This document shows positions 1 through 64,000 of a stretch of 64,000 bases of DNA, one piece after another; positions within the stretch are counted from its first letter, which is position 1; every line of letters begins with the position of its first letter. Under the pieces are notes generated by a model. That model did no database searches. It saw only the letters and a list, made by a program, of their open reading frames with translations, and was not told where the DNA came from. The DNA comes from Escherichia phage SUSP2. The stretch lies in the sequence record KT454806. One strand, 5' to 3'. Position numbers and translations under genes: made by a program.

Positions 1-21
1 TTCTATTTGCGGAGGCGCTTA

Positions 22-1623
22 ATGGATTTGAATGCTGTTAAGCAGAAGCGAGTGGAAGATGTAAGGAAAGTCCTAGCTGGAGAGTTGGGGCTTTCTGACG
101 AAGTTAAAGATATTATCAAGTCATTTGGTAAAGACCCCTCTAAATTCCTTCCTACTCAGATTCTGACTTTATTAAGATACACTCCAGACCAAGTAAGACT
201 TATCTTCAAACTTATGACTGATAAGAACTATGTAGCTCCACAACCCGGCTCTCAGGAAGTGTTTCTTAACACAAATGCTGACTTAGTTCTGTATGGTGGT
301 GCGGCTGGTGCTGGTAAGACTGCTGCTTTGCTGATGGATTCACTCAGATTTATCGAAGACCCTAACTACAACGCTGTATACTTCCGTCGAAACACGACAC
401 AGTTACAAGGTGGTTTATGGCCTGCTGCGAAGAAGCTTTTTGGTAAGTTCGGTGGTGTTCCACATGAACAGAAGATGACTATTGTATTCCCTTCTGGGGC
501 TACTATCAAGTTTACCTACTTAGAACTTGAAAAACACGCTGAAGGTCATCAGGGTATTGAATACTCAGCAATTTACTTTGACGAAGGTACACACTTCTCT
601 GCGTCACAGATTTCATACCTGCAAACTCGTTTGCGTTCTGGTGCTGAAGGTGACTCTTACATGAAGATTTCCATGAACCCAGACAGAGACCACTTCATTT
701 ATGATTGGGTAGAACCATTCTTAGACGAAGAAGGTTATCCAGACCCTGAGAAATGTGGTCGTATTCGTTGGTATGTGATGAATGATGGTGTGATGGTATC
801 TGATTGGGATAGAGACAAGATTCTTGAAATGTTCCCTCTGGAGATTCCTCAGACGTATACCTTTATCTCTGGTACGATTGATGATAACCCAATTCTTGAC
901 TTCTTGGAACCGAAGTATCGTGGTAAGCTGGAAAACAACACTCCAGTAAACGTTGCACGTTTGAGATTTGGTAACTGGAAAGCTCGTGCAGAAGGTTCTA
1001 ACTATTGGCAAAGGCAATGGTGTGAGATTGTTGACTCAGTTCCACCTGACGTATTTGACGTTAGAGCATGGGACTTAGCGGCTACTTTACCTTCTGAAGT
1101 TAACCCTAACCCTGACTGGACAGCAGGTGTTAGAATGGCTAAATCTAAAAAAGATGGTTGCTATTATGTCATGAACGTAGTAAGATTTAGAGATAGACCT
1201 TCTGGAGTCGAGACACAAATTAACTTGACTGCTGAAAGCGACGGCAAACGTACTGGTATCTTTATTCCTCAAGACCCAGGCGCTGCTGGTAAATCCTACG
1301 CAACATCTCTTATCAGAAAACTTGCCGAGAAAGGTTATCGTGCAAGAGCCAAACCAACCAATAAAGATAAAGTTACCCGTTTTGCGGGTTTCTCTGCTGC
1401 TTCTGAAGCAGGATTGGTAAAAATCGTTAGAGGTAGCTGGAACGAAGCCTATTTCCAAGAACTGGAAGGTTTTTGTGGAGATGGGAAAACCAAGGATGAC
1501 CAAGTGGATGCCACAAGCGATGCTTTCAACAGTCTCAACGAAGTAAAACTATTCAAGCCACCTTCTATGGGTACTCACACTGATTTAGTGAGAAGCAATC
1601 CTTATGAGGGGCTTAGACGTTAA
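22..1623 (+). CDS. terL: Terminase large subunit
   Basis: ORF with GGAGG RBS about 7 nt upstream of ATG at 22; Walker A-like LYGGAAGAGKT; immediately upstream of portal gene. Confidence 0.8.
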   Translation: MDLNAVKQKRVEDVRKVLAGELGLSDEVKDIIKSFGKDPSKFLPTQILTLLRYTPDQVRLIFKLMTDKNYVAPQPGSQEVFLNTNADLVLYGGAAGAGKTAALLMDSLRFIEDPNYNAVYFRRNTTQLQGGLWPAAKKLFGKFGGVPHEQKMTIVFPSGATIKFTYLELEKHAEGHQGIEYSAIYFDEGTHFSASQISYLQTRLRSGAEGDSYMKISMNPDRDHFIYDWVEPFLDEEGYPDPEKCGRIRWYVMNDGVMVSDWDRDKILEMFPLEIPQTYTFISGTIDDNPILDFLEPKYRGKLENNTPVNVARLRFGNWKARAEGSNYWQRQWCEIVDSVPPDVFDVRAWDLAATLPSEVNPNPDWTAGVRMAKSKKDGCYYVMNVVRFRDRPSGVETQINLTAESDGKRTGIFIPQDPGAAGKSYATSLIRKLAEKGYRARAKPTNKDKVTRFAGFSAASEAGLVKIVRGSWNEAYFQELEGFCGDGKTKDDQVDATSDAFNSLNEVKLFKPPSMGTHTDLVRSNPYEGLRR

Positions 1624-1640
1624 CAATTCAGGTGAGAAGA

Positions 1641-3107
1641 ATGGCAGAAATTACAGAAACACAAGAAAGCCTACCTCCATTCAGAATGGGTGAGGTTGGG
1701 AGCCTTGGTTTAAAGGTTCGTGGTGGAAGAATCTACGAAGAACCTAGACAAGCTTTAAGGTTCCCAGAAAGTATTAAGACTTTCCAACTGATGATGCGTG
1801 ACCCTGCTGTAGCAGCATCTGTAAACATTATTAAGATGTTTGTTAGAAAAGTCAACTGGAGATTTGTTCCTCCGAAGGGAAAAGAACAAGACCCTAAGAT
1901 GATTGAACGAGCAGACTTCTTTAACTCTCTGATGGATGACATGGAGCATGATTGGGCTGACTTTATTAACTCTGTAATGTCATTCTGTACTTACGGATTC
2001 TGCGTGAATGAGAAAGTTTACAAGAAGCGTCAGGGTAATAAAGGGAAATACCCTTCAAGATACAATGATGGTTTAATTGGTTGGGCTAAACTCCCTATCA
2101 GAAACCAGTCAACTCTTGATAAATGGTATTTTGATTCAGACTATCGAAAAGTAACAGGTGTTAGACAGAATCTGAGAAACGTTTCACACATTGCTGGAGC
2201 TATTAATCTGGCTGAACAGCCACTAACAAGAAAGCTTCCAAGAAGTAAATTCTTGCTGTTCAAATATGATGATGAATACGGTAACCCAGAAGGTCGTTCA
2301 CCATTACTCAATGCTTATGTACCTTGGAAATATAAAGTCCAAATTGAAGAGTATGAAGCAGTTGGTGTTTCCAGAGACTTAGTAGGTATGCCGAAGATTG
2401 GTTTGCCACCTGATTATCTGGATGAGAATGCTGAACCTGAAAAGAAAGCTTTCGTAGAATACTGCAAATCTGTAGTTAATGATATGATTGCAAATGACCG
2501 AGCAGGTTTAATCTGGCCTAGATTTATCGACCCAGAAACTAAAGAGGATATCTTTGAGTTCTCATTAGTATCTAGACAGGGTGCAAAGGCTTACGATACC
2601 GGAGCTATTATTGACCGCTATTCTAAGCAGATTATGATGGCATTTATGTCAGACGTTCTTGCAATGGGTCAGTCAAAATATGGTTCATTCTCTTTAGCAG
2701 ATTCTAAGACAAGTTTACTTGCAATGTCTGTAGACATTCTTCTGAAACAAATCAGAAACGTAATTAACCGTGACCTAGTAGCACAGACTTACGCTCTGAA
2801 TATGTGGGATGATGAAGAACACGTTCAAATCGTTTATGACGACATTGAAACTCCAGACCTTGAAGCTATCGGTGCTTATATTCAGAAGACCGTTGCAGTT
2901 GGTGCTATGGAAGTTGATAAGGAACTGTCTAACAAGCTTAGAGAGCACATTGGCTTACCTCCTGCTGATGAGTCTCAACCTGTGTCTGAAGAATTGTCTC
3001 CGAACACGCAAAGTCGTTCAGGTGATGGTTATAAGACTGCCGGAGAGGGAACTGCGAAGACCCCTTCAGCAAAAGACCCAAGTACAGCGAATAAGGCAAA
3101 TAAATAA
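1641..3107 (+). CDS. Portal protein
   Basis: About 490-aa ORF directly after terL, start ATG at 1641 with AGGTGAG RBS; position and size typical of portal. Confidence 0.65.
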   Translation: MAEITETQESLPPFRMGEVGSLGLKVRGGRIYEEPRQALRFPESIKTFQLMMRDPAVAASVNIIKMFVRKVNWRFVPPKGKEQDPKMIERADFFNSLMDDMEHDWADFINSVMSFCTYGFCVNEKVYKKRQGNKGKYPSRYNDGLIGWAKLPIRNQSTLDKWYFDSDYRKVTGVRQNLRNVSHIAGAINLAEQPLTRKLPRSKFLLFKYDDEYGNPEGRSPLLNAYVPWKYKVQIEEYEAVGVSRDLVGMPKIGLPPDYLDENAEPEKKAFVEYCKSVVNDMIANDRAGLIWPRFIDPETKEDIFEFSLVSRQGAKAYDTGAIIDRYSKQIMMAFMSDVLAMGQSKYGSFSLADSKTSLLAMSVDILLKQIRNVINRDLVAQTYALNMWDDEEHVQIVYDDIETPDLEAIGAYIQKTVAVGAMEVDKELSNKLREHIGLPPADESQPVSEELSPNTQSRSGDGYKTAGEGTAKTPSAKDPSTANKANK

Positions 3108-3607
3108 TGGCTGAAGTTATCTCTATTTCAAATGCTACACGAGTGCATTCGTATAGAGGTGTTCTGGTTATTACTGATACGTTATCTGTAGAGGCTGGCT
3201 CAAGGGTCAGCCTTTCAGGTTATGTAAGTGATGGTGGAACCTCTAACGTTTTCACTATTTGCAGGTTACTTGATGCTCCAATGAACGGAAATTCGTTTAT
3301 TTCAAACAATTGTAGCGAAATTGTTAAAATTCCATTTGACAGTTCATGCCTTTTGGGTGTAAAGTTATATAACTGTGAGAATAAACGTATAAACGTTAAT
3401 AGCGTTGAAGCTGCGTTCATTACCATTGACACAGCATTTCAATCCCCAATGACAGTAAATAAAGAGTCTAACAGACTTGAGTACATTTTTTCACAAAATG
3501 ATTACAAAGTACTTGTCAAAGGTAAAGTATATGATATGATTGTAAATGTGGTGGATGAATCTGGTAACCATTCAACAGTCCTTAAACAGAAAGTAAGGTT
3601 CAATTAA
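3107..3607 (+). CDS. Hypothetical protein, Cys-rich
   Basis: ORF start overlaps portal stop (ATGG); no recognisable motif. Confidence 0.4.
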   Translation: MAEVISISNATRVHSYRGVLVITDTLSVEAGSRVSLSGYVSDGGTSNVFTICRLLDAPMNGNSFISNNCSEIVKIPFDSSCLLGVKLYNCENKRINVNSVEAAFITIDTAFQSPMTVNKESNRLEYIFSQNDYKVLVKGKVYDMIVNVVDESGNHSTVLKQKVRFN

Positions 3608-3939
3608 TGGGAACATTAACTATTGATGGTAAGAATAAAATCCTCGCCACGCTAACCCCAACGACTATTGTTTTACACAATGTAGACCCAACGGCAGACC
3701 CTACAGCAAATAAGGTTACTCAGCCAGTGGCTATTTATTTCTCTGAACCGAATAACGGCTTAATTGCCTCAGAAGATACAGTTAACATTACTGTACCAGC
3801 TTCTGCAACGGTCTCACACTATAGCCTATGGGATGCCAACGATAAATGCGTGGCAACAGGTGCTCTTAGCAGCCCTCAATTCTTTGCTGAAGAAGGTATC
3901 TATGTTATCGCTTCAGTATCGGTGGATTTAAACAAATAG
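3607..3939 (+). CDS. Hypothetical protein
   Basis: ORF start overlaps upstream stop (TTAATGG); no recognisable motif. Confidence 0.4.
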   Translation: MGTLTIDGKNKILATLTPTTIVLHNVDPTADPTANKVTQPVAIYFSEPNNGLIASEDTVNITVPASATVSHYSLWDANDKCVATGALSSPQFFAEEGIYVIASVSVDLNK

Positions 3940-3940
3940 G

Positions 3941-5296
3941 GTGAGTAAAATGAGTTCGAATATCTTCAGACTTGCTGATAGATTATTCAACCAACCTTTA
4001 CTAGCCACTGAATCTCTAGCTCACTCAGCAGCGACTTATGTAAATAATCGCTTGTTAGGTGAAGTTCAAGCAGCAGTCAATTTCGACAAACCTAAAGGTG
4101 AGGCAAGAAGTCTTTTAAAAGTTAAAGACGACATTGCTATTATCCCTATTATGGGTGGCCTAACACATCGTATGACCTTTATGGATGCAATGTGTACTGG
4201 TGGTCTGAGTTCTTATGAAGGTTTACGCAGAGGCTTTGATGAAGCTTTAGCAGATGAATCTATTAAGACAATTGTACTGCATGTTGATTCTGGTGGTGGT
4301 GAAGCTTCAGGTTGTTTTGAATTAGCACGTCACATCGTAGCCTCCAGAGGCAAAAAGAAAATTGTAGCATATGTTGATGAGTTCGCATGTTCCGCTGCGT
4401 ATGCACTTGCATGTTCTGCTGATGAAGTAATTGCATCACCAGATGCAGATGTTGGTTCAATCGGTGTAATTATGGTTCACCAAGAATTAACTAAAGCATT
4501 TGAAAAGAATGGCGTTACGATTAACGTTATTAAAGCTGGTGAATTTAAAGGTTTGGGTTCTCCATTCCAAGCACTCTCAGAAGAAAGCAAAACAAGACTT
4601 CAGCAGAGAATTAATGACACCTATAACACCTTCACAGGTTTTGTAGCTGATGCACGTAATATCTCTGAAGAAGCTGTAAAGAATACTGAGGCGAATGTTT
4701 ATTCTGCTCAGGAAGCTCTTGAACTTGGTTTAATTAATTCAATCATGTCTCAAGATGATTTCTTAAATTACTTACAAGGTTCTGATGAAGCTCCTGTAAG
4801 TTTAAACGTTAACAATTCAGGTGAAGAAATGACTGAACAAGAAAAGCAAGAACTAGAGGCTCTACGCGCTCAGGTTGCTCAGATGAAAGCAAAAGAACAG
4901 GAAAAAACTATGTCTGAACTGACTGGTAAGATTTCTGCTTCTGCTGAAGCTTTCGGATTTGACGCAACAGAAGCTGCTCAGGCTATCTTAGGCGCTGGTC
5001 TTGACAACCCTCTGAGTGTTCTCTTTATGAATGCTATGGAAGGTGCTAACCAGAAACTAAATGAAACTATCGCGTCTCATGCTTCTGCAATGTCAGAGAA
5101 AGACACAGAAATCACTAAGCTGAAAGAAACTGCTGGTGCTGTTCTGGAACACTCTAACGCAATGGAAGAAATGGGTAATGACGGTGAAGCAGAACTGGTT
5201 GATGAAGAAAAACCTTCTGAAAACGCATCTGATGACACCGCAGAACAACGCAAACTGGCTCTCCAGAATGCTTTGCAATCTCTTCTTAATAAATAA
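3941..5296 (+). CDS. Prohead protease / scaffold fusion (S49 SppA-like peptidase domain)
   Basis: N-terminal half has S49/ClpP-like motifs (IPIMGGL, VLHVDSGGGEASG, ACSAAYALACSADEV); C-terminal half is acidic, Glu/Ala-rich coiled-coil-like; sits between portal and capsid genes. Confidence 0.7.
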   Translation: MSKMSSNIFRLADRLFNQPLLATESLAHSAATYVNNRLLGEVQAAVNFDKPKGEARSLLKVKDDIAIIPIMGGLTHRMTFMDAMCTGGLSSYEGLRRGFDEALADESIKTIVLHVDSGGGEASGCFELARHIVASRGKKKIVAYVDEFACSAAYALACSADEVIASPDADVGSIGVIMVHQELTKAFEKNGVTINVIKAGEFKGLGSPFQALSEESKTRLQQRINDTYNTFTGFVADARNISEEAVKNTEANVYSAQEALELGLINSIMSQDDFLNYLQGSDEAPVSLNVNNSGEEMTEQEKQELEALRAQVAQMKAKEQEKTMSELTGKISASAEAFGFDATEAAQAILGAGLDNPLSVLFMNAMEGANQKLNETIASHASAMSEKDTEITKLKETAGAVLEHSNAMEEMGNDGEAELVDEEKPSENASDDTAEQRKLALQNALQSLLNK

Positions 5297-5308
5297 GGAA
5301 CACAAATA

Positions 5309-5686
5309 ATGGCATATGAAGGTTTTACTCACTTAGGTAACAGAGAACCACTGAATGATATCATTCTTTGGGAACAGATTACACCAACAGGTCACTCTCG
5401 TAAAGAGTACGCTCCAGTCGCTGCTACAGAATACCGTGTAGGTGAAGTTCTGAAAGCCGATGGAACCAAAGTTGCAACTGGTGAAGAAGCTCAGGCTGAT
5501 TCTGTTTGCATCGTTAACTTCTACGCAGACCTGCAACTGTCTTACCACGGTCAGTTGAAAGTTGTTGGTATCTACCGTGATGCTGAACTGAAAGACCTCT
5601 TAACTCTGGCTGAAGATGTTGATGCCGACGCAGTTAAGGCGGCTCTGAAAGCAAAAGGCATTGATTTCGTACCAACTGGCCTGTAA
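5309..5686 (+). CDS. Putative head decoration protein
   Basis: 125-aa ORF between protease/scaffold and major capsid gene (lambda D-E-like order); assignment by position only. Confidence 0.35.
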   Translation: MAYEGFTHLGNREPLNDIILWEQITPTGHSRKEYAPVAATEYRVGEVLKADGTKVATGEEAQADSVCIVNFYADLQLSYHGQLKVVGIYRDAELKDLLTLAEDVDADAVKAALKAKGIDFVPTGL

Positions 5687-5716
5687 TAACAATAAGACAT
5701 TCTGGAGAATTTTATA

Positions 5717-6826
5717 ATGGCATTAACTAATTCTGAAAAAAGCAGATTTTTCCTTGCTGACCTGACTGGTGAAGTCCAGTCTATCCCAAATACTTACGGT
5801 TATATTTCCGGTTTGGGTCTTTTCCGTTCTGCCCCAATTACTCAGACCACTTTCCTGATGGATTTAACTGAGTCTGACATTAGCTTACTGGATGCAGTAG
5901 ACCGTACCAGCCGTAAAGCTGAGACGAGTGCTCCAGAGAGAGTTAAGCAGATTAGCTTCCCAATGATGTACTTCAAGGAAGTGGAAAGCATTACTCCTGA
6001 TGAAATTCAGGGTGTACGTCAGCCGGGTACTGCAAACGAACTGACTACTGAAGCTATTGTTCGTGCTCGTAAGCTGATGAAGATTCGTACCAAGTTCGAT
6101 ATTACTCGTGAGTTCTTGTTCATGCAAGCTCTGAAGGGTAAAGTAATCGACGCTAACGGTGTTCTGTACGCTGACCTGTTCAAGCAGTTCGACGTTGAGA
6201 AGAAGACTGTTTACTTCGACCTTGACAATCCAAACGCTGATATCGACGCTGCTATCGAAGAACTTCGTATGCACATGGAAGATGAAGCTAAAGTTGGTAC
6301 TGTAATCAACGGTGAAGAAATTCACATTGTTGTTGACCGTCTGTTCTTCAGCAAGCTTATCAAGCATCCGAAGATTCGTGACGCATACCTTGCACAGCAG
6401 ACTCCGCTGGCTTGGCAGCAGATTACTGGCTCTCTGAGAACTGGTGGTACTGATGGCGTTCAGGCGCACATGAACACATTCTACTACGGTGGTGTGAAGT
6501 TCGTTCAGTACAACGGTAAGTTCCAAGATAAGCGTGGTAAGACTCACGTTCTGGTAAGCATCGACGGCGTAGCAAACACTGTAGGTGTTGGTCATGCGTT
6601 CCCTAACGTTTCTATGTTGGGTGAAGCTAACAACATCTTCGAAGTTGCATATGGTCCATGTCCTAAGATGGGTTACGCAAATACTCTTGGTCAGGAACTG
6701 TACGTATTCGAATACGAAAAAGACCGTGACGAAGGTATTGACTTCGAAGCTCACTCTTACATGCTGCCATACTGCACACGTCCTCAGTTGCTGGTAGACG
6801 TTCGTTCTGACGCTAAACCAGACTAA
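5717..6826 (+). CDS. Major capsid protein
   Basis: 369-aa ORF with strong codon bias downstream of protease/decoration genes; GGAG-type RBS; lambda gpE-like size and position. Confidence 0.7.
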   Translation: MALTNSEKSRFFLADLTGEVQSIPNTYGYISGLGLFRSAPITQTTFLMDLTESDISLLDAVDRTSRKAETSAPERVKQISFPMMYFKEVESITPDEIQGVRQPGTANELTTEAIVRARKLMKIRTKFDITREFLFMQALKGKVIDANGVLYADLFKQFDVEKKTVYFDLDNPNADIDAAIEELRMHMEDEAKVGTVINGEEIHIVVDRLFFSKLIKHPKIRDAYLAQQTPLAWQQITGSLRTGGTDGVQAHMNTFYYGGVKFVQYNGKFQDKRGKTHVLVSIDGVANTVGVGHAFPNVSMLGEANNIFEVAYGPCPKMGYANTLGQELYVFEYEKDRDEGIDFEAHSYMLPYCTRPQLLVDVRSDAKPD

Positions 6827-6847
6827 TACTTGAAAGGAGGGTTATAA

Positions 6848-7300
6848 ATGTGTTATACAGGCGACCCAGCCAATAACCCTCTTGATAGAGTAAGAATCCT
6901 CTGCACCGACACCAATAACGATGAACTTCTTATTGAACAGTCGGTGCTAGAGTGGTTCTATGTGGAATCTGGTAAAGACGAAAAGAAAGCAGCCATCAAA
7001 GCTCTTAAATATTTACTCTTTCAAGTAGCCAAGATGGGAGATGAGAAAGTTGGTGGTGTTTACTTACGTAACTCTTCCAGATTCAAGTCTCTAAAAGCTG
7101 TCTACGACGACCTGATTAAAAGTTCAGTGTCTGGTCTACCTTATGCGGGTGGGATTAGTCAGTGTGATATTGATATCAGGCGTCAACAGAATCCTTGCTC
7201 TGTCAAGAAATATACTGAATATGGCGATGCTGCTAGATATCATGGTAGAGACTTCTGCCCTAATGTCAATGGCGTATTTATTATCGAGCGAGATGAATAA
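6848..7300 (+). CDS. Hypothetical head-tail connector / head completion protein
   Basis: ORF with GAAAGGAGG RBS directly after capsid gene; position-based. Confidence 0.4.
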   Translation: MCYTGDPANNPLDRVRILCTDTNNDELLIEQSVLEWFYVESGKDEKKAAIKALKYLLFQVAKMGDEKVGGVYLRNSSRFKSLKAVYDDLIKSSVSGLPYAGGISQCDIDIRRQQNPCSVKKYTEYGDAARYHGRDFCPNVNGVFIIERDE

Positions 7301-7782
7301 TGGTTAAAAGGGTTATTCACCCCGCGAGAGCTAAATTAGTCGGGGCTATGAAGAACTTGCATACGGCTAATGCTCAAGTTGGGTATTTTCAAGAACAAGG
7401 TCAACATAGCTCTGGTTTTTCTTATCCTGCTTTAATGTACTTACACGAAGTTATTGGGGTTCCCTCAGCTTCTGGTAAAGTATATCGTAGGTTGTTTGAA
7501 ATCACTATGATGCTAAACAGACAGACCTTGTTAGAGCAGACTAAGAAGAATCTCTATAAGCAACTTAACAGTCTTAACGTAGACCCTACAAATACTTTGG
7601 AAGCCTTTGCAAAGAGTGCTCAGAAGTCAATTAAAAGAGGTTTCGGTAATACTGCTATCCTTCCTCCTAACGCACCTTCCACAGTCAAGAAAAAAGGTTT
7701 TAACGCACCTCTTGTTGAGACGGGTGATTTAAGAGACCAACTTGCTTATAAAATTTCTACTAAAAAGGGTATTAAGAAATGA
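7300..7782 (+). CDS. Hypothetical neck / head-tail joining protein
   Basis: Translationally coupled ORF (start overlaps upstream stop). Confidence 0.4.
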   Translation: MVKRVIHPARAKLVGAMKNLHTANAQVGYFQEQGQHSSGFSYPALMYLHEVIGVPSASGKVYRRLFEITMMLNRQTLLEQTKKNLYKQLNSLNVDPTNTLEAFAKSAQKSIKRGFGNTAILPPNAPSTVKKKGFNAPLVETGDLRDQLAYKISTKKGIKK

Positions 7783-8180
7783 GACTCTTAAACAGACACC
7801 GCTTTGTAGTTAAGCGTAAAGTATCTGAGGATGGTTATTACAATAACGATGGTGATTGGGTAGCTTCAGAAGATATTGTAGAGATTAACTGCAAAGGTAA
7901 TATCCAGCCATATATTAAGGGTTCTGTGAAGAATGGTACACAGATTGTTTTACCTGAAGGTATTCGACTGACTGATACCAGAATCCTTTATACTGTAGCT
8001 AAGTTGAGAACATCTGATGATGTTGATTGGACTGAATCTGATATTGTGATGATTGATGGTCACGAGTATGAAGTATTTATGACAATGGATTGGTCAAATC
8101 AATTAGCTTACACATCCCATTATGAATATATCATTATTAGAAGGGATAAAATGAATGCAGTTAGAAACAGCAGAACTTGA
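7779..8180 (+). CDS. Hypothetical neck / tail completion protein
   Basis: Translationally coupled ORF in structural block. Confidence 0.4.
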   Translation: MRLLNRHRFVVKRKVSEDGYYNNDGDWVASEDIVEINCKGNIQPYIKGSVKNGTQIVLPEGIRLTDTRILYTVAKLRTSDDVDWTESDIVMIDGHEYEVFMTMDWSNQLAYTSHYEYIIIRRDKMNAVRNSRT

Positions 8181-8754
8181 GAAAGGGATTGTTAGAACTT
8201 TGGTAGATGTTATTGGTCACCGATTAGCTCGTGATAAGAATAACAGACCAAACGTTATTAGGGCTTATCCCTCTGACAACTCTAACGATAAAGGTTTAAA
8301 ACCTGACCAGCCATTCATTACAGTATACTGCCAAGATGCTACAACACCTTATGGTTGGGTACTTGATAAATTCGTGGAAGATGACGTAGTTTGTTATCGA
8401 ATTGCTTTTCAGATTCCCGTACTAATTACTGTAAATGGTAAAGGTGCTCACAGTATTATGCTGGAGCTAAAACAAAGGTTAGAGATGAGTTCCACAAGGG
8501 ATTTATTGCTTGAACAAACAGGTGCTACGGTACTTGATACTGGAGCTATCCCGAATGATTACACTTATCTTAACACAGATTTCGAAAATTCTGCACCTCT
8601 TGTTGTAACCCTTGTAATGAACTCAGTCTTGAAAGATGAACGTGGCGGTATTATTGAGCGCGTTATCGTTGATGGTGAGTTGGTTTATGAGGAAGGACAG
8701 GAGCCACCAGAATATACTATCCATCTAGATGTAGACTCCAAAGGGGTAAAATAA
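8155..8754 (+). CDS. Hypothetical tail completion protein
   Basis: ORF overlapping upstream gene end, in structural block. Confidence 0.4.
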   Translation: MQLETAELEKGIVRTLVDVIGHRLARDKNNRPNVIRAYPSDNSNDKGLKPDQPFITVYCQDATTPYGWVLDKFVEDDVVCYRIAFQIPVLITVNGKGAHSIMLELKQRLEMSSTRDLLLEQTGATVLDTGAIPNDYTYLNTDFENSAPLVVTLVMNSVLKDERGGIIERVIVDGELVYEEGQEPPEYTIHLDVDSKGVK

Positions 8755-10107
8755 ATGTGGAATCCAATTGTTAATGTAGATATTACATTGAACACCGCAG
8801 GAACTACAAGAGAAGGTTTTGGTCTACCATTATTCTTAGCGTCAACAGACAACTTTGAAGAAAGGGTTCGTGGCTATACTTCTCTGACTGAAGTTGCTGA
8901 AGATTTCGATGAAAGCACTGCTGCATATAAAGCAGCAAAACAGCTATGGAGCCAAACTCCAAAGGTTACTCAGTTGTATATTGGTAGACGTGCTATGCAG
9001 TATACAGTCTCAATCCCAGATGAAGTAACTGAAAGCACAGATTACTCTCTGACGATTGCTGTAGGTGGTGGGGTTTCTCAGCCATACCAATACACTGCTC
9101 AAGCTGATGACACTGCTCTGATTGTCCTGACGCAGTTTAAAGACCAGATTGAAGCTGACCCAACAATCAAAGATGATGTTACTATCAACGTAACAGGTAC
9201 TGGTAGCTCTGCAACCATGATTGTTACAAAAGCTGGTGACAATGACTTCGTAAAAGTTACATCAACAACAAGTTCTGTGTCAATCGCTGGTACAACTGCT
9301 GATACTGCTGCAAGTGCTCTGGCTGCAATTGAAACGTACTCAACTGACTGGTACTTCATTTCTGCTGAAGACAGAACTGCACAGTTCGTCTTGGCAATGG
9401 CTTCAGAGATTCAGGCTCGTAAGAAGATTTTCTTCACAGCTAACTCTGATGTGGCTGCACTGCAAGGAACCGAACTGGCATCAGCTTCTGATGTTCCTGC
9501 ACAGCTTGCTAAGAGCATGTACACTCGTACAGTTTGCTTGTGGCATCACTCTGCCAGCTATGACTACCCAGAAATGGCTTACATTGCTTACGGTGCTCCG
9601 TATGATGCAGGTTCAATTGCTTGGGGTAACGCTCAGTTGACTGGTGTTGAAGCATCTCTTCAGCCAGCTAATCAGAGACCTCTGACAAGCATTCAGAAAT
9701 CCGCTTTGGATGTACGTCACTGCAACTTCATCGACCTTGATGGCGGTGTTCCAGTTGTACGTAGAGGTATCACTTCTGGTGGTGAATGGATTGATATCAT
9801 CCGTGGTGTTGACTGGTTAGAATCTGACTTGAAAACTTCTCTGAGAGACTTGCTAATTAATCAGAAGGGTGGTAAGATTACTTATGATGATACTGGTATT
9901 ACCCGTATTCGTCAGGTCATTGAAACCTCTCTGCAAAGAGCAGTTAACAGAAACTTCCTGTCATCTTACACAGTTAATGTTCCTAAAGCCTCTCAAGTTG
10001 CTTTGGCAGACAAGAAAGCTCGTATCCTGAAAGACGTTACCTTCGCAGGTATCTTAGCAGGTGCTATCTTGGATGTTGACTTGAAAGGTACAGTGGCTTA
10101 CGAATAA
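8755..10107 (+). CDS. Tail sheath protein (contractile tail)
   Basis: 450-aa ORF immediately upstream of a 148-aa tube-like ORF and the chaperone/tape-measure genes; position and size typical of myophage sheath. Confidence 0.55.
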   Translation: MWNPIVNVDITLNTAGTTREGFGLPLFLASTDNFEERVRGYTSLTEVAEDFDESTAAYKAAKQLWSQTPKVTQLYIGRRAMQYTVSIPDEVTESTDYSLTIAVGGGVSQPYQYTAQADDTALIVLTQFKDQIEADPTIKDDVTINVTGTGSSATMIVTKAGDNDFVKVTSTTSSVSIAGTTADTAASALAAIETYSTDWYFISAEDRTAQFVLAMASEIQARKKIFFTANSDVAALQGTELASASDVPAQLAKSMYTRTVCLWHHSASYDYPEMAYIAYGAPYDAGSIAWGNAQLTGVEASLQPANQRPLTSIQKSALDVRHCNFIDLDGGVPVVRRGITSGGEWIDIIRGVDWLESDLKTSLRDLLINQKGGKITYDDTGITRIRQVIETSLQRAVNRNFLSSYTVNVPKASQVALADKKARILKDVTFAGILAGAILDVDLKGTVAYE

Positions 10108-10122
10108 TAGAGGTAAATTGGA

Positions 10123-10569
10123 ATGGCTATGTATCAGCAATATTCCCCTAAAGACGTTGTATGTAGCTGGAATGGTATTGCCATCGAAGGCTTTGCTCCA
10201 GATTCATTCTTACGTCTACAGAGAACTTCTCCACTTGTTACACCAGTTGTTGGTGCAGGTGGTCAGGTAGCTCTGACAAGAAACGCAGACAAGACAGGTA
10301 CTATTGAGATTGAGCTAATGCAGACTTCACTCTCTAACCAAATGCTTTCTGCGATTCAAGCTAAACAAGATGACATGGAACTTGAAGAAGATATCTCTTC
10401 TAACTTCGTAATCTACGACCCATCTGGTTCTGTTCTGGCAACTGGTATCAACGCATGGTTGCAGGAACTGCCACAGATTGAACTTGGTCGTGACCAGAAC
10501 TCTAAAACTTGGATTTTTGGTTGTGAGAAGCTAGACTACACTTCTACGATTCCTGCGTCAAGTGTTTAA
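10123..10569 (+). CDS. Tail tube protein
   Basis: 148-aa ORF after sheath, followed by a strong terminator; position-based. Confidence 0.55.
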   Translation: MAMYQQYSPKDVVCSWNGIAIEGFAPDSFLRLQRTSPLVTPVVGAGGQVALTRNADKTGTIEIELMQTSLSNQMLSAIQAKQDDMELEEDISSNFVIYDPSGSVLATGINAWLQELPQIELGRDQNSKTWIFGCEKLDYTSTIPASSV

Positions 10570-10583
10570 GAACATCCTAATAA

Positions 10584-10616
10584 GGGGGAGACTGTAAAAG
10601 GTCTTCCCTTTTTTCG
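10584..10616 (+). terminator. Rho-independent terminator after sheath/tube genes
   Basis: GGGAGAC...GTCTTCCC stem (one bulge) followed by TTTTTT. Confidence 0.6.
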
Positions 10617-10649
10617 TTTATAGAGCCTAAGAAAATTTAAGGAATCACA

Positions 10650-11060
10650 ATGAAGACAGAATCTAAAATTATTAATGGTAAGAAAGTGAATATTGTCCTG
10701 CTAGGTGCAAGAGATGGTATTAAAATGTCGATGAAACTCGGTAAAGTTGTTGTACCGACAATTGCTCAGATGTTTTCAAGTTTATCTGGGAAAGAGCAGA
10801 AAGAAGGTGAAGAAAGTGTAACAGCAGTACCTTTTAAAGAATTAGTTGAAGCTTGCTTTGACCGTATTGATGAACTCGATATTGACTCAATGGCTGCTCT
10901 GCTATTCCAAGGTGCAACTGTAGATGACTTCCCTCTAAACGTAGATAAATACTTCCAAGCAAACTACGGTGAATTTATTGACTTCTTGGCATTTGCTCTG
11001 GAGGCTAATTTCGGAAGTTTTTTCGAAGCAAGCATTTTCAAAAGCCTAACTTCTCAGTAA
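10650..11060 (+). CDS. Tail assembly chaperone (G-like)
   Basis: 136-aa acidic ORF immediately upstream of tape measure; contains slippery heptamer T_TTT_TTC near its 3' end. Confidence 0.6.
   Translation: MKTESKIINGKKVNIVLLGARDGIKMSMKLGKVVVPTIAQMFSSLSGKEQKEGEESVTAVPFKELVEACFDRIDELDIDSMAALLFQGATVDDFPLNVDKYFQANYGEFIDFLAFALEANFGSFFEASIFKSLTSQ
11018..11024 (+). other. -1 programmed ribosomal frameshift slippery site (TTTTTTC)
   Basis: XXXYYYZ heptamer in the zero frame of the chaperone ORF (codons aGT TTT TTC); the -1 frame is open from here through 11302. Confidence 0.55.
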
Positions 11061-11302
11061 GCATGAGTAGTGCTATGCAGACCCCATTGACTGATGGGGC
11101 TGTAGAAGCAACTTATGAAGAAGCAGATGAGATGAAATTTGTGCTTGCTATTTACGGTATGGAAGGGTGTAAAGAAACACTCGACCAACTCTTCTCAATG
11201 ACTTTCTCCGATTTATTATCTCTGCGACAATATTTAGAAATCCAGAGGTCATACAAAGAAGAAATTGCTTATAACGAACTTAGAAGGGCAGGTAAAATTT
11301 AA
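11024..11302 (+). CDS. -1 frameshift extension of tail assembly chaperone (G-T-like fusion product)
   Basis: -1 frame open from slippery site to stop at 11300-11302, ending exactly at the tape-measure start; conserved tailed-phage arrangement. Confidence 0.5.
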   Translation, partial: RSKHFQKPNFSVSMSSAMQTPLTDGAVEATYEEADEMKFVLAIYGMEGCKETLDQLFSMTFSDLLSLRQYLEIQRSYKEEIAYNELRRAGKI

Positions 11303-13541
11303 TGGCACAATATACAGTTGATAGCTTTATTGTGGAGTTGGGTTTCAGTGAAAAGGTTGTTAAAGGTTTGCAGAGAGTTGAAAGGATGGCTATGCAGTCT
11401 GCTCAACGAATCGAACGTAATATTAACAAAGCCTTTGACGTGAAACCTAATAAGTCTTCACAGGAAGCATTAAACAGAATTGTAAAAAACGCTCAGACTG
11501 CTTCGGGCAGAATCAATAAAGCACTCAACAACTCCCTTAACCTTGATTCACAAGGTGTTAAATCTCTTAAAAGACTGGAAACTCAAGGTAGAAAAACTGC
11601 CAAGGAAATTAACAAGGCTTTAAGAGACGCTATGAAAGTTGATGGAAAAGTCACTGTTCGTGGTGGTAGAAAAGGTGGTACTGGTTTCCCTCCTACTGGT
11701 GGAAGTGGTAACCCAAGACCTCCAAGACCTGATATTGCTCAGAGACAGATGGAAAGAATGTTTAACAACAACTTCTACTCTGGTCTGACACGTCGCCTTG
11801 AAACTATTGGTGGACAAGGTAACCAAATGGCAGCTTCCTTCAGAGGAAACCTGCAAGGTCTTTATAACAAATATAAGGGAACTGGTAAAGTCGGTGAATA
11901 TGAGATGGAAGTCAAAAAGCTCATTGACGTTACCAAGCGTTGGGTTATTGCAGAAAATGCTAGACTCAAGTCAGTCAGAGAATCAGCTTGGCTTCAGGAA
12001 AGAGCTAACTCATCTCTACGTCAGATGATTGGTGGTTTTGTTTCAGCTTATGCAGCCTTGGAACTGGCTCAGAAGACGATTGATGCAGGTGTTAAAAGAC
12101 AGTCTGCACAGTTAGCCTCAACAGCTATCTTTGGAGCAGATACACAGCAAGCTAGAATGTTCGCTGCATCGTTTGCTCATCAGATTGGACAGAACTACAC
12201 AGACACCATGAAGCAATACTCAAACTTTGCTGCTGGTGCTCAACCTGCTCTTGGATTCCAAGGGACTCAGGAGTTCTATAAGAATGCTGCGATGTTCTCC
12301 CGTATCAGGGGTGCAACAGACGAAGACCTGAAAGGTATCATGGTTGCTTTCCAACAGATGGCTTCTAAGGGTAAGATTCAGGCTGAAGAACTTCGTGGTC
12401 AGTTAGGTGACCGTTTGGCAGGTGCTGTACAGTTATTTGCTGATGCTATCGGTAAGACACCACAAGAACTTGATAAGATGATGAAGGACGGTAAACTCCT
12501 TGCTGAAGATGTACTTCCAAAGGTATCTGAAAAGATGGCTGAGTTGGTACAGGCAGCAGGTGGTATGAATGCCGTATCTAAGCAGACAGCTACCTCAATG
12601 GGTCAAGCGAAGTCTATGTGGGATAACATGTTAGTTGCATTGTTTAATAACTCTAGCGACGGTATTTCACAGCTTTCACAATCCATTGCAATGTTCTTAC
12701 AAGGTTCTATGGGTACTGCTGAAGCACTTGGCACAGTGATTGGTTACCTGTTAAAAGGTGCTGGTAACTTACTTGACTTCGTAACAGATATCATGTACAG
12801 AACATCTTCACTATATTACTCTGCAATGGCATGGTACAAGGATTTGGATGCAAGTCAACAGAAACTTATCAAGGATTCTGCTGAACTGGTCTCAACCTTT
12901 GCTATGATTGGTGCTGCAATTGCTGCCATTAATAAGGTTGCAAAAATCTTCGGTGGTACTGTAGCGTTCGTTAAGAGTATCTTTGAAGAAGGTATCTTTG
13001 CAAAAATCATGCAGAAGTTTGGTTTAGGTGGTGCAGCAGCCGCATCTGAAGCAGCAGGTGTTGCAGGAGTATCGGCAACCAGAATGGCTCTGGGTACAGT
13101 TGGTTCATCATTGATGTTATCTGGCTCTACAGACAGAAAGAATAATGGTAGATTTAGTGAAGTAAACCTTCCAAAACCTTTCGAAGATGCCGTATCAAGC
13201 ATTACTAACCCAAAACGTCCAATGTTCTTTGACCAGAATGGACAGCTACAGTTTGCACAATATTCTGTAGATGCTCAAGGTAATCGTAGCTTTGTTGATA
13301 ATGGAATGTCCAATTGGGATATTATCATGAACAACTTGTCAGAGTCTTTAAATAACTTTGCAACTAAGTTCAACCAAACCCCAATGATGATGACACCTTC
13401 TGGTTTCCCTATGCAGACTAGACAGACTCTGAATGTTTCATTCAATCTGGATGGTAAGCAGATTGCTACTAAGACGGTTGATATCATGGACAAGAACCAA
13501 GAAGATATCCTTCTTAACTCAAGTTACCCAGAGGAAGAATA

Positions 13542-13542
<1 letters not shown>
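11302..13542 (+). CDS. Tail tape measure protein
   Basis: 746-aa ORF, alpha-helical N-terminal part, Gly/Ala-rich hydrophobic segment, downstream of chaperone frameshift pair. Confidence 0.75.
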
Positions 13543-16279
<2,737 letters not shown>

Positions 16280-16280
<1 letters not shown>

Positions 16281-16699
16281 TGAAGACAGATTTTGCATTG
16301 AATCTTGGTGGAAGCTACGTAGCTAATTTAGGGTCTGATACCGTCTACGTAGAACACGGAGATTTAAAAATTACTGGTAACCAGATTAGAATTATTCCAG
16401 AAGATGATAAGGCTGGTCGGGTTGCACAAAGATTACATATCAGATGCCTATTAAGGGCTGGAGAAGTGTTCTTTAACACATCTGCTGGATTCCCTTATTT
16501 GCAACTGGCTAAATTCAAACAGAGAACAGCTATCTTTGATAACTACATGAAAGCTTACCTTGTTGAGACAAGAGATGTGACGAATATCTATAACTACTCT
16601 TCAACAATGGATAATGCACTGAGAAAAGTAACTGTTAATTTCGATGCGACAACATCTACTGATATCGTAACAGATATTACACAAGAGGTGAATATTTAA
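16280..16699 (+). CDS. Baseplate wedge protein (gpW/gp25-like)
   Basis: 139-aa ORF in conserved order before J-like gene. Confidence 0.4.
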
Positions 16700-18168
16700 T
16701 GGCTGGATTAACCGCAACAGGATTACAAACATTGAGATATCAAGAAATCTTTGATAACATCAAAGCAAGACTTTTAAGAGATATCTCCCCAAACCTTGAC
16801 GTATCTGAAGACAGCCAACTAGGTCTGTTCTTAGCATCAGTAGCAAGAGCCTTAGCAGATACCCATGAAGTACTGTCTGAGATTTATGATGGTAACACCA
16901 TTGATAAAGCTGAGGGATTCAACCTAGATGATATCACAGCCTTAAACGCAATCTACAGATATGTTGCTCAGGCTACAAGAGGACAGGCTGAATTTACTGG
17001 TACAACTGGTGCTTCAATCCCTTCAACAACAAGACTGAGAAGTACTGCTGGTAATATTTTCTATCCAGTTTCTACATTCACCTTGACACCATCTTATTGT
17101 GTTGAAGCAGTTTTAGAAGTTAACTCTTTACGTACTGATGCAAACTATGTTATTATTATTGATAACGTTGTTTTCTCTTATCAGCCAACTTCTTCAGACA
17201 CTATTACAACTCTGCTAAACGAACTTGCAGACGCTATTAATGGTGGTATTGTTGCTAAAGCTGAAGTTATTAATGATGGTTCATCTCTAAGAATCTACAA
17301 AGATGAAGGAGATATCATTGCCAGAACAAACCCTATGGTTGTTACTGCAACTACCTTCCTAAGCTTTACGAAGATTACTACAATTCACGATGTGGTTGCT
17401 GAACAGGTTGGTGCTATTCCAGCTTTGGCAGGAACACTGATTGAAATTGAAACAACTGTAGATGGTCTTGATAGTGTATTTAACAGATACGACTTGACAA
17501 CAGGACGTGATGAAGAAACTGATACAGAACTTCGTCAACGTTATCTAGAGTCTTTAACCGTTACTGGTGTAGGTACTTTAGACGCTATCGTTGCTGCTGT
17601 CAAGAGAGTTCAGGGTGTTTCAGATGCTTCAGGTGTTGAGAACGACACTGAGACAACAACTTCTGATGGTATTCCTCCGAAATCTTTCAAGATTGTCGTT
17701 GTAGGTGGTCAGAATGATAACGTTGCTCAAGCTATTTGGGATACTAAACCTGCTGGTATCAGGGCTTATGGTTCCATCTTTGGTACTGCATACGACCTTG
17801 GAGGTTTGGCTCATAACGTTTACTTCAGCAGACCAACACCTAAGTATGTCTTTGTTAAGGTAACTTACGAGTTGTATGATGAAGAAAGTTTGACAATTCC
17901 TGAAGAAGATATCCATGACAGTATTGTACAGGGTATTAACGATTATGGTAGAACTCTGAAAGTTGGTAATGACGTGATTCCTAACAGAATCTATGGATAC
18001 ATCTATGATGTTATTCAGGGTATTGAAATCAACGAGATTAAAGTTGCCCTTTCAAATAACCAAGCAGTTCCACCAACAGACGACCAGTACACTACTTCAA
18101 GAATCACAGTTGATGGTGACCAGTATACGGTATGGGAAAGCAGCCAGTACACTATCACTAAGGAGTAA
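16699..18168 (+). CDS. Baseplate J-like protein
   Basis: 489-aa ORF in conserved order. Confidence 0.45.
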
Positions 18169-18170
18169 CA

Positions 18171-19028
18171 ATGTTTGAAAAGATTGAAGACGTCTATTAC
18201 AAAACATTGGATGAAAGAACTGTAACTCAATTCAAAGAAAAGTTTATTTACACTAGTCTATTGAAATCTATTACAGATGAGTTACAATTGTTAGAGGATA
18301 TTACTTGGCAGATGCACACAGAACGTAATATCCGTACAGCTATCGGTCAGCAATTAGACAACATCGGGGCTTTGATTAAAGTCCCTAGACCTCTTGGTGC
18401 TGATGACGATTCATATCGTGCAATGCTGTATATCCAAATTTTCCTAAGACGTTCTGACACAACTCCAGCGTTTCTTCAAAATGCCGTAATGACACTTTAC
18501 AACGCTACCTTTTCACAGGTGTTTGAGCATATCACGCCTATGACGGCTGGTATTGTTATCCGTGTTAATACGAGAAATAGCGTTCTAGATACAGCATACA
18601 CACTTTCAAAGATTGCTGCAACAACAATTGGTTCAGCAGTCATCTTAAGAGATGTAACTTTGAATGGTACTGCTTGGACACCTGTAGAAGTTGCTGACTC
18701 AGCTTTAGCCATCGTTGACGACAAAGACAACTGGTTTGTAACAGATAATAACAGAGGTCTTGTAACGAATAACACAGGTGGTTCTCTTGAGGCTAACTTG
18801 TTGGGTAGTTTAGCAGATGCAGGTGTAAGAGACGGATATTTCAGAATTGATAGAACTGCTGGAAGCACTTCAAAAGATTATATGAATGTGAGCAGAACGA
18901 ATAACAGTAACGACAACTTTATTGTCGGTAAAGAAACGGTTGCAGGTGGTGAATATGGTGTAATGGCTGAAGTTGCACAAATCATCAAAGGCAGAAAAGA
19001 TAAATCTCAACAGGAAGGAAGTTCATAA
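18171..19028 (+). CDS. Baseplate protein (gpI-like)
   Basis: 285-aa ORF following J-like gene. Confidence 0.4.
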
Positions 19029-19342
19029 TGGCAGATGCAGTAAGATGGGCTACAGATGATGTAGACGCTGATGGTAACCAGTTAAAAGTGTTACCACCTC
19101 CTGAGATTCAGGCAACAGGGTTACTTCGTGGCGAACCAATGGGTCGTCAGTGGTATAACTATATTTTAAACTATTTGCTGGAAAGAGCAAATGGGACAAC
19201 AGCTATTGTTGGTGAAGTCAGAAGCTTTGCTACCGAGCAACCTGATTTAGTATCGGCTGGATGGAACCTTATTAATACCGTGACAGGTACTGCTCCAACA
19301 AGCACAACTAATCAGTACACTTATGAATTTATTGGAGGCTAA
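19028..19342 (+). CDS. Hypothetical tail fiber-associated protein
   Basis: Coupled 104-aa ORF upstream of fiber genes. Confidence 0.35.
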
Positions 19343-19344
19343 TA

Positions 19345-20493
19345 ATGGCAGTAGGTGAAATTCAAATTAGTGCCTTGCCTCAAGCGTCGTTACCAATTGA
19401 GTTAAGTGATATCTTCCACCTTAAACAAGGTATTGAGGATAAGAGATGTACACTTGAGCAATTACTTGACCCCCACGCATCCCTGAGAAATAACCCTCAC
19501 GGTGTCACAAAGGTTCAGGTTGAATTGGGTAACGTATTAAACGCTTTACAGCTTGTCGCTGCAAATAACTTATCAGATATTGTTGACGTAGCCGAAGCAA
19601 GAGCAAACTTGCAGATTATGTCTTCTGATGAAGTTAATCAACTTATTCAGGCTCACATCAATGATAAGAACAACCCTCACAACACAACTAAATCACAAGT
19701 TGGTTTGGGTAATGTTCAGAACTGGTTAGCCTCTAACGCATATAACGAAGATGCTGATAAGTATGCTACAGCAAGAGCTGTTAATAGTCTATACAGGGCT
19801 GTTCAGGCTTCATATCCAGTTGGTACTATCCACTTGTCTATGAATGCTGCTAACCCATCTACTTACCTGATTTGTGGAGGTACTTGGGAGCTAGTTTCAA
19901 GAGGTAGAGCACTTGTGGGTTATGATAGTGCTTCCAGACCAGCAGGTTCGACGTTTGGTTCACAGACTGCTGCACTGACTGCTAATAACATCCCTGCTCA
20001 CACTCACTCAGTGTACGTTACAGGTGGTGGTCACACTCACGGTGCAACTGTCTCTATTAATGCTTTTGACTATGGTACGAAGGGAACTACAACGTTTGAC
20101 TATGGAACCAAAACAGTAAGTACATTTAACTACGGCAACAAGACAACAAGTTCTGCTGGCTTCACACAGACCACACTTATCAATCGTGGGTATGATAATG
20201 GTAGCTTACCGGGACTATCAGTTGTAGGTGCAGATTATGACCCAAGAGCAACACTGACAACGGCTAATAACCATACTCACTCTGTAGCAATCGGTGCGCA
20301 TAACCACACAGTTGCAATTGGTGCTCACAGCCATTCTGTAGCGATTGGTTCTCACAACCACTCAGCAACAGCAACAGTAACTGGAGCAGGTGAGCACTCC
20401 CACTCTGGTACAACTGGTTCAACTGGTTCTGGTCAAGCGTTCAATATTGAACAGCCATCATTCGTACTTTATGTATGGCAAAGAACTGCTTAA
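19345..20493 (+). CDS. Tail fiber protein (short paralog) with C-terminal HxH repeat domain
   Basis: C-terminal HTHSV/GAHNHTV/GAHSHSV/GSHNHSA repeats and conserved WQRTA end, as in T4 gp37-type fiber tips. Confidence 0.6.
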   Translation: MAVGEIQISALPQASLPIELSDIFHLKQGIEDKRCTLEQLLDPHASLRNNPHGVTKVQVELGNVLNALQLVAANNLSDIVDVAEARANLQIMSSDEVNQLIQAHINDKNNPHNTTKSQVGLGNVQNWLASNAYNEDADKYATARAVNSLYRAVQASYPVGTIHLSMNAANPSTYLICGGTWELVSRGRALVGYDSASRPAGSTFGSQTAALTANNIPAHTHSVYVTGGGHTHGATVSINAFDYGTKGTTTFDYGTKTVSTFNYGNKTTSSAGFTQTTLINRGYDNGSLPGLSVVGADYDPRATLTTANNHTHSVAIGAHNHTVAIGAHSHSVAIGSHNHSATATVTGAGEHSHSGTTGSTGSGQAFNIEQPSFVLYVWQRTA

Positions 20494-20500
20494 TTATTAC

Positions 20501-20522
20501 AGGGGCTTTTTAGCCCCTTTTA
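20501..20522 (+). terminator. Rho-independent terminator between the two fiber genes
   Basis: AGGGGCT-TTTT-AGCCCCT hairpin followed by TTTT. Confidence 0.6.
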
Positions 20523-20535
20523 AGAGGATTGTATA

Positions 20536-22884
20536 ATGGCAGAATTTAAATTGAGTGAACTAAACTCGATTAACGAAATTCGTTCTGATGACCTATTGCA
20601 TGTCAGAGTTAAGAAAAGAACTGAGATGTTAGGTGATGAAGACCGTAGAATGACTTATGCAGATTTTCTTGCATCATTTAGACTGGAAAGATTTCTGCAA
20701 TTAGTTGGTGGAACCATGACAGGTAATTTAGGGATTGTGAAGCTTACCTATGGAGGAAAAGATTTACTTGACCCAACAGGTAGCTCTGAAATTGTCTTCG
20801 GTGATACTGCAAAAACTTTCAAGCTTAATGCAAATGGTCTTAAACTGACTATTGCAGATGCTTCAAGAAGTGCAACTGTTTACCACACTCTGAACAAACC
20901 ATCCCCTAATGAACTTGGGATGAGAACTAATGATGAGAACGATGCAAGATTTGCTATCAAGGGAACTCAAAATACCTTCACAGCAAGTCAGATTTTCCAG
21001 ACAGATAATGCTGGTTTGACTCTGAAGAACACTGCTGCGGCTGCATTGTATTATGAAGGTCGTGATACAGCAAACGTTGTAAGATTCACAATTGGTAACC
21101 TGAGTTCTGGTTCTGACGTTACTATTGCAAACACCAGACAGAATACTAACATTGTTCTTGGCACTGGTTCTGTAGGTATTAACAAGCAGCTTCAAGTAAC
21201 TGGACAGGTTGTTCCTTCAGACTTTGCAAACTTTGATGCAAGATTCTATACTCGTGATGCAGCAGACCAAAGATTTGTTCAGTTGGCAGCAGCTAACACG
21301 ATTACTGGAAACAACACCTTCAGAGGGACTACAACGTTACTTGGTGACGGTGCAAGATTAACTCTGAAGAACTTGACAAGTGGTAAAGCACTTTACATTG
21401 AAGGTCAGAACACAGATGCTTCTATGAAGTGGGCTGTAGGTAACTATGCAGATGGTAGCAACTCAGTTGTATTGACAAACATCTCAAATGATACCTATGT
21501 ATTGCTTGATAACATGGTCAGAGTTAACAAGAGTCTTGCAATCACTGGACAGGTTCAACCATCAGACTGGACTAACATTGACTCCCGTTATGTTCTTATC
21601 GGTTCATACGCAAATCTTGCTAAGAAGAATGAAGCTAACACATTCACCCTACAGCAGAATATTCAGTCTGATGGTGAAGCACTTAGAGTCTATAGTAAGG
21701 CTCAGAACAATGCTTCCTACATTGTTGGTAAGAACACTGATAACACTAATAAGTGGTATATTGGTTGTGGTACAAACGGTTCTGGTATTGCATCTTTCCA
21801 TAACTACTTAACTGGTGCAAGAATTGATTTGTCTGATGAAGTTCTTCTGTCAAAATCTTTACAGATTACTGGACAGGTAAAACCTTCTGATTGGGGTAAC
21901 TTGGATGCAAGATACTTCACACAGACAGCAGCTAACTCTAGATTTATGCTTGCTGGCTCATCAGGCAATGCCACTGAACAGAATGGTGGAGATGGCGTAG
22001 CGTGGAATGCCAAGACAGGTTTGTACAATGTTACATTTTCAACTGGTGGCTCAACACAACTGGTCTACCATATGTATCAGGGTGCATCATCAACACCGTC
22101 TGCTCAGTTGAAATTCAACTATAAAAATGGTGGGATGTGGTACAGGTCGGCTAGGGATAGCTATGGTTTTGAAGCTGCTTGGTCTAAAGTGTATACAGAA
22201 GCACAGAAACCAACACCTTCTGAAATCGGTGCATATACTAAAGCAGAAACTGACCAGAAAATTGCTGCTGCTGTTACTAATTCCACTGACCTTAAGAAAG
22301 TCTATCCAGTTGGGATTGTAACATGGTTTGCTACTAACCAGAATCCTAACACAACTCTTGCAGGTATGACTTGGACGTATCTGAATGAGGGTGTAGGTAG
22401 AACAGTTAGAATCGGTGCAGCGAATGGTTCAGATGTGAAGTCAGTTGGTGGTGCAGACACTGTGACATTATCTGTAGGGCATATCCCTTCGCACACTCAC
22501 AGCTTCTCCGCTACAACGTCAAGCTTTGACTATGGTACGAAGACCTCTAACACTACTGGTGCTCACACTCACTCTGTAAGTGGTTCTGCTGCTTCTGCTG
22601 GTAACCACAACCACTCTATCTCGTGGATTGGTCAGAACTCTACACACTACTCTGGTGGTGGTGGTGGTAAGGTTGGTGTAGGGCCGGGGTACACTGATGC
22701 AGGTGGTGCTCACACCCACACAATCTCTGGTACTGCTGCTTCTGCTGGTAACCATGCTCACACAGTTGGTATTGGTGCTCACACCCACACAGTTAGTGGT
22801 AACACTGGTGGTACAGGTTCTGGTTCAGCATTCAGTGTTGTGAACTTGTTTATCAGATTGATGGCATGGGTTAGAACGGCGTAA
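20536..22884 (+). CDS. Tail fiber protein (long paralog)
   Basis: 782-aa ORF; three internal repeats with ITGQV-PSD-W/F-N-D-R-Y/F core; same HxH C-terminal domain ending WVRTA. Confidence 0.65.
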   Translation: MAEFKLSELNSINEIRSDDLLHVRVKKRTEMLGDEDRRMTYADFLASFRLERFLQLVGGTMTGNLGIVKLTYGGKDLLDPTGSSEIVFGDTAKTFKLNANGLKLTIADASRSATVYHTLNKPSPNELGMRTNDENDARFAIKGTQNTFTASQIFQTDNAGLTLKNTAAAALYYEGRDTANVVRFTIGNLSSGSDVTIANTRQNTNIVLGTGSVGINKQLQVTGQVVPSDFANFDARFYTRDAADQRFVQLAAANTITGNNTFRGTTTLLGDGARLTLKNLTSGKALYIEGQNTDASMKWAVGNYADGSNSVVLTNISNDTYVLLDNMVRVNKSLAITGQVQPSDWTNIDSRYVLIGSYANLAKKNEANTFTLQQNIQSDGEALRVYSKAQNNASYIVGKNTDNTNKWYIGCGTNGSGIASFHNYLTGARIDLSDEVLLSKSLQITGQVKPSDWGNLDARYFTQTAANSRFMLAGSSGNATEQNGGDGVAWNAKTGLYNVTFSTGGSTQLVYHMYQGASSTPSAQLKFNYKNGGMWYRSARDSYGFEAAWSKVYTEAQKPTPSEIGAYTKAETDQKIAAAVTNSTDLKKVYPVGIVTWFATNQNPNTTLAGMTWTYLNEGVGRTVRIGAANGSDVKSVGGADTVTLSVGHIPSHTHSFSATTSSFDYGTKTSNTTGAHTHSVSGSAASAGNHNHSISWIGQNSTHYSGGGGGKVGVGPGYTDAGGAHTHTISGTAASAGNHAHTVGIGAHTHTVSGNTGGTGSGSAFSVVNLFIRLMAWVRTA

Positions 22885-22892
22885 TCAATTTG

Positions 22893-22921
22893 TTGACTAA
22901 ATGTTAAGATGGTGTTAATAT
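22893..22921 (+). promoter_or_regulatory. Sigma70-like promoter (TTGACT-N17-TAATAT) overlapped by a 9-bp inverted repeat
   Basis: -35 at 22893-22898, -10 at 22916-22921; inverted repeat AAGATGGTG (22906-22914) / CACCATCTT (22937-22945). Confidence 0.45.
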
Positions 22922-22963
22922 TTTCATAGGTATTCTCACCATCTTGGCTGATGAGGTGACATA

Positions 22964-23161
22964 ATGCCGACTATCCTAGCAATCCTCTTAAAAAACTTGG
23001 GTAGCTTCCTCTGGAAACTTCTACTTTCCCTTCTGAGTGAATACATGATTGAGAAAGCCTTCTTCAGACTTGCAAGATACCTTGCGAGTAAGACAGATAC
23101 GCCTATTGATGATGAATTTGTTAATAACTTGGAAAAAGCCTTTAAAGGGGAGAAAGAATGA
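22964..23161 (+). CDS. Small membrane protein (holin-like or lysis/superinfection regulator candidate)
   Basis: 65 aa, N-terminal hydrophobic helix, charged C-terminus; GAGGTGA RBS. Confidence 0.4.
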   Translation: MPTILAILLKNLGSFLWKLLLSLLSEYMIEKAFFRLARYLASKTDTPIDDEFVNNLEKAFKGEKE

Positions 23162-23532
23162 AGTGGTTAGAGGATGCTTTCAAAAATAACATTGGTGCAA
23201 TTGTTGTGGGTATCTTCAGTGTAATTGGTATGTACACTACAATGCAGGTGTCTAGTGGGAAGCAGGAAGTTTCCGTTTCGACAAAGTTACAACAGCTAGA
23301 TAGTTACAACAAAAGCAACTATTCAGCTATTCGTGATTTACAGTCTGACATGAAACTCCTGCAATTAGGTATGGAGAACCAGAAGGTTCAGCTAGAGAAC
23401 GTAAAGGGTGAAAACGCCAAGTTGACTAAAACCCTTGATAAATTCTCTGACAGTGTTAACAACCTAGCACAGTCTGTATCAGCTTTGCAAGCAATCACTG
23501 AACAGAATACTCAAAATGCTAAGAAAAAATAA
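23158..23532 (+). CDS. Membrane-anchored coiled-coil protein
   Basis: 124 aa, N-terminal TM segment then coiled-coil; start overlaps upstream stop. Confidence 0.4.
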   Translation: MKWLEDAFKNNIGAIVVGIFSVIGMYTTMQVSSGKQEVSVSTKLQQLDSYNKSNYSAIRDLQSDMKLLQLGMENQKVQLENVKGENAKLTKTLDKFSDSVNNLAQSVSALQAITEQNTQNAKKK

Positions 23533-23538
23533 GTTTAA

Positions 23539-23565
23539 GGCTCCCGTAAAAAGGAGCCTTTTTTG
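23539..23565. terminator. Terminator hairpin between convergent transcription units
   Basis: GGCTCC-CGTAAAAA-GGAGCC followed by TTTTTT on + strand; sits between + gene ending 23532 and - gene ending 23572. Confidence 0.6.
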
Positions 23566-23571
23566 TATCTA

Positions 23572-24468
23572 TCAACCTACTGACAAGGGAGCTTCAATCT
23601 TCCCTGCATGTCGATAGTCTTTGAAACCACCGATAAAGTTACTTGCAGTCATATGTTTGAGGTCATCCAGACATTTTAAATCTTGAACAATCTCAAACTT
23701 CGGTGCAGGAAACTCTTCATTCCCTAAAAGCTGGAATACCTGATTCATATGGTTCTGATAAATCTGAGTATCACCAAAAGTACCAATCAGATAACGAGGT
23801 GTATATCCAGTCATCTTACAAAGCACTTCCAAGATAAAACCATAAGACGCAATGTTAAATGGTAAACCTAAGAAGCTGTCTACAGAACGTTGATACCATT
23901 TTAAATCCACTTCACCAGTATTCGAGATGTAAATCTGGAAAAGTACATGACAAGGTGGTAAAGCCATTGCATTAGCTGAGATATCAGCAGCATTCCAAGC
24001 ATTAACCAGCATGTAACGGTCTGTAGGAGACTTTTTCATCTTGGTAATCAGATTGTCTAGCTGGTCAACTGTAACGCCACCATGACCTTCTGAGGCTCTC
24101 CACTGGACACCATAGATACGTCCACCTGCATCATCCAACCAATCTTGCTCACTTGCATACGTTGTTTTAAGCCAACGTTCAAAGTCATTTGTCCAGATTG
24201 TCCAACGTTCCCCATCGTTTTCTCCCCAAGTACGATAGCGAAGATGACCAAGTTTATTCTCACCATTCAAGAACCATAAAGCTTCACCAATAACTTGTCT
24301 GGTCAGAACCTGTTTAGAGGTTAGTAAAGGAAAACCAGTACGCATATCAAAACGAAACTCTGGTGGTGAGAACGTTGAAATTACAGAACCAGTTCGGGTT
24401 TTACGCTGCTCACCAACTGTTAAAACATGGTTCAGAATATTTTTGTAACTTACATCTGCCTGTGACAT
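23572..24468 (-). CDS. thyA: Thymidylate synthase (ThyA type)
   Basis: Catalytic LPPCH motif, YQRSVD and PFNIASY motifs. Confidence 0.9.
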   Translation of the reverse strand: MSQADVSYKNILNHVLTVGEQRKTRTGSVISTFSPPEFRFDMRTGFPLLTSKQVLTRQVIGEALWFLNGENKLGHLRYRTWGENDGERWTIWTNDFERWLKTTYASEQDWLDDAGGRIYGVQWRASEGHGGVTVDQLDNLITKMKKSPTDRYMLVNAWNAADISANAMALPPCHVLFQIYISNTGEVDLKWYQRSVDSFLGLPFNIASYGFILEVLCKMTGYTPRYLIGTFGDTQIYQNHMNQVFQLLGNEEFPAPKFEIVQDLKCLDDLKHMTASNFIGGFKDYRHAGKIEAPLSVG

Positions 24469-24469
24469 A

Positions 24470-25015
24470 TCAGAAACGTCCTCTTACTTGTGGAACATAG
24501 AAATTGACCACCCCAGATTTATCATCCAGAGGTTTAGCCTGTATTCTAGCAAATAGTTCAGGTTCGTGTAAATACTCAAAGAATCCCTCTTCAGGAAGAT
24601 ACACAGTTGGCTCTTTAGTAATTTCATAGATAACTGTGTGGTAAACCTCATCAGCAAACGGTAAAGCGGATTTTAAGATGTTTGCACCACCAATCACACA
24701 GACATTTTCATCAATCTGGCTGTCAATCTTCTTCAAGAATGCACCGAAAGAGTCTGGGTCAACCTTCGCAATAACAAAACCATCATTGTCAAAGTCTATC
24801 CCATAATATGGAAGGTTGTTTGACAGAATCATGTTCTCACGATTTGGTAAAGGTTTACGTCCAAGAGTCTTGAAAGTCTCGTTACCCATGATTACAAGCT
24901 GGTTTTGAGTCAGCTTTTTAAACTCTTTCATGTCTTCACGGTTACGCTCCCAAGGCATCCCATCAGGAGTACCAAACTCACCTTTACGACCACTTGCAAA
25001 TACTAAACGAATCAT
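24470..25015 (-). CDS. frd: Dihydrofolate reductase
   Basis: N-terminal GxIGxxxxMPW-like motif (GTPDGMPWE), VIMGNETF motif; adjacent to thyA as in T4 frd-td. Confidence 0.8.
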   Translation of the reverse strand: MIRLVFASGRKGEFGTPDGMPWERNREDMKEFKKLTQNQLVIMGNETFKTLGRKPLPNRENMILSNNLPYYGIDFDNDGFVIAKVDPDSFGAFLKKIDSQIDENVCVIGGANILKSALPFADEVYHTVIYEITKEPTVYLPEEGFFEYLHEPELFARIQAKPLDDKSGVVNFYVPQVRGRF

Positions 25016-25281
25016 TTGAAAAACCCCTTAATGATAAACCAGTTGATGACGTTCTTAATAACTTTAACTGGATGGTAAATAATATGTGGATGTGGCTCAT
25101 AACTTCCATAAGCCCAAAAAGAAACAACCTTCATACAACCACGGCAACGAGTGTACTCTGCTGCTACATGACCAGATACAATATCACTTACCTCACCTTG
25201 GAAGTCTGTACCACCACAATGAGGACAACGTATTGGTTCGCCACTCTGCATGTAACAGTGTTCAACTTTAAAGATTTTCAT
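25012..25281 (-). CDS. Zinc-ribbon protein
   Basis: CPHCGG...CRGC Cys pairs; coupled to frd. Confidence 0.4.
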   Translation of the reverse strand: MKIFKVEHCYMQSGEPIRCPHCGGTDFQGEVSDIVSGHVAAEYTRCRGCMKVVSFWAYGSYEPHPHIIYHPVKVIKNVINWFIIKGFFK

Positions 25282-25484
25282 TTCTTATTCACCTTATATT
25301 CTTGTTCCAGTTTTACAATGAAATCAAGGTCATCACCACACGATGAAAGGAAGTCTTCAAAGTGTTTTGGGATGAAATCTAAGAAGTTCATCGTTGCAAG
25401 ATTGCCAGCAAGAGTTATGTAGCTGTTATTCTGACATTCAGCAGTGATTACATACTCACCAGCTTCTGGCCTTACCAAATCCAC
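25278..25484 (-). CDS. Hypothetical protein (possible C-terminal fragment of a disrupted gene)
   Basis: ORF with no ATG at its 5' end (GTG), beginning 9 nt after the stop of the upstream ORF in another frame. Confidence 0.3.
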   Translation of the reverse strand: MDLVRPEAGEYVITAECQNNSYITLAGNLATMNFLDFIPKHFEDFLSSCGDDLDFIVKLEQEYKVNKK

Positions 25485-25492
25485 AATATCAT

Positions 25493-25795
25493 CTAAAAAG
25501 ATGTTAAGTAAAGCTTTGAAGCTACGTGATACTGCATACCTTCATACAACTCAATGCTTGGAACCAGCTTCACAGAGATTGATTTAGAATCTCGAAACTC
25601 AGTAGTGAAGAGGTGAGTTGGTAAAAGGCAAAGTGCATCACCAGTATCTTCATCAAGAAACTCAATCATTCCAGCTTCGTAGTTTGTCTCAATCAGGATT
25701 GTGCCCTCTTGGAGCCTACGATTTTTCAGGTGTTCTTTGATAACACCCTTAAGCAGAATTGCTTCTGGTTCTGTTAAGCTGTTTCCAATCTTCAT
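25493..25795 (-). CDS. Hypothetical protein
   Basis: 100-aa ORF with ATG start. Confidence 0.4.
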   Translation of the reverse strand: MKIGNSLTEPEAILLKGVIKEHLKNRRLQEGTILIETNYEAGMIEFLDEDTGDALCLLPTHLFTTEFRDSKSISVKLVPSIELYEGMQYHVASKLYLTSF

Positions 25796-25796
25796 A

Positions 25797-26297
25797 TTAA
25801 ACCTCTACAAAAGTTTGTTTGTCATTATCGTATGCGAAGAATTGTATAACCTTTTGAGTGTTCCAGTCAATCTTTTCATCATAAGAAAGACCTTTATCAA
25901 CACGCTTTGCAACAGTCTGATAGATTATCTCACGTAACTTCTCAAACTCTGTTCCACTACTGAACGGTTGCATAGTGACTTTCTTGTAACCCTCAACAGC
26001 TTTCTTGTTCCACTCTTGAGCAGTTGGGGAGGTTACTTTGTACAGCCGTGGGAACAGTTCATAACCCATCTTATTTTCTTCGTTAGCCATACGAAGTTGA
26101 TGGAAGTACTCATTTACTCGACCATCTTCTTCAAGCCATTTGTAAATCGTCTGCAAACGACCTAAATCGTTATTGTAATGTGCAGCACGTTTCACAGCAC
26201 CTTTCTCAGTACGATACGGAGACTTAGGAAGACTTAGCATACGTCCTGTCATCAGGTTGTATCCGAAGAACAAATCAATTTTTACGGGAAGAGACAT
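25797..26297 (-). CDS. Hypothetical protein
   Basis: 166-aa ORF in early block. Confidence 0.45.
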   Translation of the reverse strand: MSLPVKIDLFFGYNLMTGRMLSLPKSPYRTEKGAVKRAAHYNNDLGRLQTIYKWLEEDGRVNEYFHQLRMANEENKMGYELFPRLYKVTSPTAQEWNKKAVEGYKKVTMQPFSSGTEFEKLREIIYQTVAKRVDKGLSYDEKIDWNTQKVIQFFAYDNDKQTFVEV

Positions 26298-26641
26298 TTG
26301 ATATCCTCATTTTTGAATACGAAAGTGGTATACTTAGTACCATCAACATCAAGCCAAGCACACATTACATCGACACCTTCAAGGTTGCTGTGAAGGTCAC
26401 GAATAAAATGGTCTCGTACTTCTTTTGCACAGGTTGTCTCCAGTTTAATATTGGAGATTGCTGAACCAACAGCCATATAACCTTTTACACGATTCTTCTC
26501 AGAATGCTTAATCAGTCCTTCCTGAACATAATCAGTTAGGTCATCAAGAATGTATTTCCCATACTGCTTCTCAGTTTCAGTAGGTTTCCCGTAGAAGCCA
26601 ATTGCAAAGTTACCTTTGAAGATTGCATTTTCACGTTTCAT
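26282..26641 (-). CDS. Hypothetical protein
   Basis: 119-aa ORF. Confidence 0.45.
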   Translation of the reverse strand: MKRENAIFKGNFAIGFYGKPTETEKQYGKYILDDLTDYVQEGLIKHSEKNRVKGYMAVGSAISNIKLETTCAKEVRDHFIRDLHSNLEGVDVMCAWLDVDGTKYTTFVFKNEDIKCLFP

Positions 26642-26642
26642 A

Positions 26643-26972
26643 TTAATCTGACAGCCTTAAGTTAAAGTTAACACCAAGTTTTTCACAAGCTTTCAACATG
26701 TATTCAAGGGTAATCTTTCCAGTACCGTTGACAATGTTGGAAACACGACTTTGAGAGATATCACAAATCTTTGCGACTTGTGCCTGAGAAAGTTTTCTTT
26801 TCTCAATTTCTTTTTCAAAACGGAATGCAACGAACTCTCTCATTTCGTCTACATCCATTGGACAGATATAACTTGCCATCTCATACTCTCTATCAGCTTC
26901 CCACTTATCTTGTGGAGCATAAGGGTCAAAGACTTCATTCATCTTTCTTCCTCCGTTTTCTGGAAGTGTCAA
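26643..26972 (-). CDS. XRE-family helix-turn-helix transcriptional regulator
   Basis: C-terminal HTH LSQAQVAKICDISQSRVSNIVNG; real start probably an internal Met. Confidence 0.6.
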   Translation of the reverse strand: MTLPENGGRKMNEVFDPYAPQDKWEADREYEMASYICPMDVDEMREFVAFRFEKEIEKRKLSQAQVAKICDISQSRVSNIVNGTGKITLEYMLKACEKLGVNFNLRLSD

Positions 26973-27138
26973 TCAATGAATCTATGTTTGTTGCTCTGAC
27001 GTTTTCACGAGTACCATTGATATGGTCATCCAGTGCTTTATCTACCTCAGAGTCATCTGCACAGTAAACTCGGAAGATAGCATAACCTTCATCGTCAAGC
27101 ACTTCTCCATAGTTCTTCCTGCAATGATTCTTCTTCAT
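26935..27138 (-). CDS. Hypothetical small protein with basic C-terminus
   Basis: 67-aa ORF immediately upstream of HTH regulator. Confidence 0.35.
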   Translation of the reverse strand: MKKNHCRKNYGEVLDDEGYAIFRVYCADDSEVDKALDDHINGTRENVRATNIDSLIDTSRKRRKKDE

Positions 27139-27139
27139 A

Positions 27140-27520
27140 TCATAGACCTACGCAGGTACGCTTTTCAACAAAATAGTGAACACCTTTGAAAGTTTCATCC
27201 ATCATTTCACTTTCAGTATCACTGACCTTCTCAATGCTTTTGGAATCAAGCAAGTCAACATCCTGAGTGACCATAGCATCAGAAACAGCTTCGTAGTAGT
27301 CTGCCATCACACGATATTTGTAATCAGTAATACGGTCAGACATTTCTATGACAGTTGGAGAAGATAACGGCTTAGTTAACTCCCCAGCATCTGTTACGAC
27401 TTTACGAACAATCTGACAAGCCTCCATAGAGACCTTGCTAAAGTCTGCTTCAGGCATCTTCATAGCTGATGCACCAAAACTCAGAGTTGCCAGAATGACA
27501 CCTACCATAAGCTTTTTCAT
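27140..27520 (-). CDS. Secreted or periplasmic protein with signal peptide
   Basis: N-terminal MKKLMVGVILATLSFGASA signal peptide; GAGGTGAG RBS; strong promoter upstream. Confidence 0.5.
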   Translation of the reverse strand: MKKLMVGVILATLSFGASAMKMPEADFSKVSMEACQIVRKVVTDAGELTKPLSSPTVIEMSDRITDYKYRVMADYYEAVSDAMVTQDVDLLDSKSIEKVSDTESEMMDETFKGVHYFVEKRTCVGL

Positions 27521-27559
27521 AACTCACCTCATATAAAATTTTGTATACATTCAAGTATA

Positions 27560-27588
27560 AAAATAAGCTATAACACCTGACTTGTCAA
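27560..27588 (-). promoter_or_regulatory. Sigma70-like promoter (TTGACA-N17-TATTTT) inside a 13-bp inverted repeat
   Basis: -35 TTGACA = reverse complement of 27583-27588, -10 TATTTT = reverse complement of 27560-27565; inverted repeat arms AAATAAGCTATAA at 27561-27573 and 27595-27607. Confidence 0.55.
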
Positions 27589-27643
27589 CAGATTTTATAG
27601 CTTATTTGGCAGATTTTTTATAAGGCTACTGCCATCCTTCCAT

Positions 27644-27697
27644 ACCTCACCGCACCCTACTACACCCCCACCTTACCGAACCGCGCCATACCAAACA
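27644..27697 (+). repeat. Phased pentamer array A1, about 11 ACCNN units
   Basis: ACC trinucleotide recurs every 5 nt (27644, 27649, 27654, ...), one 6-nt step; C-rich, G-poor on + strand. Confidence 0.8.
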
Positions 27698-27734
27698 TCA
27701 CTTAAAAACCCTTTTCAAAGACTCTTAAGTGATG
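27696..27734 (+). other. Conserved hairpin motif H1 (CATCACTTAA-19 nt-TTAAGTGATG)
   Basis: Perfect 10-bp inverted repeat with 19-nt loop; near-identical copy at 29210-29248. Confidence 0.7.
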
Positions 27735-27765
27735 TAATCGAATTTTAATGTAGCTCCGATTAACT

Positions 27766-27816
27766 ACCCATACCTCACCTCACCTAACCTCACATTACCA
27801 AACCGCATACTACCTC
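27766..27816 (+). repeat. Phased pentamer array A2, about 10 ACCNN units
   Basis: ACC at 5-nt phase from 27772; preceded by conserved leader TAGCTCCGATTAACTACCC. Confidence 0.75.
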
Positions 27817-27844
27817 ATTAAAAGACCCTGTTTAAAGGCCTTTT

Positions 27845-27868
27845 AAAAAGGAGCCTCCGAAGAGGCTA
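27845..27868 (-). terminator. Rho-independent terminator of the two-gene operon
   Basis: On - strand: AGCCTC-TTCG-GAGGCT hairpin followed by CCTTTTT. Confidence 0.65.
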
Positions 27869-27878
27869 CCTAGTCAAC

Positions 27879-28319
27879 TTAGAAAGGTTTTCTACGTTGC
27901 TTGTTAATGTTAGCTTTCATAGCGGCTAAATGGTTTTGCTGTTCAATCAATCGTGAACGTTCTTGATGACTAAGTGCCATAGTGTTCACATTCTCAATTG
28001 CTTGAGTCGCTTGCTTTAAGGCGCGACCAATCTTACCAGACATTTTACGTTTTGCAATAGTTGCTTGATGTTTTGGTTCAACTACACGATAACCCACACC
28101 CATTGAAGCAACCAGATAAATCTTTTCTTCTTTAAGAAGCTTTTCGATAAACTTCTCAAGTCGGTTTAATCGTGTCAGAGAATAAGCCTTCATCTCATCT
28201 TCGTACTTAACAATATCACCCTGATAAGTTGGCTTCACAATACCTAAGAAGGTATCCATTTCAGAGTGTGATACAGTATCACCGTAACTAAACTTTGCTG
28301 CTAATGCTTTTGTATTCAT
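27879..28319 (-). CDS. Hypothetical protein, basic C-terminus (second gene of repeat-flanked operon)
   Basis: 146-aa ORF, stop 1 nt after upstream gene start region; no recognisable motif. Confidence 0.5.
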   Translation of the reverse strand: MNTKALAAKFSYGDTVSHSEMDTFLGIVKPTYQGDIVKYEDEMKAYSLTRLNRLEKFIEKLLKEEKIYLVASMGVGYRVVEPKHQATIAKRKMSGKIGRALKQATQAIENVNTMALSHQERSRLIEQQNHLAAMKANINKQRRKPF

Positions 28320-28321
28320 AA

Positions 28322-28927
<606 letters not shown>

Positions 28928-29021
28928 TTAGTTGATTGTTAAGTTGTTTGTAAAGAACCCTCAACAGAAGACTCTTTAGAAACTTGGTAGATTTTTAACG
29001 TGGCTACTACCATCCACCCAT

Positions 29022-29081
29022 ACCTTACCAAACCCTACCAGACCGTACCATGCCCAACCCTACTACACCAGACCTTACCTC
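29022..29081 (+). repeat. Phased pentamer array B1, 12 ACCNN units
   Basis: ACC (two degenerate: GCC, ACT) at 29022+5k for k=0..11; preceded by leader GGCTACTACCATCCACCC. Confidence 0.8.
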
Positions 29082-29118
29082 ATTAAAAGACCCTCTTAAA
29101 GACCTTTTAAAAAGGTAA

Positions 29119-29142
29119 GTCTCATTTTCATGTAGCTGAGAC
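29119..29142 (-). other. Internal hairpin in operon leader (possible attenuator)
   Basis: On - strand: GTCTCA-12 nt-TGAGAC followed 5 nt later by TTTTT. Confidence 0.35.
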
Positions 29143-29153
29143 TAACTACCCAT

Positions 29154-29210
29154 ACCAAACCTTACAATACCTAGCCTTACCACACCGAACCAAACCACAC
29201 CCAACCGAAC
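29154..29210 (+). repeat. Phased pentamer array B2, 12 ACCNN units
   Basis: ACC-like trinucleotide at 29154+5k; preceded by leader TGTAGCTGAGACTAACTACCC. Confidence 0.8.
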
Positions 29211-29248
29211 ATCACTTAAAAACCCTTTTCAAAGACCCTTAAGTGATG
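29210..29248 (+). other. Conserved hairpin motif H1, second copy
   Basis: CATCACTTAA-19 nt-TTAAGTGATG; differs from 27696-27734 copy at one loop position. Confidence 0.7.
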
Positions 29249-29278
29249 CTGGTGAGTACCCGTTGGTTTATGCTGCTC

Positions 29279-29306
29279 AGTATACTCACCAAATTTTCTA
29301 TGTCAA
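29279..29306 (-). promoter_or_regulatory. Sigma70-like promoter (TTGACA-N16-TATACT) driving the repeat-containing leader and two-gene operon
   Basis: -35 TTGACA = reverse complement of 29301-29306, -10 TATACT = reverse complement of 29279-29284. Confidence 0.55.
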
Positions 29307-29491
29307 CAATTTTCTAATAAAGTTTTATAAAGATTTTGCTTAACGACCCGCCTCACATGCCTATGCTCTTTCTTAATAAAGAGTGACCTCTTCTTGACAG
29401 AGCGCCTATTCTTGTAGGTATTACTAGGATACTTATCATGAACCGGACAACAACTACCCGGATTTGTAAACTTGATAATCTCTCTTTTCAC
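29303..29491 (-). CDS. Small highly basic protein
   Basis: 62-aa Lys/Arg-rich ORF; start overlaps ligase stop (coupling). Confidence 0.4.
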   Translation of the reverse strand: MKREIIKFTNPGSCCPVHDKYPSNTYKNRRSVKKRSLFIKKEHRHVRRVVKQNLYKTLLENC

Positions 29492-30615
29492 TATTCATAA
29501 TCCCTAATAACGAGACCAACAGGGAACTGTAAAGACCCCTTACGAGTCATCTTCTGGAACTGAACCGTCAAAGGTTTCCCGATAAACTCTTCAGGATGTT
29601 CAGCAAGATACTGTTTCTTTTCATGGGTAGTTTTCCATGAAACATCTACAAAGACGTTAGGAAGAGTCTCTACAACGAACTTACCATGACCACGTTTATC
29701 AGTCTTCACACCAGTTACTTTAAATTCTTCCGTGTGCATCTTCTTATGCTTAATCAGGAAGTAAGAACGGTGACCACACTCATAGAAAGATTCTGCTGAG
29801 ATGGAACGGTACATTGCCCCTTCAAACTTCAGCTTAACCCAATTGTCATGGGCTTTGTCGAACTCTTCCCAAGAGTTAACACGGATAGTTTGCACAGGTA
29901 CAACCCTACAAGCATCACCGAGTTCAACAATTGGAGAGTTATCAATGATTTCACGGCGCTCAGGCCAAGTTTTAGTTTTGTCACAGATATCATACCAGTA
30001 GAATTTAAGTAGGTGACGGTCTGGATTGTCAGCATTCTTAATCATAGACACGATATCTTCTAAATCCCAACCATGAGCATAGATTTCACCATCAAAATCT
30101 TGAACTTGTGGGTGGCATTTAAGCATCAGAAGCAAGTCTGGAATTAACTCTTCAGGTACGTTGTACACAGTATTTTCACGGGAGTAAGCTGTGAAGTTCA
30201 CTGAGTCAGCATCTCTTGATATACGGCAACGAACACCATCAAGCTTCGGTTGAGCATCAGCAGGGAACTTCAAATACTTGGCATGACTGACCTTTGCAGC
30301 ATCTTGTGCAAGTTGTACACCAACCTTCTCAGTGTTCTCTGCTTCAGATTTTGTGTAAGCATAACCTTTACGGTCAACCTGTTTCTTGTACTTAGCAGCA
30401 ACTTCAAAGAGAGCTTGCTGTTCAGCATTACGCTCATTCTTTTTACCGATGTTTTTCGGTTCTGCTGTGTACTCTTCAAACATCATCTTGCCATTTTCTT
30501 TGCCATACGTGGTAACAACTTTGTCACCTACAGCGACACATGACCAGACATTAAAAGAGCCATCTTTATTTTGTTTGTACAGAATTGTCATCATCAATCT
30601 CCAGAATGATACCAA
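29491..30615 (-). CDS. ATP-dependent DNA ligase
   Basis: Adenylation motif I KLDGVR; size about 374 aa like T7-type ligases. Confidence 0.75.
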   Translation of the reverse strand: MVSFWRLMMTILYKQNKDGSFNVWSCVAVGDKVVTTYGKENGKMMFEEYTAEPKNIGKKNERNAEQQALFEVAAKYKKQVDRKGYAYTKSEAENTEKVGVQLAQDAAKVSHAKYLKFPADAQPKLDGVRCRISRDADSVNFTAYSRENTVYNVPEELIPDLLLMLKCHPQVQDFDGEIYAHGWDLEDIVSMIKNADNPDRHLLKFYWYDICDKTKTWPERREIIDNSPIVELGDACRVVPVQTIRVNSWEEFDKAHDNWVKLKFEGAMYRSISAESFYECGHRSYFLIKHKKMHTEEFKVTGVKTDKRGHGKFVVETLPNVFVDVSWKTTHEKKQYLAEHPEEFIGKPLTVQFQKMTRKGSLQFPVGLVIRDYE

Positions 30616-30785
30616 GTGTCACAAGAGTTACACGCGAAGAGTTTTAAATCCTCCTTGTTTGGTTTATGAAAACAATTTGCCCCACAACGGCAATGGAATG
30701 CCTTACCACCAACTGTCAAGATAAAAGACTCAACCTCTCCATCAGGTGTTCTTACAGCATTCTTAAATTTGTCTTCTTTACTCAT
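30594..30785 (-). CDS. Small zinc-finger protein
   Basis: CRCGANC...CNSC Cys cluster. Confidence 0.4.
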   Translation of the reverse strand: MSKEDKFKNAVRTPDGEVESFILTVGGKAFHCRCGANCFHKPNKEDLKLFACNSCDTWYHSGD

Positions 30786-30988
30786 TTTCTCTTCCCACCA
30801 ATTTCTACATCAATAACCTGAACATCACCAGCAACATCAAACTTGTGAATGATGTTCTCTACAGTGTAAGTCCAACCTTCAATGCGAACCCATTCACCTT
30901 CTCGTGGTACTATTGGATTACGTTGAGCTACCGTTGTAGTAGAGTGAACAACATCATAACGGTATACATAGTTTACTAAAACTTGCAT
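30782..30988 (-). CDS. Hypothetical protein
   Basis: 68-aa coupled ORF. Confidence 0.35.
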   Translation of the reverse strand: MQVLVNYVYRYDVVHSTTTVAQRNPIVPREGEWVRIEGWTYTVENIIHKFDVAGDVQVIDVEIGGKRK

Positions 30989-30997
30989 AGTGTTTCC

Positions 30998-31225
30998 TTA
31001 AAAGAATAAGTCAGAGGCTTTTGGAGAATCTTGCACAATACTCCACCCTGATTTCTGCCAATCAAGACCACGATACCATGAAGTCATCGGGTAACCCATT
31101 TCACAGACAATGGTTCCATCTTTCATTTCAAAGAACTCATCAGATGTGAAGTTCTCATTACGTACTTTCTTACCTTGCTTCATTGCTTCAACAGCTTCTT
31201 CAAAAGTCATTTTTGGTTTCTCCAA
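30998..31225 (-). CDS. Hypothetical protein
   Basis: 75-aa ORF. Confidence 0.35.
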   Translation of the reverse strand: MEKPKMTFEEAVEAMKQGKKVRNENFTSDEFFEMKDGTIVCEMGYPMTSWYRGLDWQKSGWSIVQDSPKASDLFF

Positions 31226-31228
31226 TAC

Positions 31229-31441
31229 TTAAAAGTTAATGTCGATGCGTTCACCCTTAAGGACTCCAGTGCGGTCTCTTGCAATCTTACCGTCAACAAT
31301 AAGGATATGTGCAGCCCTTAAAGAGTCACGATTAAAACCTTTTACGAACTTACTAGGCATCACTACAATGAGCATCTCCTGAATCAACTCTGGAGTGTAG
31401 CAGTTGTCGTGAAGTTGTTGGATAACGTCTGAAAGTGTCAT
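31229..31441 (-). CDS. Hypothetical protein
   Basis: 70-aa ORF. Confidence 0.35.
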   Translation of the reverse strand: MTLSDVIQQLHDNCYTPELIQEMLIVVMPSKFVKGFNRDSLRAAHILIVDGKIARDRTGVLKGERIDINF

Positions 31442-31492
31442 AAACCCTCCTATACAAGATACAGTATAAGGTACTCTTCCATGAGCACCTTG

Positions 31493-32020
31493 TCAACTTA
31501 GTTTTGCAAACTCTCCGTGAAGTTTCATAGAAGCTTCACAGTAAGCTTTATGGGCTTCTTCAGGGGTGTCATAGTAGCCTAATGACATCTTTTTACCTTT
31601 ATAGCTTATTTGCGCAACCCACCTACCAGACTTCTTCTTCAGGCTTACACCCTTATAGCCTGATTTATTGGTGGATAGTTTGCTTTTATTCCAAGCACTT
31701 TGGCAGTCGTCTGCTTCTCTTAAGTTTACAATCCTGTTATCAAGGGAGTCCCCATTACTATGGTCAATAACACCTTTAGGTAACCTACCATACACGTACA
31801 GCCATGCGAGTCTGTGCGCTTTATGTGCTTTCTTGTCAAAATAGATAGTAATCTGCTTATGACCAGTTGAGTCAATCTGGAGGCTTCCCGCTACCTGTCC
31901 TGCGTACTGGCTATTAAAAACTTTAACAGCCTTTGAGTCGCCCTCTCTACGAAGCCAAGTAAAGACCCCTATTTCGGGGTCATAGTGTAGTAGTTCCTTT
32001 AAACGTTCTTGTGTAATCAT
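31493..32020 (-). CDS. HNH homing endonuclease with AP2 DNA-binding domain
   Basis: HNH motif HSNGDSLDNRIVNLR; AP2-like GYKGVS...GRWVAQI...LGYYDTPEEAHKAY; immediately downstream of DNA polymerase gene. Confidence 0.7.
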   Translation of the reverse strand: MITQERLKELLHYDPEIGVFTWLRREGDSKAVKVFNSQYAGQVAGSLQIDSTGHKQITIYFDKKAHKAHRLAWLYVYGRLPKGVIDHSNGDSLDNRIVNLREADDCQSAWNKSKLSTNKSGYKGVSLKKKSGRWVAQISYKGKKMSLGYYDTPEEAHKAYCEASMKLHGEFAKLS

Positions 32021-32030
32021 TTTGTCACCA

Positions 32031-34730
32031 TTAATGCACTTCCAACCACGATTTACCGACCTTACCAGTACCAGTTACCAGTGTTTTACTCTTTAGTCCT
32101 AAGTTCTTAGAGGCTTGCCCGTAATACCAATCAGTGACAGCCTTCACCTCTGCCGTCATACTTTCTGGACATTCCCAACTTGTCTCATCGTGATAGGAGC
32201 ACAATAAACGAGCACCTATAGCTGGTTTACGACCGTTCAACTTCATCAAACCTTCGTCAATCATACGACGGCAAGCAAGGTTAATTGCCTCGTTCTGAAT
32301 CTGGCTTTCCGAACCCATCAGTAAGTAGTTCAATAGTTTGTGTGGAGATTTACACCACAACCATGCTCCAGCCACCTTGACAAAACCACCTTTAGAGATT
32401 GCAGCAGTCTTACCAAATACTTCTTCAAGTGCTTTCTTAGTTGCTTTAAAGTCAGCTTCCAAGTTGTCTAACAGTTTCTTAATCTTCGGCAAACGCACAA
32501 AGTAAGTCTGTTTAGTTAATGCACCTTCCTGAGTAGTCGCAGCTTTAATCGTCTTAGCAAACTTCTCATCACCAGCACCGAACAGTAACGCATAGATACC
32601 ATTCTTAGCTTTCTTACGACCTTTGCTAATTTCGTGAAGAAGATTTTCATCCTGAGTCATACGACAAGTCAAGATATCTTGTTCTTCATTCAAGCTGAAG
32701 TAGATACTGTTCAGTGTATGTGCATCAGTACCTGAGTAAACTACGTACAAGTCATTTTCAGAGTCGTAATGCAGATACTTATCAACTTCTGGATTCAGGT
32801 ATTCGTCAAAGTGTTTGCAGTAGTATCTGCCATCTTCCTGACGGATAAACTCAATCTCTTCTTTACCCTGAGTTACTGCTTTGGTGAACTCTTTGTCACC
32901 CATAAAGTTGCACAGTAAAACAAGTTGCGCTGAATTCATGTCAACGGAGACTACGTTTGTACCTTCTTCACAAATCCAGACTGCCCTCATTGGTTCACCG
33001 TAAACAGCAGCCCCAGAAGGTACGTTCACGATTCCGTATTGTGTCATACGTCCAGTTGAAGTGCCAAACACCATTGCACCAGCACTCAAACGACCATCTG
33101 GACGAATCTGGTTTAACCAACCTTTTTCATCATCCTTTGAGTTCTCGATAGTTCTGCGTCGGTGCATCAAAGTATAGTACTTCGCAATCTTCTGTCCAAG
33201 TTCACCTTCAATCGTATCGTAAGATGATTCAGTCAGTTTCGGTGAAGTCCGAATCAAGCAAGGTTCAAGCAAATCTGTGTACTTCTTAACAGACCAGTTG
33301 TGTTCGATGTACTGTACACCTTCATGCTCAACATAGTTCAATCCGCAACGGTCTACCATCTCTTGCCATTTCGGATGTTTACGAATCATCTTCTTGTTGT
33401 CTTTGAAGCGACAAACCTTCACCGGACGACCATCAGAATCTTTCTTGTAGTTCCAGTCATCAGGAATCCAGCCAAGAGTTTTCAGATAATCCTTCACAAC
33501 CGCAACCTGAGTCATACGCGACACTTCGAACTCAATCGGTGTATAAGGTGCATCAATCAAACCTGTGTAACGACTTGACTCAAGTTCAAAGTGATTTACT
33601 ACGTGGTTGTTGTAGTACTTCACAGTCTTCACAGTCTTAACTGGTTTCCAGTCTTTGCACTTCTTATCAATCGCAGCATTCAACTCATTACAAACTGCAC
33701 GAGCATCTTTCATTGCAACGAAACCTTCTTTGTACTCTTCTCCAGTAACCGTGTTAGTCGGAGTGTAGCAGTTACGCTTCTCAATGTTGAAAATCTTGGT
33801 AGTCGGTTTACCAAAAGGCTTGATAGCGTAAGTCTGCATCTCACCATTGCGAACCTGCTGACGGAACTTAGTTTTTGGATACTTAGTGATACGCTTCAAA
33901 CCATCTGCTTCACCAAATGTCTCAACATACTCGTTCCAAGCCCTTGCAAACTCTTCACCAGTGACTTTGCCTTTCGTCTTAATAGTTGGTGGCAGATGAG
34001 GCTCAACTTCAGCAGCTAATTCATCAGTCAGTCTGTCAAGTTCTTTGACATGGAACTGCATAAGTTCAATATCAGCTTTCCAACCGTTAATAGCTTGCTG
34101 ACTCATCCAGAAAGATGTTTCTTTAGCTCGCATGTAGGTTTCGTAAGTGTCTACACCACACTTCTTCAGTTTCAGGTATTCATTATCAAGAGCACGTTTA
34201 GCTTTGGCGTTGATTCGAATATCCTCAACAACACGGTTCAGAATGTCAGCATTCCAGACACCCCACTCTTCAATTTCTGGTTTACGAACACCAACACGAG
34301 CACCCCATGCAGCCAAACCATGAGCACCTTTGTAACCTTTCGGTGTAGGTCTATCCATCCACTGAACACGAGACTGGATAAGAGAATCCTGAAAGAAGTC
34401 TCCCCAAGGTTTACACTTCGGATTGTCAAAGTTCCATAAGTCCGGTGCAATGTGATTGAACACCCACCAGTCATAGCCAAGACCGTTATGAATGCAGAGA
34501 CGTTTTGCCTTAAGAGCAAACTCCACACCTTCACGAAGACCACCTTTGATGTACTTAGTACACTTGTGACCAAGGATAGGTTCATCGGTGAAGACCCACA
34601 CAGCAGGTTCGTCACTGTCATCTTTGTAATCTGCAAATGCCATTACGTGTGCTTTTGTGAACTCAAGGAGTAACCCATCAGTTTCGGTATCACCTACCAA
34701 GTGCAAGTTTTCAAAATCTACGTTTTCCAT
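32031..34730 (-). CDS. DNA polymerase, family A, with 3'-5' exonuclease domain
   Basis: Exo I motif VGDTETDGL; Pol A motif B-like KKAKNGIYALLFGAG; motif C YHDE. Confidence 0.8.
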   Translation of the reverse strand: MENVDFENLHLVGDTETDGLLLEFTKAHVMAFADYKDDSDEPAVWVFTDEPILGHKCTKYIKGGLREGVEFALKAKRLCIHNGLGYDWWVFNHIAPDLWNFDNPKCKPWGDFFQDSLIQSRVQWMDRPTPKGYKGAHGLAAWGARVGVRKPEIEEWGVWNADILNRVVEDIRINAKAKRALDNEYLKLKKCGVDTYETYMRAKETSFWMSQQAINGWKADIELMQFHVKELDRLTDELAAEVEPHLPPTIKTKGKVTGEEFARAWNEYVETFGEADGLKRITKYPKTKFRQQVRNGEMQTYAIKPFGKPTTKIFNIEKRNCYTPTNTVTGEEYKEGFVAMKDARAVCNELNAAIDKKCKDWKPVKTVKTVKYYNNHVVNHFELESSRYTGLIDAPYTPIEFEVSRMTQVAVVKDYLKTLGWIPDDWNYKKDSDGRPVKVCRFKDNKKMIRKHPKWQEMVDRCGLNYVEHEGVQYIEHNWSVKKYTDLLEPCLIRTSPKLTESSYDTIEGELGQKIAKYYTLMHRRRTIENSKDDEKGWLNQIRPDGRLSAGAMVFGTSTGRMTQYGIVNVPSGAAVYGEPMRAVWICEEGTNVVSVDMNSAQLVLLCNFMGDKEFTKAVTQGKEEIEFIRQEDGRYYCKHFDEYLNPEVDKYLHYDSENDLYVVYSGTDAHTLNSIYFSLNEEQDILTCRMTQDENLLHEISKGRKKAKNGIYALLFGAGDEKFAKTIKAATTQEGALTKQTYFVRLPKIKKLLDNLEADFKATKKALEEVFGKTAAISKGGFVKVAGAWLWCKSPHKLLNYLLMGSESQIQNEAINLACRRMIDEGLMKLNGRKPAIGARLLCSYHDETSWECPESMTAEVKAVTDWYYGQASKNLGLKSKTLVTGTGKVGKSWLEVH

Positions 34731-34987
34731 TTTTACTCCCTCTCAAAATCATTGACTCAATACATTACTGCAAAAAGTTTCAAAAAGCAAGTTGACAATT
34801 CACTTGACAAGGTGTTAATCTTTGCGAAGTGGGTTTTAACTTAAAAGACTCCCTTTACAGATTAACTATACAGTTTCTTTAAAACCCTTAAAAGATTTTT
34901 AATAGCTTTTAAGAAGCTTTAAAGTTATACGTATAGAATACGTAAAGAAAACAGATTAAGTTTAATAGGTACTTAAAAGAGGGCATT
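34731..34987. promoter_or_regulatory. Divergent control region between DNA polymerase and rightward early genes
   Basis: Tandem TTGACA boxes (34792-34797, 34804-34809), palindromic cluster TATACGTATAGAATACGTA (34926-34944), AT-rich. Confidence 0.4.
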
Positions 34988-35410
34988 ATGCAGAGAATGT
35001 TTGTTCACCCAGACATAGCTGACTTCATGAGAGCTTTAAAAAAGTTGGAAGAACTTGACATTGCTGCTCAAAAGGAATACGCTTACCATCATCGTCGAAT
35101 GGTTGATGTTCAACATGAGATTGAACTCTCCGAAGGCTACGATGAAAGAATGAAATGTTCAGTCTTTGAGCATATGAAGGAGATATCGGCTGAGAGGCGT
35201 AAAGCAAAAGATACACTCTTCTTGATAGATTCTTTAAAAAAGAAGTTGCAAAACGGAACAGACTTAGATAACCTAGCAACACTGATTAGCGATGTAGAAA
35301 GTTCATGGGATAGACATTACTTCCCAAGGTCTGAAAAAGTTCTTGACTTTTCCTCTACAGAGAGCTTAAAGTTATCACGACAAACACTTAACAAAATGAG
35401 AGAGAATTAA
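34988..35410 (+). CDS. Hypothetical protein
   Basis: 140-aa ORF. Confidence 0.45.
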   Translation: MQRMFVHPDIADFMRALKKLEELDIAAQKEYAYHHRRMVDVQHEIELSEGYDERMKCSVFEHMKEISAERRKAKDTLFLIDSLKKKLQNGTDLDNLATLISDVESSWDRHYFPRSEKVLDFSSTESLKLSRQTLNKMREN

Positions 35411-35411
35411 T

Positions 35412-36215
35412 ATGACTACTGTAAATGAAATGCTGGCCTCTAAAGGTATCGATAGCAACTTTATGCTGAACACTATTGAAAGCCTTGCTATCGTTATGCG
35501 TAGCAACACCTTCAGTTCACAAGTAATTCCTGAATCTTATCAGGTTAACGCAGAGATTTCTGATGAGTCAGCATTTCGCTCACAGGTTGAACTGCTTCTG
35601 AATAACCGTCAACTGGCTCTGGCTTCAGTGGCTGTTGGTGTAGATGCCTTGGCTGGTTATGTCTTTGACAAGATGCAAACTGGCGACTACAAAGTTCTCT
35701 CTGAAGAAGAGAAAGAAGCACTGCTTGAGTTCACTGAAGACGACACCTTCAACCTGATTATCAACTCAATTGCAAGCGTGATGGCTGTACTTGAGAAACG
35801 TGTTACAGAAAAACTCCCACACTATGAAAAACTTGATTGGGGTTTTGCAGATATCTTTGAGCGTTCACAGGAAATGGTGAAGCTGACTAAAGAGCAACTT
35901 CAAGAGGTTGTTGACAATGAAGCTGAACGTGGAATTGATGAGATTCAGGTCAAACTGACCGCTCTGGTTCCTTCAATCATCACAGTGATGAGTATTCACG
36001 CTCTGTTCGAAGTTGCAGGTATGATTGATGCACCTATTGAGTTTGTGGAGCAGATTGCTGGTAATGTAAGTGGTGAAGCACTGCGTGAAGTGATTATGCA
36101 AACTGGTGCGGCAGTTCTTCAAGACAAGATTGCCATCCACTTCGGTGATGAATTTGTAGCAACTATTCAGGCTCTGTCTGAAAAAGAAAAGCTTGATTCT
36201 ACACAAATTCACTAA
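35412..36215 (+). CDS. Hypothetical acidic protein
   Basis: 267-aa ORF, coupled. Confidence 0.45.
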   Translation: MTTVNEMLASKGIDSNFMLNTIESLAIVMRSNTFSSQVIPESYQVNAEISDESAFRSQVELLLNNRQLALASVAVGVDALAGYVFDKMQTGDYKVLSEEEKEALLEFTEDDTFNLIINSIASVMAVLEKRVTEKLPHYEKLDWGFADIFERSQEMVKLTKEQLQEVVDNEAERGIDEIQVKLTALVPSIITVMSIHALFEVAGMIDAPIEFVEQIAGNVSGEALREVIMQTGAAVLQDKIAIHFGDEFVATIQALSEKEKLDSTQIH

Positions 36216-36227
36216 TAGAATTGTTTT

Positions 36228-36257
36228 CCCAAAGCCTCCTTAATTGGGGGCTTTTTC
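36228..36257 (+). terminator. Rho-independent terminator
   Basis: AAAGCC...GGGGCTTT stem followed by TTTTTCG. Confidence 0.5.
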
Positions 36258-36275
36258 GTATGGAGATAAAGGTAT

Positions 36276-37019
36276 ATGAAAAGTATTATTGCATTTACTG
36301 GAAAGGCTCGTTCTGGTAAGGACACTTCCTGCATGTTGACAAAGAACTTTCTTCAAGAAGAAGAAGGTTACAACGTTCACATCTTTGCTTTTGCAGACAG
36401 TTTAAAAGAATCTGCTGCATACATCTTTGGGCTTGACTGGAATGATTTGTATGGCGAAACTAAAGAGACACCTCAAAAGTTCAACTTGAGATTCTCTGAC
36501 TTGTACTTTGCAGTTCAATGTTCACTTGAACAAGTATTCCCACACAAAAACTTACACCTTGACGTTAAGCTATGTGGTGAACTAACTGGACGATTAATCA
36601 TGGAACTGAAGAAGGTTGCTAAACCAACTCTGCTAACCAGAATGGGACTTAGCCAAACTTACAAATTCTCTTCACGTCAGATTCAACAAATCTGGGGAAC
36701 TGAAGTTGTCAGGAAGGTTCTTGGAGAGAAGTTCTGGATTCGTGACCTTGAAGAAAGAATGGTCAAGTTCTTTGAATCATGCTCAAAAGATAACCAGTAT
36801 GGAATTGCACTGATTAGTGACTTGCGATTTGACCACGAAGCAGAGTTCTTAAAGTCTTTTGATAGTCAAATCATTGAGGTGAAAAGAGACAATCTGGTTA
36901 AGGTTTCATCACATAAATCAGAAAATGGGATTTCTACCAAATTTGAACGTGACATTATTCAAAACAATGGTAGTCTTGAAGACCTCGAAAATAAGCTGAA
37001 AGCTATTATCATTAAATAA
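36276..37019 (+). CDS. Deoxynucleoside monophosphate kinase-like P-loop kinase
   Basis: N-terminal IAFTGKARSGKDT P-loop resembling T4 gene 1 dNMP kinase; GGAGA RBS. Confidence 0.5.
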   Translation: MKSIIAFTGKARSGKDTSCMLTKNFLQEEEGYNVHIFAFADSLKESAAYIFGLDWNDLYGETKETPQKFNLRFSDLYFAVQCSLEQVFPHKNLHLDVKLCGELTGRLIMELKKVAKPTLLTRMGLSQTYKFSSRQIQQIWGTEVVRKVLGEKFWIRDLEERMVKFFESCSKDNQYGIALISDLRFDHEAEFLKSFDSQIIEVKRDNLVKVSSHKSENGISTKFERDIIQNNGSLEDLENKLKAIIIK

Positions 37020-37024
37020 GAGAG

Positions 37025-37222
37025 ATGAAGATGAGAGTAAATAATTTAGAAGTTGTTGACCATCGTTCGGTGGAACTCTCATCTCTTTCCAAGGAAGTTA
37101 TGATGGAGCGACTTGAAAGGGTCGCTTCAAGACGGAAAGAGATTGCAGAAGAGATTCACGAGCTAGACAAGATTGAAAATGGCTTGAAAGCAGAACTACA
37201 ACGCAGAGGTGCTAATGTCTAA
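37025..37222 (+). CDS. Hypothetical small protein
   Basis: 65-aa ORF. Confidence 0.35.
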   Translation: MKMRVNNLEVVDHRSVELSSLSKEVMMERLERVASRRKEIAEEIHELDKIENGLKAELQRRGANV

Positions 37223-39206
37223 AGGTCGTAAATTGAAGGAAGCTGGTCAGTTTGTTGGTCATTGTGCTTGCCCTAGATGTGGTTCATCAGATGCTGGTTC
37301 AATCTATCATCATGACGATGATTCTTATTCGATGACTTGCTTTAGTTGCAATAAAGGTTTTCCAGAGTGGGATTTTGATAAAGGGCAAATTGTGAGTACT
37401 TATTCTACTGGTTCAGATAATAAAAACCGTACTTTCCGTGGTATGGATTTAGACGATGTAAAAGACAACCTTGAAGCAATGGACTTGAAAGACCGTAAGA
37501 TTCCTGCAAAGGTACTTGACCGTCTTGGTATCAAGGTTGATGTAGATGGTGAAGGTGAGATTGATGCACACTTTTACCCAACTTACAAGAAAGATGAAAA
37601 TGGAAAACTTGAACATGTAGGTTACCGTGTTCGTCACCGTTACCCAGAAGACCATCCTAAAGAGCATCTTCGTGGTAAGCTGAAAGACTTCTCCGGTGGT
37701 GTAGGCGATATTAAAGGTGAACTGGCAATGTTCGGTTCATGGATTGCTCCAGAAGGTGGTAACCGCCTCTTCATCTGGGAAGGTGAGATGGAATGTGCTA
37801 CAGCAATCTACATGACTTCTCTGGCAATTAAAGATAAGTCTCGTCGTAAGAATTACTGTCACGTATCTGTTCCATCAGGTGCAAACATTAAATCTATCAA
37901 AGATAACTATCAGTACATCACATCATTTGATGAGATTTACCTGTGCTTTGATAACGATGAAGCAGGTGCAAAAGCCACTAAAGAGGCTGCTGGTATCCTT
38001 CCGATTGAGAAGGTTCGTTTATTCCAGTATCCAGAAGGTGTCAAAGACCTTAACGAATGGTGGACTAAGTTTTATAAAGAGAAAGATACAGTACTGGAAG
38101 GATTTAAACAGCGTATCTATAATGCACCTCGTTACTGCCCTGCTGGTATCAAGAACTTCGCAGATGGTTTTGAGGCAATGAAGAATCGTGGTCAGATTCC
38201 ACTGATTCCATTCCCAGAATCCTTCGGAGACTTGAACAGACTGACTTATGGCGGTTATGGTTTAGGGGAGATTACAACTCTGGCAGCACCATCTTCAGTA
38301 GGTAAATCGGCTTACACTCGTGAAATGATTTACACTGCTTGGAAGGAAACTGATTATAATATTGGTGTGATTCCTGTAGAAGATACTTATGAAGAGTTAA
38401 TGGAGATGCTCTGTGCAATTCACCTTAGCAAACAGATTTCAGAGATTCCTTACGATGAACGTAATTGGGATGAAATCAAGGTTGCACATGCTGAGTTGTC
38501 TGCTGGTCGTCGTATCCATATCGTTGACCACCAAGGGGCAATCGACCAAGATAACCTGTTAGAGTTTGTTGACTATCTGGTTAACAGCTTAGACTGTAAG
38601 ATTATTATTCTTGACCCTATCACACTGGCTCTGTCACGTTCTGATACGGATGAAGAAGAAGTCTTATCTGAACTGTTGCGTCGTTGCAAGCGTTACCAAT
38701 ATGCACAGGTAAACGTCTGTCACGTTCGTAAGAGTGCAGGTGGTCAGAAAGCTAACTCTGAAGGTGGTGATATTTCTGAAGAGGATATCAAGGGTTCTGG
38801 AGCATACTTCCAGATTTCCATGAACAACATTCTGTTAATGCGTAACAAGGTTGACCCAGACCCTGTGAAGAAAAACTTGACCAAAATCAAGTTAACTAAA
38901 TGTCGTCGTCATGGTAAGTCAACTGGTATTGCTGGTCACACTTGGTATAATCCAGATACAGGCCGTCTTATCAAGGCTGCTGGTAGTGGTGTTGATATTG
39001 ATGGTGCAGCAGAGAATATTCGTCAGCAGTTTGGTATTGGTGAAGCTGATGACCACTATGATGATTCTATGCCGCATTATGATGATGAAGTCTTTGACCG
39101 TGAGACTGGAGAGGTTTACACTCAAGAGCAACGTCAAAGTTCTACTATTCCACCAGTATTAAACGAAGACGGAGAAGATGATGACTGCCCGTTTGAAACT
39201 GACTGA
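37209..39206 (+). CDS. DNA primase-helicase (T7 gp4-like)
   Basis: N-terminal Cys4 zinc motif (CPRCGSSD...CFSC), TOPRIM DxD (CFDNDEAGAK), Walker A APSSVGKSA in DnaB-like helicase domain. Confidence 0.8.
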   Translation: MLMSKGRKLKEAGQFVGHCACPRCGSSDAGSIYHHDDDSYSMTCFSCNKGFPEWDFDKGQIVSTYSTGSDNKNRTFRGMDLDDVKDNLEAMDLKDRKIPAKVLDRLGIKVDVDGEGEIDAHFYPTYKKDENGKLEHVGYRVRHRYPEDHPKEHLRGKLKDFSGGVGDIKGELAMFGSWIAPEGGNRLFIWEGEMECATAIYMTSLAIKDKSRRKNYCHVSVPSGANIKSIKDNYQYITSFDEIYLCFDNDEAGAKATKEAAGILPIEKVRLFQYPEGVKDLNEWWTKFYKEKDTVLEGFKQRIYNAPRYCPAGIKNFADGFEAMKNRGQIPLIPFPESFGDLNRLTYGGYGLGEITTLAAPSSVGKSAYTREMIYTAWKETDYNIGVIPVEDTYEELMEMLCAIHLSKQISEIPYDERNWDEIKVAHAELSAGRRIHIVDHQGAIDQDNLLEFVDYLVNSLDCKIIILDPITLALSRSDTDEEEVLSELLRRCKRYQYAQVNVCHVRKSAGGQKANSEGGDISEEDIKGSGAYFQISMNNILLMRNKVDPDPVKKNLTKIKLTKCRRHGKSTGIAGHTWYNPDTGRLIKAAGSGVDIDGAAENIRQQFGIGEADDHYDDSMPHYDDEVFDRETGEVYTQEQRQSSTIPPVLNEDGEDDDCPFETD

Positions 39207-39459
39207 TGCGTATCTTAAGGAGGGCTTTACGCCCTTCTATGAAGAAACAAATTCAGTAAAATTTAAAAAAGAGTGCTTGACTCGTATAGACGATTTCTGT
39301 AAAGTACTCATCAACGAAGGACATACGGTTGAGTTAGAGCACAGAGAACTTGAGATTGGCCTTGATGGAATCTTAGTTTCTGTTGACAATGATACTGGAT
39401 ATATGTTTAAGTTGACTGACAAAACATTTGAATACGAAATTTATCGGAGAGTTGTATGA
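39178..39459 (+). CDS. Hypothetical protein
   Basis: 93-aa ORF overlapping helicase end. Confidence 0.4.
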   Translation: MMTARLKLTDAYLKEGFTPFYEETNSVKFKKECLTRIDDFCKVLINEGHTVELEHRELEIGLDGILVSVDNDTGYMFKLTDKTFEYEIYRRVV

Positions 39460-39593
39460 AACATTCTAAAGCGTTTGAAAAAGTATTTGGCGATTCACTG
39501 AAAGCAACTGCTGGTAAATCTGCTGCACACTACGAAGCAAAACGTGTTCGCACTGGTAAGACAGCACGTAAAGCAGCTAAAAAATCTGCTTAA
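39456..39593 (+). CDS. Small basic protein (below ORF-track cutoff)
   Basis: 45-codon ORF, ATG overlaps upstream stop (ATGA), GGAGA RBS. Confidence 0.35.
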   Translation: MKHSKAFEKVFGDSLKATAGKSAAHYEAKRVRTGKTARKAAKKSA

Positions 39594-39599
39594 AAGTGT

Positions 39600-39628
39600 T
39601 TGACAAGGGAGTATGAAGTCTGTAAGAT
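39600..39628 (+). promoter_or_regulatory. Sigma70-like promoter (TTGACA-N17-TAAGAT) for SSB gene
   Basis: -35 at 39600-39605, -10 at 39623-39628. Confidence 0.5.
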
Positions 39629-39678
39629 TGTACTCCTTCAAGTTTGAAAGAAATAATTTTGAGAAAGAGGATTTAAGA

Positions 39679-40530
39679 ATGTCTAAAGTTGTTAAAATGA
39701 AATCTCCGGTAGAAAAATACAATGGTACTGAACGTCAGACTCTGCGTTACTTGCTGAAAGATGTTTGGTTCTACTACCTGAACACTATTCCACGTCCGGG
39801 AAAAGGCAAGTCAGTTGATAAGAAATTCCCAGGCAAAGATTGTAACTACAGCGTTTCGATTCTGGCAAAAGACGGTAACAAACTCTTCAAAGAGTTCACC
39901 AAGTCTAAAAAGAATCCTGATGGTTGGGATAAAGTTACAACTGAAGCAGTTGATGCAGATGACTTCGAAGAGAAGTTTGGTTGCAAACCACCGTTTGAAG
40001 CAGACACTTATCACATTCTGAAAGTAAGTCGTGCTGCTGCTTATAAAGATGGTGCAGTTTGGACAGCGAAACAGTCATTCCCTGTTATGATTATTGAAGA
40101 AGTTAACGGTAAGCGTGTTGCAGTTAAACAGCCGATGAAGAAAATCAAGGCTCAACATTCTGATAAACACGATGACGACAAAACTTATGACGTTATTCAC
40201 CCAGATATCGCAGTCGGTAACGGTTCATTTGGTAGTGTGATTCTTGCAACTCACTTCTACACTTTTGAAAGCAACGTTTTGACTAAGCCGATTCAGGAAC
40301 AGTTTATCATTGATACTCTGGTTCCGTACACTGGCGGTACAGGTGGTAACGGTGAGCCTGAACTGGATGAAGACGAACTGGCTCTGCTTGGTCTGGATGG
40401 CGTTGAAGATAACGGTGAAATCACCGAAGAAGATGCGAAGGATTCTGAGGATACAAACTCTGACGATGACGACGAAGATATGCCAGACCCAGATGACGAC
40501 GACGAAGAAGATTTCGATACTGAAGACTAA
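39679..40530 (+). CDS. Single-stranded DNA-binding protein with acidic C-terminal tail
   Basis: ATG at 39679 with AAGAGG RBS (track start 39613 lies inside promoter); extremely acidic C-terminus; position after primase-helicase. Confidence 0.55.
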   Translation: MSKVVKMKSPVEKYNGTERQTLRYLLKDVWFYYLNTIPRPGKGKSVDKKFPGKDCNYSVSILAKDGNKLFKEFTKSKKNPDGWDKVTTEAVDADDFEEKFGCKPPFEADTYHILKVSRAAAYKDGAVWTAKQSFPVMIIEEVNGKRVAVKQPMKKIKAQHSDKHDDDKTYDVIHPDIAVGNGSFGSVILATHFYTFESNVLTKPIQEQFIIDTLVPYTGGTGGNGEPELDEDELALLGLDGVEDNGEITEEDAKDSEDTNSDDDDEDMPDPDDDDEEDFDTED

Positions 40531-40546
40531 TTCTCAGTAGTTACTA

Positions 40547-40578
40547 CAAAGCCCTGTACTTAGTATGGGGCTTTTTCG
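40547..40578 (+). terminator. Rho-independent terminator
   Basis: AAAGCCC...GGGGCTTT followed by TTTTCG. Confidence 0.5.
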
Positions 40579-40592
40579 TATTGGAGATACAA

Positions 40593-41633
40593 ATGGAAAA
40601 GTATACGTTAACAAAACTCCCAGATACTGTGACGCATGTCTTTATTGACTCTGATAGTATCGCTTACAAGGGAGCCTGTGTCGTTGAGAAAGCAAAGTAC
40701 AAGTATGTGAATAAACTTACTGCTGAAGAGTCTGATGCCTTTGAGAGTGCTAAAGATGCTAATCAATGGCTATCTGACCAGAGAGTTCTGACAGAGGAAC
40801 TTGGTCTTGCATTCGATGAAGATGAATGGGAAAGACAGTCTTGGAAAGAAGCCAAGAGTGAAAAAGAAGCTATTATGGCAACTCAACAAGTTCTTCAGGA
40901 ATGGTTGAAAGTTGTTGGTAAAGAGCGAACTTGGATGGGATACCTCACTGAGAAAGGTGTACATAAACACAAAGACATTAAAGGTCTTGAACACCAGTAT
41001 CAGGGTAACCGTAAAGAATCAGTAACCCCTACGCATTTAGTTGCTTGTCGTGAGTATCTTCTGTCACGACCTGAGTTTAAGCTTCTCAAAGGTGGCTTTG
41101 AAGCTGACTCCATTGTTATTGCAAAAGCTGAGAAGATGGGTAAGAAGGCTGCTCTTATGAGTATTGATAAAGACCTTCGCCAAGCGGAAGGAACTTACTG
41201 TATTGATATGACTTACGAGAAAGCCCCTCTGATTTTCATTGCAGATGGTAACGTAGGTGATATTTGGGATTGTCCTATCAAGTCTAAGCCGAAAGCTAAA
41301 AAGACTGTTGGTGTAGGCTTCAAATTCCTCTGCTATCAAGCTGTAGCAGGAGATAACGCAGATAACTACTTTGGCCTTAAGGGTGCAGGGAAAGTTGCTG
41401 TAATGAACGCTCTGGAAGGTAAAGAGACCTATAAAGAGTGTCTTGACGCTATCTATGAACTCTACGCTAAGAAAGAGTCATATACTTATGAATCGTGGGA
41501 TGGTCAGGTGATTACAAAAACACCTCTTGAATTAATGCACCAGCACTTCTGGATTGCCTATCAAGAACGTAACCCTAAAGACGATTTCACCTTTGCTAAA
41601 TATGGTTGGGAGCCTGTTATGAATGAAGATTAA
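40593..41633 (+). CDS. RNase H / 5'-3' exonuclease (FEN family)
   Basis: N-terminal VFIDSDSIAY and internal EADS...SIDKDL motifs resembling T4 RNase H; GGAGA RBS. Confidence 0.5.
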   Translation: MEKYTLTKLPDTVTHVFIDSDSIAYKGACVVEKAKYKYVNKLTAEESDAFESAKDANQWLSDQRVLTEELGLAFDEDEWERQSWKEAKSEKEAIMATQQVLQEWLKVVGKERTWMGYLTEKGVHKHKDIKGLEHQYQGNRKESVTPTHLVACREYLLSRPEFKLLKGGFEADSIVIAKAEKMGKKAALMSIDKDLRQAEGTYCIDMTYEKAPLIFIADGNVGDIWDCPIKSKPKAKKTVGVGFKFLCYQAVAGDNADNYFGLKGAGKVAVMNALEGKETYKECLDAIYELYAKKESYTYESWDGQVITKTPLELMHQHFWIAYQERNPKDDFTFAKYGWEPVMNED

Positions 41634-42123
41634 AGGTTTTGGCAATTGCCCTGAATATGGACATTGGATTTCACTGTGCGGGGAGATTGACCCCGCTAAG
41701 TATTTTGGTTTCGTTTACTTAGTGTACTGCAAAAAGACTGGACAGTATTACATCGGTAAGAAGCAGTTTAACAATGTCACCAAGAAGAAAGTAGCTGGAA
41801 AGACCAGACGTAAGATTGTGACAAAAGAGAGTGACTGGATGGTTTACCAGACCTCTTCTGAGTACATTAAGAAAGATATTGAAACTTTCGGTGAAAAAGA
41901 GTTTGACTTCTATATTGTGCAAACTTATTATACGCGAGGTGGGTTGGTCTACGGAGAAGCTAACCTTCAACATAAGTTTGACGTCATGACAAAAAGGATT
42001 GACTCCAAGCTTCGACTCTTCTACAATGCAAACATTGCAGCAATCAAGTTTCTTACTAAAGAGACTTATGAAGATGCTGAGAAGAGAATCCATAAAATCA
42101 TGAAACTTAATGAGAGAGAATAA
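41623..42123 (+). CDS. GIY-YIG domain nuclease
   Basis: FVYLVY...YYIGKK matches GIY-(about 10 aa)-YIG; overlaps end of exonuclease gene. Confidence 0.5.
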   Translation: MKIKGFGNCPEYGHWISLCGEIDPAKYFGFVYLVYCKKTGQYYIGKKQFNNVTKKKVAGKTRRKIVTKESDWMVYQTSSEYIKKDIETFGEKEFDFYIVQTYYTRGGLVYGEANLQHKFDVMTKRIDSKLRLFYNANIAAIKFLTKETYEDAEKRIHKIMKLNERE

Positions 42124-42127
42124 GATT

Positions 42128-42337
42128 ATGTTTAACAAACTGAAGAATGACCACGTAGCTAAAATTGACAGCCACATTGCAGCACTGAAAGATGCAATCA
42201 TCAAAGCTAAAGAAGCTACGGAGTCCGAAATGGAGGCTCTTGAGTCCCAGATTCAGCACCTGATTAACAAGCGTGTTGAACTGAAAGGCCGACTGGATTA
42301 TATTGAGTCTCAGCAGAAACTGTTTCAGGAGGTTTAA
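42128..42337 (+). CDS. Hypothetical coiled-coil protein
   Basis: Short helical ORF; track ORF starts at 42110. Confidence 0.35.
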   Translation: MFNKLKNDHVAKIDSHIAALKDAIIKAKEATESEMEALESQIQHLINKRVELKGRLDYIESQQKLFQEV

Positions 42338-43092
42338 TGTTTAATTCCAGAGAATCCGTTTTAACTTGGAACCAGCGTTGTGGTAAAACCCCGTTGACTC
42401 CGTATACACCTGAGTACTGGTCTTCGATGCGTAGTCAAGCACTTTGCATGTTAGAAGAAGCCAAAGAGCTTTTGAAAGCTGTTGATGAAAAAGACCCTAT
42501 CGAGGCTCTTGATGCTCAGGCAGACTTACAGTATGTTCTTGATGGACTGATTTACCTTTCACAGCATGACCATGACGGAGCTATGAAAGCAGTCTGTGAG
42601 AATAACAACCTGAAGTATACCGATAACTACGAAGAAGCTTTGAAGCGTCTTGCAGATATCGAGAAACGTACTGGTGATGAATGTCGTGTACGTGCTTCAA
42701 TGATTGACGGCAAAGAGTGGTACGCCATTATCCGTGAGTCTGATAAGAAGGTTATGAAGCAATCTAATCTTCCTAAAGTACAGCTTGCAGAGTTCATCGC
42801 GGAACTTGAAAGCAGAGAATTGTTCGTGGTAACATCTGACACATGCGTTATCTGTAAAGGTCTTGTAGGAAGTTTGAAAGACCTTGGATTGAGTGACTTC
42901 ACAGAAGTTCGACCAATCAGTTCGAAAGCAGACAAAGACTTCTGCCGAGAAAACGGATTATGGCTTGCAGATATTGTTTACTATGACGGTGAGAAGTTCC
43001 ATGTGACCTCATACCCGAAACTGAACTATGATGCAAATAACCTTAAGAATTGGTTAAAAGGGGTTGGTTATAATGGATTCACAGAACATTAA
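42337..43092 (+). CDS. Putative MazG-like NTP pyrophosphohydrolase fused to CxxC (thioredoxin/glutaredoxin-like) domain
   Basis: EExxE...ExxD helical motif (LEEAKELL, EALDAQADLQY) at N-terminus; CVIC motif in C-terminal half. Confidence 0.35.
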   Translation: MFNSRESVLTWNQRCGKTPLTPYTPEYWSSMRSQALCMLEEAKELLKAVDEKDPIEALDAQADLQYVLDGLIYLSQHDHDGAMKAVCENNNLKYTDNYEEALKRLADIEKRTGDECRVRASMIDGKEWYAIIRESDKKVMKQSNLPKVQLAEFIAELESRELFVVTSDTCVICKGLVGSLKDLGLSDFTEVRPISSKADKDFCRENGLWLADIVYYDGEKFHVTSYPKLNYDANNLKNWLKGVGYNGFTEH

Positions 43093-43396
43093 TACTGAAG
43101 AGGTGGCTCCAAAGAGCCATTTCTCAAACTATAATCTCTCTATGACAGTGTTTATGAATGATTCACTGTTAGAAAAATATGGAGAGACACCAGAAACTTT
43201 ACTGGATAATGAGCAAGTTTTAAAGGCTGTACTTTTTAAGTTTGGCTTGAACATCGACAAACCATATTCTTATGAGATTTGTCAGCACCGCAATACATTC
43301 GGTAAAGTTGTGACTGCTCCACTATTCATGGGTGTTGAACGCACTGATGATGGGTGGCTTTACCTTAAACGAAACTTGGATAAATATCATGTCTAA
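43064..43396 (+). CDS. Hypothetical protein
   Basis: 110-aa ORF. Confidence 0.4.
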   Translation: MVIMDSQNINTEEVAPKSHFSNYNLSMTVFMNDSLLEKYGETPETLLDNEQVLKAVLFKFGLNIDKPYSYEICQHRNTFGKVVTAPLFMGVERTDDGWLYLKRNLDKYHV

Positions 43397-43724
43397 AGCA
43401 AAGAAGCTTACAATTGAAGATGTAAAATCTGGTGTTGAACTTGGAGTTGATAAGTTTGACCAACCTTTACGATTCGGTGACATAGTGATGTACACAGAAG
43501 ATTGTAAAGGACGAAGTGATATCAAGTTTGGTCGTGTTTCTGGTAAGCATCGTGGTAATTTTGTTATATCACGCATGGAAGATGACCCTTACGAAAACCT
43601 TGCAAAACTTTTTGATGAGACTAAGAGTTATTGGTATCACAACGCAATGTCAAAAGGTTCACTGACCAAGGTTTCTCACAAGTTTTATGAACTTTGGCAA
43701 AATAAACAAATCTTTAGCATTTAA
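43389..43724 (+). CDS. Hypothetical protein
   Basis: ATG overlapping upstream stop (ATGTCTAA). Confidence 0.4.
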   Translation: MSKAKKLTIEDVKSGVELGVDKFDQPLRFGDIVMYTEDCKGRSDIKFGRVSGKHRGNFVISRMEDDPYENLAKLFDETKSYWYHNAMSKGSLTKVSHKFYELWQNKQIFSI

Positions 43725-43732
43725 TCTCTAAG

Positions 43733-43756
43733 GGGTCTCTTCGGAGACCCTTTTTC
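43733..43756 (+). terminator. Rho-independent terminator (UUCG loop)
   Basis: GGGTCTC-TTCG-GAGACCC followed by TTTTT. Confidence 0.65.
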
Positions 43757-43776
43757 ACCTGTAGGACTCTAAAATA

Positions 43777-46011
43777 ATGATTAAGACCATTCGCAAATCT
43801 GACGGTACAATCGTACCATTCGAACCAGAACGTTTAAACAAATGGGCTTCATGGGCTGACAAACGAGGAATCATTTGGTCAGAGGTAACTATGGAAGCTA
43901 TGAAGCGTGTCTATGAAGGTTGCTCTACCAAAGAGATGCACCAAGCTATGATTGACGTTTGTATTGATAAGCAGACTCAAGAATACTCTGATATGGCTGG
44001 TCGATTACTTCTTGGTATCATCTACAAAGAAGCCTTTGGTGGTTTCACAAAAGTTCCTCAACTGTTTAACTTCGTTATGAAGATGGAGCAAATGGGATTG
44101 TGGGAACACATGGATTACACTGAACAAGAGATTGACTATTTACAAGGTCACATTGTTCACTCAAAAGATATCTCTTACGGCTATGCAGTACTGAAACAGT
44201 TCCGTGACAAATACGGTATCCGAGATATCAAGTCAGGTCGTCTGTTTGAGTCTCCACAGTTTATGTTTATGGGTATGGCTATGAAAGCCTTTGAGAGACA
44301 ACCTAAGCACCGTAGACTGGAAGATGTTATCAAGCTGTACACTTACCTGTCTGACCTGAAGATTAACGCCCCTACGCCTTATCTGAATGGTTTACGTGCT
44401 ACTAAGTCAGGTTATGCGTCATGCTGCTTAATCAAGGCTAATGACACTGCTGAGTCTCTTGGCATTGCTACTAAGGTAGCTTATGATATGACCACGAAGC
44501 AAGCTGGTATTGGTATGCTGATGGAGACCCGTACAATTGGTGATGGTATTCGTCAAAACACCATTGAACACATGGGTAAGCTTCCTTACTACAAGCTTGT
44601 ACGTGCTGCTGTAGAGGCCAATAAGCAGAAGAGTCGTGGTGGTTCAGCTAACAACTTCTATACTGCCCTAGACCCGCAGATTGAAGATTTACTACGTTTG
44701 AAGCACCCTACAACGGTTCCTTCTAAGCGTATTAATGAGATGGACTATTCATTTGGTGCAAATGACTATTTCTGGCAGTGTGTGCAGTATGACACAGATT
44801 GGTTGCTGTTCTCTTACAAGGACGCTCCAAAACTTTATGACATGTTCTACACAGCATCTGCTGATGAGTTTGCTATGGCAGTTGGTCACGCAGTTCATTC
44901 AGGTGTTAAGCATAAACGTGTTAAGGCTCGTGAAGTTGCCAAGCTGTTCATTCAGCAACGTTATGCTACAGGTCGTGTGTACCCGTTCTTTACGAACAAT
45001 GCGAACACTCACACACCGTTTAAAGAACTTTTGAAAATGTCTAACTTGTGTATGGAAATTGTATTGCCAGTTCACGGATTCGAAGATGAACGTGACCTTT
45101 ACAGTTACACAGCACCTAAAGAAGATGGTGAAGTTGCTCTTTGCTTCTTGGCTAGTCTGGTAGCAGGGAGAATCACAGAAGATGAATACGCTGACGTTGC
45201 TTATTATGCTCTTGCAATGGTTGACTCCGTTATTGACCTTATGGACTATCCGTATCCGTCAATGCGTAACCACGTTCAGAAACGTCGTTCTGTTGGGATT
45301 GGCCTTACGAATGTGGCTCATTACCTTGCGAAGAACTACGTAAACTATTCTTCAAGAGCAGGTAAAACGAAGCTGCATGAACTTGCAGAGATGCACTCTT
45401 ACTATCTACATGAGGCATCACTAAGACTTGCAAAAGAACGTGGTGTACCTGAATATATGCAGTTCACCAAGTATCCTGAAGGTTGGGTTCCTCCTAAGAC
45501 AGCTAACAGGAAGATTGATACAAAACACGATGCAAAACTTCGTTATGATTGGGATGACTTAGCAGACCGTATTAAGGCAAACGGTGGTATCAGAAACTCT
45601 GTGCTTGAGGCTTACATGCCTAACGAGAGTTCTTCACTGGCAACTAATACAACAAATGGCTTGTACCCAATTCGTGACTTCATCTTAACCAAGAAGTCAG
45701 CAACTGGTAACGTTTTATTTATCGTTCCAGATTACGAAGAGTTGAAGTATGTCTATGAAATTGCTTGGGATATTGACACCTTTGATATGATTGATTGCTA
45801 TGCAATTGTTCAAAAATTCACTGGTCAAGCTATCTCTTCAGATTTCTATGTTGACTATTCAAAATCGAAAAAGGTATCATTAGAGCAAGCTTTGAAGTAC
45901 ATGATTTATGCTAACTCAGTTGGGATGAAAACTATGTACTACCTTAACAGTCGTATCGGTGTTGGTAAGTCAGCACTACAAGATGCTTACTGTGAGGGTT
46001 GTGGCGTTTAA
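43777..46011 (+). CDS. nrdA: Ribonucleotide reductase class Ia large subunit
   Basis: 744-aa ORF; followed by nrdB-like and glutaredoxin-like genes. Confidence 0.8.
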   Translation: MIKTIRKSDGTIVPFEPERLNKWASWADKRGIIWSEVTMEAMKRVYEGCSTKEMHQAMIDVCIDKQTQEYSDMAGRLLLGIIYKEAFGGFTKVPQLFNFVMKMEQMGLWEHMDYTEQEIDYLQGHIVHSKDISYGYAVLKQFRDKYGIRDIKSGRLFESPQFMFMGMAMKAFERQPKHRRLEDVIKLYTYLSDLKINAPTPYLNGLRATKSGYASCCLIKANDTAESLGIATKVAYDMTTKQAGIGMLMETRTIGDGIRQNTIEHMGKLPYYKLVRAAVEANKQKSRGGSANNFYTALDPQIEDLLRLKHPTTVPSKRINEMDYSFGANDYFWQCVQYDTDWLLFSYKDAPKLYDMFYTASADEFAMAVGHAVHSGVKHKRVKAREVAKLFIQQRYATGRVYPFFTNNANTHTPFKELLKMSNLCMEIVLPVHGFEDERDLYSYTAPKEDGEVALCFLASLVAGRITEDEYADVAYYALAMVDSVIDLMDYPYPSMRNHVQKRRSVGIGLTNVAHYLAKNYVNYSSRAGKTKLHELAEMHSYYLHEASLRLAKERGVPEYMQFTKYPEGWVPPKTANRKIDTKHDAKLRYDWDDLADRIKANGGIRNSVLEAYMPNESSSLATNTTNGLYPIRDFILTKKSATGNVLFIVPDYEELKYVYEIAWDIDTFDMIDCYAIVQKFTGQAISSDFYVDYSKSKKVSLEQALKYMIYANSVGMKTMYYLNSRIGVGKSALQDAYCEGCGV

Positions 46012-46018
46012 CTAAACA

Positions 46019-46040
46019 GGGGGCTGAAAAGCCCCTTTTG
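46019..46040 (+). terminator. Terminator-like hairpin (GNRA loop)
   Basis: GGGGCT-GAAA-AGCCCC followed by TTTT. Confidence 0.55.
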
Positions 46041-46048
46041 GAGAAACC

Positions 46049-46324
46049 ATGTTAGAACTCATTCAAGATGCAAGGGGCAGAGAACCAAACTGTGCTTTGT
46101 ATCTGTATTATATTCCAAGACAGTCTCTATATTATATTGCAGACTATCACCTGAAAGTTAAAATGCCAGATGGTTCTTGGAAAGAGCATCTTCGTTACAT
46201 TGATTGCTTCAACCCAAGCAACACTTATGCAAGGTCTCTTGACATGTTTAAAGTTGACCGTTGGCAAGTTTTAACAGCGTCAGAAGCCAGAGAATTTTAT
46301 GAAACAGGAAACCTACCACTATGA
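46049..46324 (+). CDS. Hypothetical protein between nrdA and nrdB
   Basis: 91-aa ORF. Confidence 0.4.
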   Translation: MLELIQDARGREPNCALYLYYIPRQSLYYIADYHLKVKMPDGSWKEHLRYIDCFNPSNTYARSLDMFKVDRWQVLTASEAREFYETGNLPL

Positions 46325-47394
46325 TTAACCAACATCCAATCTTTTTAGGTGGTGAGCGAAAAACTTTTGACTCACTCAATAAACACTATCCAAAAATCTT
46401 TGAACTGTACAAACAGCAGAAAGCACAAGACTGGTCTGAAGATGAGTTCCCGTTTGAGCAGTCACGATTAGATTTTGAAAGCGTTCCAGAATCAATGTCT
46501 GGTGTAATGCTTGAGATTCTTAAGTGGCAGTGGGAAGCTGATACACAGGTTGCTAAAAGTTTGGCATTTGCTTTTGCACCATTCATCTCTGATGATATCT
46601 ACGCAACGGCAATTATGAAGCAATCTGAAATTGAGAACCTTCATGCCTTGACTTATTCAGAGATTGTTCGTCAGTGCATCAAGAATCCTGAAACAATCCT
46701 TGATGAGATTAACCAGAATGCTGCTGTACAAGACCGTCTGAAGACTGTGAACAGAGCACTGGAAGAACTACTTGACGAAGGTATCAACTATCGTCTAGGT
46801 TATGTTCGTGATTCACTGCTTGAGAAAGACCCTTTACACTTCCACAAAGTGATTTTGAAAGGTCTCTTTGCAGTAACAGCCTTGGAAGGTGTATCCTTTA
46901 TGGCATCCTTTGCATGTACCTTTGCACTTGATGCACAAGATAAGTTCCAAGGTATTGCTCAGGCAGTACAGAAAATTATGCTTGATGAAATCCTTCACAC
47001 GAAGATTGACATTGAAGCACTGAAAGAAACTTTGAAAGATGAAGAGTGGCAAGAAGCTTTCCGTCAGGTTCTTCCAGAAATCAAAGTAATTCTTGATGAA
47101 GTAGTTGAAAGTGAAGAGAAATGGTCTTATTATATTTTCTCTGAAGGTCGTGCCGTAGTTGGTTTGAATACAAAACTTCTGCATGAGTGGGTTTACTATA
47201 ATGCTGCACCATTGTATGATATGTTTGGTATTCCAAGAGACTTCGTAGCTCCTAAAGAACCACCTTTGAAATACATGATTAAGAAGATGGAAATTGATAA
47301 AGAGCAGAATGCTAACCAAGAACAGCAAAACGGTGCGTACTTGTTGAATACCGTTGTAGATGATTTAAACTCAGGATATTTAGAGGTTCCTTAA
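46321..47394 (+). CDS. nrdB: Ribonucleotide reductase class Ia small subunit
   Basis: 357-aa ORF coupled downstream of nrdA region; helical ferritin-like protein. Confidence 0.75.
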   Translation: MINQHPIFLGGERKTFDSLNKHYPKIFELYKQQKAQDWSEDEFPFEQSRLDFESVPESMSGVMLEILKWQWEADTQVAKSLAFAFAPFISDDIYATAIMKQSEIENLHALTYSEIVRQCIKNPETILDEINQNAAVQDRLKTVNRALEELLDEGINYRLGYVRDSLLEKDPLHFHKVILKGLFAVTALEGVSFMASFACTFALDAQDKFQGIAQAVQKIMLDEILHTKIDIEALKETLKDEEWQEAFRQVLPEIKVILDEVVESEEKWSYYIFSEGRAVVGLNTKLLHEWVYYNAAPLYDMFGIPRDFVAPKEPPLKYMIKKMEIDKEQNANQEQQNGAYLLNTVVDDLNSGYLEVP

Positions 47395-47636
47395 TGACTT
47401 ACGTAATTTACTCCAAAACTGGTTGCCCTCAGTGTGAAACTGCAAAGAACTTTGCAAAGGCTCGTGGTATTGACCACGTTGTAAGAATGTTAGGGCAGGA
47501 TTATGAACTGTCAGACCTGATGGATATTGCACAGATGCCAGTTCGTCAGATGCCATTTATCATGAAGACTGATGATACTGTTCTTACGCCAGTTGGAACA
47601 CTACAAAACTTTATGGCAGAGGTGAACAATGCTTAA
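47394..47636 (+). CDS. nrdC: Glutaredoxin
   Basis: CPQC active-site motif near N-terminus; 80 aa; coupled to nrdB. Confidence 0.7.
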   Translation: MTYVIYSKTGCPQCETAKNFAKARGIDHVVRMLGQDYELSDLMDIAQMPVRQMPFIMKTDDTVLTPVGTLQNFMAEVNNA

Positions 47637-47835
47637 GCGTTTGTGGGAAGGTTTCACAGTTGATGCACCGATGATTGTCTTAGGTTTCTTCTTTGTGAAC
47701 CTGTTTATTGATATCAAACAAGGCGCTTTGTTTGGTGCTATGCTAGTATGGGTAATCTTTGAGATTCTAGAAATCCATCTTGACATTAGCGGCAAACTCA
47801 AAAAGTTTGTTGAGAAGATTTTCAAAAAGAATTAA
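47629..47835 (+). CDS. Small two-helix membrane protein
   Basis: 68 aa, two hydrophobic segments, charged C-terminus. Confidence 0.4.
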   Translation: MLKRLWEGFTVDAPMIVLGFFFVNLFIDIKQGALFGAMLVWVIFEILEIHLDISGKLKKFVEKIFKKN

Positions 47836-47841
47836 TATAAG

Positions 47842-47863
47842 GGTCTCTTCGGAGACCTTTTTC
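47842..47863 (+). terminator. Rho-independent terminator (UUCG loop)
   Basis: GGTCTC-TTCG-GAGACC followed by TTTTT. Confidence 0.65.
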
Positions 47864-47881
47864 GTATATAAAGGAGCACAA

Positions 47882-50023
47882 ATGGTCAAAGTACAAATTA
47901 TTAAAAAGAATGGCTCACTTGAAGAACCAGACATTAAGAAAGTCCTAGCAGCAGTTACAAAGTCAGCTAACCGAGTTGGCTATAAAGAACTCCCGTTAGA
48001 AGTTGTTCATGCTCTTGAGTCAGCTTTTATGCGGATTCTTGTAAAGGCTTCTAACCAGAATGCTTTGCTGATTTCTGTAGATGACATTCACAGCATTGTT
48101 GAAGGGGCTTTAGCAGAAGTTAATCACGAGATTTATGAATCTTATTCAACCTATCGTAACTATCGTAAAGAGGTTGCACAGAATTGGGATGAACTCTATC
48201 AGAAGACTAAAGATACCCTCTTCTTAGGTGACCGTGAGAATGCTAACTTTGACAGCAGCTTAATCTCTACAAAGGGTTCTATTATCCGTGGGTATCTGAC
48301 TAAAGAAATCTTCAAGCAGTATCACTTGACACCAGAAGAACTCGAAGCTATTGAAGCAGGTTTCATCTACATTCATGACCTGAGAGATTTGGTATTTGGT
48401 GGTATTAACTGTTGTCTGTTTGATATTGGTAAAGTCCTGAAAGGTGGCTTTGAAATGTCAGGGATTGAATATTGTGAACCTAAATCTGTTCTGTCAGCTT
48501 TACAGGTTATTGGTGATGTTGTATTGTCAGCAACTGCACAGCAGTTTGGTGGATTCACAATCCCAGAGATTGACAAGATTCTTGTACCATATGCTAAGAA
48601 GTCTCTACGTTACCATGCTGAGAAAGCAACCTCTTACGGGATTCCTAAAGAGCATTACTACAACTATGTAATGGAGCAGCTACAGATTGAGCTAACTCAA
48701 GGCTTTCAGTCACTGGAGATGAAGCTGAACACTGTACCTTGCAGCCGTGGTGACTTTGCATTCACAACTTTAACATTTGGTTTACTTGGTTCAGATATGT
48801 CTGATGAAGATAACCGTCTTCAGTATATGATTGCAAACACTATTCTTGATGTTCGTATGAATGGTCAAGGAAAGAACAAGAAGCCTGTTGTATTCCCTAA
48901 ATTGGTTTACATTCATGACCACACAAGACACAGTGAAGATATCTGTCAAGGGCAACTGTACAATAAAGCTATCGAGTGTTGCTCTAAAGCAATGTACCCA
49001 GACTTCTTGAGTGTATCCGGTCATGGTGCTGTTGCAGAATCTTTTGAACGTTCTGGTAAGGTTATTTCACCGATGGGTTGTCGAGCTTTCCTGTCACCAT
49101 ACTATGACGAAAATGGAGAAGAGTTCTGCGTTGGTCGTGCAAATATTGGTGCAGTGTCTTTGAACTTGCCAATGATTTACCAGTATGCTAAAGAGAATGG
49201 TTTAGACTTCTGGAAAGAGCTTGACAAATACCTTGAAATGATTCGTAGCTTCCATAAGAAACGCTATGAGATGATTGCTAATATGCCAGCAAGTTCAAAC
49301 CCTCTGGCATTTACACAAGGTGGCCTGTACAAAGGGGATAAGAAGCCAACTGATAAGATTGGGTGGGATACTGTGAAATCCTTCACAGCTTCTTTCGGTG
49401 TAACCGCACTTGATGAACTCTCTGTACTGGCTGGAGAAGGTAGACTGCATGAATCTCAGAAAGTGATTGCACAGCAAGTTCTGGACTACCTGAATGACCG
49501 TCTGGCGAACTTTAAAGAGCAAGATGGCTTCTTGTATGCCCTTTATGGTACACCTGCTGAGAGCCTTTGTGGGACGCAATTGAAGCAGTTCCGTAATATG
49601 TTTGGTGTTGTGAAAGATGTTTCTGATAAAGAATACTTCACTAACAGTTTCCATATGAACGTTGCAGCAGATATTACTCCGTATCAGAAGCAAGACTTGG
49701 AAGAACCTCTGTTCCATAGCTGTAACGGTGGTCACATCCAGTACATTCGTCTTGCTAATCCAGAGAATCATAAAGCTATCAAGGCTTGTGTCTCAAGAGG
49801 TATGGGTAAGGGATTCTATCAAGGTGTGAACTTTGACTTAGCAATCTGTGAGAATTGTGGTCATCGTCCTAATGCAGACGTTGAAGAGTGTCCTAAGTGT
49901 CATTCACATGATATCTCAGTCATTAACCGTGTTTGTGGTTACCTTGGATGGACTAAAATCAAGGGAACTTCAAGAATGAATGATGCAAAGATTGCTGAAA
50001 TTCGTGACAGAAAATCTATGTAA
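47882..50023 (+). CDS. nrdD: Anaerobic ribonucleotide reductase (class III)
   Basis: C-terminal glycyl-radical motif RVCGYLG and Cys cluster (CENCGH...CPKC); ATG at 47882 with AAGGAG RBS. Confidence 0.75.
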   Translation: MVKVQIIKKNGSLEEPDIKKVLAAVTKSANRVGYKELPLEVVHALESAFMRILVKASNQNALLISVDDIHSIVEGALAEVNHEIYESYSTYRNYRKEVAQNWDELYQKTKDTLFLGDRENANFDSSLISTKGSIIRGYLTKEIFKQYHLTPEELEAIEAGFIYIHDLRDLVFGGINCCLFDIGKVLKGGFEMSGIEYCEPKSVLSALQVIGDVVLSATAQQFGGFTIPEIDKILVPYAKKSLRYHAEKATSYGIPKEHYYNYVMEQLQIELTQGFQSLEMKLNTVPCSRGDFAFTTLTFGLLGSDMSDEDNRLQYMIANTILDVRMNGQGKNKKPVVFPKLVYIHDHTRHSEDICQGQLYNKAIECCSKAMYPDFLSVSGHGAVAESFERSGKVISPMGCRAFLSPYYDENGEEFCVGRANIGAVSLNLPMIYQYAKENGLDFWKELDKYLEMIRSFHKKRYEMIANMPASSNPLAFTQGGLYKGDKKPTDKIGWDTVKSFTASFGVTALDELSVLAGEGRLHESQKVIAQQVLDYLNDRLANFKEQDGFLYALYGTPAESLCGTQLKQFRNMFGVVKDVSDKEYFTNSFHMNVAADITPYQKQDLEEPLFHSCNGGHIQYIRLANPENHKAIKACVSRGMGKGFYQGVNFDLAICENCGHRPNADVEECPKCHSHDISVINRVCGYLGWTKIKGTSRMNDAKIAEIRDRKSM

Positions 50024-50033
50024 ATAGTTGACA

Positions 50034-50073
50034 AGGTGGTGTAGGTCTTGATAGGCTTGCATCACCTTTTTTA
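50034..50073 (+). terminator. Terminator after nrdD
   Basis: AGGTGGTG...CATCACCT stem (one G-T pair) followed by TTTTTT. Confidence 0.45.
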
Positions 50074-50178
50074 TTGGATGTTGGATATGGCAGAGAACAT
50101 CATTGGTTTATTCATCGGTTCTGTCTTACTAGGGTTCTTTCTAGGACTCCTTTATTGTGAATTAAGAGGAAAGTTAAA

Positions 50179-50577
50179 ATGTTTAAAATCTCCAAAGCGT
50201 TAATGGAAGTGCTGAAAGAATGCACGTTAGATGATGGAAAGTGTGAGAAAGAGCATCGTCGTGGCTCAAGCTTTTACATCACCAGTGAACTCACAATCAC
50301 TCAAGAGCTAATTGACTCAATCAAAGAGGATGAAAACTTAGTAGTTCCTGATTGGTTACTTGATAAAATTATTATAATCACAGGTACTTGGACTGATGAT
50401 TGGGGAACCGAGATTGGTGATATCTCGTTCTACAGCTACATTCAGAAGATGAATCCTAAGTATGTGGCCTTGATGACTGCTGCACAAGATAGTAAAATCT
50501 TGCAAGACTTTATTTACAAGCACTGTCCAGAATATGTCATGTCTTATGAAAAGATTGAAGTGGAGGTAGTAGAATGA
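50179..50577 (+). CDS. Hypothetical protein between nrdD and nrdG
   Basis: 132-aa ORF. Confidence 0.4.
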   Translation: MFKISKALMEVLKECTLDDGKCEKEHRRGSSFYITSELTITQELIDSIKEDENLVVPDWLLDKIIIITGTWTDDWGTEIGDISFYSYIQKMNPKYVALMTAAQDSKILQDFIYKHCPEYVMSYEKIEVEVVE

Positions 50578-51059
50578 ATTTTATGGAAATTCGAGAGTTC
50601 GATACAGCTAATGGTGAAGGTGCTCGTGTAAGTATCTTTGTAGCTGGTTGCAAGCATCACTGTGAAGGTTGTTTCAACAAAGAATCTTGGAAATTCAATG
50701 CAGGTAAAGAGTTTACTGGTTTTGATATGGCTGATATCTTAGCTATGTTGAAAGATGATGGTATAGAAGGTTTGTCAGTGTTAGGTGGCGAACCTTTAGA
50801 AGAACGAAACATTGACACTGTAGCGTATATCTGCAAGACTGTTAAAGAGCATTATCCAGAGAAATCTATCTGGCTTTGGACAGGTTTCCAACTTCATCAA
50901 AAAATTCACCATGAAGTGATGAAATATGTTGACGTGGTGATTGATGGTAAGTATGATGCTTCTAAACCAACGAACAAACCGTATCGTGGTTCTGATAACC
51001 AAAACCTTTGGAGAAAAGAATATGGGTGGCAAGGTGATTGTCAATGGAGAGCTGAGTAA
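50574..51059 (+). CDS. nrdG: Anaerobic ribonucleotide reductase activating protein (radical SAM)
   Basis: CxxxCxxC motif (CKHHCEGC) near N-terminus; coupled downstream of nrdD region. Confidence 0.75.
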   Translation: MNFMEIREFDTANGEGARVSIFVAGCKHHCEGCFNKESWKFNAGKEFTGFDMADILAMLKDDGIEGLSVLGGEPLEERNIDTVAYICKTVKEHYPEKSIWLWTGFQLHQKIHHEVMKYVDVVIDGKYDASKPTNKPYRGSDNQNLWRKEYGWQGDCQWRAE

Positions 51060-51339
51060 AGGTTTCCAAAAAGGAGAGATTCCAGTAATTGGTTGCAACA
51101 TGTCTGTGCTTGGTCAATATAAAGTGAATCAAGACAAACTGGAAGACTGGAAAGATTATACTCAGTCACTGTTTGGTAGTACAGGTCAGAGTGCTCTGGC
51201 AGAGATTGAAAAAGCTGGAACCTTTAAAGTAAAATTCAAAGGCCACAACTCCAATTTCTACATCACAAACCTTGTTGTAGGTGGTTCTGTTGTCGGGATT
51301 ACAGAAGAAGAACTTACACGGTTCTGCATCAAACTTTAA
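51022..51339 (+). CDS. Hypothetical protein
   Basis: ORF overlapping nrdG 3' end in another frame; start uncertain. Confidence 0.3.
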   Translation: MGGKVIVNGELSKGFQKGEIPVIGCNMSVLGQYKVNQDKLEDWKDYTQSLFGSTGQSALAEIEKAGTFKVKFKGHNSNFYITNLVVGGSVVGITEEELTRFCIKL

Positions 51340-51356
51340 AAGAGAGAGAGATTAAA

Positions 51357-51602
51357 ATGGGAATTTTTAGCAATATGAAAGCTGGTTTCTTAGCGGCACT
51401 GGCAAAAGCAGCAGCAATCGTCTCTATGACGGGTAAGCAAGTTGGTGTAGATGCTTCAGCAGTTGCACAGGTTCTTGCAAGCCAAATTGAACAGCAGCCT
51501 TACATCCACGTTGGACGTGGAAAAGGTGGTAAAAAACAAGCCCACCGTCAGACTGGTGCAGCAGCTATTAAACGTGCAGCTAAGAAAGCACGTAACAAAT
51601 AA
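51357..51602 (+). CDS. Small Ala-rich protein with basic C-terminus
   Basis: 81-aa ORF. Confidence 0.4.
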   Translation: MGIFSNMKAGFLAALAKAAAIVSMTGKQVGVDASAVAQVLASQIEQQPYIHVGRGKGGKKQAHRQTGAAAIKRAAKKARNK

Positions 51603-51613
51603 GGAAAATTGTC

Positions 51614-51925
51614 ATGAGCAAGATTTATAACACTCGTAAGCTTCAGATTTTAATGCTTTGCCAGTTCATGTATGACAAACACAATGCACACTATTGTGGT
51701 ACAGGCTTTTTAGCTTTTGGTGGTGAGTATACACCATTCAAAAAGGCTGTTGAGATGTATAATTCACAGAGTGAATCTGATAAAGAATTGCATCAACTGA
51801 AGTTGACTTATGACAAAAAGCACAAGAAGATTGTGTGTACAAACAACCTTGTCAAGCCATCTGAATCACTTAAGACAGATGTAAGCCAAGAAGACTTTAT
51901 GAGAGTCTTGAAAGAGCTTCAGTAA
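51614..51925 (+). CDS. Hypothetical protein
   Basis: 103-aa ORF followed by terminator. Confidence 0.4.
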   Translation: MSKIYNTRKLQILMLCQFMYDKHNAHYCGTGFLAFGGEYTPFKKAVEMYNSQSESDKELHQLKLTYDKKHKKIVCTNNLVKPSESLKTDVSQEDFMRVLKELQ

Positions 51926-51938
51926 TAAGTTATGATTA

Positions 51939-51964
51939 GGGAACTGTAAAAGGTTCCCTTTTTA
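51939..51964 (+). terminator. Rho-independent terminator
   Basis: GGGAAC-TGTAAAA-GGTTCCC followed by TTTTT. Confidence 0.6.
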
Positions 51965-51977
51965 TTTTGGAGAGAAA

Positions 51978-52493
51978 ATGTACTTATCTAACTTGAAACG
52001 TGCTGCTGCAATGTCTGTTCTAAGACTTGACTTTGATGAACGTCAAGAGTTTATTGATTCCCATCAGTATGACCCTTCCAATTCTAATCACATGGTTCTC
52101 TGGAATCGTGGGAAGTTCCGTGACAGTTCCCTCTTTGCATACTACCCTCACTATACAATTGACAACCTCTATGAGTACTGTGTTGTCAAGAACACTATTG
52201 CAACTCTTAACAAGCTTTGTCGTTATTCTGGCAAGCAAGCCTTTACATTAGGCCACCACAAGCCCGTTACAAAAGGTGGTGAGCATCACTGTGCAAACTG
52301 GTTTATCCAGACTAAGATTGATAACCAGAAGCAAGGTGAGAGGGTTTTAGATACTCCAAAGATGACTTATGAAGAACAAAAAGAGTATCTAAGAAATAAT
52401 ATGCCACCAATGCTTGACAGGGAATATGTAGTTCTGGCAATATCTCTCCTGTTGAAATTCGAGACTGTTTATAAGGCGACTTATCATGGCTAG
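51978..52493 (+). CDS. HNH-motif endonuclease-like protein
   Basis: GHHKPVTKGGEHHCANW...N motif resembling HNH. Confidence 0.45.
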   Translation: MYLSNLKRAAAMSVLRLDFDERQEFIDSHQYDPSNSNHMVLWNRGKFRDSSLFAYYPHYTIDNLYEYCVVKNTIATLNKLCRYSGKQAFTLGHHKPVTKGGEHHCANWFIQTKIDNQKQGERVLDTPKMTYEEQKEYLRNNMPPMLDREYVVLAISLLLKFETVYKATYHG

Positions 52494-52764
52494 AGCAGAT
52501 TGGGAAATAAAAGACCTTGTAAGTGAGGCTGGCAATGGTTGTGAGATGTATATGATTCGTGGTCATGTACCAGACTCATTAGCACTTGAGATGATTGACC
52601 ATCACACAAATGGATTCTACAAAGAACTTGGTGAACCAAATGTTGAACGCACTTGGACAAAACCAGTACCGGATGGCACAGGCAACTGTTCGGTTATCTA
52701 TCACATTGTGAATCCACAAAAATGTAAAACAGCTATGGCTGTAACCTTCGTAACTTTTGATTGA
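52486..52764 (+). CDS. Hypothetical protein
   Basis: 92-aa ORF. Confidence 0.35.
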   Translation: MARADWEIKDLVSEAGNGCEMYMIRGHVPDSLALEMIDHHTNGFYKELGEPNVERTWTKPVPDGTGNCSVIYHIVNPQKCKTAMAVTFVTFD

Positions 52765-52776
52765 GAGAGATTAAAG

Positions 52777-53658
52777 ATGAAAACTATTATTACCGTACTG
52801 TTGCACTCACAGAAGAAAGGTGCTCACCAAGAAGAGTTCAACATTATCCAGTTCCCGTCTGGAGAAATCGGTGGAAACTTCTCCGAAGAACTAGTGACCT
52901 ATGCTGAAAAGAATGCTTCCCAGATTGAGAACGTCATCTTCACTGTACAGGGTTACAACAAAGATACTCTGTTTGCTTTAGCTCTGGCAAAAGAAGCTAT
53001 TGATAAACTAATTCCTCAGAAAGCAACGATGAAGACTGTCATTTTTGCTTATCTGCCAAATGCTCGTTATGACCGTCACATGTTTAAAGGTGATGCAGCA
53101 GCACTGAAGGTGTTTGCAAATCTTGTCAATGCAATGGATTTTGATGCAGTATGTGCTCTGGATGCTCATAGTGATGTTGCAGATAACTTGTTCAAATGCT
53201 TTCAGAACATCCCTCAAAAAGAGGTTGCAGCACACTATGCAAGTGAGCCAACTATTGATTTCTTGGTAGCACCAGACGCAGGAGCAGCTAAGAAGATTGC
53301 AGAGACGGCTAAAGAGGTTGATAAACCTTACGTAACAATGGCTAAGGTTCGAGACCTGAAGACTGGTGAGATTACAGGTATGCGTCTGCTTGACGATGTA
53401 GACCTGACTGGTAAAACTGTTCTCATTATTGATGATATCTGTGATGGTGGTCGTACATTCATTGAAGCAGCCAAGTATCTTCGTGAAGCTGGAGCAGCTA
53501 AAGTTGAACTGTATGTAACACACGGTATTTTCTCAAAAGGTGTTGAAAACCTGCTTGACAATGGGATTTCACACATCTACACTACAGACTCTTTAGGCAG
53601 TTCGAAAGACCGTGGTCTTACTCATTTCGGTCAAGTAACTGTAGCAAACATTTACTAA
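52777..53658 (+). CDS. Ribose-phosphate pyrophosphokinase-like protein (Prs homolog; possible ADP-ribose pyrophosphate synthetase)
   Basis: Type I PRTase PRPP-binding motif VLIIDDICDGGRT; about 293 aa; directly upstream of NAMPT-like gene. Confidence 0.6.
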   Translation: MKTIITVLLHSQKKGAHQEEFNIIQFPSGEIGGNFSEELVTYAEKNASQIENVIFTVQGYNKDTLFALALAKEAIDKLIPQKATMKTVIFAYLPNARYDRHMFKGDAAALKVFANLVNAMDFDAVCALDAHSDVADNLFKCFQNIPQKEVAAHYASEPTIDFLVAPDAGAAKKIAETAKEVDKPYVTMAKVRDLKTGEITGMRLLDDVDLTGKTVLIIDDICDGGRTFIEAAKYLREAGAAKVELYVTHGIFSKGVENLLDNGISHIYTTDSLGSSKDRGLTHFGQVTVANIY

Positions 53659-53667
53659 AATTAATCA

Positions 53668-53689
53668 GGGGCTGAAAAGCCCCACTTTG
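53668..53689 (+). other. Hairpin GGGGCT-GAAA-AGCCCC without clear U-tract
   Basis: Inverted repeat between the Prs-like and NAMPT-like genes. Confidence 0.35.
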
Positions 53690-53704
53690 AGAGAGATTAA
53701 AAAC

Positions 53705-55531
53705 ATGTCTAAATCAATCTATGCAGTTCCAGCAGGTCTTAATGCAGATGCTTACAAAGCTGGTCACATCTACCAGTATCCAAGTGCAACTCAGTATCTG
53801 ATGCTGAACCTTACACCTCGTGGTGATAAGTGGTTCAACACTCCTTTGGAGACTGATGGTGTAGTTGCTTTTGGTATCCAACGTTTTGTGAAAGATTATC
53901 TGGTAGACCACTGGAATGCAACGTTCTTTGAACGTGATAAGAAAGAAGCCGTTGATGAAATCTTAGAAATCATGAATGGTGTACTTGGTGCAGATGCCAT
54001 TGGTCGCCAACATTGGGAAGAACTTCACGACTTAGGTTATCTGCCAGTGGCAGTATACTCTGTTGAAGAAGGTACAATTGTCCCTATGCGTGTTCCAATG
54101 ATTATCTTCAAAAATACCGTTGAAGGTTTCCATTGGGTAGCTGGTTATCTGGAAGATGCTTTCTCTGCTGAAATCTGGAAAGCTTGTACCATTGCAACTA
54201 TTGCATTACATTACAAACGTATCTGTAAAGGTTGGGCTGACAAGACTTGTGACAATGACTTCCATCTGCCTTGGCAGTGTCACGACTTTGCAATGCGTGG
54301 TATGTCTGGTTTCACAGACGATGCCTTCAATGCTGTAGGCCATCTTACCAGCTTCAAAGGTACTGATAGCTTCCCTGCTGTGTATACTGCTAAACGTGCA
54401 TATGGACAGTTCATGACTGTAAGTGATATTGGTAACTCTGTTCCAGCAACTGAACACTCTGTGATGTGTGCAAACATTGCATGGAATATGAAAGACCTGT
54501 CAGAAGATGATATTCACTCACAGTATATTATGCAGTCTGATAGCTTACTGGATGCTAAACGTTGGCGTGGTGAGGTTAAAACCTTTGAACATCTTTTGGT
54601 AGATGTTTATCCAACTGGTATTGCAAGTGTTGTTTCTGATACTTACAACTTCTGGCGCACAGTTACAGAGGTTCTCCCAGAACTTCGTGAAGTAATCCTG
54701 AAACGAGATGGAAAACTGGTAATCCGTCCAGACTCTGGTGACCCTGTACACATTGTTACTGGCTATCGTGCAATTGAGTGGGAAAATGCTAAAAGTATGT
54801 ATTACAAACATATGTCAACCATTTCCCCTAACAACACTTATCTGCTTGATGCAATCTTGAATTGTAGCATGTCAGATATGGGTTATGGTTTCTCTGCTTG
54901 GTTAATCTCTGAAGGTTATGAGTTAGTTGTTGATGCAGAAGACTTTAACGTTGCTGATACAGTTAATCTGAAAGAAACTTACAAGACTGGTAAAGTTGTT
55001 GTTAAACGTATGCTGACAGCAGAAATTGATGGTGCTATCAAGACTCTATACAATATCTTTGGTGGAACTGTAAACGCTAAAGGCTACAAAGTTCTTGATG
55101 AGCACATTGGCTTAATCTACGGTGATTCTATCACTCTGGAACGTGCTGAAGAGATTCTTAGTCGTCTTGCTGAAAAGGGCTTTGCAAGTTCTAACGTTGT
55201 TTTTGGTGTTGGTTCATACACTTACCAGTACCTGACTCGTGATACCTTTGCATTCGCTGTCAAAGCAACTCTTGCACAGATAGATGGGGAAGAAATCATG
55301 CTGGCAAAAGACCCTAAAACTGATAGTGGTCTGAAGAAGTCTGCTTTTGGCGGTGTAGTCCCTATGTGGGATGGTGATAAGCTGGAAGCTGTAGATGGTT
55401 TTGGTTTTGCAGAATTTGAAAGCGTACTAGATAACCCTCAGTGTGCTCTGAAGTTGGTATTCTGTGACTCTCAGCCATATGGCTACGTTAATCTTCGTGA
55501 TGTACGAAATGTTATTGACAGACAGCTTTAA
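53705..55531 (+). CDS. Nicotinamide phosphoribosyltransferase family protein (NAMPT-like; possible Namat)
   Basis: FKGTD...YG...GNSVPATEHS motif matching the NAMPT active-site region; ATG at 53705. Confidence 0.75.
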   Translation: MSKSIYAVPAGLNADAYKAGHIYQYPSATQYLMLNLTPRGDKWFNTPLETDGVVAFGIQRFVKDYLVDHWNATFFERDKKEAVDEILEIMNGVLGADAIGRQHWEELHDLGYLPVAVYSVEEGTIVPMRVPMIIFKNTVEGFHWVAGYLEDAFSAEIWKACTIATIALHYKRICKGWADKTCDNDFHLPWQCHDFAMRGMSGFTDDAFNAVGHLTSFKGTDSFPAVYTAKRAYGQFMTVSDIGNSVPATEHSVMCANIAWNMKDLSEDDIHSQYIMQSDSLLDAKRWRGEVKTFEHLLVDVYPTGIASVVSDTYNFWRTVTEVLPELREVILKRDGKLVIRPDSGDPVHIVTGYRAIEWENAKSMYYKHMSTISPNNTYLLDAILNCSMSDMGYGFSAWLISEGYELVVDAEDFNVADTVNLKETYKTGKVVVKRMLTAEIDGAIKTLYNIFGGTVNAKGYKVLDEHIGLIYGDSITLERAEEILSRLAEKGFASSNVVFGVGSYTYQYLTRDTFAFAVKATLAQIDGEEIMLAKDPKTDSGLKKSAFGGVVPMWDGDKLEAVDGFGFAEFESVLDNPQCALKLVFCDSQPYGYVNLRDVRNVIDRQL

Positions 55532-55546
55532 ATAAGTATTATAAGA

Positions 55547-55568
55547 GGCTCCTACGGGAGCCTTTTTA
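55547..55568 (+). terminator. Rho-independent terminator
   Basis: GGCTCC-TACG-GGAGCC followed by TTTTT. Confidence 0.65.
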
Positions 55569-55584
55569 ATTTCTGGAGAATGCT

Positions 55585-55920
55585 ATGAAAATCAAACAGA
55601 TGAATATTAATATGGTCTTAGAAGAAAATTGGGATGATATCAAACGCCCTGAAGATGGTCACAAGTTCATTAATCAAATCTTGGTAGCAGCAAGAGATGA
55701 ACTTCAAGGTGAAGTGGTTGCCACGCTGACTATGAAGATTTACGTTAAAGGTCTTCCACAAAATCACCAATTAGCACTTGACCAATTCTTAGACGGATTC
55801 TATAATCCGAACAAAACAATACTAGAAGAGAACTTTGCAGTTGCCTCAAGTATTGTTCATGACCGTAGTTTCATTCTGTACAAACATGTTGGAGAAAAGT
55901 TATGCAAGGTTATTGGTTAG
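55585..55920 (+). CDS. Hypothetical protein
   Basis: 111-aa ORF. Confidence 0.4.
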   Translation: MKIKQMNINMVLEENWDDIKRPEDGHKFINQILVAARDELQGEVVATLTMKIYVKGLPQNHQLALDQFLDGFYNPNKTILEENFAVASSIVHDRSFILYKHVGEKLCKVIG

Positions 55921-56084
55921 AATTAATCATGTCATTTGGTGGCCTGATTGTAATTGGATACCTTCTGGCTAAACACTTCTTCGGTACAGAAGAGTGTGAA
56001 GATTGTGATGGTACAGGTCTGGTAGGTTATGGGTGTTGTCCTTATTGTGGTGGAACTGGAAAGAAACATAACGGAAACAGTTGA
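55902..56084 (+). CDS. Membrane-anchored mini-protein with DnaJ-type CxxCxGxG zinc-finger repeats
   Basis: N-terminal hydrophobic helix; CEDCDGTG and CPYCGGTG repeats. Confidence 0.4.
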   Translation: MQGYWLELIMSFGGLIVIGYLLAKHFFGTEECEDCDGTGLVGYGCCPYCGGTGKKHNGNS

Positions 56085-56109
56085 CAATCGGTGCAGAGTT
56101 CTTTAAAGT
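56081..56109 (+). promoter_or_regulatory. Sigma70-like promoter (TTGACA-N17-TAAAGT) for rIIA-like gene
   Basis: -35 at 56081-56086, -10 at 56104-56109. Confidence 0.45.
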
Positions 56110-56142
56110 CCCTGCATCAAACAAACCAAGAGGAAAGTTATT

Positions 56143-58509
56143 ATGCGCATGGTAAATGACCACGCAGAGGTGATTAAGAGTTCATCTTCATTAGAAACTT
56201 CTCAGGCGTCTATCACGATGACTCCTGAAATGTTCAGCCTGTTAAGTTCAGGTGTTTACACTTTTAAAGAACGTGCGGTAATCCGTGAGTTGTCATGTAA
56301 TGCTGTAGACACCCACAAAGAAGCTGGAAAAGAGAATGTGCCGTTCCGTGTACATTTGCCAACTCGTTTTGACCCATACTTTGAAGTCCGTGACTTTGGT
56401 ACTGGTCTGACTCACGAGAAGGTCATGTCTTTGTACCTGAACTATGGAGCTTCTACTAAGAATGACTCGAATGACTACATCGGTGCTATGGGTATCGGTT
56501 CAAAGTCACCTTTTGCAATCGCACAGTCATTCACCGTGTCCAGTTACGTAGATGGTGTGGTTAACAAGTACTCTGTATATCTTGAGAATGGTATTCCTCA
56601 AGTTACTAAACTGACGACCAACCCGACTACCGAACCAAATGGTTTAGCAGTTCGTGTTGCAGTAGCTGACCACCGTATTCAGAAGTTCCATGAAGAAGCG
56701 AGCAATGTATTCTCTTACTTCAAATTGAAACCAGAATGCAACGTAGAATACCGTGATATTCTTAGCGAGATGACTACCATTGTCCGTGAAGATGGTGTTT
56801 ACGATGCGATGAAGTATAAAGAGAACTGGCGTTCAAGCAATAACCAGACAAATTTCAACGTTGTCATGGGTAACATTGCTTATCCTGTTGACTTAGGAGA
56901 CTTGCTTGGTGCAGAGTTCACCAATGTTCTTCCTACATTCTTCCGTAACGCTGTAGACCTTGTTAACATCTACATGCCGATTGGTTCAGTAGCTATCGCT
57001 GCATCTCGTGAAGCATTGCAGATGAATGAGACCACCAAGAAAGCAATTACAGATGCAGTTAAAAAGATTACTGCAACAATTGTAGAAGATGTGGTAAAAC
57101 GTATTGCTGACGAACCAACTCTGGTAGATGCAGCACAGGCTTATGCAGACTTGCGAGCTAACTCTCGTGAAATCTTCCAGCATGTGTTTACCCGTCTTGA
57201 GTGGAATGGTCAGAACTTAAGTAACCTTGAGCAGAAACTTTTAAAGATTCGTCAAGGACAATTAAGTAATCAAGATGGTACTCCAAAGTTTGCGACTGAT
57301 GATTCAGGAGCTTTGGTTGTTGATAAGAGTGGTAATCATATTCCAGTGATTGGCAATCTTTATGAACCTGTTGCATACTTTAAGTACAGCCAGCTTGAGA
57401 ACAAAATTCGTGCTACTTCAGCGTTGTACACTCAGGAGGGTGCAAACTTCAGTATCTTCGGTGCAATGAGTAAGAACAAAATGTCTAACTATTTGTTCCT
57501 TATCAATGACCGTCGAAACAAAAATGGTACTGAAAAGACTGTAGGACGTAATCAGATTATTCGTGGTGCTTGCCGTGACCGTGAAAATGAAGAACCAAAC
57601 TTCCGTCGCTATAATGGTATTGTATACGTCTTCTCTGATGAGAAAGAGTTAGATGATTTTATCAGTCTTCACATGCTTGATAAGAGTCTGTTGACGATTG
57701 TTAAAATGTCTGACAAAGAGCATCACTATGTGAAGCGTACCGTGACTCGTGGTGTTGTAAAACTCTACAAAGCTTCTGTACATGAGCATGGAGTGTCCTA
57801 TGGAGAAGTGAAAGAAAACTTTGATGATATTGAAGAACCTCAGTATTATATCAAGGCTCAAAGTGATGAGGTTCTTGGTGGTATATTTAACTGTTCTCCA
57901 GAGGCGGCTGCTAAGGTATCTGCACGTTTAACTGGACAGTCAGTTTATGTGTTCCGTAAAGCAAACTGGAAGAAAATTCCTGAAGACTGGTTAGAAGTAA
58001 ATCAGCAAGTCTTCAAAGATTCTATCACTGACATTCACTGGATTGAGTTTAACCGTTTTGTAACTCGTGAATGGTGTAGTTCAAACTGTGATATCACTGA
58101 TAAAGGTGTTATTGCCAGAACGTTCCAGTTTGGTGATAAGAAGTGCTCAAGAGGTTATGTCTACAGTGCTGACTACAGCAAACGTATCTTCTTGGAAGGG
58201 AACGAAGAGGCTGTAGAAGCAATGTTTGGTAAGCTGGCTTATGTCGCTTCACCAATTGCTTATAAGGACGTTACAAGTGTTCTGCATGACTTACAACGCT
58301 TGACAAGAGCCAAGAGTAAGGTACACTCTGCAATCTACAATGCAAGAGAACGTATTAAGCAGAAACTGAGTGTGTACTTCACAGCACGTAAAGCAGAAAA
58401 CTTCTTGCTTTCTAACTTAGACTGGAATAAAGTAAGTCCTGTTGAAGTTGGTCAGTTCTTAGGATTTGATGTTAAGTGCATCCCTGAAGGAACTCAGGCT
58501 TTTGATTAA
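56143..58509 (+). CDS. rIIA: rIIA-like protein (GHKL ATPase-like N-terminus)
   Basis: 788-aa ORF, N-terminal IRELSCNAVD GHKL-type N-box; immediately upstream of clear rIIB homolog. Confidence 0.65.
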   Translation: MRMVNDHAEVIKSSSSLETSQASITMTPEMFSLLSSGVYTFKERAVIRELSCNAVDTHKEAGKENVPFRVHLPTRFDPYFEVRDFGTGLTHEKVMSLYLNYGASTKNDSNDYIGAMGIGSKSPFAIAQSFTVSSYVDGVVNKYSVYLENGIPQVTKLTTNPTTEPNGLAVRVAVADHRIQKFHEEASNVFSYFKLKPECNVEYRDILSEMTTIVREDGVYDAMKYKENWRSSNNQTNFNVVMGNIAYPVDLGDLLGAEFTNVLPTFFRNAVDLVNIYMPIGSVAIAASREALQMNETTKKAITDAVKKITATIVEDVVKRIADEPTLVDAAQAYADLRANSREIFQHVFTRLEWNGQNLSNLEQKLLKIRQGQLSNQDGTPKFATDDSGALVVDKSGNHIPVIGNLYEPVAYFKYSQLENKIRATSALYTQEGANFSIFGAMSKNKMSNYLFLINDRRNKNGTEKTVGRNQIIRGACRDRENEEPNFRRYNGIVYVFSDEKELDDFISLHMLDKSLLTIVKMSDKEHHYVKRTVTRGVVKLYKASVHEHGVSYGEVKENFDDIEEPQYYIKAQSDEVLGGIFNCSPEAAAKVSARLTGQSVYVFRKANWKKIPEDWLEVNQQVFKDSITDIHWIEFNRFVTREWCSSNCDITDKGVIARTFQFGDKKCSRGYVYSADYSKRIFLEGNEEAVEAMFGKLAYVASPIAYKDVTSVLHDLQRLTRAKSKVHSAIYNARERIKQKLSVYFTARKAENFLLSNLDWNKVSPVEVGQFLGFDVKCIPEGTQAFD

Positions 58510-58516
58510 AAATAGT

Positions 58517-58545
58517 TTGACAGGGGCTGCAAAGCCCCTTAGAAT
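58517..58545 (+). promoter_or_regulatory. Sigma70-like promoter (TTGACA-N17-TAGAAT) with GNRA hairpin in spacer
   Basis: -35 at 58517-58522, -10 at 58540-58545; spacer is GGGGCT-GCAA-AGCCCC. Confidence 0.5.
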
Positions 58546-58588
58546 ACGAACCACTAAGTAATATTAACTAACAAGAGAGAGTAATAAG

Positions 58589-59698
58589 ATGACTACTAAA
58601 ACTAAAGCACAAATCGACGCAGAAATCTATGCACTGGTTCAGGAAGGTAAACTGACCAAAACTGCCATTGCAATGAAGTATAACACTTCTACTCGTTCCG
58701 TTGGTCGTGCTGTAGAACGTCACGAAGCAACACTGAAAGGTGCTAAGAAAGCAACTTCCAAGCCAGCTAAACAGACTCTGAAACAGATTGCAAAGTCTGC
58801 TAAGAAGACGTCTACTAAGCCAGTTGCCAAGGCTGTTAAAGAGGCAGTGAAGAAAGAACCTGTTAACCAACTGCACGAAGCAATGCAGAATGGTAACCAG
58901 ATTGAGTACATGATTACTGGTGATTCTGTTATCATGACTTTCGGTGCAGATTCTGAAATCGTTGAGTCTACCCATCCGAACTATAAAGAAATCGTGATGG
59001 CTGTTGTAGGTGGTGAGTACAAGAAAGCTTTCGAACTGATGAACATTCGTAAGTCTATTGAGAACTTCACTCAGGGTGCAATCACCATCAAAGGCGATAA
59101 CCTGTACTACGGTGCTGTTCAAATGCGTTCCACTCTGGTAGACCGTATTCTGGATATGATGAAAGCTGGCGACGATGGCTTTAAACGTCTGGTAGCATTC
59201 TTCGAAAAACTGATGGAAAACCCATCCAAAGATTCTGTAGAACAACTTTGGGGATTTGTATCCCACCTTGACGTTGAGATTGATGAAGAAGGTTATATCA
59301 TCGGTTGGAAGAAAGTTACAACTCGTGGTGGTAAGCTGTTTGACTCCCGTACCTGCAAAGTTCCTAATGATTTGGGTAACGTTGTAGAGATGCCACGCTG
59401 GATGGTTGATAATGACCGTACAGTAACTTGCTCTCAAGGTCTGCATGTTGGTGCTTGGGATTATGTCCGTAGCTTCTCTGGTGACACTATCCTGAAAGTT
59501 CGTGTACATCCACGAGACGTTGTATCTGTACCAACTGACTACCAAGATATGAAAATGCGAGCTTCCCGTTATGAAGTTGCAGCAATTGTGAATGGTCAGC
59601 GTCAGGTTGTCAAAGAGTGGGATGGCAAATCTGAAGCACTGCATGTTGTTGTAGGCACTGCTGGTGAACTGATTTCTCAGCGTAAACGTGAAATCTAA
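58589..59698 (+). CDS. rIIB: rIIB-like protein
   Basis: Multiple blocks recalled from T4 rIIB (LVDRILD, ENPSK, CSQGLHV, VHPRDVVSVP-DY-D-KMR). Confidence 0.75.
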   Translation: MTTKTKAQIDAEIYALVQEGKLTKTAIAMKYNTSTRSVGRAVERHEATLKGAKKATSKPAKQTLKQIAKSAKKTSTKPVAKAVKEAVKKEPVNQLHEAMQNGNQIEYMITGDSVIMTFGADSEIVESTHPNYKEIVMAVVGGEYKKAFELMNIRKSIENFTQGAITIKGDNLYYGAVQMRSTLVDRILDMMKAGDDGFKRLVAFFEKLMENPSKDSVEQLWGFVSHLDVEIDEEGYIIGWKKVTTRGGKLFDSRTCKVPNDLGNVVEMPRWMVDNDRTVTCSQGLHVGAWDYVRSFSGDTILKVRVHPRDVVSVPTDYQDMKMRASRYEVAAIVNGQRQVVKEWDGKSEALHVVVGTAGELISQRKREI

Positions 59699-59715
59699 TA
59701 AGTAAATTCTTAAAG

Positions 59716-59738
59716 GGCTGCTTCGGCAGCCTTTTTTA
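59716..59738 (+). terminator. Rho-independent terminator (UUCG loop)
   Basis: GGCTGC-TTCG-GCAGCC followed by TTTTTT. Confidence 0.65.
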
Positions 59739-59798
59739 TTTGTGTTTTGTGCAGAGTAGTGTATAATTGCTTGCATGTTGAACTAAACAGGAGAACCA

Positions 59799-60350
59799 AT
59801 GAAGAAGTTCATTTTAGGTTTGTGCTTATTCTTAACAGCACATTTGGCAGTCGCTTCAGACTGTCCAGAATTATCCATCAGTCAGAAAACAAACATGCTT
59901 AAAGCTTATCACTACGGTGAGAAAGAGATGGGTAAAGGTTGGGGATTAACCTTAGCCGCTATAGCCTTACAAGAGTCAGAGTTAGGTCTTCGTCTTGAAA
60001 ATAAAAAGACTCACGATTATGGATTGTTCCAGAATCACTTGAAGACTGTTGTAAAGCGTAACAAAGTTAGCCCAAGCGTAGCTAAGAAGAAACTTATCAG
60101 AGACTTCAATTATGCTGCAAAGGAGACACACAAAGAGCTTCAGTTCTGGACTAAGGTTCATGGTAATCCTAATGGGAAATACTCTTTACAGCGTGTCTTA
60201 GCTTCATATAATGCAGGGTACTCATACCGCATTCCAAAAGCTAGACAATACTCTCAAGATGTGTACAATAACATGAAGGTGCTTGCTCAATGTGAGTTTG
60301 CAACAAACATCAAAAAGGTTAAACATGAGCGAATTAAAACAATTGGATAA
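59799..60350 (+). CDS. Secreted lytic transglycosylase (SLT domain) with signal peptide; endolysin candidate
   Basis: Signal peptide MKKFILGLCLFLTAHLAVA; SLT motifs QESELG, GLFQ, SYNAGYSY. Confidence 0.55.
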   Translation: MKKFILGLCLFLTAHLAVASDCPELSISQKTNMLKAYHYGEKEMGKGWGLTLAAIALQESELGLRLENKKTHDYGLFQNHLKTVVKRNKVSPSVAKKKLIRDFNYAAKETHKELQFWTKVHGNPNGKYSLQRVLASYNAGYSYRIPKARQYSQDVYNNMKVLAQCEFATNIKKVKHERIKTIG

Positions 60351-61020
60351 GGTATTTTGTCACGCTTACGATATCAATCCTCTGGCTATAGATATCAGTG
60401 CTGCAAGCTGGACAGACCTTATGAAAGAAGACTTTGCAGATACTGCAAGGGCTGTTGAATGTGACTTCAAAGATTTTCATTCATCTGCTGAAACAGTTCT
60501 CTGTACAGACCTTCAAACAGGTAAGTCAGTATCAGTTAAGCGTGACAGCTTAATCTTGGTTGCAAAAGACCTTGATATGAAGAAGCCAATGGTTTTAACA
60601 GATATTGATGGCGTTCTCACTAAGTTTGATAAGCCAACAAACTCAACGTATCTGGAAGATGGAACTCTGTCACAGTATACAAACTTGATTGAGTCAGTTG
60701 ATGCACAACCTACGTACATCTTTAACATCATTTCAGGCATTCACAAGAGTGCTGCAATCGGTGTTTTAACTGCTCGTGGTGAGTCTCAACGTGTACCAAC
60801 TCATTTGTTTATTGATAAACACATTGTAACTGACTACATGCTCTTTATGCGTGGTTTTGGTTCAAACAGAATCAGTGCAGAAAGTTTGAAAGTTCGTATG
60901 ATTCAGTCTTGCATTCTTCCGTACTATGATGTAGTATGCTTTATAGAAGATACAGTAAAGAATGTTGAGAAGGTTAAACGAATCCTTCCAGACATTAACA
61001 CAATGCTTATCAAACACTAA
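60325..61020 (+). CDS. HAD-like hydrolase (possible nucleotidase/phosphatase)
   Basis: DxDGV motif (LTDIDGVL); ATG at 60325 overlapping upstream gene end. Confidence 0.35.
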   Translation: MSELKQLDKVFCHAYDINPLAIDISAASWTDLMKEDFADTARAVECDFKDFHSSAETVLCTDLQTGKSVSVKRDSLILVAKDLDMKKPMVLTDIDGVLTKFDKPTNSTYLEDGTLSQYTNLIESVDAQPTYIFNIISGIHKSAAIGVLTARGESQRVPTHLFIDKHIVTDYMLFMRGFGSNRISAESLKVRMIQSCILPYYDVVCFIEDTVKNVEKVKRILPDINTMLIKH

Positions 61021-61032
61021 GAGAGAGAAATC

Positions 61033-61497
61033 ATGCAAAACATTATTACAGTAGCTATCGACGCATCAGCAAACAAATCACAGGTTGTTCGTGATATCAT
61101 TAAAAGCAACTTTGATGGCAAAATCTTTCGTGCTGTCAACGTAAAAGTGGATGGTGATATCCGTGAATATCGTGCTTTGCTGAACGTGTCAAAACACGTT
61201 AAAGGTGTCGGTTCTACTACAGCACATAAAGAAAACCTGATGACCATCTATGATATGGGTATGGCTTCAGAGTTGGGTGCTAAAGGAATTGTACAGTCCG
61301 GTGCTCCGTACCGTTCTTTCAATCTGGAAACTGCTCTTATGCTTTCCTTTACAAGTGGTTCACAAACTACCACGTATCTCTTTACTGATGCTGCAACGGT
61401 ATCTGCCATTAAGGATAGCACTATCAAGGCTGGCGTAGCTGCTGCTGCAAAAGCTTCAACGATGGCTGCAAATGTCCTTGCTAAAGTCCTCGGTTAA
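61033..61497 (+). CDS. Hypothetical protein
   Basis: 154-aa ORF with RBS, followed by terminator. Confidence 0.45.
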   Translation: MQNIITVAIDASANKSQVVRDIIKSNFDGKIFRAVNVKVDGDIREYRALLNVSKHVKGVGSTTAHKENLMTIYDMGMASELGAKGIVQSGAPYRSFNLETALMLSFTSGSQTTTYLFTDAATVSAIKDSTIKAGVAAAAKASTMAANVLAKVLG

Positions 61498-61509
61498 GGT
61501 TATGATACA

Positions 61510-61531
61510 GGCTCCTTCGGGAGCCTTTTTC
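61510..61531 (+). terminator. Rho-independent terminator (UUCG loop)
   Basis: GGCTCC-TTCG-GGAGCC followed by TTTTT. Confidence 0.65.
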
Positions 61532-61719
61532 GTTTTAGGAGATTGTATATGTACAAAACATATTTGATAACAGTCGTCATAAAGGGTGTTGAAATTACCC
61601 TCCCAATGGCATCTAAAACTACTTGTGAGGTAGAGGCTTTGCAAGAGTTAGTTGAGCAAGCTGAATTACTTTATCCACAAGCTGAATTTGTTTATCCAGC
61701 AGTGTAGAGGATACTAAAA

Positions 61720-62067
61720 ATGACATTTAAAGAGTTCTGTCAAGCCGCTTTCATAGTTGTTTTTCTGATTGGTGTAGGTGTTTGGGGCGGTTATTCTTAT
61801 AAGGATTACCAAGTCACTCAGACAGAATTGACTAATCAGAAGCTTATAAGCGTTGCTAAGGATGCTTACCAAGAAGGTTTAGCAAATCTTAGCTCCAATT
61901 ATAAAAATGATTTGAAAGATGTGCTTGCTAAAAACAAACACACAAAAGAGGTATTGACATATGAGAAGACTAAGCCAGAGTTTTATAACATTTGTGCTAC
62001 TGATACTTATGTCAGGGTGTTCAATGAACAAAGTGAACTCTACGTTCAAAAACTCCCAAGTAAGTGA
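61720..62067 (+). CDS. Inner-membrane spanin candidate (Rz-like)
   Basis: N-terminal TM anchor FIVVFLIGVGVWGG followed by helical periplasmic domain; contains embedded lipoprotein ORF. Confidence 0.45.
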   Translation: MTFKEFCQAAFIVVFLIGVGVWGGYSYKDYQVTQTELTNQKLISVAKDAYQEGLANLSSNYKNDLKDVLAKNKHTKEVLTYEKTKPEFYNICATDTYVRVFNEQSELYVQKLPSK

Positions 62068-62230
62068 AAGTGATAAGTACACTCAAGAAGAATCACGCTA
62101 TGTTGTCAAGGGCAATACAGGCACAGACCTGTCACAAGCCCTTGAATTTTATCGTGATGGGTACTATCAATGTACGATGAAAGCCAATAATTTAATTGAT
62201 ATGATTTTGTTAGGGAATAAGCAGCAATGA
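61961..62230 (+). CDS. Outer-membrane lipoprotein spanin candidate (Rz1-like), overlapped architecture
   Basis: Lipobox LMSGC after hydrophobic signal; AAGAGG RBS; starts inside the Rz-like gene in another frame. Confidence 0.4.
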   Translation: MRRLSQSFITFVLLILMSGCSMNKVNSTFKNSQVSESDKYTQEESRYVVKGNTGTDLSQALEFYRDGYYQCTMKANNLIDMILLGNKQQ

Positions 62231-62496
62231 GTCAAGAGACAGAACTGTTCTACACAGAAGGTTATTTACTTCTTCCAAGACCAAAAGATACTTATATGCG
62301 CATTGACTTCATGCCAATGGTTATGGATGATGTGATGTGTCATATCTTTATGAAGGGTATCACAACACAGTTGAAAGATACTGGAAGAGATTGCAAATTA
62401 AAGATTGACACTCATCCAGAAATCAAAGAGAATCACTACACATGGTTCTTAGAAGATACCAAAGAAATTATGGCAGTTCTCAAAACGAGGAAGTAG
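62227..62496 (+). CDS. Hypothetical protein
   Basis: 89-aa coupled ORF. Confidence 0.35.
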   Translation: MSQETELFYTEGYLLLPRPKDTYMRIDFMPMVMDDVMCHIFMKGITTQLKDTGRDCKLKIDTHPEIKENHYTWFLEDTKEIMAVLKTRK

Positions 62497-62654
62497 CATG
62501 TCAAGCAAAGAGAAGTTGATTGAACTCATCAAAGAATACGGTCAAGCACGTTACAACGTTGCTGGAGAAAGCTGTTGTGGTGATATTGACAGTATGACGA
62601 TGTGGGAAGAAACTTCAGAAGCAATTCTACAACAAATTGAAGAGGTAGTCTCTG

Positions 62655-62981
62655 ATGGAATTGAACGGTAAAACCTTCGTAGCTGTCATCCAAGATAGTG
62701 AAAAAGATATTGGCGTAGCACAAGTCACATATGGTAATGGTGAGTTCCTTTATGGTATTGTGGCAATGGTTGGTACAAGAGGCGACACACCAACCTTTCA
62801 TGATTGTGTAGATAAACTCGAAGAGTCTGTCAGGAATCATTGGTGTCTTATCTGGATGAATGAGAAAGATATCAAAGAGCGTTATACTAAACTTGGTATT
62901 GACATTGCTGGCATAGAGCATGTAGACTTGTACGAGTTGACAGAGAAAGTTCTCTTTGAAAAAGGTAAAGAAAATGGCTGA
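62655..62981 (+). CDS. Hypothetical protein
   Basis: 108-aa ORF. Confidence 0.35.
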   Translation: MELNGKTFVAVIQDSEKDIGVAQVTYGNGEFLYGIVAMVGTRGDTPTFHDCVDKLEESVRNHWCLIWMNEKDIKERYTKLGIDIAGIEHVDLYELTEKVLFEKGKENG

Positions 62982-63174
62982 TTTCTGCAAAGACTGTTCC
63001 ATCGAACTGTTTGGACGTGACACAGGGGACTTAAAAGGTCTTATCTCTGAAGAAGAGTTCAAAGCTGGTTACGCTATGCCAACACTCTGTGAAGGTTGTG
63101 GTGGAATCTGGGTAGACCATGAAGGACAGCGTGTGAAGCCTTCTAAAGATAAAGAATCATGGGAGAAATGGTAA
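62956..63174 (+). CDS. Zinc-ribbon protein
   Basis: CKDC...CEGC Cys pairs. Confidence 0.4.
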   Translation: MKKVKKMADFCKDCSIELFGRDTGDLKGLISEEEFKAGYAMPTLCEGCGGIWVDHEGQRVKPSKDKESWEKW

Positions 63175-63175
63175 G

Positions 63176-63958
63176 ATGGGTATTGTAAAAGTCATCAAAG
63201 GGGATATCTTCACAGACTTTGAAAAAGGTAAGTTTGATATCATCGGTCACGGTTGCAACTGTATGAATCTGATGGGTGCAGGTATCGCTGACAAGATTTC
63301 TAAGGGTTATCCAAAAGCCTATGAAACTGATGCTGAAGTCTACCGTGTAGCAGGAGGAAGAGAGCATAAACCTTGTCAGAAACTGCTTGGTAAACTCTCT
63401 GTAGCACGTCTTAAACAAGGTCGTATTGCTAACCTGTACACTCAGTTGAAGACTGGTAAAGATGCTCGCTACGATGCTCTTGAGAGTGCTCTGTTGAGCC
63501 TTAACCAGTACTGCAAAGTAAATCAATTGAAGAAAGTTGGTCTTCCAATGATTGGTGCAGGGATTGGTGGACTTGACCCGAAAGCTATTGTGGTGATTAT
63601 GAATCACATCTTGAAAGATGTTGATGTTTATCTTTACGTGTTTGAAGAGGCAATGTTTAATACTCTGTCAACATGGGGTAATCACAGTGAACCACAATAC
63701 TTTGCAGGTGTAGCCGTTGTCAACGAAGACGGAGTTACCCTCTTCAGGCATCGTAAGAACAAGGTACATCGGAGTAACCCTCCGGTTGAGCGAATGTCTC
63801 TAAGTAACGCTCAAGTTACCCCGCCGTTGAAAGGAAGTATGCAACGTGCAGTGACATTTGGAAGTGAGCCTGATGTGTACATTCTTGCAGCAAATGAGAA
63901 AGATGCTGAAGCAATTGTAGACATTTCTAATATCAAGTTCTTAGCTGCAAAGAACTAA
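63176..63958 (+). CDS. Macro-domain protein (ADP-ribose binding/processing) with C-terminal extension
   Basis: N-terminal GDIFT...IGHGCNCMNLMGAGIA and later LPMIGAGIGG resemble macro-domain Gly-rich motifs. Confidence 0.5.
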   Translation: MGIVKVIKGDIFTDFEKGKFDIIGHGCNCMNLMGAGIADKISKGYPKAYETDAEVYRVAGGREHKPCQKLLGKLSVARLKQGRIANLYTQLKTGKDARYDALESALLSLNQYCKVNQLKKVGLPMIGAGIGGLDPKAIVVIMNHILKDVDVYLYVFEEAMFNTLSTWGNHSEPQYFAGVAVVNEDGVTLFRHRKNKVHRSNPPVERMSLSNAQVTPPLKGSMQRAVTFGSEPDVYILAANEKDAEAIVDISNIKFLAAKN

Positions 63959-64000
63959 GAAACTCTGTAGCATATTCACAATAGACTAAGCCTTTCTTAT

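Follow-up and report, generated by a model that had tools for sequence, protein, structure and literature searches.

The gene immediately following the DNA polymerase gene (pol) of Escherichia phage SUSP2 is, with a probability that we put at about 85%, a free-standing homing endonuclease gene (HEG). Its product joins an I-HmuI-like HNH_3 N-terminus to an AP2 C-terminus and would home by the mechanism proposed below. The reading is carried by the domain architecture of the protein, its Asp-His/Asn core, the purifying selection on it, the polymorphism of its insertion site, and a bounded recombinant patch centred on the HEG. The analysis covered a stretch of 64,000 nt of SUSP2 DNA (sequence record KT454806), hereafter the window, in which positions are counted from the first letter.

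Position and domain architecture of the HEG

SUSP2 is a Felix-O1-like coliphage of the genus Suspvirus (Ounavirinae), and its nearest relative is phiSUSP1 of the same genus, with 95.6% identity over the interval between pol and the ligase gene. In the window, pol encodes a family-A DNA polymerase of 899 aa (32031..34730, minus strand; Pfam DNA_pol_A); it is uninterrupted and ends with a TAA stop codon at 32031-32033. The HEG (31493..32020, 175 aa) starts with an ATG at 32018-32020 and ends with a TGA at 31493-31495. An earlier note on this DNA, made from the letters alone, had described the ORF at 31493-32020 and placed it immediately after pol, 10 nt from the stop codon. The ORF and the spacing, exactly 10 nt from the pol TAA to the HEG ATG, were both confirmed; the strand needs correcting, as the gene lies on the minus strand. 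The spacer, TGGTGACAAA (32021..32030, minus strand), holds a Shine-Dalgarno-like GGTGA element. The same note had spoken of a polymerase-ligase interval, which is accurate in part: the HEG adjoins pol, but the ligase gene (29491..30615, Pfam ATP-dependent ligase domains) is not adjacent, since four small ORFs belonging to PHROGs 4230, 3474, 4427, and 5768 intervene. The PHROG 4230 gene (31229..31441, minus strand, 70 aa) lies inside the co-converted downstream flank described below. A tblastn search found no paralogue of the HEG in the window (nothing below E = 3), and neither Rfam families nor tRNA genes were found in the window.

The combination of an HNH motif with an AP2-type domain in one ORF, which had been proposed from the sequence, was borne out by Pfam profiles that both exceeded their curated cut-offs. 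The HNH_3 nuclease core (residues 67-103; 31712..31822, minus strand) scored 52.9 bits against a cut-off of 24.8 (E = 2.8e-14), and the AP2 DNA-binding domain (residues 120-169; 31514..31663, minus strand) scored 51.2 bits against 33.3 (E = 1.6e-13). The protein also matched PHROG 99, "HNH endonuclease" (E = 1.6e-71). The Pfam and PHROG scores are far above chance. Homologues were present in 3560 phage records (E ≤ 1e-5), and the protein is 100% identical to ALH47075.1 / YP_009211081 of phiSUSP1 (KT454805), which is annotated as "putative homing endonuclease". The phiSUSP1 gene occupies the same place, 10 nt past the polymerase gene, and nothing differs at the protein level, whereas the surrounding polymerase and ligase genes of the two phages differ by 3-40% in patches.

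The AP2 domain has a topology of three strands plus a helix, and it matched the solved structures of the plant AP2/ERF proteins WRI1, TEM1, ERF096, and AtERF1. In a single-sequence AlphaFold model the mean pLDDT was 45.2; residues 1-120 were below 50, and only the AP2 part reached 60-77.

A GC hairpin resembling a terminator, GACCCCGAAATAGGGGTC with TTTACTT after it, is located within the 5' end of the ORF (31964-31981, minus strand). This hairpin codes for a conserved DPE(I/T)GV motif, and an extra G at the hairpin in the D1-2 cassette leads to the frameshift of that copy.

Nuclease core and selection

Ten cassette proteins from the same genomic site, 41-95% identical to that of the window, were aligned. 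D86, H87, N95, N99, L100, R101, and N111 were invariant in this alignment, including in lineages down to 41-56% identity. D86, H87, N95, and N99-L100-R101 are located within the HNH_3 core; S108 and N111 are located in the helix just 3' of it (31688-31699). A single-sequence PDB search with the HEG protein returned AP2 proteins only, and a profile was needed to reach I-HmuI: the profile of the cassette proteins matched I-HmuI (1U3E) with an E value of 1.4e-7 and, over its C-terminal half, plant AP2/ERF domains. In the resulting alignment, D86/H87 fall on D74/H75 of I-HmuI and N111 falls on N99. At the position of N96, the window's lineage has Ser108, whereas the other cassette lineages have Asn. 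Asn96 of I-HmuI is reportedly a metal ligand, by the account of Shen et al. 2004. Judged from this substitution, the SUSP2 enzyme could have a weak or altered activity, or none. A demonstration of cleavage, whether biochemical or genetic, was not found in the literature for the HEG protein or its close homologues.

Within the window's cassette lineage, dN/dS was 0.13-0.19 in nine comparisons (dS 0.11 to 1.4). These ratios indicate purifying selection, and a value of approximately 0.15 argues that the protein is maintained. The ORF was intact in every cassette lineage, with the frameshifted copy of D1-2 as the sole exception.

Presence and absence at the insertion site

In Suspvirus EcSzw-2, which has no HEG, the pol stop codon runs directly into a conserved intergenic element. 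This element (31442..31496, minus strand in the window) starts with TTGACAAGGTGC, overlaps the HEG stop codon, and is unique in the window. Alignment of the two genomes identified the insertion as a 529-bp segment (31501..32029) missing from EcSzw-2, the boundary of which is ambiguous by about 5-7 nt at a short direct repeat. The survey of this site covered 38 loci (30 from IMG/VR, seven from GenBank, and the window, with some duplicates among them). An HNH-AP2 cassette was present in 22 loci and the site was empty in 16, all at one insertion point. In 14 of the 16 empty sites, the motif TTGACArGGyGC is located 5-6 nt past the pol stop codon; the remaining two are Erwinia-type loci with a variant of this motif and no gene. 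All 22 occupied loci carry the motif at the cassette end, +481 to +534 from the pol stop codon. The spacer at 32021..32030 repeats, in degenerate form, the one found at empty sites (T.GTGTTGAC.A), and the resemblance extends into the first bases of TTGACA. The cassette therefore has a short direct repeat at its two ends.

The earlier note had suggested comparing relatives for presence or absence of the ORF and had named universal presence with conserved synteny as evidence against its proposal. Such universality was not observed: the gene is absent from EcSzw-2 and from 16 of the 38 loci, and the occupied sites carry six divergent lineages. The window's cassette type was found at full length in 56 of the 305 matching GenBank phage records.

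We also considered whether VpaE1_ev78 is a derivative of VpaE1 that gained the HEG. This was unsupported, as the two differ throughout the region, including in their intron state. In two relatives at a greater distance (loci L025 and L026), whose pol is about 72% identical, an HNH-AP2 gene (1165-1641) lies directly upstream of the polymerase gene and not downstream.

Cassette lineages and their conserved ends

The amino acid identities of the six cassette lineages to the window's protein are 95-100%, ~84%, 73%, 50-54%, 44-46%, and ~45% (the Felix O1 type), and those lineages that were checked for domains all had HNH_3 plus AP2. The 3'-terminal ~60-70 nt of the ORF (31493..31560, minus strand) are 80-97% identical at the DNA level across the six lineages, whereas the cassettes outside this conserved end are only 20-60% identical between lineages. 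The final ~25 residues are common to all lineages, and the first ~75 nt are shared by the window's type and the 50-54% type. We read this as a sign that rival cassettes may recombine through their conserved ends.

The S19cd cassette (L066, about 3083-3634) is a chimera with a body of the window's type (96.6% aa identity) and the junction and N-terminal extension of the 50-54% lineage. The pol 3' end of S19cd is not co-converted.

The cassette 3' end together with the intergenic element was predicted to form a stable fold with three hairpins (z = -3.9). The TTGACA motif of the element was considered as a repeated promoter consensus and rejected, because there was one exact copy and loose matches were not enriched. 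A sigma-70 scan of the window did not call it.

A recombinant patch centred on the HEG

The sequence comparisons indicate that the HEG entered the SUSP2 lineage with about 280 bp of flank on each side. The acquired patch of ~1.09 kb (31226..32310), which comprises the HEG and the co-converted flanks, has breakpoints at 31218|31226 and 32310|32319 and is 91-98% identical to distant Felixounavirus carriers of the HEG. The window was compared with EcSzw-2, a HEG-less phage of the same genus, and with dune, a Felixounavirus with the HEG. Pol without its 3' end (32320-34730) was 96.1% identical to EcSzw-2 and 86.0% to dune, whereas its co-converted last 280 nt (32031..32310, minus strand) were 82.9% identical to EcSzw-2 and 97.5% to dune. 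The HEG, absent in EcSzw-2, was 96.2% identical to that of dune. The PHROG 4230 gene was 90.6% identical to its dune counterpart and could not be aligned with the EcSzw-2 allele. JohannRWettstein and VpaE1_ev78 showed an identity pattern like that of dune.

Sites were counted as informative where the three carriers (dune, JohannRWettstein, and VpaE1_ev78) all differ from EcSzw-2. Carrier-like states were found at 57 of the 62 such sites inside 31226..32310 and at 62 of the 505 outside it (Fisher p = 1.2e-38). The patch extends ~275 and ~281 bp to either side of the insertion point. This near-symmetry is what one expects of resection from a break at or close to the insertion point, although it comes from a single event. 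In addition, phiSUSP1 DNA is 100% identical to the window across 31151-32200, whereas the divergence between the two is 3-7% over most of pol (about 32300-34600). The idea that the gene marks a place of gene conversion between phages thus found support in a sharply bounded patch centred on it. Mosaicism occurs elsewhere too, with ligase patches that carry no HEG, and the patch alone is therefore no proof that an endonuclease began the exchange.

Proposed mechanism and alternative explanations

Co-conversion of flanking markers and presence or absence at one site in collinear relatives were both found at this locus. Together with the divergent cassettes, they support the view that a selfish free-standing homing endonuclease sits beside a replication gene. 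From these data we infer cleavage activity, the position of its target site, and a choice between a nick and a double-strand break, as follows. The HEG would be co-transcribed with pol, and translational coupling is probable. During a mixed infection, the enzyme would nick or cut the allele that lacks the HEG, at or close to the point where the pol stop codon meets the TTGACA motif of the intergenic element. The break would be resected and repaired from the HEG-bearing genome, and the recipient would thereby gain the 529-bp cassette along with flanking DNA of a few hundred bp. A carrier would be safe from its own enzyme because the cassette splits the target. I-HmuI-type enzymes are nickases (PMC3428280), so that nicking and double-strand cutting are equally likely.

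The same locus might instead hold a former homing endonuclease that no longer cuts, with the patch produced by ordinary homologous recombination of co-infecting mosaic phages. Ser108 at the position of I-HmuI Asn96 agrees with such a loss of function, as do the HEG-free recombinant patches nearby in the ligase region. We regard it as improbable, however, because the dN/dS of ~0.15 applies to the whole lineage with the nuclease core included, as expected of a maintained protein, and because the ORFs are intact in all lineages save the D1-2 copy. The patch, moreover, is centred on the cassette with near-equal flanks, and phiSUSP1 shares the HEG and its flanks at 100% identity but departs from the window by 3-7% over most of pol.

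Less probable again is a domesticated regulator, in which the AP2 domain would bind the downstream intergenic element and control the small early genes, the HNH domain being vestigial or used for marker exclusion in phage competition. The overlap of the HEG stop codon with this conserved, structured element and the DNA-level conservation of the last ~60 nt of every cassette are in line with this idea, but the 16 of 38 relatives without the gene here keep the same intergenic element and downstream genes. The protein is therefore dispensable for their expression, and the residues that are invariant are those of the nuclease core. A packaging-associated HNH endonuclease acting with terminase, a role known for some phage HNH proteins (PMC5304195), has a negligible probability. 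The HEG is located in the replication module, between pol and the small early ORFs, rather than beside the terminase, and its protein has a sequence-specific DNA-binding domain of the AP2 type; the closely related viable phages without the HEG effectively refute such a role.

Comparison with known systems

The homing endonuclease proposed here is of a known kind: it is annotated in phiSUSP1, and both the family and the position beside the polymerase gene have been published. HNH-AP2 homing endonucleases, which we take to include proteins of Felix O1 and RB49, have an N-terminal HNH and a C-terminal AP2 domain and are free-standing and phage-borne; the SUSP2 HEG shares all of these features. 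The family was described by Magnani et al. 2004, as cited in PMC10448857. Barth et al. located 29% of AP2-associated HNH genes near DNA polymerase genes, and "HEG islands" with unstable content have been described (PMC10448857). The IPA-HNH subgroup (Barth et al. 2023; PMC10448857) is defined by an HNH domain that has diverged beyond what the Pfam HNH_3 profile recognises. The SUSP2 HEG is not of this subgroup, and its strong HNH_3 match places it in the canonical HNH-AP2 branch.

The nearest solved nuclease domain is that of I-HmuI from SPO1 (1U3E), which has an N-terminal HNH_3 core with the same Asp-His as the SUSP2 protein. I-HmuI, I-HmuII, I-BasI, and I-TslI also act on phage DNA polymerase genes (PMC3428280). 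The genes of this group, however, are encoded inside group I introns and specify another C-terminal DNA-binding region, whereas the SUSP2 HEG is free-standing, has an AP2 domain, and has Ser in place of Asn96. MobE is, like the SUSP2 HEG, a free-standing HNH gene placed between essential genes. It nicks the neighbouring gene, which leads to co-conversion of the flank and can carry along a nearby endonuclease-less intron (PMC2790892). MobE differs in its host gene (nrd rather than pol) and in having no AP2 domain; the SUSP2 case is known from sequence, and the window is intron-less.

F-CphI, at psbA of cyanophage S-PM2, is encoded by a free-standing endonuclease gene whose neighbour contains, in some genomes, a group I intron devoid of an ORF. 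The target of F-CphI is the insertion site of that intron, whereas in the SUSP2 case intron-less genomes do not differ at the corresponding sequence, whether they have the HEG or not. The F-CphI enzyme has an Endo VII motif (PMC6083498). This motif resembles the intron ORF of the SUSP2 relatives and not the HEG protein. The annotators of D1-2 and Felix O1 used the names T7/T3 gene 5.3 and gene 3.8, which denote small HNH genes directly after the DNA polymerase gene in a lytic coliphage. The T7 HNH proteins are shorter than the SUSP2 protein and are not known to have an AP2 domain.

The SUSP2 locus is of value as a clear natural example: genomes are at hand for the HEG-less sister, the distant donors, and the recombinant, and each end of the co-conversion tract can be placed to within about 10 bp. 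The pair of phiSUSP1 and EcSzw-2 offers a ready system in which to measure homing and tract length outside T4. Six HEG-like sequences have been reported in Felix O1 (PMC8300805), and gene conversion driven by HEGs is known to trouble phylogenies of these phages (PMC8594841). The 3'-terminal ~280 nt of pol and the PHROG 4230 gene should be omitted from such phylogenies.

The polymerase intron in relatives

A group I intron interrupts pol in many relatives; that of D1-2 scored 62 bits against an Rfam cut-off of 50. The Rfam boundaries of the D1-2 intron are not the splice sites, and the insertion site was set by alignment to intron-less alleles. In the window this site is unoccupied and falls at 32587..32588 (minus strand) in motif B of the polymerase (KNGIYAL|LFGAGD), 555 nt upstream of the HEG. 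The HEG itself is not intron-encoded: it lies past the pol stop codon, in a window with no Rfam family. Long introns (780-805 nt) contain an Endonuclease_7-type ORF and short ones (268-311 nt) contain no ORF; examples of introns are those at 4374-4641 of L004 and at about 4574-5375 of L003.

Collaborative homing at the pol intron site was considered and, by an indirect test, rejected. Intron-less genomes have one and the same sequence at the insertion site regardless of whether they carry the HEG, and a cassette enzyme that cut it would cut its own genome. The target of the HEG product thus does not appear to be the intron insertion site.

The intron content of the relatives was associated with the state of the post-pol site (loci L004, L033, L066-L072, and further relatives). 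ORF-less introns adjoined a post-pol HNH-AP2 cassette in 13 of 13 phages, involving four cassette lineages, and all seven introns beside an empty site had an Endo VII-type ORF, although the VpaE1 copy is degenerate and split by a frameshift. In five cases an ORF-containing intron was accompanied by a cassette. The association gave a Fisher p of 0.0016, or 0.007 with sequence-verified loci only, both uncorrected for shared ancestry. A strict tie of ORF-less introns to the window's cassette type was rejected: this pairing held in the first 10 intron loci, but Mushroom, Tf, BPSELC-1, and 35FD pair such introns with other lineages. An endonuclease-less intron within co-conversion distance of the HEG is absent from the intron-less window and was seen, 555 nt from the cassette, in the 13 relatives.

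This pattern, which is one of the relatives and not of the window, is consistent with the trans-homing model of MobE (PMC2790892). It is conceivable, though rather doubtful, that the post-pol site is a multi-allelic arena in which rival HNH-AP2 cassettes displace each other by way of their conserved 5' and 3' ends and the resident cassette mobilises the intron in trans, so that the intron's own Endo VII-type endonuclease becomes redundant and is lost. If the link between ORF-less introns and cassettes survives phylogenetic correction, the MobE trans-homing model would come to cover a second group of phages.

Although the window's pol is intron-less, its exon sequence GCGT|TA matches intron-bearing alleles, unlike most intron-less ones. 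This could reflect an intron lost in the past, or co-conversion.

Other variable segments near the HEG

The region 29800-30800, which includes the ligase gene and the next small ORFs, is a second mosaic zone. It is ~96% identical to EcSzw-2 and 56-85% identical to phiSUSP1, a pattern opposite to that of the HEG patch. The ligase gene is annotated as two or three pieces in several relatives, which suggests further insertions. Past the ligase gene, the region 27879-29400 (ORFs 27879-28319 and 28322-28924) matches phiSUSP1 and is ~55-60% identical to EcSzw-2 and PC79-13; it looks like another replaceable module.

The 75-aa ORF of PHROG 3474 (30998-31225, minus strand) gave a borderline Pfam match to Tad2-like (Thoeris anti-defense 2) proteins, at 24.7 bits against a cut-off of 25. 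Lastly, L008, L010, L011, L016, L017, L020, and L032 have an additional segment of ~206 bp with one small ORF, which separates the intergenic element from the PHROG 4230 gene; its presence or absence is independent of the HEG state.

Follow-up and report, generated by a model that had tools for sequence, protein, structure and literature searches.

At one of the two points in this phage genome where transcription diverges, a 257-bp gap separates a leftward DNA polymerase gene from a rightward operon of replication genes; which signals does this DNA carry, and what is its conserved length for? Within the window (the whole 64,000-nt stretch of DNA analyzed), the gap occupies exactly positions 34731-34987, as an initial annotation had placed it. 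The 3 kb around it are 99% identical to NC_028808.2 (phiSUSP1), with 100% identity across the gap itself, and the source is a phiSUSP1-like phage (Ounavirinae, Suspvirus), that is, a Felix O1-like coliphage. The rightward operon is headed by a gene for a 140-aa protein and includes genes for a dNMP kinase, a primase-helicase, an exonuclease and ribonucleotide reductases. The genes and translation signals that border the gap are as follows:

32031-34730, minus strand: DNA polymerase gene, an 899-aa ORF annotated as DNA polymerase in NC_028808.2
34728-34742, minus strand: start codon (34730-34728) and Shine-Dalgarno sequence GAGGGAG (34742-34736) of the polymerase gene, located from the sequence
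34978-34990, plus strand: Shine-Dalgarno sequence AGAGGG (34978-83) and ATG (34988-90) of the 140-aa gene, located from the sequence
34988-35410, plus strand: the 140-aa first gene of the rightward operon, an ORF

Conservation of the gap was assessed with 29 related loci from IMG/VR, from which 19 distinct gaps were aligned; an alignment-based IMG/VR scan for more distant loci added only one locus. All close relatives keep the gap at 256-259 bp. The whole gap is kept in all 257 records of Felixounavirus, Mooglevirus and Suspvirus, with 84-88% identity in 249 of them, and none of these 257 records annotates any of the elements described below, including the second TTGACA box, the repeat array and the palindrome. 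Both translation signals are preserved: ACTCCCTCT, at the start codon and Shine-Dalgarno sequence of the polymerase gene (34728-34742, minus strand), and the AGAGG of the 140-aa gene's Shine-Dalgarno sequence are invariant in the 19 relatives. The orthologous gap of Felix O1, between genes 96 and 97 (AF320576.1, 63472-63723), is 87.8% identical over 252 of the 257 bp. Gene 96 of Felix O1, encoding the polymerase, was found by RT-PCR to be transcribed within 5 min post-infection (PMC3185647). Whichard et al. 2010 assumed divergent early promoters in the gene 96-97 gap because replication genes are early; they reported no promoter-like sequence there, and temporal control and terminator read-through were left as open questions (PMC3185647). 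Our literature search for transcription-start, promoter or origin data in the Ounavirinae returned nothing beyond this paper, and neither a footprint nor a binding protein for the gap was found in the literature.

The sequence comparisons indicate that the gap is very probably a two-way start site for the early DNA-replication genes and the main early control region. Its reading as a pair of divergent sigma-70 promoters, which is well supported by the elements found and by their conservation, places the following predicted features between the two genes:

34762-34790, minus strand: candidate leftward promoter P_L, with -35 TTGCTT (34790-34785), a 17-bp spacer and -10 TAATGT (34767-34762)
34782-34821, plus strand: rightward promoter P_R, with an A-tract (34782-86), box 1 TTGACA (34792-97), an 18-bp spacer and an extended -10, TGtTAATCT (34813-21)
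34804-34809, plus strand: box 2, another TTGACA within the spacer of P_R (about -24 to -19), invariant in the 19 relatives

The two TTGACA boxes noted previously do lie at 34792-97 and 34804-09, 12 bp apart from start to start. It had also been claimed that neither box has a convincing -10; this stands for box 2 and falls for box 1, which is followed at 18 bp by TAATCT (34816-21) preceded by TGt. This hexamer conforms to TAnnnT and matches TATAAT at just three of six positions, which is why a simple promoter scanner missed P_R. In the relatives it changes solely to TAGTCT, and box 1, with a six of six match to TTGACA, is invariant in all 19. Transcription from P_R is predicted to start near 34828 (plus strand). 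The pattern TTGACA-N16-18-TAnnnT occurs 19 times in the window versus 4.37 +/- 1.8 expected, and 34792-34821 is among the matches. P_R is one of about 20 intergenic sites in the SUSP1 genome that combine an A-tract with this pattern, and the more distant Yersinia phage P778 and Kolesnikvirus have a single TTGACA-17-TAnnnT. Other readings of the gap found less in their favor. TTGACT at 34752-57 (plus strand) was rejected as a -35; it is without a -10 and is TTAACC in relatives, so it is not conserved. A T4 MotA-box reading of AGCTTTA-N12-TAGAAT was likewise set aside, with one mismatch in the box and no MotA/AsiA homologue known. Inspection by eye for sigma-54, sigma-32, sigma-24 and sigma-28 consensus sequences and for IHF, Fis, Lrp, ArcA and Pho boxes gave nothing convincing.

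In the leftward direction, P_L is predicted to start near 34755 (minus strand), which would leave the polymerase gene a leader of about 25 nt. Since the polymerase gene is early in Felix O1 and is the first gene of its unit, a promoter usable on phage entry is expected in the gap. The consensus match is weak (three of six for TTGCTT and three of six for TAATGT), so that the case for P_L rests mainly on conservation: among the 19 relatives the -35 is invariant, the 17-bp spacer is without indels, and the -10 takes the forms TAATGT, TAGGGT, TAAGGT and TAGTGT only, with T1, A2 and T6 kept (TAnnGT). Such variation is the substitution pattern expected of a -10 and speaks for the candidate. At the equivalent place, a Hafnia phage has TTGCAA-17-TACTAT. 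The overlapping divergent promoters envisaged by the initial annotation are supported as divergent, with conserved elements in both directions, and not as overlapping; they stand back-to-back, with their -35 elements 1 bp apart. The arrangement resembles the class of back-to-back divergent sigma-70 phage early promoters, in which two promoters point apart and serve early genes, with a near-consensus or perfect -35, spacers of 17-18 bp, TAnnnT and an upstream A-tract. It differs from that class in having a second perfect TTGACA under selection inside the rightward spacer and a 165-bp conserved untranslated leader downstream. Unlike lambda, no repressor-operator set overlaps the core promoters.

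The second TTGACA is not explained by a second promoter. The tandem layout is also found at 71587 and 82409 in NC_028808.2, at 11269 and 21515 in Felix O1, and in the polymerase gap of the Hafnia phage. Across seven copies, box 2 is separated by 10-13 bp from box 1 and by 4-7 bp from the -10; none of the seven has a TAnnnT 16-18 bp downstream of box 2, where the hexamers are instead AAGTGG, ACACTT, GGGGGT and the like. The supposition that two TTGACA boxes stand for two promoters is not supported, box 2 being without its own -10 in every copy. Box 1 can be assigned as the working -35 because its distance to the -10 is fixed at 17-18 bp in the seven paralogous or orthologous copies while box 2 floats. 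Among the 19 relatives, the 5 nt between the boxes are variable while box 2 is invariant. Judged by the alignments, box 2 is a separately selected element, distinct from the working -35, and the predicted tandem-TTGACA promoters are a special class with three members per genome. Box 2 would probably give sigma region 4, or a regulator, a second place to dock. The lambdoid late promoter PR' has a second -35-like hexamer, TTGACT, used by sigma region 4 in a Q-loaded paused complex. Like PR', P_R would be a strong sigma-70 promoter in which a further -35-like hexamer follows the true -35; it also has conserved promoter-proximal elements and a long operon with internal terminators behind it. Unlike in PR', where the hexamer is 1 bp upstream of a pause-inducing -10-like element, box 2 is 4-7 bp upstream of the -10 itself; moreover, no Q homologue is known, and there are three such promoters per genome.

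Conservation of the gap extends well past the promoters. Mean pairwise column identity among 11 diverse genomes was calculated for the following segments, of which the leader is also given at its predicted extent:

34731-34784: left part of the gap, identity 0.75
34785-34833: promoter core, identity 0.93
34834-34987: leader, identity 0.88
34822-34987, plus strand: AT-rich untranslated leader of the rightward operon, about 165 bp of DNA past P_R or about 160 nt from the predicted start, with no ORF

Third codon positions reach 0.70 in the polymerase gene, 0.70 in the 140-aa gene and 0.55 in the next gene, and a control gap at 36216-36275 has an identity of 0.70, its conserved part being the terminator hairpin only. 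Promoter and leader identity exceeds both, which argues that approximately 200 bp of noncoding DNA are under strong purifying selection. By this comparison, the selected length is far more than a promoter alone would need. The AT-rich tracts reported earlier are real, with the leader at 72% A+T versus 60% for the genome, and of all 100-bp windows in the 90.7-kb genome, the leader holds the one with the second lowest duplex stability (top 0.05%).

What fills this leader is an array of short repeats of the form CTWWAHAG:

34840-34979, plus strand: CTWWAHAG array, made of full and degenerate copies
Full copies: 34840 CTTAAAAG, 34853 CTTTACAG, 34866 CTATACAG, 34887 CTTAAAAG, 34906 CTTTTAAG (inverted), 34917 CTTTAAAG and 34972 CTTAAAAG
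Degenerate copies: 34877 CTTTAAAA, 34898 TTTAATAG and 34961 TTTAATAG

The array consists of about 8-10 pseudo-palindromic 8-mers (CT-N4-AG), mostly CTTAAAAG, CTTTACAG or CTTTAAAG. On both strands of the leader there are eight matches to CTWWAHAG, compared with 0.45 +/- 0.77 in dinucleotide shuffles, and none of 2000 shuffles reached eight. The copies, mostly in sense orientation, follow one another at about 11-13 bp, with an irregular spacing (8-13 bp) of roughly one helical turn; autocorrelation peaks at lag 11 (z=3.15, modest after correction for 34 lags) and at lag 13 (z=2.26), and TRF returned three period-11 rows. The first copy lies about 12 bp past the predicted P_R start and the last adjoins the Shine-Dalgarno sequence of the 140-aa gene. 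In relatives the CT and AG ends are fixed and the inner bases vary (for example, CTTAAAAG, CTTAATAG and CTTAACAG). Leaders of Yersinia, Hafnia and Kolesnikvirus phages have no BLAST match to the gap and yet show the same layout, with the first copy 15-18 nt after the -10, the next at 11-14 nt, and 4-7 sense copies each versus 0.1-0.25 expected. The motif also favors noncoding DNA elsewhere: 18 of the 26 genomic copies of CTTAAAAG fall in the 11% of the genome that is noncoding, as do 51% of the copies of CTWWWWAG, compared with 5-27% for control words. The other two tandem-TTGACA promoters carry ACTTAAAGA(C/T)TC-type copies at comparable distances; the 82.4-kb promoter has ACTTAAAAGACTC and the 71.6-kb promoter CTTAAAAGATTC. 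Outside the window, an unannotated 1.7-kb noncoding locus of SUSP1 (72.9-74.6 kb) contains arrays of the same motif family with a period of 10-12 in both orientations.

These data bear on an account of the gap in which an ordinary promoter pair is accompanied by AT-rich filler that looks conserved through close kinship, and in which the repeats arise incidentally from AT-richness and strong ribosome-binding-site contexts. In its favor, some copies of CTTAAAAG or CTTTTAAG elsewhere in the genome (at 20495, 31007 and 31238 of the record) fall right on a ribosome-binding site or stop codon, and AT-rich sequence yields many chance palindromes. Against this, the leader's identity lies above the synonymous sites of the adjacent genes and above the control gap, shuffles that preserve dinucleotides produce 0.45 repeats rather than eight, and the array recurs in the leaders of distant genera where no sequence is alignable by BLAST. 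The filler account is disfavored, and we regard it as very improbable.

Arrays of short repeats bound by small dimeric repressors are known at promoters and at centromere-like sites, as with omega of pSM19035, ParR-parC and ParG. The leader array is similar in having many copies of a unit within the 7-11 bp range, direct and inverted, at about one helical turn or less, and in being present both at a promoter and at another, noncoding locus. It differs in its irregular spacing (8-13 bp), in belonging to a lytic phage without a partition system, and in that no ribbon-helix-helix or ParR-like protein was identified; binding in the leader is a proposal from sequence.

A second conserved feature lies within the leader. 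The self-complementary cluster that had been pointed out in the gap has at its core a 7-3-7 inverted repeat:

34928-34944, no strand assigned: inverted repeat TACGTAT-AGA-ATACGTA, 100% paired in 19 sequences

Two of its base pairs have undergone compensatory double changes (A-T became T-A, and C-G became T-A), no pair is altered on a single side, and registers slid along the same alignment pair in 14-49% of cells. It is the sole noncoding copy in the SUSP1 genome at up to three mismatches, and it overlaps a -10-like sequence, TATAGAAT (34932-39). In size it fits a palindromic operator of the Cro/CI type (about 14-18 bp), kept by compensatory changes. In the paralogous leader at 82.4 kb, a 7-bp inverted repeat of another sequence, AGATATC-N6-GATATCT, stands about as far from its start codon. 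By comparison, a 31-nt imperfect palindrome (34863-34927) was rejected as a conserved structure, with 69% pairing, no covariation and changes in relatives that break pairs; it is a by-product of the near-palindromic repeats.

Two proteins were considered as partners for these sites. A Cro/CI-type HTH_3 protein (gp035), a candidate binder, is encoded in the leftward operon (26646-26942, minus strand) and occurs in the same 257 records as the gap. A protein of this type usually has several operators. Its recognition helix, ISQSRVSNI, does not co-vary with the palindrome, and its pairing with the palindrome is unsupported because the helix is unchanged in phage Moogle, where the palindrome differs. 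The 140-aa first gene was not retained as a regulator or initiator. Its product has no Pfam family, belongs to a PHROG of unknown function, and is modeled by AlphaFold as an all-helical hairpin (pLDDT 74) with no match to PDB folds at E <0.2, which was uninformative.

The initial annotation's suggestion of regulator sites is plausible in light of the array, the compensated palindrome and a conservation well above that of synonymous sites. Our preferred reading, which we hold tentatively and just short of calling it probable, is that the gap is a bidirectional early control region of the replication genes whose leader acts as a protein-binding platform. Two host sigma-70 promoters would stand back-to-back around a shared A-tract, P_R firing rightward into the operon of the 140-aa gene, dNMP kinase and primase-helicase, and P_L firing leftward into the DNA polymerase gene. 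The leader would then be a DNA-level platform instead of a passive spacer. A putative phage-encoded or host protein may coat the CT-N4-AG array, and this coating could limit replication-operon transcription or set its timing, whether it starts at P_R or at some weak internal promoter. Counting against this proposal, the two -10 hexamers, TAATCT and TAATGT, are weak at three of six matches each, and two further sets of observations would fit other functions at least as well.

The first concerns the RNA. Over eight leaders the repeats are oriented 39 to 7 in favor of the sense strand, a bias that would fit an RNA-level function at least as well as a DNA platform. The 160-nt leader RNA, with its sense CUWWAHAG repeats and a small hairpin, might be bound by a protein, the ribosome or a ribonuclease and so affect mRNA stability, translation of the first gene, or terminator read-through by processive antitermination. 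Pairing in the 7-bp hairpin is kept through the two compensatory changes, the 82.4-kb paralogous leader has its own different hairpin at a similar start-codon distance, and the last repeat adjoins the Shine-Dalgarno sequence. Downstream of P_R, ahead of the dNMP kinase and primase-helicase genes, stands a conserved terminator hairpin (36236-36250) that must be read through because no TTGACA-type promoter follows it; terminator read-through was also left as an open question for Felix O1 (Whichard et al., PMC3185647). As a structured RNA, however, the leader was rejected: it folds no better than shuffles (MFE z=-0.79), Rfam gives no match above chance (only mir-155, E=0.33, 20 bits versus a gathering score of 56), and apart from the small hairpin covariation is negligible (RNAalifold term just -0.88, with 3 of 58 pairs covarying). 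Neither form of the nut-type boxA of rrn and lambda (GCTCTTTAACAA or CGCTCTTA) occurs within three mismatches in 34731-34987, and the loop of the hairpin, at 3 nt, is shorter than the pentaloop of boxB. The spacing of about one helical turn points to DNA. So do loop-less palindromic versions of the motif in other genera (AACTGTACAGTT and TTCTATAGAA, in the Hafnia and Kolesnikvirus leaders), which suit a DNA site better than an RNA hairpin. At the 73-kb locus, moreover, the motif stands in both orientations. We consider a role for the leader at the RNA level somewhat unlikely.

The second set concerns replication, the gap having also been put forward as a possible origin. P_R could transcribe into an easily melted AT-rich element and provide an R-loop or primer for a T7-like replisome, with the phased repeats aiding unwinding or helicase loading. 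The T7 primary origin consists of the tandem promoters 1.1A and 1.1B and an AT-rich region, and T4 oriF and oriG combine a middle promoter with a downstream unwinding element. Here, too, a strong predicted promoter points into an untranslated, easily melted noncoding stretch (165 bp, 72% A+T) next to replication genes. The leader's rank as second least stable duplex window gives the order of promoter and then unwinding element that a T7/T4-type origin requires. The gap is exactly between the polymerase and primase-helicase operons and is very tightly conserved in length and sequence. The replication proteins are T7-like, with a primase-helicase that has Toprim and DnaB_C domains, like T7 gp4, and a family A polymerase. 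The global minimum of cumulative GC skew falls in the leader (record 34897, window 34887), and the maximum (74674) is next to the second repeat-rich noncoding locus. Both this minimum and the low duplex stability would fit an origin at least as well as a DNA platform.

Duplex stability, the skew minimum and the position between operons, which all fit an origin, are confounded or indirect. The skew switch coincides with the switch in gene orientation and third-codon-position skew is weak (-0.05 to +0.10), so that the skew is mostly a coding-strand effect. The same promoter-plus-repeat design recurs at two other promoters with ordinary short leaders, and the 1.7-kb SUSP1 locus (73-74.6 kb) is richer in repeats and even less stable. 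The gap has no long iterons, its repeats being 8-mers, and there is no recognizable initiator gene. No DnaA box was found in the gap; the only near match, with one mismatch, falls at the start codon, and near matches show no enrichment. In contrast to the T7 and T4 origins, host RNA polymerase would transcribe the region, the tandem part consists of paired -35 boxes and not of paired promoters, and two further promoters share the design; the origin role is itself proposed from sequence. We consider an origin in the leader somewhat unlikely. If the leader were one, it would be the first identified in the subfamily within the literature searched.

Returning to the preferred reading of a control region with a protein-binding leader, a broader and rather doubtful extension would link its parts. 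CT-N4-AG may be the recognition code of a putative Ounavirinae DNA-binding protein that would mark the three tandem-TTGACA promoters and the 1.7-kb locus, time early transcription and define the start of replication, the gap being at the GC-skew minimum; box 2 would let a phage-remodelled RNA polymerase reuse these promoters later. Neither the extra conserved -35 box nor the subfamily-wide CT-N4-AG array is described in the literature searched, and the former is unaccounted for by ordinary promoter models. Felix O1-like phages find wide use with Salmonella and E. coli, in typing, biocontrol and therapy, and SUSP1 has become a model phage (CRISPRi-ART screens, VIPR). In the paper on the Felix O1 genome, the location of early promoters, the timing of transcription and terminator read-through were left open. 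Compared with that account of the 96-97 gap, the present analysis proposes specific -35 and -10 elements in both directions, in addition to box 2, the array and the palindrome, and so supplies two predicted promoters with base-level coordinates for the main early control region. The subfamily-wide repeat motif should further permit pull-down of the missing regulator or initiator.

The recurrence of TTGACAAGG across the window, which the initial annotation had noticed, is genuine, with five copies versus 1.04 expected and none of 100 shuffles reaching five. Its placement at other promoters holds for the copies at 31488 (minus strand), 39600 (plus strand) and 50028 (plus strand), each with a TAnnnT 17-18 bp downstream, and not for the copy at 51847 (minus strand).

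The rightward replication operon, which begins immediately beyond the gap separating it from the leftward DNA polymerase gene, includes the following features:

34988-35410, plus strand: first gene of the operon, encoding a 140-aa protein
35412-36215, plus strand: gene annotated 'minor tail protein' (phrog_4251)
36236-36250 and 40548-40574, plus strand: conserved intrinsic-terminator hairpins within the operon

The 140-aa protein is conserved and predicted to fold as an all-helical hairpin (pLDDT 74); it belongs to no Pfam family, and comparison of its fold with the PDB returned no significant match. Despite its annotation, the gene at 35412-36215 is the second gene of this early replication operon, and the name 'minor tail protein' looks doubtful. 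Because no TTGACA-type promoter lies between either hairpin and the next essential genes, expression of the essential genes beyond the hairpins needs transcriptional read-through.

Predicted promoters in which a second TTGACA lies inside the spacer, as in the gap upstream of this operon, were found at two further loci in SUSP1 (NC_028808.2, of which L037 is a stretch):

L037:21587-21660 (NC_028808.2 71587): predicted tandem-TTGACA promoter
L037:32409-32470 (NC_028808.2 82409): predicted tandem-TTGACA promoter

Both are followed downstream by CTTAAAAGA(C/T)TC, and in the related phage Felix O1 they are conserved, lying at 11269 and 21515. At the head of the other divergent control region of SUSP1 stands the 82.4-kb promoter, with a 7-bp inverted repeat of its own (AGATATC-N6-GATATCT).

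Also outside the window, SUSP1 contains a long noncoding locus:

L037:22920-24613 (NC_028808.2 72.92-74.61 kb): unannotated 1.7-kb gap

Transcription units converge on this gap from both sides, and it is dense with repeat arrays of period 10-12 (CTTGTTAGA, ATGTTAAGAG, CTATATAG and CTTAAAAG). The least stable duplex in the SUSP1 genome lies within it, the cumulative GC-skew maximum (74674) falls just beyond its right end, and Felix O1 has a homologous gap at 12.3-13.9 kb. The locus could be an origin, a terminus, a packaging site or a noncoding RNA locus.

Compared with NC_028808.2, the whole window is a mosaic: identity is 98% for 1-27.8 kb, 94% for 30.8-50.0 kb and no higher than 75-83% past 51.3 kb. 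Offsets in the coordinates mark two places where the window lacks about 0.5-0.6 kb each of SUSP1 sequence; these correspond to the homing endonuclease (50057-50620) and to one of the HNH endonuclease genes (54234-54725) of SUSP1. Predicted promoters containing TTGACAAGGTG directly follow HNH or homing endonuclease gene insertion points, in the window phage or in SUSP1:

31488-31496, minus strand: predicted TTGACAAGGTG promoter
50028-50036, plus strand: predicted TTGACAAGGTG promoter

This placement suggests promoter cassettes that travel with, or compensate for, endonuclease gene insertions.

Tandem YNNGG pentamers, 5-9 units per run, lie on either side of the genes at 28.0-29.06 kb:

about 27695-27820, minus strand: YNNGG tandem run
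29062-29250, minus strand: YNNGG tandem run

Upstream of the runs are predicted TTGACA promoters at 27583 and 29301, both on the minus strand. The runs match what has been described for phage SUSP1 as the VIPR locus and vrRNAs (bioRxiv 10.64898/2026.04.26.720920); the variable NN positions are not the same in the window as in the SUSP1 record.

Follow-up and report, generated by a model that had tools for sequence, protein, structure and literature searches.

A close described counterpart of the locus studied here is the founding, genetically validated NAD+ reconstitution pathway 1 (NARP1) of phage Bas63 (JohannRWettstein), formed by the genes bas63_0079 and bas63_0080, which encode an ADP-ribose diphosphokinase (Adps, Prs-like) and a nicotinamide ADP-ribose transferase (Namat, Nampt-like). 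Deletion of both genes (Δ79-80) made Bas63 sensitive to SIR2-HerA and defined the pathway, and ADPR-PP was seen only when the wild-type phage and a defence system were combined. The evidence for Bas63 is genetic and metabolomic; its Adps purified poorly. The two reactions were demonstrated with enzymes of SpβL1, ICP1, DyoEdafos and P. foliorum, and metabolomically for Bas63. In Vibrio phage Gary the operon, termed NARP1-AP, has the order Adps-Adpp-Namat, where Adpp is a validated NARP1-associated ADPR-1''-phosphate phosphatase with a Macro domain. Another NAD+-restoring system, NARP2 of Vibrio phage KVP40, consists of Nampt and Nmnat, and requires the latter because it follows the route from PRPP to NMN.

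The window analysed is a 64-kb stretch of the genome of SUSP2 (KT454806), a Felix-O1-like phage of E. coli belonging to the genus Suspvirus of the subfamily Ounavirinae. The ORF listing contains a Prs-like ORF (52777..53658) followed by an adjacent NAMPT-like ORF ending at 55531, both on the plus strand, as the sequence-only reading had reported, and both with family matches far beyond chance. The two genes are separated by only 46 nt, which places them within the distance of 10 genes used to define NARP1 in the published survey. Both are already present in the catalogue of Osterman et al. (2024), where KT454806_00074 of SUSP2 is entered as Adps with the remark 'Namat within 10 genes: Yes' (Supp. 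Table 1), and KT454806_00075 as an 'Adps-associated' Namat (Supp. Table 2). The Prs-like ORF is identical to the former at 293 of 293 residues, and the NAMPT-like ORF is identical to the latter over the first 399 residues, the stretch compared; the Namat start (MSKS...) and the order of the genes agree as well, and no difference was seen. Since the pair is identical to the catalogued SUSP2 components and orthologous to the founding Bas63 operon, it is assigned with high confidence as the NARP1 operon of an Ounavirinae phage, and the earlier proposal of a NARP1-type anti-defence pair is upheld. The pair is already published and the finding is not new; because identical genes stand in the catalogue and genetic, biochemical and structural studies have already characterised the orthologous operon, the value of the result is confirmation only, and no open question is advanced.

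SUSP2 and Bas63 share the subfamily Ounavirinae and differ in genus, the latter belonging to Felixounavirus. Over the full length, the identity between them is 77% for Adps and 75% for Namat, and the gene order is conserved: NrdD, NrdG, four small ORFs, the Adps-Namat pair, and then rIIA/rIIB. Both phages also share the sequence motifs of the Namat clamp, including a K-W loop, a Met at the position of ICP1 Adps F92, the large Namat insertion, and a hairpin between the two genes.

By orthology with these systems, the SUSP2 pair would act once an NAD+-cleaving defence of the host, for example SIR2-HerA/Nezha, Thoeris, DSR1/2 or SEFIR, has split NAD+ into ADP-ribose and nicotinamide. Adps would convert ADPR and ATP to ADPR-PP, from which Namat would form NAD+ and pyrophosphate with nicotinamide by Nampt-type chemistry. 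Such a route would regenerate NAD+ directly, and both the NMN intermediate and an NMN adenylyltransferase would be dispensable. We infer from this orthology both what the two SUSP2 enzymes catalyse and that they protect the phage against such defences. Recognition of the pair as NARP1 predicts that SUSP2 withstands NAD+-depleting systems such as SIR2-HerA/Nezha, Thoeris and DSR. This prediction is helpful for the choice of therapeutic phages. The public labels 'ribose-phosphate pyrophosphokinase' and 'nicotinamide/nicotinate phosphoribosyltransferase' still hide a validated anti-defence pathway.

The predicted Adps (52777..53658, plus strand, 293 aa) contains VLIIDDICDGGRTF and matches Pfam Pribosyltran (1.4e-14), Pribosyl_synth (3.4e-10) and PHROG 619 (7e-99); Pribosyltran_N remained below threshold. 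When the protein was mapped onto the characterised structure of ICP1 Adps, to which it is about 32% identical, the equivalents of ICP1 residues F18, R87, H121, D161, K185, D212, D213 and D216 were all found to be kept, so that the acceptor and catalytic residues are shared. In SUSP2 these key residues are F26, R97, H131, D167, K190 and D219/D220/D223, of which K190 is the catalytic Lys within the hairpin KVRDLKTGEI, while the three aspartates sit in the PP loop DDICDGGRTF. The residue F92 of ICP1, which contacts the adenine of ADPR, corresponds to M102 with F103 adjacent, an arrangement identical to that in Bas63. This substitution and a PP loop with GGRT rather than GAAS are points against the assignment.

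The first alternative to NARP1 is a classical salvage route, in which a true PRPP synthetase and a true Nampt would form NMN from PRPP and nicotinamide, with host NadR/NadD completing the synthesis in the manner of a NARP2 lacking the phage Nmnat. Automated annotation and generic family models do name the genes Prs and NAMPT/NAPRT, and Adps passes the broad subfamily model TIGR01251, where it scores 135 bits and the cut-off is 113. This is the only model passed; all NCBIfam Prs equivalog cut-offs were missed widely, the best being NF002095 with 112.6 bits against 296. Compared with E. coli Prs (315 aa), SUSP2 Adps is shorter and its alignment stops short of the Prs C-terminus, so the C-terminal extension is missing; the hairpin reads K-x-R-D-x-x-T-G against KRRPRAN in Prs. 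These features set SUSP2 Adps apart from canonical Prs enzymes: it has apparently lost the regulatory/filament module at the PRPS C-terminus, and its catalytic loop is remodelled. In published assays purified SpβL1 Adps gave no measurable Prs product, and experiments by the authors of the Bas63 work, including a ΔpncC ΔnadR host, indicated that the predicted PRPP and NMN reactions were not those performed.

The second gene bears on the same question. It was listed mechanically as an ORF at 53687..55531 on the plus strand with a TTG start (614 aa) and includes GTDS...SVPATEHS. The start of Namat is most likely the ATG at 53705, predicting a 608 aa protein (53705..55531), because the TTG at 53687 falls inside TTGAGAGAGATTAAA, a 15-nt motif that also directly precedes the Adps ATG. 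The Namat orthologues of EcSzw-2, Bas63 and SUSP2 all begin with MSKS or MTKS. The ORF matches Pfam NAPRTase (4.1e-32), NAMPT_N (2.7e-5) and PHROG 448 (1.8e-196). Its catalytic core comprises HDFAMRG (193-199), GTDS, PATEHS (247-252), VIRPDSGDP (339-347) and IYGDS (471-475), and these motifs align with the residues F189, R192, D215, the catalytic His, R306, D308 and G360-D361 of the structure 9W5W, showing an intact Nampt-type core. The Nampt fold itself is common to the SUSP2 and KVP40 enzymes, together with the purpose of restoring NAD+.

One feature that separates Namat from Nampt is the selectivity clamp. The published signature found only in Namats is GSXΦXΦXΦTRD (PMC12774641), in which the third and seventh residues are aromatic, and the corresponding helix in SUSP2 is GSYTYQYLTRD (aa 503-513, DNA 55211-55243). 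In an alignment of eight sequences this signature is present in all six that are Adps-linked, SUSP2 included, while both Nampts have GGGLLQ..RD instead. In the Namat clamp loop, position 3 is Arg, Lys or Tyr, and either this position or the next one holds a stacking residue. Judged by sequence, its SUSP2 counterpart is TPRGDKWF (aa 37-44), in which TPR-G-D-K-W parallels S-D-K-W of Bas63; the Lys-Trp stands in place of Arg40 of SpβL1 Namat. The best solved-structure match was SpβL1 Namat itself (9W5W/9W5X, 4e-124, 418 bits), which shares the catalytic core and the helix signature, against 175 bits for the Xanthomonas Nampt and about 138 bits for the mammalian one. In the alignment, SUSP2 Namat shows 42-46% identity with the five other Adps-linked Namats, against 28-30% with the two Nampts, Aeh1 NadV and Miro. 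On this small sample, consisting of the eight-sequence alignment and the structure-match scores, SUSP2 Namat appears to belong to the Adps-associated clade, not to the Nmnat-associated Nampt clade. The sequence-only reading had held that sequence alone cannot distinguish NARP1 from classical salvage; this does not stand, because clade membership and the clamp signature differ from those of Nampts and do separate the two.

A classical route of the KVP40 type would also be expected to come with an Nmnat, which according to the published survey is encoded by 94% of the phages with a KVP40-type Nampt. Pfam scans found no CTP_transf_like or NUDIX domains in 30 ORFs of the window, nor in nine larger unannotated Bas63 ORFs past the window's end. 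Six-frame phmmer searches with single E. coli queries across the window, Bas63 (30-87 kb) and EcSzw-2 (1-39 kb) gave no NadD/NadR-like ORF better than E=1.9, while a control with E. coli Prs recovered the Adps ORF at 2.4e-16. The E. coli NadD and NadR queries were used because the 'nucleotidyltransferase' beside nadV of Aeh1, considered as a phage Nmnat control, was rejected as a RlaP-family protein. The scope of the search was thus about 40 profile-scanned ORFs, with the third of the genome beyond the window represented by sequence of the relatives Bas63 and EcSzw-2. The absence of an NMNAT from the window, noted in the earlier reading, is therefore borne out by both methods, and the search for NMNAT or Nudix genes in the rest of the genome, which that reading had proposed, likewise found none in the sequence of these relatives. 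The product of EcSzw2_52, annotated as 'putative NAD synthetase', was discarded as a candidate, since its homologue in the window (41623..42123) is a SegE-type GIY-YIG homing endonuclease (PF19835, 6e-27) and is not NAD-related.

Taken with the clamp signature and the grouping of Namat, these data make classical salvage very unlikely for SUSP2, even though SpβL1 Namat still converts PRPP to NMN in vitro. Because the SpβL1 enzyme keeps this activity, SUSP2 Namat may have a minor NMN-forming side reaction in addition to its predicted role in NARP1.

The organisation of the locus is consistent with a single NARP1 transcription unit. Upstream, a pattern scan located a terminator-like hairpin with a T-run on the plus strand (51938..51959; fold -14.4 kcal/mol, z = -2.6), which is the probable boundary of the unit. 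The predicted unit then comprises two small plus-strand ORFs at 51978..52493 and 52486..52764, whose orthologues are Bas63_0077/78, and continues with Adps and Namat. The translation-initiation motif of the two NARP1 genes is identical: TTGAGAGAGATTAAA, in the ribosome-binding region, occurs on the plus strand directly 5' of the Adps ATG (52761..52775) and again, as a second exact copy, 5' of the Namat ATG (53687..53701). These are the only two exact copies in the 64-kb window, and 0.37 would be expected by chance even with up to two mismatches. Downstream, 12 nt past the Namat stop, lies a strong hairpin resembling an intrinsic terminator (55543..55566, plus strand), with a 10-bp stem followed by TTTTTAATTT; its fold of -17.5 kcal/mol (z = -3.95) was equalled by none of 200 shuffled sequences, and it probably marks the operon end. 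With predicted terminators on either side, at about 51950 and about 55555, Adps and Namat appear to share one transcript. Between the two genes the plus strand carries a GC-rich hairpin, GGGGCT-GAAA-AGCCCC (53668..53683; -13.3 kcal/mol, z = -2.2), with the stem kept and the loop variable in the alignment of SUSP2, Bas63 and EcSzw-2; it has no strong T-run and may help to stabilise the RNA or act as a weak attenuator. A promoter-like site at 52761-52790 was rejected as the Adps promoter, since it overlaps the Adps start codon.

The wider gene neighbourhood raises a second alternative, namely that the pair chiefly supports replication of the phage DNA by enlarging the pools of PRPP or pyridine nucleotides, rather than opposing host defence. 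The genes do lie in a block of nucleotide metabolism, with NrdA/B and NrdD/G upstream, and thymidylate synthase, DHFR and dNMP kinase are encoded elsewhere in the window. However, wild-type Bas63 has been reported to make no excess of NAD+ or ADPR-PP when no defence system is present, and in the absence of NADase activity there is little ADPR, the substrate of the pathway. The Bas63 knockout has already been seen to be defective only on hosts with NADases, its burst size being normal where the host has no defence. The adenine-specific clamp residues are moreover kept in SUSP2 Namat. A role mainly in nucleotide supply is accordingly very unlikely, and NARP1 is retained as the reading of the pair.

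SUSP2 also resembles Vibrio phage Gary in encoding, besides the two core enzymes, a homologue of the Macro-domain phosphatase. This possible accessory gene (63176..63958, plus strand) is the orthologue of bas63_0095, and its 260-aa product has an N-terminal Macro domain (Pfam Macro 2.1e-7, above cut-off; PHROG 335 'phosphatase', 2.4e-99) and a C-terminal extension of about 100 aa. The product is 30% identical (1e-18) to gp172 of Vibrio phage Javier, which is encoded between Adps and Namat and is itself 94% identical to the equivalent in Gary; about 30% identity to Adpp of the Gary type is thus combined with an extra C-terminal region in SUSP2. The position also differs: in Gary the Macro gene lies in the operon, whereas in SUSP2 it is 7.6 kb, or roughly 15 genes, downstream. 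The ORFs flanking NARP1 contain neither Macro (Adpp; checked in the ±2 neighbours) nor RyR-type (RyDEP) domains, and the locus does not constitute a NARP1-AP as defined in the published survey, which covered ±2 genes around NARP1. That the Macro protein is an ADPR-1''-phosphate phosphatase of the Adpp type working in trans is a tentative and rather unlikely possibility. If true, it would give the Ounavirinae a 'split' NARP1-AP that also resists RES-type (aRES) NAD+ phosphorolysis, and the survey range of ±2 genes would have missed the Macro gene, so that NARP1-AP would be undercounted.

Two insertions specific to the lineage are present in SUSP2 Namat, one at about aa 261-285 and the other at about aa 355-440. 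The first is 14 residues longer than that of Bas63. The large one, of ~85 aa, is absent from the five aligned Adps-linked Namats and is about 53% identical to its counterpart in Felixounavirus Namats. That this Ounavirinae-specific segment adds a regulatory or binding function is a much less likely proposition than the split NARP1-AP. A mobile or foreign module was rejected as its origin: tblastn with a 96-aa segment of the insertion matched 288 phage records, and the annotated matches, among those listed, all stay within NAMPT/NAPRT or hypothetical-protein genes. The large insertion therefore looks like a lineage-specific elaboration of Namat and not like an inserted element.

The two ORFs proposed in the sequence-only reading as a NARP1-type anti-defence pair (NAD+ reconstitution pathway 1) are found on the plus strand in the location and with the motifs it described. 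The first, at 52777..53658, encodes a Prs-like protein of 293 aa carrying VLIIDDICDGGRTF, here termed Adps (ADP-ribose diphosphokinase), while the second, ending at 55531, encodes a NAMPT-like protein with the GTDS...SVPATEHS motif, termed Namat (nicotinamide ADP-ribose transferase). Family assignments agree: Pfam detected Pribosyltran (1.4e-14) and Pribosyl_synth (3.4e-10) in Adps, and NAPRTase (4.1e-32) plus NAMPT_N in Namat, with PHROG matches of 7e-99 and 1.8e-196, respectively. In the mechanical ORF list the Namat gene starts with TTG at 53687. A 15-nt motif, TTGAGAGAGATTAAA, is found without mismatch at just two places in the 64 kb window, 52761..52775 and 53687..53701 on the plus strand, one immediately 5' of the Adps start codon and the other immediately 5' of that of Namat. 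Since the TTG falls within the second copy, and the EcSzw-2, Bas63 and SUSP2 orthologues each have MSKS or MTKS at the N-terminus, the true start is almost certainly the ATG at 53705, giving a protein of 608 aa, and the TTG 'start' an artefact. The motif shared by the two genes suggests matched translation initiation.

Three Escherichia phages of the genus Suspvirus (Ounavirinae), EcSzw-2, EcSzw_1 and mistaenkt, match the NARP1 region at 93.5% DNA identity, and many Felix-O1-like phages do so at 82-85%. NARP1 was defined through deletion of genes 79-80 in the BASEL phage Bas63 (JohannRWettstein), a Felixounavirus (Osterman et al., bioRxiv 10.1101/2024.02.11.579819). Comparison with the Bas63 record (MZ501086) revealed 77% gap-free identity between bas63_0079 and the window Adps, 75% identity between bas63_0080 and Namat, and collinearity extending over NrdA/B, NrdD, NrdG, four small ORFs, the pair itself, rIIA/rIIB, PNK and a Macro 'phosphatase'. 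SUSP2 (KT454806) is included in the supplementary tables of Osterman et al.; its tabulated gene 74, flagged as having a Namat within 10 genes, equals the window Adps at 293/293 residues, and gene 75, labelled 'Adps-associated', equals Namat over the 399 residues compared. EcSzw-2, EcSzw_1 and mistaenkt are tabulated likewise. Judged by protein identity, the pair is therefore already published as NARP1, which supports the NARP1-type assignment.

The same reading held that sequence alone could not distinguish NARP1 from classical salvage. This view was overturned, as the two are separable through the Adps residues, the missed Prs thresholds, the Namat clade identity and the clamp signature. Mapping onto the ICP1 Adps structures (PMC13586617) places F18, R87, H121 and D161 at F26, R97, H131 and D167 of the window Adps, the essential K185 at K190, and D212/D213/D216 at D219/D220/D223; the sole departure among the residues mapped is F92, replaced by Met102 with F103 adjacent, and likewise in Bas63. 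Unlike E. coli Prs, the window protein is missing the C-terminal segment, and it has K-x-R-D-x-x-T-G instead of the hairpin KRRPRAN. Its scores fall short of all curated thresholds for Prs equivalogs (112.6 bits in one case, where 296 are required), and the only Prs model that the protein passes is the broad subfamily model TIGR01251, which explains why pipelines keep naming it 'Prs'.

Among solved structures, those of SpβL1 Namat (crystal structures 9W5W/9W5X) match the window Namat best (4e-124, 418 bits), whereas Nampt structures score 175 bits (Xanthomonas) and about 138 bits (mammalian). In an alignment with five Adps-adjacent Namats (Bas63, ICP1, Vibrio phage Javier, Bacillus phage KoopaTroopa and Staphylococcus phage MCE-2014) and two Nampts without a neighbouring Adps (Aeh1 NadV and Klebsiella phage Miro), it shared 42-46% identity with the Namats and 28-30% with the Nampts. 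A 'selectivity clamp helix' with the signature GSXΦXΦXΦTRD is specific to Namat, the aromatics at its positions 3 and 7 stacking on the adenine of ADPR-PP/NAD+ (PMC12774641). This signature was seen in every one of the six Adps-linked sequences aligned, the window protein included (GSYTYQYLTRD, aa 503-513), while both Nampts have GGGLLQ..RD. The predicted clamp loop, TPR-G-D-K-W, has a Lys followed by a stacking-type residue, the arrangement described for Bas63, and the core motifs HDFxMRG, GTDS, PATEHS, VIRPDSGDP and IYGDS all align to SpβL1 residues.

By orthology with the enzymes of the literature, host NADase effectors would cleave NAD+ to ADPR and nicotinamide, Adps would make ADPR-PP by moving the beta-gamma pyrophosphate from ATP onto the terminal ribose in ADPR, and Namat would join ADPR-PP with nicotinamide, regenerating NAD+.

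The reported lack of an NMNAT was upheld. Pfam scans of 30 window ORFs revealed no CTP_transf_like or NUDIX domain; the same scans returned thymidylate synthase, DHFR, ligase, dNMP kinase, a MazG-like domain and others. A six-frame phmmer search of the window, Bas63 30-87 kb and EcSzw-2 1-39 kb with single E. coli NadD and NadR queries gave a best E value of 1.9, while an E. coli Prs query, used as a control, recovered Adps at 2.4e-16. As had been advised, the search for an NMNAT or Nudix gene was also taken past the window's end by way of Bas63, where nine of the larger unannotated ORFs likewise lacked CTP_transf_like and NUDIX domains. The absence of NMNAT in the ORFs searched agrees with the published finding of no phage carrying both NARP1 and NARP2, the Nampt plus Nmnat pathway (Osterman et al., bioRxiv 10.1101/2024.02.11.579819). 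The GenBank annotation of EcSzw2_52 as 'putative NAD synthetase' is misleading and open to being mistaken for an NAD-pathway gene; its window homologue (41623..42123, plus strand) is a SegE-type GIY-YIG homing endonuclease (PF19835, 6e-27).

Upstream of the pair, a terminator-like hairpin is predicted at 51938-51959, followed by two small ORFs, 51978..52493 (PHROG 3500, weak HNH-like match; orthologue of Bas63_0077) and 52486..52764 (PHROG 4726; orthologue of Bas63_0078), all on the plus strand; these ORFs are probably co-transcribed with NARP1. Between Adps and Namat lies a plus-strand GC-rich hairpin, GGGGCT-loop-AGCCCC (53668-53683), its stem invariant and its loop variable among the window, EcSzw-2 and Bas63; lacking a strong T-run, it may stabilise the RNA or act as an attenuator. 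A strong plus-strand terminator (z = -3.95) is predicted 3' of Namat, at 55543-55566.

The only loose ends of this otherwise known NARP1 are two Ounavirinae-specific Namat insertions and a distal Macro gene. Compared with its SpβL1, ICP1 and Staphylococcus counterparts, the window Namat has insertions of about 25 aa (54470..54574, plus strand, aa ~261-285) and about 85 aa (54737..55066, plus strand, aa ~355-440). Bas63 Namat has 14 fewer residues than the window in the smaller one. The larger insertion matched 288 phage records; among the matches listed, it occurs only in Ounavirinae-type genes, annotated as NAMPT/NAPRT or hypothetical, and it diverges faster, Felixounavirus versions being about 53% identical to it as compared with 75% for Namat overall; the KoopaTroopa and Javier proteins have unrelated-looking insertions at this site.

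Published NARP1 extensions comprise an in-operon Macro-domain ADPR-1''-phosphate phosphatase (Adpp, NARP1-AP) or a RyR-domain glycosidase (RyDEP), neither of which was found in the ORFs flanking the window NARP1. On the same strand, 7.6 kb downstream, the plus-strand ORF 63176..63958 (260 aa; PHROG 335 'phosphatase') encodes an N-terminal Macro domain (Pfam, 2.1e-7), weakly resembling yeast Poa1p, TARG1 and DarG macrodomains, and roughly 100 aa of C-terminal extension. Along the entire macro domain the protein matches Vibrio phage Javier gp172 (30% identity, 1e-18), which is located between Adps and Namat in a NARP1-AP operon and is 94% identical to the equivalent protein of Vibrio phage Gary, in which Adpp was validated; the Gary protein also adjoins an Adps-type gene. 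The published NARP1-AP survey covered two genes on each side of NARP1, so that the SUSP2 gene, lying beyond this range, would have gone uncounted. A 'split' NARP1-AP with a distal Macro gene is thus possible, the link being only hypothetical since T4-like phages often carry this Macro family as well.

Elsewhere in the window, the nucleotide-metabolism block includes a plus-strand ORF of 251 aa (42337..43092) with a PRA-PH / MazG-like nucleotide pyrophosphohydrolase domain (PF01503, 3e-7). NrdD (47780..50023, plus strand) is one uninterrupted ORF, whereas that of Bas63 (L007:16631-19517) is annotated as two joined pieces with the homing-endonuclease gene bas63_0068 within, which indicates that this intron/homing element is absent from SUSP2. 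A minus-strand block at ~23500..34800, encoding thymidylate synthase, DHFR, ATP-dependent DNA ligase and DNA polymerase, is flanked by plus-strand structural and replication blocks; GC skew is reversed there (about -0.14 to -0.20).

Follow-up and report, generated by a model that had tools for sequence, protein, structure and literature searches.

In Escherichia phage SUSP2, the adjacent genes rIIA and rIIB very probably represent orthologs of the T4 rII genes that make up an early-expressed, non-essential two-protein counter-defense module, directed against RexAB and, in this lineage, QatABCD, the phenotypes being those recorded in relatives. The discovery value is small, since both genes are already named in the GenBank records of the closest relatives, and hundreds of genomes of related phages carry the same annotation. 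Their counter-defense role has already been tested in the close relatives SUSP1 and Bas63; the plating of rII-deficient phage on Rex hosts, a check proposed in the first-pass annotation of this DNA, has in essence been published for congeneric SUSP1 (PMC11879866). The locus is useful as an example of the clustered counter-defense arm of the Ounavirinae (NARP1, rIIA/rIIB and a macro-domain protein), and its domain anatomy—a GHL ATPase and a variable C-terminal half in RIIA; a predicted helix-turn-helix (HTH), a linker and an orphan-fold domain in RIIB—may help work on the unsolved mechanism of rII.

The rIIA and rIIB genes and their expression signals

Within the window (the whole stretch of 64,000 nucleotides that was analyzed), rIIA occupies 56143..58509 (788 aa, 89 kDa) and rIIB 58589..59698 (369 aa, 41 kDa, pI 9.2), both on the + strand and 79 nt apart, exactly where the first-pass annotation had placed them; GAGGA lies 8 nt 5′ of the rIIA ATG. 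For rIIA, a profile search had been set beforehand as the test that could refute homology, and it firmly favored homology: the PHROG profile phrog_612 (RIIA lysis inhibitor) matched residues 1–766 over profile positions 1–712 of 725 (E = 2e-180), and the gene is named rIIA in relatives. T4 RIIA (NP_049616), a homologous GHL ATPase, is 32% identical over residues 23–320 (BLASTP, E = 3e-39); its C-terminal half has no detectable similarity (19% identity in a forced alignment). The assignment of rIIB, made earlier from blocks resembling the T4 protein, was borne out both by T4 RIIB (NP_049889; BLASTP, 35% identity over 329 aligned positions, E = 7e-61) and by phrog_609 (RIIB lysis inhibitor; E = 2.3e-86), a profile of 1055 positions that spans both the N-terminal domain of rIIA and the C-terminal domain of rIIB. 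The alignment with T4 RIIB is nearly full length and includes the N-terminal region modeled as an HTH, whereas the window protein is 57 aa longer and has a Lys/Ala-rich linker and a C-terminal tail. In T4 (Straboviridae), rIIA and rIIB are likewise adjacent and in the same order, and the literature gives them the same role against lambda RexAB.

The rIIA protein is 98% identical to cluster P0121, and the rIIB protein is 99.5% identical to rIIB of phage CHB7 and 99% identical to cluster P0001. A search of Pfam and NCBIfam returned no match for rIIB, in the case of Pfam because PF26926 is newer than the copy searched; this family is precomputed on all of the rIIB homologs listed, including P0001, the exception being a shortened 207-aa fragment (P0049). 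Across 66 homologs, the window protein included, 15 rIIB residues are invariant (F204, N211, G235, K241, R270, C281, G284, L285, H286, Y292, P308, P315, K322, R324, and Y328). A 402-aa minus-strand ORF antisense to rIIB (58568–59776) was rejected as a gene; it belongs to no PHROGs or NCBIfam family, and its Cys/Phe/Leu-rich composition is typical of an antisense frame.

Each gene had been credited with its own consensus promoter. This stood for the −35 element, a perfect TTGACA in both σ70-like candidates, and for the 17-nt spacer; the −10 hexamers proved to be near-consensus only, TAAAGT in the candidate 5′ of rIIA (56081..56109, + strand; 10/12) and TAGAAT in the candidate 5′ of rIIB (58517..58545, + strand; 11/12). 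Sites of the form TTGACA-N16–18-TANNNT number 19 in the window vs. 4.4 expected. The rIIA candidate is intergenic and correctly oriented; TTGACA is also found upstream of SUSP1 rIIA, the remaining spacer being different. The rIIB candidate is kept in mistaenkt, SUSP1, and Felix O1, with conservation of both hexamers and of the stem of a GC hairpin located inside the spacer (58522–58539; centroid −13.5 kcal/mol), the loop of which varies. The 56-nt stretch around this hairpin has a minimum free energy (MFE) of −14.6 kcal/mol (z = −2.6); because it has no T-run, the hairpin is not a canonical terminator. A hairpin resembling an intrinsic terminator follows rIIB (59712..59735, + strand), with a 10-bp stem containing 5 GC pairs, a GNRA-like loop and then the T-run TTTTTTATTT; the 51-nt stretch at this site has an MFE of −15.7 kcal/mol (z = −3.0), and the hairpin is predicted to close a rIIA–rIIB expression unit. 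A similar terminator-like site (55543–55566) lies after the Namat-like gene upstream.

Genomic setting and relatives

By nucleotide comparison, the phage is a Suspvirus coliphage (Ounavirinae, Felix O1-like). The rII locus is 94–96.5% identical to those of EP1, EcSzw-2, PC79-13, and mistaenkt, in whose records rIIA and rIIB are named, and the taxonomy lines of the SUSP1 and mistaenkt records give Ounavirinae; Suspvirus. Over 47.5–64 kb, identity to mistaenkt is ~83–99% (mostly 90–99%) per 500-nt segment and 94–97.5% over longer query stretches, and each RIIA or RIIB region compared is 96–99% identical. SUSP1 (Suspvirus SUSP1, NC_028808; YP_009199332, YP_009199333), of the same genus, has RIIA and RIIB proteins that are 73 and 86% identical; the first 47 kb of the window are 94–98% identical to SUSP1, whereas the early arm at 47.5–64 kb is only 68–89% identical. 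A recombination hot spot specific to rII, where the locus is 78% identical to SUSP1, was considered and rejected, divergence being equally high all along the arm, from 47.5 kb up to where the window ends. SUSP1, mistaenkt, EcSzw-2, EP1, PC79-13, and CHB7 share the gene order Adps-like, Namat-like, small ORFs, rIIA, rIIB, SLT-like, polynucleotide kinase and spanins; unlike in the window, the two NARP1 genes of SUSP1 are separated by an inserted HNH endonuclease gene, and its rIIA is preceded by an additional small ORF.

The two rII genes are neighbors, arranged in the same way, in all of the Ounavirinae records examined (mistaenkt, SUSP1, Felix O1, and Arno162). Salmonella phage Felix O1 (NP_944777, NP_944778), for which rIIA has been the conventional start of the genome since 2010 (PMC3185647), belongs to the same subfamily and has the same locus architecture, but is of a different genus; its RIIB is ~90% identical over the structured domains (HTH, C-terminal domain, and tail), and its RIIA is 75 and 58% identical in the N-terminal and C-terminal halves, respectively. 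Felixounavirus Bas63 is also of the same subfamily and a different genus; its g85 and g84 are rIIA and rIIB, and the adjacent g79 and g80 form NARP1.

The head and tail modules had been described as not T4-like, which Pfam confirms: the portal is Portal_Mu, the capsid Phage_cap_E (lambda-E-type), the sheath DUF3383, and the baseplate Baseplate_J. The portal, capsid, and sheath are thus not of the T4 gp20, gp23, and gp18 types; virion genes share with T4 only the broad Terminase_6N family and gp37-type tail-fiber tip domains, the virion modules as such being unrelated. Of 50,697 phage records, 2,905 contain an rIIB homolog, and these span many families; rII genes outside the T4-like phages are therefore commonplace and no surprise.

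The neighboring genes are those that the first-pass annotation had named, NAD-salvage genes on one side and lysis genes on the other. Upstream (52777–55531) lie a Prs-like (Adps-like) gene (52777–53658; matches to phrog_619, Pribosyltran, and TIGR01251) and a Nampt-like (Namat-like) gene (53687–55531), the product of which has SpbetaL1 Namat as its best solved match (9w5w/9w5x; E = 4e-124) and is closer to Namat than to Nampt (E ~1e-39). Taken at the level of these family matches, the two genes are the NARP1 operon (Adps + Namat), known as a NAD+-reconstitution counter-defense (bioRxiv 10.1101/2024.02.11.579819). Downstream, a secreted SLT-like protein is encoded directly 3′ of rIIB (59799–60350), and spanins follow 2 kb downstream (61720–62230). 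A macro-domain protein is encoded ~3.5 kb further downstream of rIIA/rIIB.

Predicted domain anatomy of RIIA and RIIB

The N-terminal half of RIIA (56143..57132, + strand; residues ~1–330) comprises, in the structural model, a GHL-type (gyrase/Hsp90/MutL) ATPase domain and a transducer-like domain, with the ATP-binding and catalytic signature intact. The N box on which the first-pass annotation had relied is present as E49-x3-N53-x2-D56 (ExxxNxxD), and is accompanied by G1 (D84-F-G86-T-G88; DxGxG) and G2 (G114-x2-G117-x-G119-S-K121; GxxGxG). Over residues ~20–330, the fold and the Bergerat ATP-binding motifs match GHL ATPases (Hsp90/TRAP1, the ATPase domains of type IIA/IIB topoisomerases, MutL, MORC, and SMCHD1). 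Scores against GHL-type families fall under every curated family cut-off, so the kinship is at the superfamily level only; the Hsp90 family is reached from RIIA only by a family profile, and a single-sequence search of PDB sequences gave chance-level matches (annexin IV, E ~0.08) for rIIA and nothing for rIIB. In contrast to the GHL ATPases, RIIA has no client-binding, Toprim, endonuclease or CW domain, and its C-terminal half (57133..58506, + strand; residues 331–788) has no recognized counterpart among them. This half is lineage-specific and fast-diverging, with only 65% identity to SUSP1; that the difference from the tested SUSP1 protein is concentrated in the proposed carrier of specificity (see below) weighs against carrying the SUSP1 phenotype over to SUSP2.

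RIIB is predicted to begin with a three-helix HTH (58604..58741, + strand; residues ~6–51) that resembles σ region 4 and the DNA-binding domains of DeoR and DnaA. This domain comes from structure prediction only, sequence-level HTH matches in RIIB itself all being below threshold; relatives of RIIB do have Pfam HTH matches. It is followed by a disordered Lys/Ala-rich linker (58748..58831, + strand; residues ~54–81, pLDDT <50 for 54–81), with 14 Lys and 8 Ala among the 44 residues at 49–92. Conservation within rIIB is lowest in the linker, with 68% identity to SUSP1 vs. ~91% for the flanking domains; a tandem DNA repeat, which was looked for since mistaenkt is annotated with a repeat_region there, was not found in the linker. 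The C-terminal α/β domain (58868..59695, + strand; residues ~94–369) is conserved and family-defining and has no solved structural counterpart; many rIIB homologs align over the C-terminal ~55–65% of the protein only. No transmembrane helix is predicted in RIIA or RIIB (maximum 19-residue Kyte-Doolittle hydropathy 1.43 and 0.80, respectively), a result that concerns membrane-spanning segments and not peripheral association, and both proteins lack a signal peptide.

Probable counter-defense role and competing explanations

The reading of this region as a defense/anti-defense neighborhood is backed by published work on relatives, which covers NARP1, Bas63 RIIA/RIIB against QatABCD, and RexAB. 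Knockdown of rIIA or rIIB by CRISPRi-ART in a five-phage panel that includes SUSP1 is reported to have reduced plating on lambda RexAB hosts and to have had no effect on hosts without Rex, the reduction being stated collectively for the panel (PMC11879866). Deletion of g84 or g85 in Bas63 lowered plating on QatABCD hosts by 10^4–10^5, and complementation restored it (PMC11482910). By analogy with these relatives, both genes would be needed in SUSP2 and both would be dispensable on defense-free hosts. Expression of RIIB alone triggers CARD-gasdermin systems (PMC10312443).

As to mechanism, the main reading includes several inferences. By analogy with the N-terminal dimerization of other GHL ATPases, RIIA would act as an ATP-driven dimerizing clamp, and its variable C-terminal half would be the specificity-giving or target-facing part. 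RIIA and RIIB would work jointly, in all likelihood at a step before the membrane effector, and would tie up or reshape either the nucleoprotein signal that switches the defenses on or their sensor protein, with no direct plugging of a channel. A link between the two proteins is favored by the adjacency of their genes in the Ounavirinae and by phrog_609, which spans parts of both, and RexA is a DNA-binding protein (PMC11077077). A further reading, rather unlikely to hold, is that RIIA and RIIB are not membrane proteins at all but a DNA-directed machine, in which a GHL ATPase clamp and a partner with a σ-region-4-like HTH hide or remodel a phage nucleoprotein intermediate, or capture a DNA-binding sensor (RexA or the Qat sensor), that sets off several unrelated abortive-infection systems; the fast-evolving C-terminal half of RIIA would then set which defenses a phage lineage can silence. 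If true, a classic of phage genetics that is almost seventy years old would gain its molecular mechanism.

The pair might instead act directly at the inner membrane on a pore or channel effector (RexB, QatB) and so prevent depolarization, which we regard as possible, if doubtful. The T4 RefSeq note “membrane integrity protector” and the classical T4 literature, in which both proteins are called membrane-associated, speak for such a site of action and against a sensor-level model; RexAB is said to kill by depolarizing the membrane (PMC8594841; PMC11879866), the PhageMaP authors propose membrane depolarization by QatB (PMC11482910), and basic RIIB with its Lys-rich linker could bind acidic phospholipids. 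However, no transmembrane helix is predicted for RIIA or RIIB, a GHL ATPase and a σ-4-like HTH are typical of nucleic-acid- or protein-remodeling machines rather than of membrane proteins, and RexAB and QatABCD would seem to offer a single inhibitor no obvious common membrane component.

A role of RIIB chiefly in transcription, with its HTH serving to adjust phage or host gene expression and the defense phenotypes following indirectly, is improbable. The predicted likeness to σ region 4, DeoR and DnaA and the Pfam HTH matches in relatives fit such a function, and Iyer et al. count T4 rIIB orthologs as specific transcription factors (PMC7824862), but in the many homologs aligned over the C-terminal part only, the HTH may be missing or have diverged, the invariant residues all lie in the C-terminal domain, and the phenotype needs rIIA, a GHL ATPase, as well. 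This alternative overlaps in part with the best explanation, DNA binding being common to both.

The rapid-lysis (“r”) phenotype of T4 rII mutants, the PHROG “lysis” category of both families, and the proximity of the spanins and the SLT-like protein would suit genes for lysis timing or lysis inhibition that delay lysis together with these neighbors. Such a role is highly improbable: the “lysis inhibitor” label is a legacy of the plaque phenotype rather than a demonstrated mechanism, both proteins are devoid of transmembrane segments and signal peptides, the five-phage knockdown is reported to have been without effect on Rex-free hosts (PMC11879866), the Bas63 deletions are viable and were scored specifically as QatABCD counters (PMC11482910), the putative holin is far off (SUSP1 homolog at ~23.1–23.5 kb), and the terminator-like hairpin after rIIB separates the two genes from those downstream.

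Identity and distribution of the rII genes

Escherichia phage SUSP2 carries rIIA and rIIB homologs, both on the plus strand and at the coordinates proposed in the first-pass annotation: rIIA occupies 56143–58509 (788 aa) and rIIB 58589–59698 (369 aa), with a gap of 79 nt between them. In profile searches, RIIA matched PHROG 612 ("RIIA lysis inhibitor") from end to end (E = 2e-180) and RIIB matched PHROG 609 ("RIIB lysis inhibitor"; E = 2.3e-86). Direct comparison with the T4 proteins gave 32% identity for RIIA over residues 23–320 (E = 3e-39), with no alignment to T4 RIIA in the C-terminal half, and 35% identity for RIIB across 329 positions (E = 7e-61). Because both proteins match these families and their T4 counterparts, the homology of rIIA, which had been left to a profile search to decide, is upheld; the presence of the gene pair is confirmed and the interpretation placed on it is supported.

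The locus is already known, being annotated in public records and experimentally characterized in relatives. It is 94–96.5% identical to the corresponding regions of EP1, EcSzw-2, EcSzw_1, Salmonella phage PC79-13 and mistaenkt, whose records name rIIA and rIIB or rII lysis inhibitors; mistaenkt and SUSP1 are classified as Caudoviricetes; Ounavirinae; Suspvirus. A tblastn search with RIIB found homologs in 2,905 of 50,697 phage records, including T-even relatives, Vi01-like, rV5-like and N4-like phages, and phages of Streptomyces, Microbacterium and Aerococcus. According to the BASEL paper (PMC8594841), which calls the rII locus "long-known yet poorly understood," it is "found in many large myoviruses" as well as in N4-like phages; rII genes in such a phage are nothing unusual. 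The phrog_609 profile (1055 positions) covers the rIIA N-terminal domain at positions 31–301 and rIIB at 755–1047, implying either natural RIIA-RIIB fusions in that family or a chimeric cluster. A 402-aa minus-strand ORF (58568–59776), antisense across all of rIIB, has an odd composition, belongs to no PHROGs or NCBIfam family, and is most likely non-coding.

Expression signals

Each gene had been credited with its own consensus promoter. A plus-strand site combining an exact TTGACA with a spacer of 17 nt does precede each, at 56081–56109 for rIIA and 58517–58545 for rIIB, but the −10 hexamers (TAAAGT, 10/12 overall, and TAGAAT, 11/12) make both near-consensus. The window contains 19 matches to TTGACA-N16-18-TANNNT, where 4.4 are expected and no shuffle reached 19, and the site before rIIB is kept in mistaenkt, SUSP1 and Felix O1. 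GAGGA lies 8 nt upstream of the rIIA ATG, and a terminator-like hairpin with a T-run (59712–59735, plus strand) begins 14 nt past the rIIB stop codon.

Within the spacer of the rIIB promoter-like site is a GC hairpin (58522–58539; AGGGGCU, loop GCAA, AGCCCCU) without a T-run. In mistaenkt, SUSP1 and Felix O1 the stem is preserved and the loop changes (GCAA, GAAA, TTGA); at the corresponding intergenic position, Pectobacterium phage Arno162 carries another hairpin. The element may serve as an RNA 3′-end or stability element for the rIIA mRNA, or as an attenuator.

Domain architecture and function

The N-terminal ~330 residues of RIIA appear to form an ATPase of the GHL type (gyrase/Hsp90/MutL) with a transducer-like domain, rather than a kinase-type GHKL domain. 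This assignment draws on the residues invariant in a 63-sequence alignment (N box E49, N53, D56; G1 D84, G86; G2 G114, G117, G119, K121; likewise R289/E290), on sub-threshold matches to Pfam HATPase_c_3 (23.5 bits, just under the 25-bit threshold) and to Hsp90-family and sacsin entries in NCBIfam, on a match of the family profile to TRAP1 that spans all three ATP-binding motifs (E = 2.5e-5), and on an AlphaFold2 model (mean pLDDT 86.0). The C-terminal half (331–788) is also confidently modeled, with conservation only among Ounavirinae-like homologs, and diverges faster than the N-terminal half: N- versus C-terminal identities are 83/65% for SUSP1, 53/29% for Arno162 and 31/19% for T4. Three parts are visible in the RIIB model (mean pLDDT 85.8), among them a disordered Lys/Ala-rich linker (residues 54–81, pLDDT <50) and a conserved α/β domain (about 94–369) that contains every invariant residue and has no match among solved structures.

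Homology, architecture and expression signals are established here by analysis of the window; phenotype is taken from the literature. The knockout experiment suggested in the first-pass annotation has, in essence, already been carried out within Suspvirus. Knockdown of rIIA or rIIB lowered plating efficiency in the presence of λ RexAB, according to a statement made collectively for a five-phage panel that includes SUSP1 (PMC11879866). The Felixounavirus Bas63 lacking g84 or g85 (RIIB and RIIA) plated 10^4–10^5-fold less well on the defense system QatABCD, and complementation of the deletions regained plating (PMC11482910). CARD-gasdermin defense is activated by T6 RIIB alone, and rIIB-null phages evade these systems (PMC10312443).

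By analogy with other GHL ATPases, RIIA would be an ATP-driven dimerizing clamp, with the variable C-terminal half turned toward the target. It could act jointly with RIIB, predicted to be a DNA-binding-type HTH protein, upstream of membrane effectors by masking or capturing a nucleoprotein signal or sensor. Such upstream action is plausible because RexA itself binds DNA (PMC11077077) and because a single module counters two seemingly unrelated systems, RexAB and QatABCD. Direct action of RIIA and RIIB at the membrane, the classical alternative, seems to us less likely; sequence-based prediction placed a transmembrane helix in neither protein. We consider the label "lysis inhibitor" a leftover of the plaque phenotype. 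A GHL clamp and an HTH partner may thus act on DNA or a sensor; to this question, the unsolved molecular mechanism of rII, the window contributes a domain anatomy that is suggestive rather than evidence.

Genomic neighborhood and virion module

The proposal of a defense/anti-defense neighborhood is reasonable in view of the genes around rII, and it is already documented. The upstream genes described as NAD salvage are, judged by similarity, the NARP1 pair for NAD+ reconstitution: a Prs-like (Adps) gene at 52777–53658 and a Namat-like gene at 53687–55531, whose product finds its best match among solved structures in the SpβL1 Namat crystal structures (9w5w/9w5x), at E = 4e-124 versus about 1e-39 for Nampt. 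The homologous Bas63 g79/g80 defeat SIR2-HerA (bioRxiv 10.1101/2024.02.11.579819; PMC11482910). At 614 aa, the Namat-like protein is ~115 aa longer than the solved SpβL1 Namat, and its match falls into three separate segments, suggestive of an insertion. In SUSP1 an HNH endonuclease gene separates the NARP1 genes, whereas in the window only 28 nt does.

Directly upstream of rIIA, 55902–56084 encodes a conserved 60-aa protein (phrog_3931) with a transmembrane helix at its N-terminus and two copies of the motif CxxCxGxG (CEDCDGTG, CPYCGGTG), a DnaJ-type zinc-finger pattern. Downstream of rIIB lie a 183-aa, putatively secreted SLT-like protein (59799–60350), a polynucleotide-kinase-like HAD protein and the spanins (61720–62230). 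The N-terminus of the SLT-like protein resembles a signal peptide, and its match to SLT transglycosylase is sub-threshold (20.5 versus 21.3 bits); it is variously named "endoribonuclease," "putative lysin" and "hypothetical protein" across GenBank records. A macro-domain protein (63176–63958; Pfam Macro, 31.4 bits against a 22-bit cut-off), called "phosphatase" in relatives, is a further candidate ADP-ribose-related counter-defense gene in the arm.

SUSP1 is 94–98% identical to the window over the first 47 kb (structural and replication parts), but identity falls to 68–89% from 47.5 kb to the window end, so divergence is a trait of the entire early arm rather than of rII; SUSP1 RIIA and RIIB are 73% and 86% identical to those of the window. 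Over 47500–64000, mistaenkt retains about 83–99%, mostly 90–99%, identity. With respect to SUSP1 the window is mosaic, and the diverged arm runs from the anaerobic ribonucleotide reductase gene (nrdD) onward. As had been noted, the virion module is not T4-like (Portal_Mu, Phage_cap_E, DUF3383 sheath, Baseplate_J); it shares with T4 a broad-family terminase and gp37-type tail-fiber tip domains. The tail fiber protein (20536–22884) carries T4 gp37_trimer and gp37_C domains and a weak Gp10_C match, and the gp37 domains beside a non-T4 portal, capsid and sheath likely reflect exchange of receptor-binding tips.
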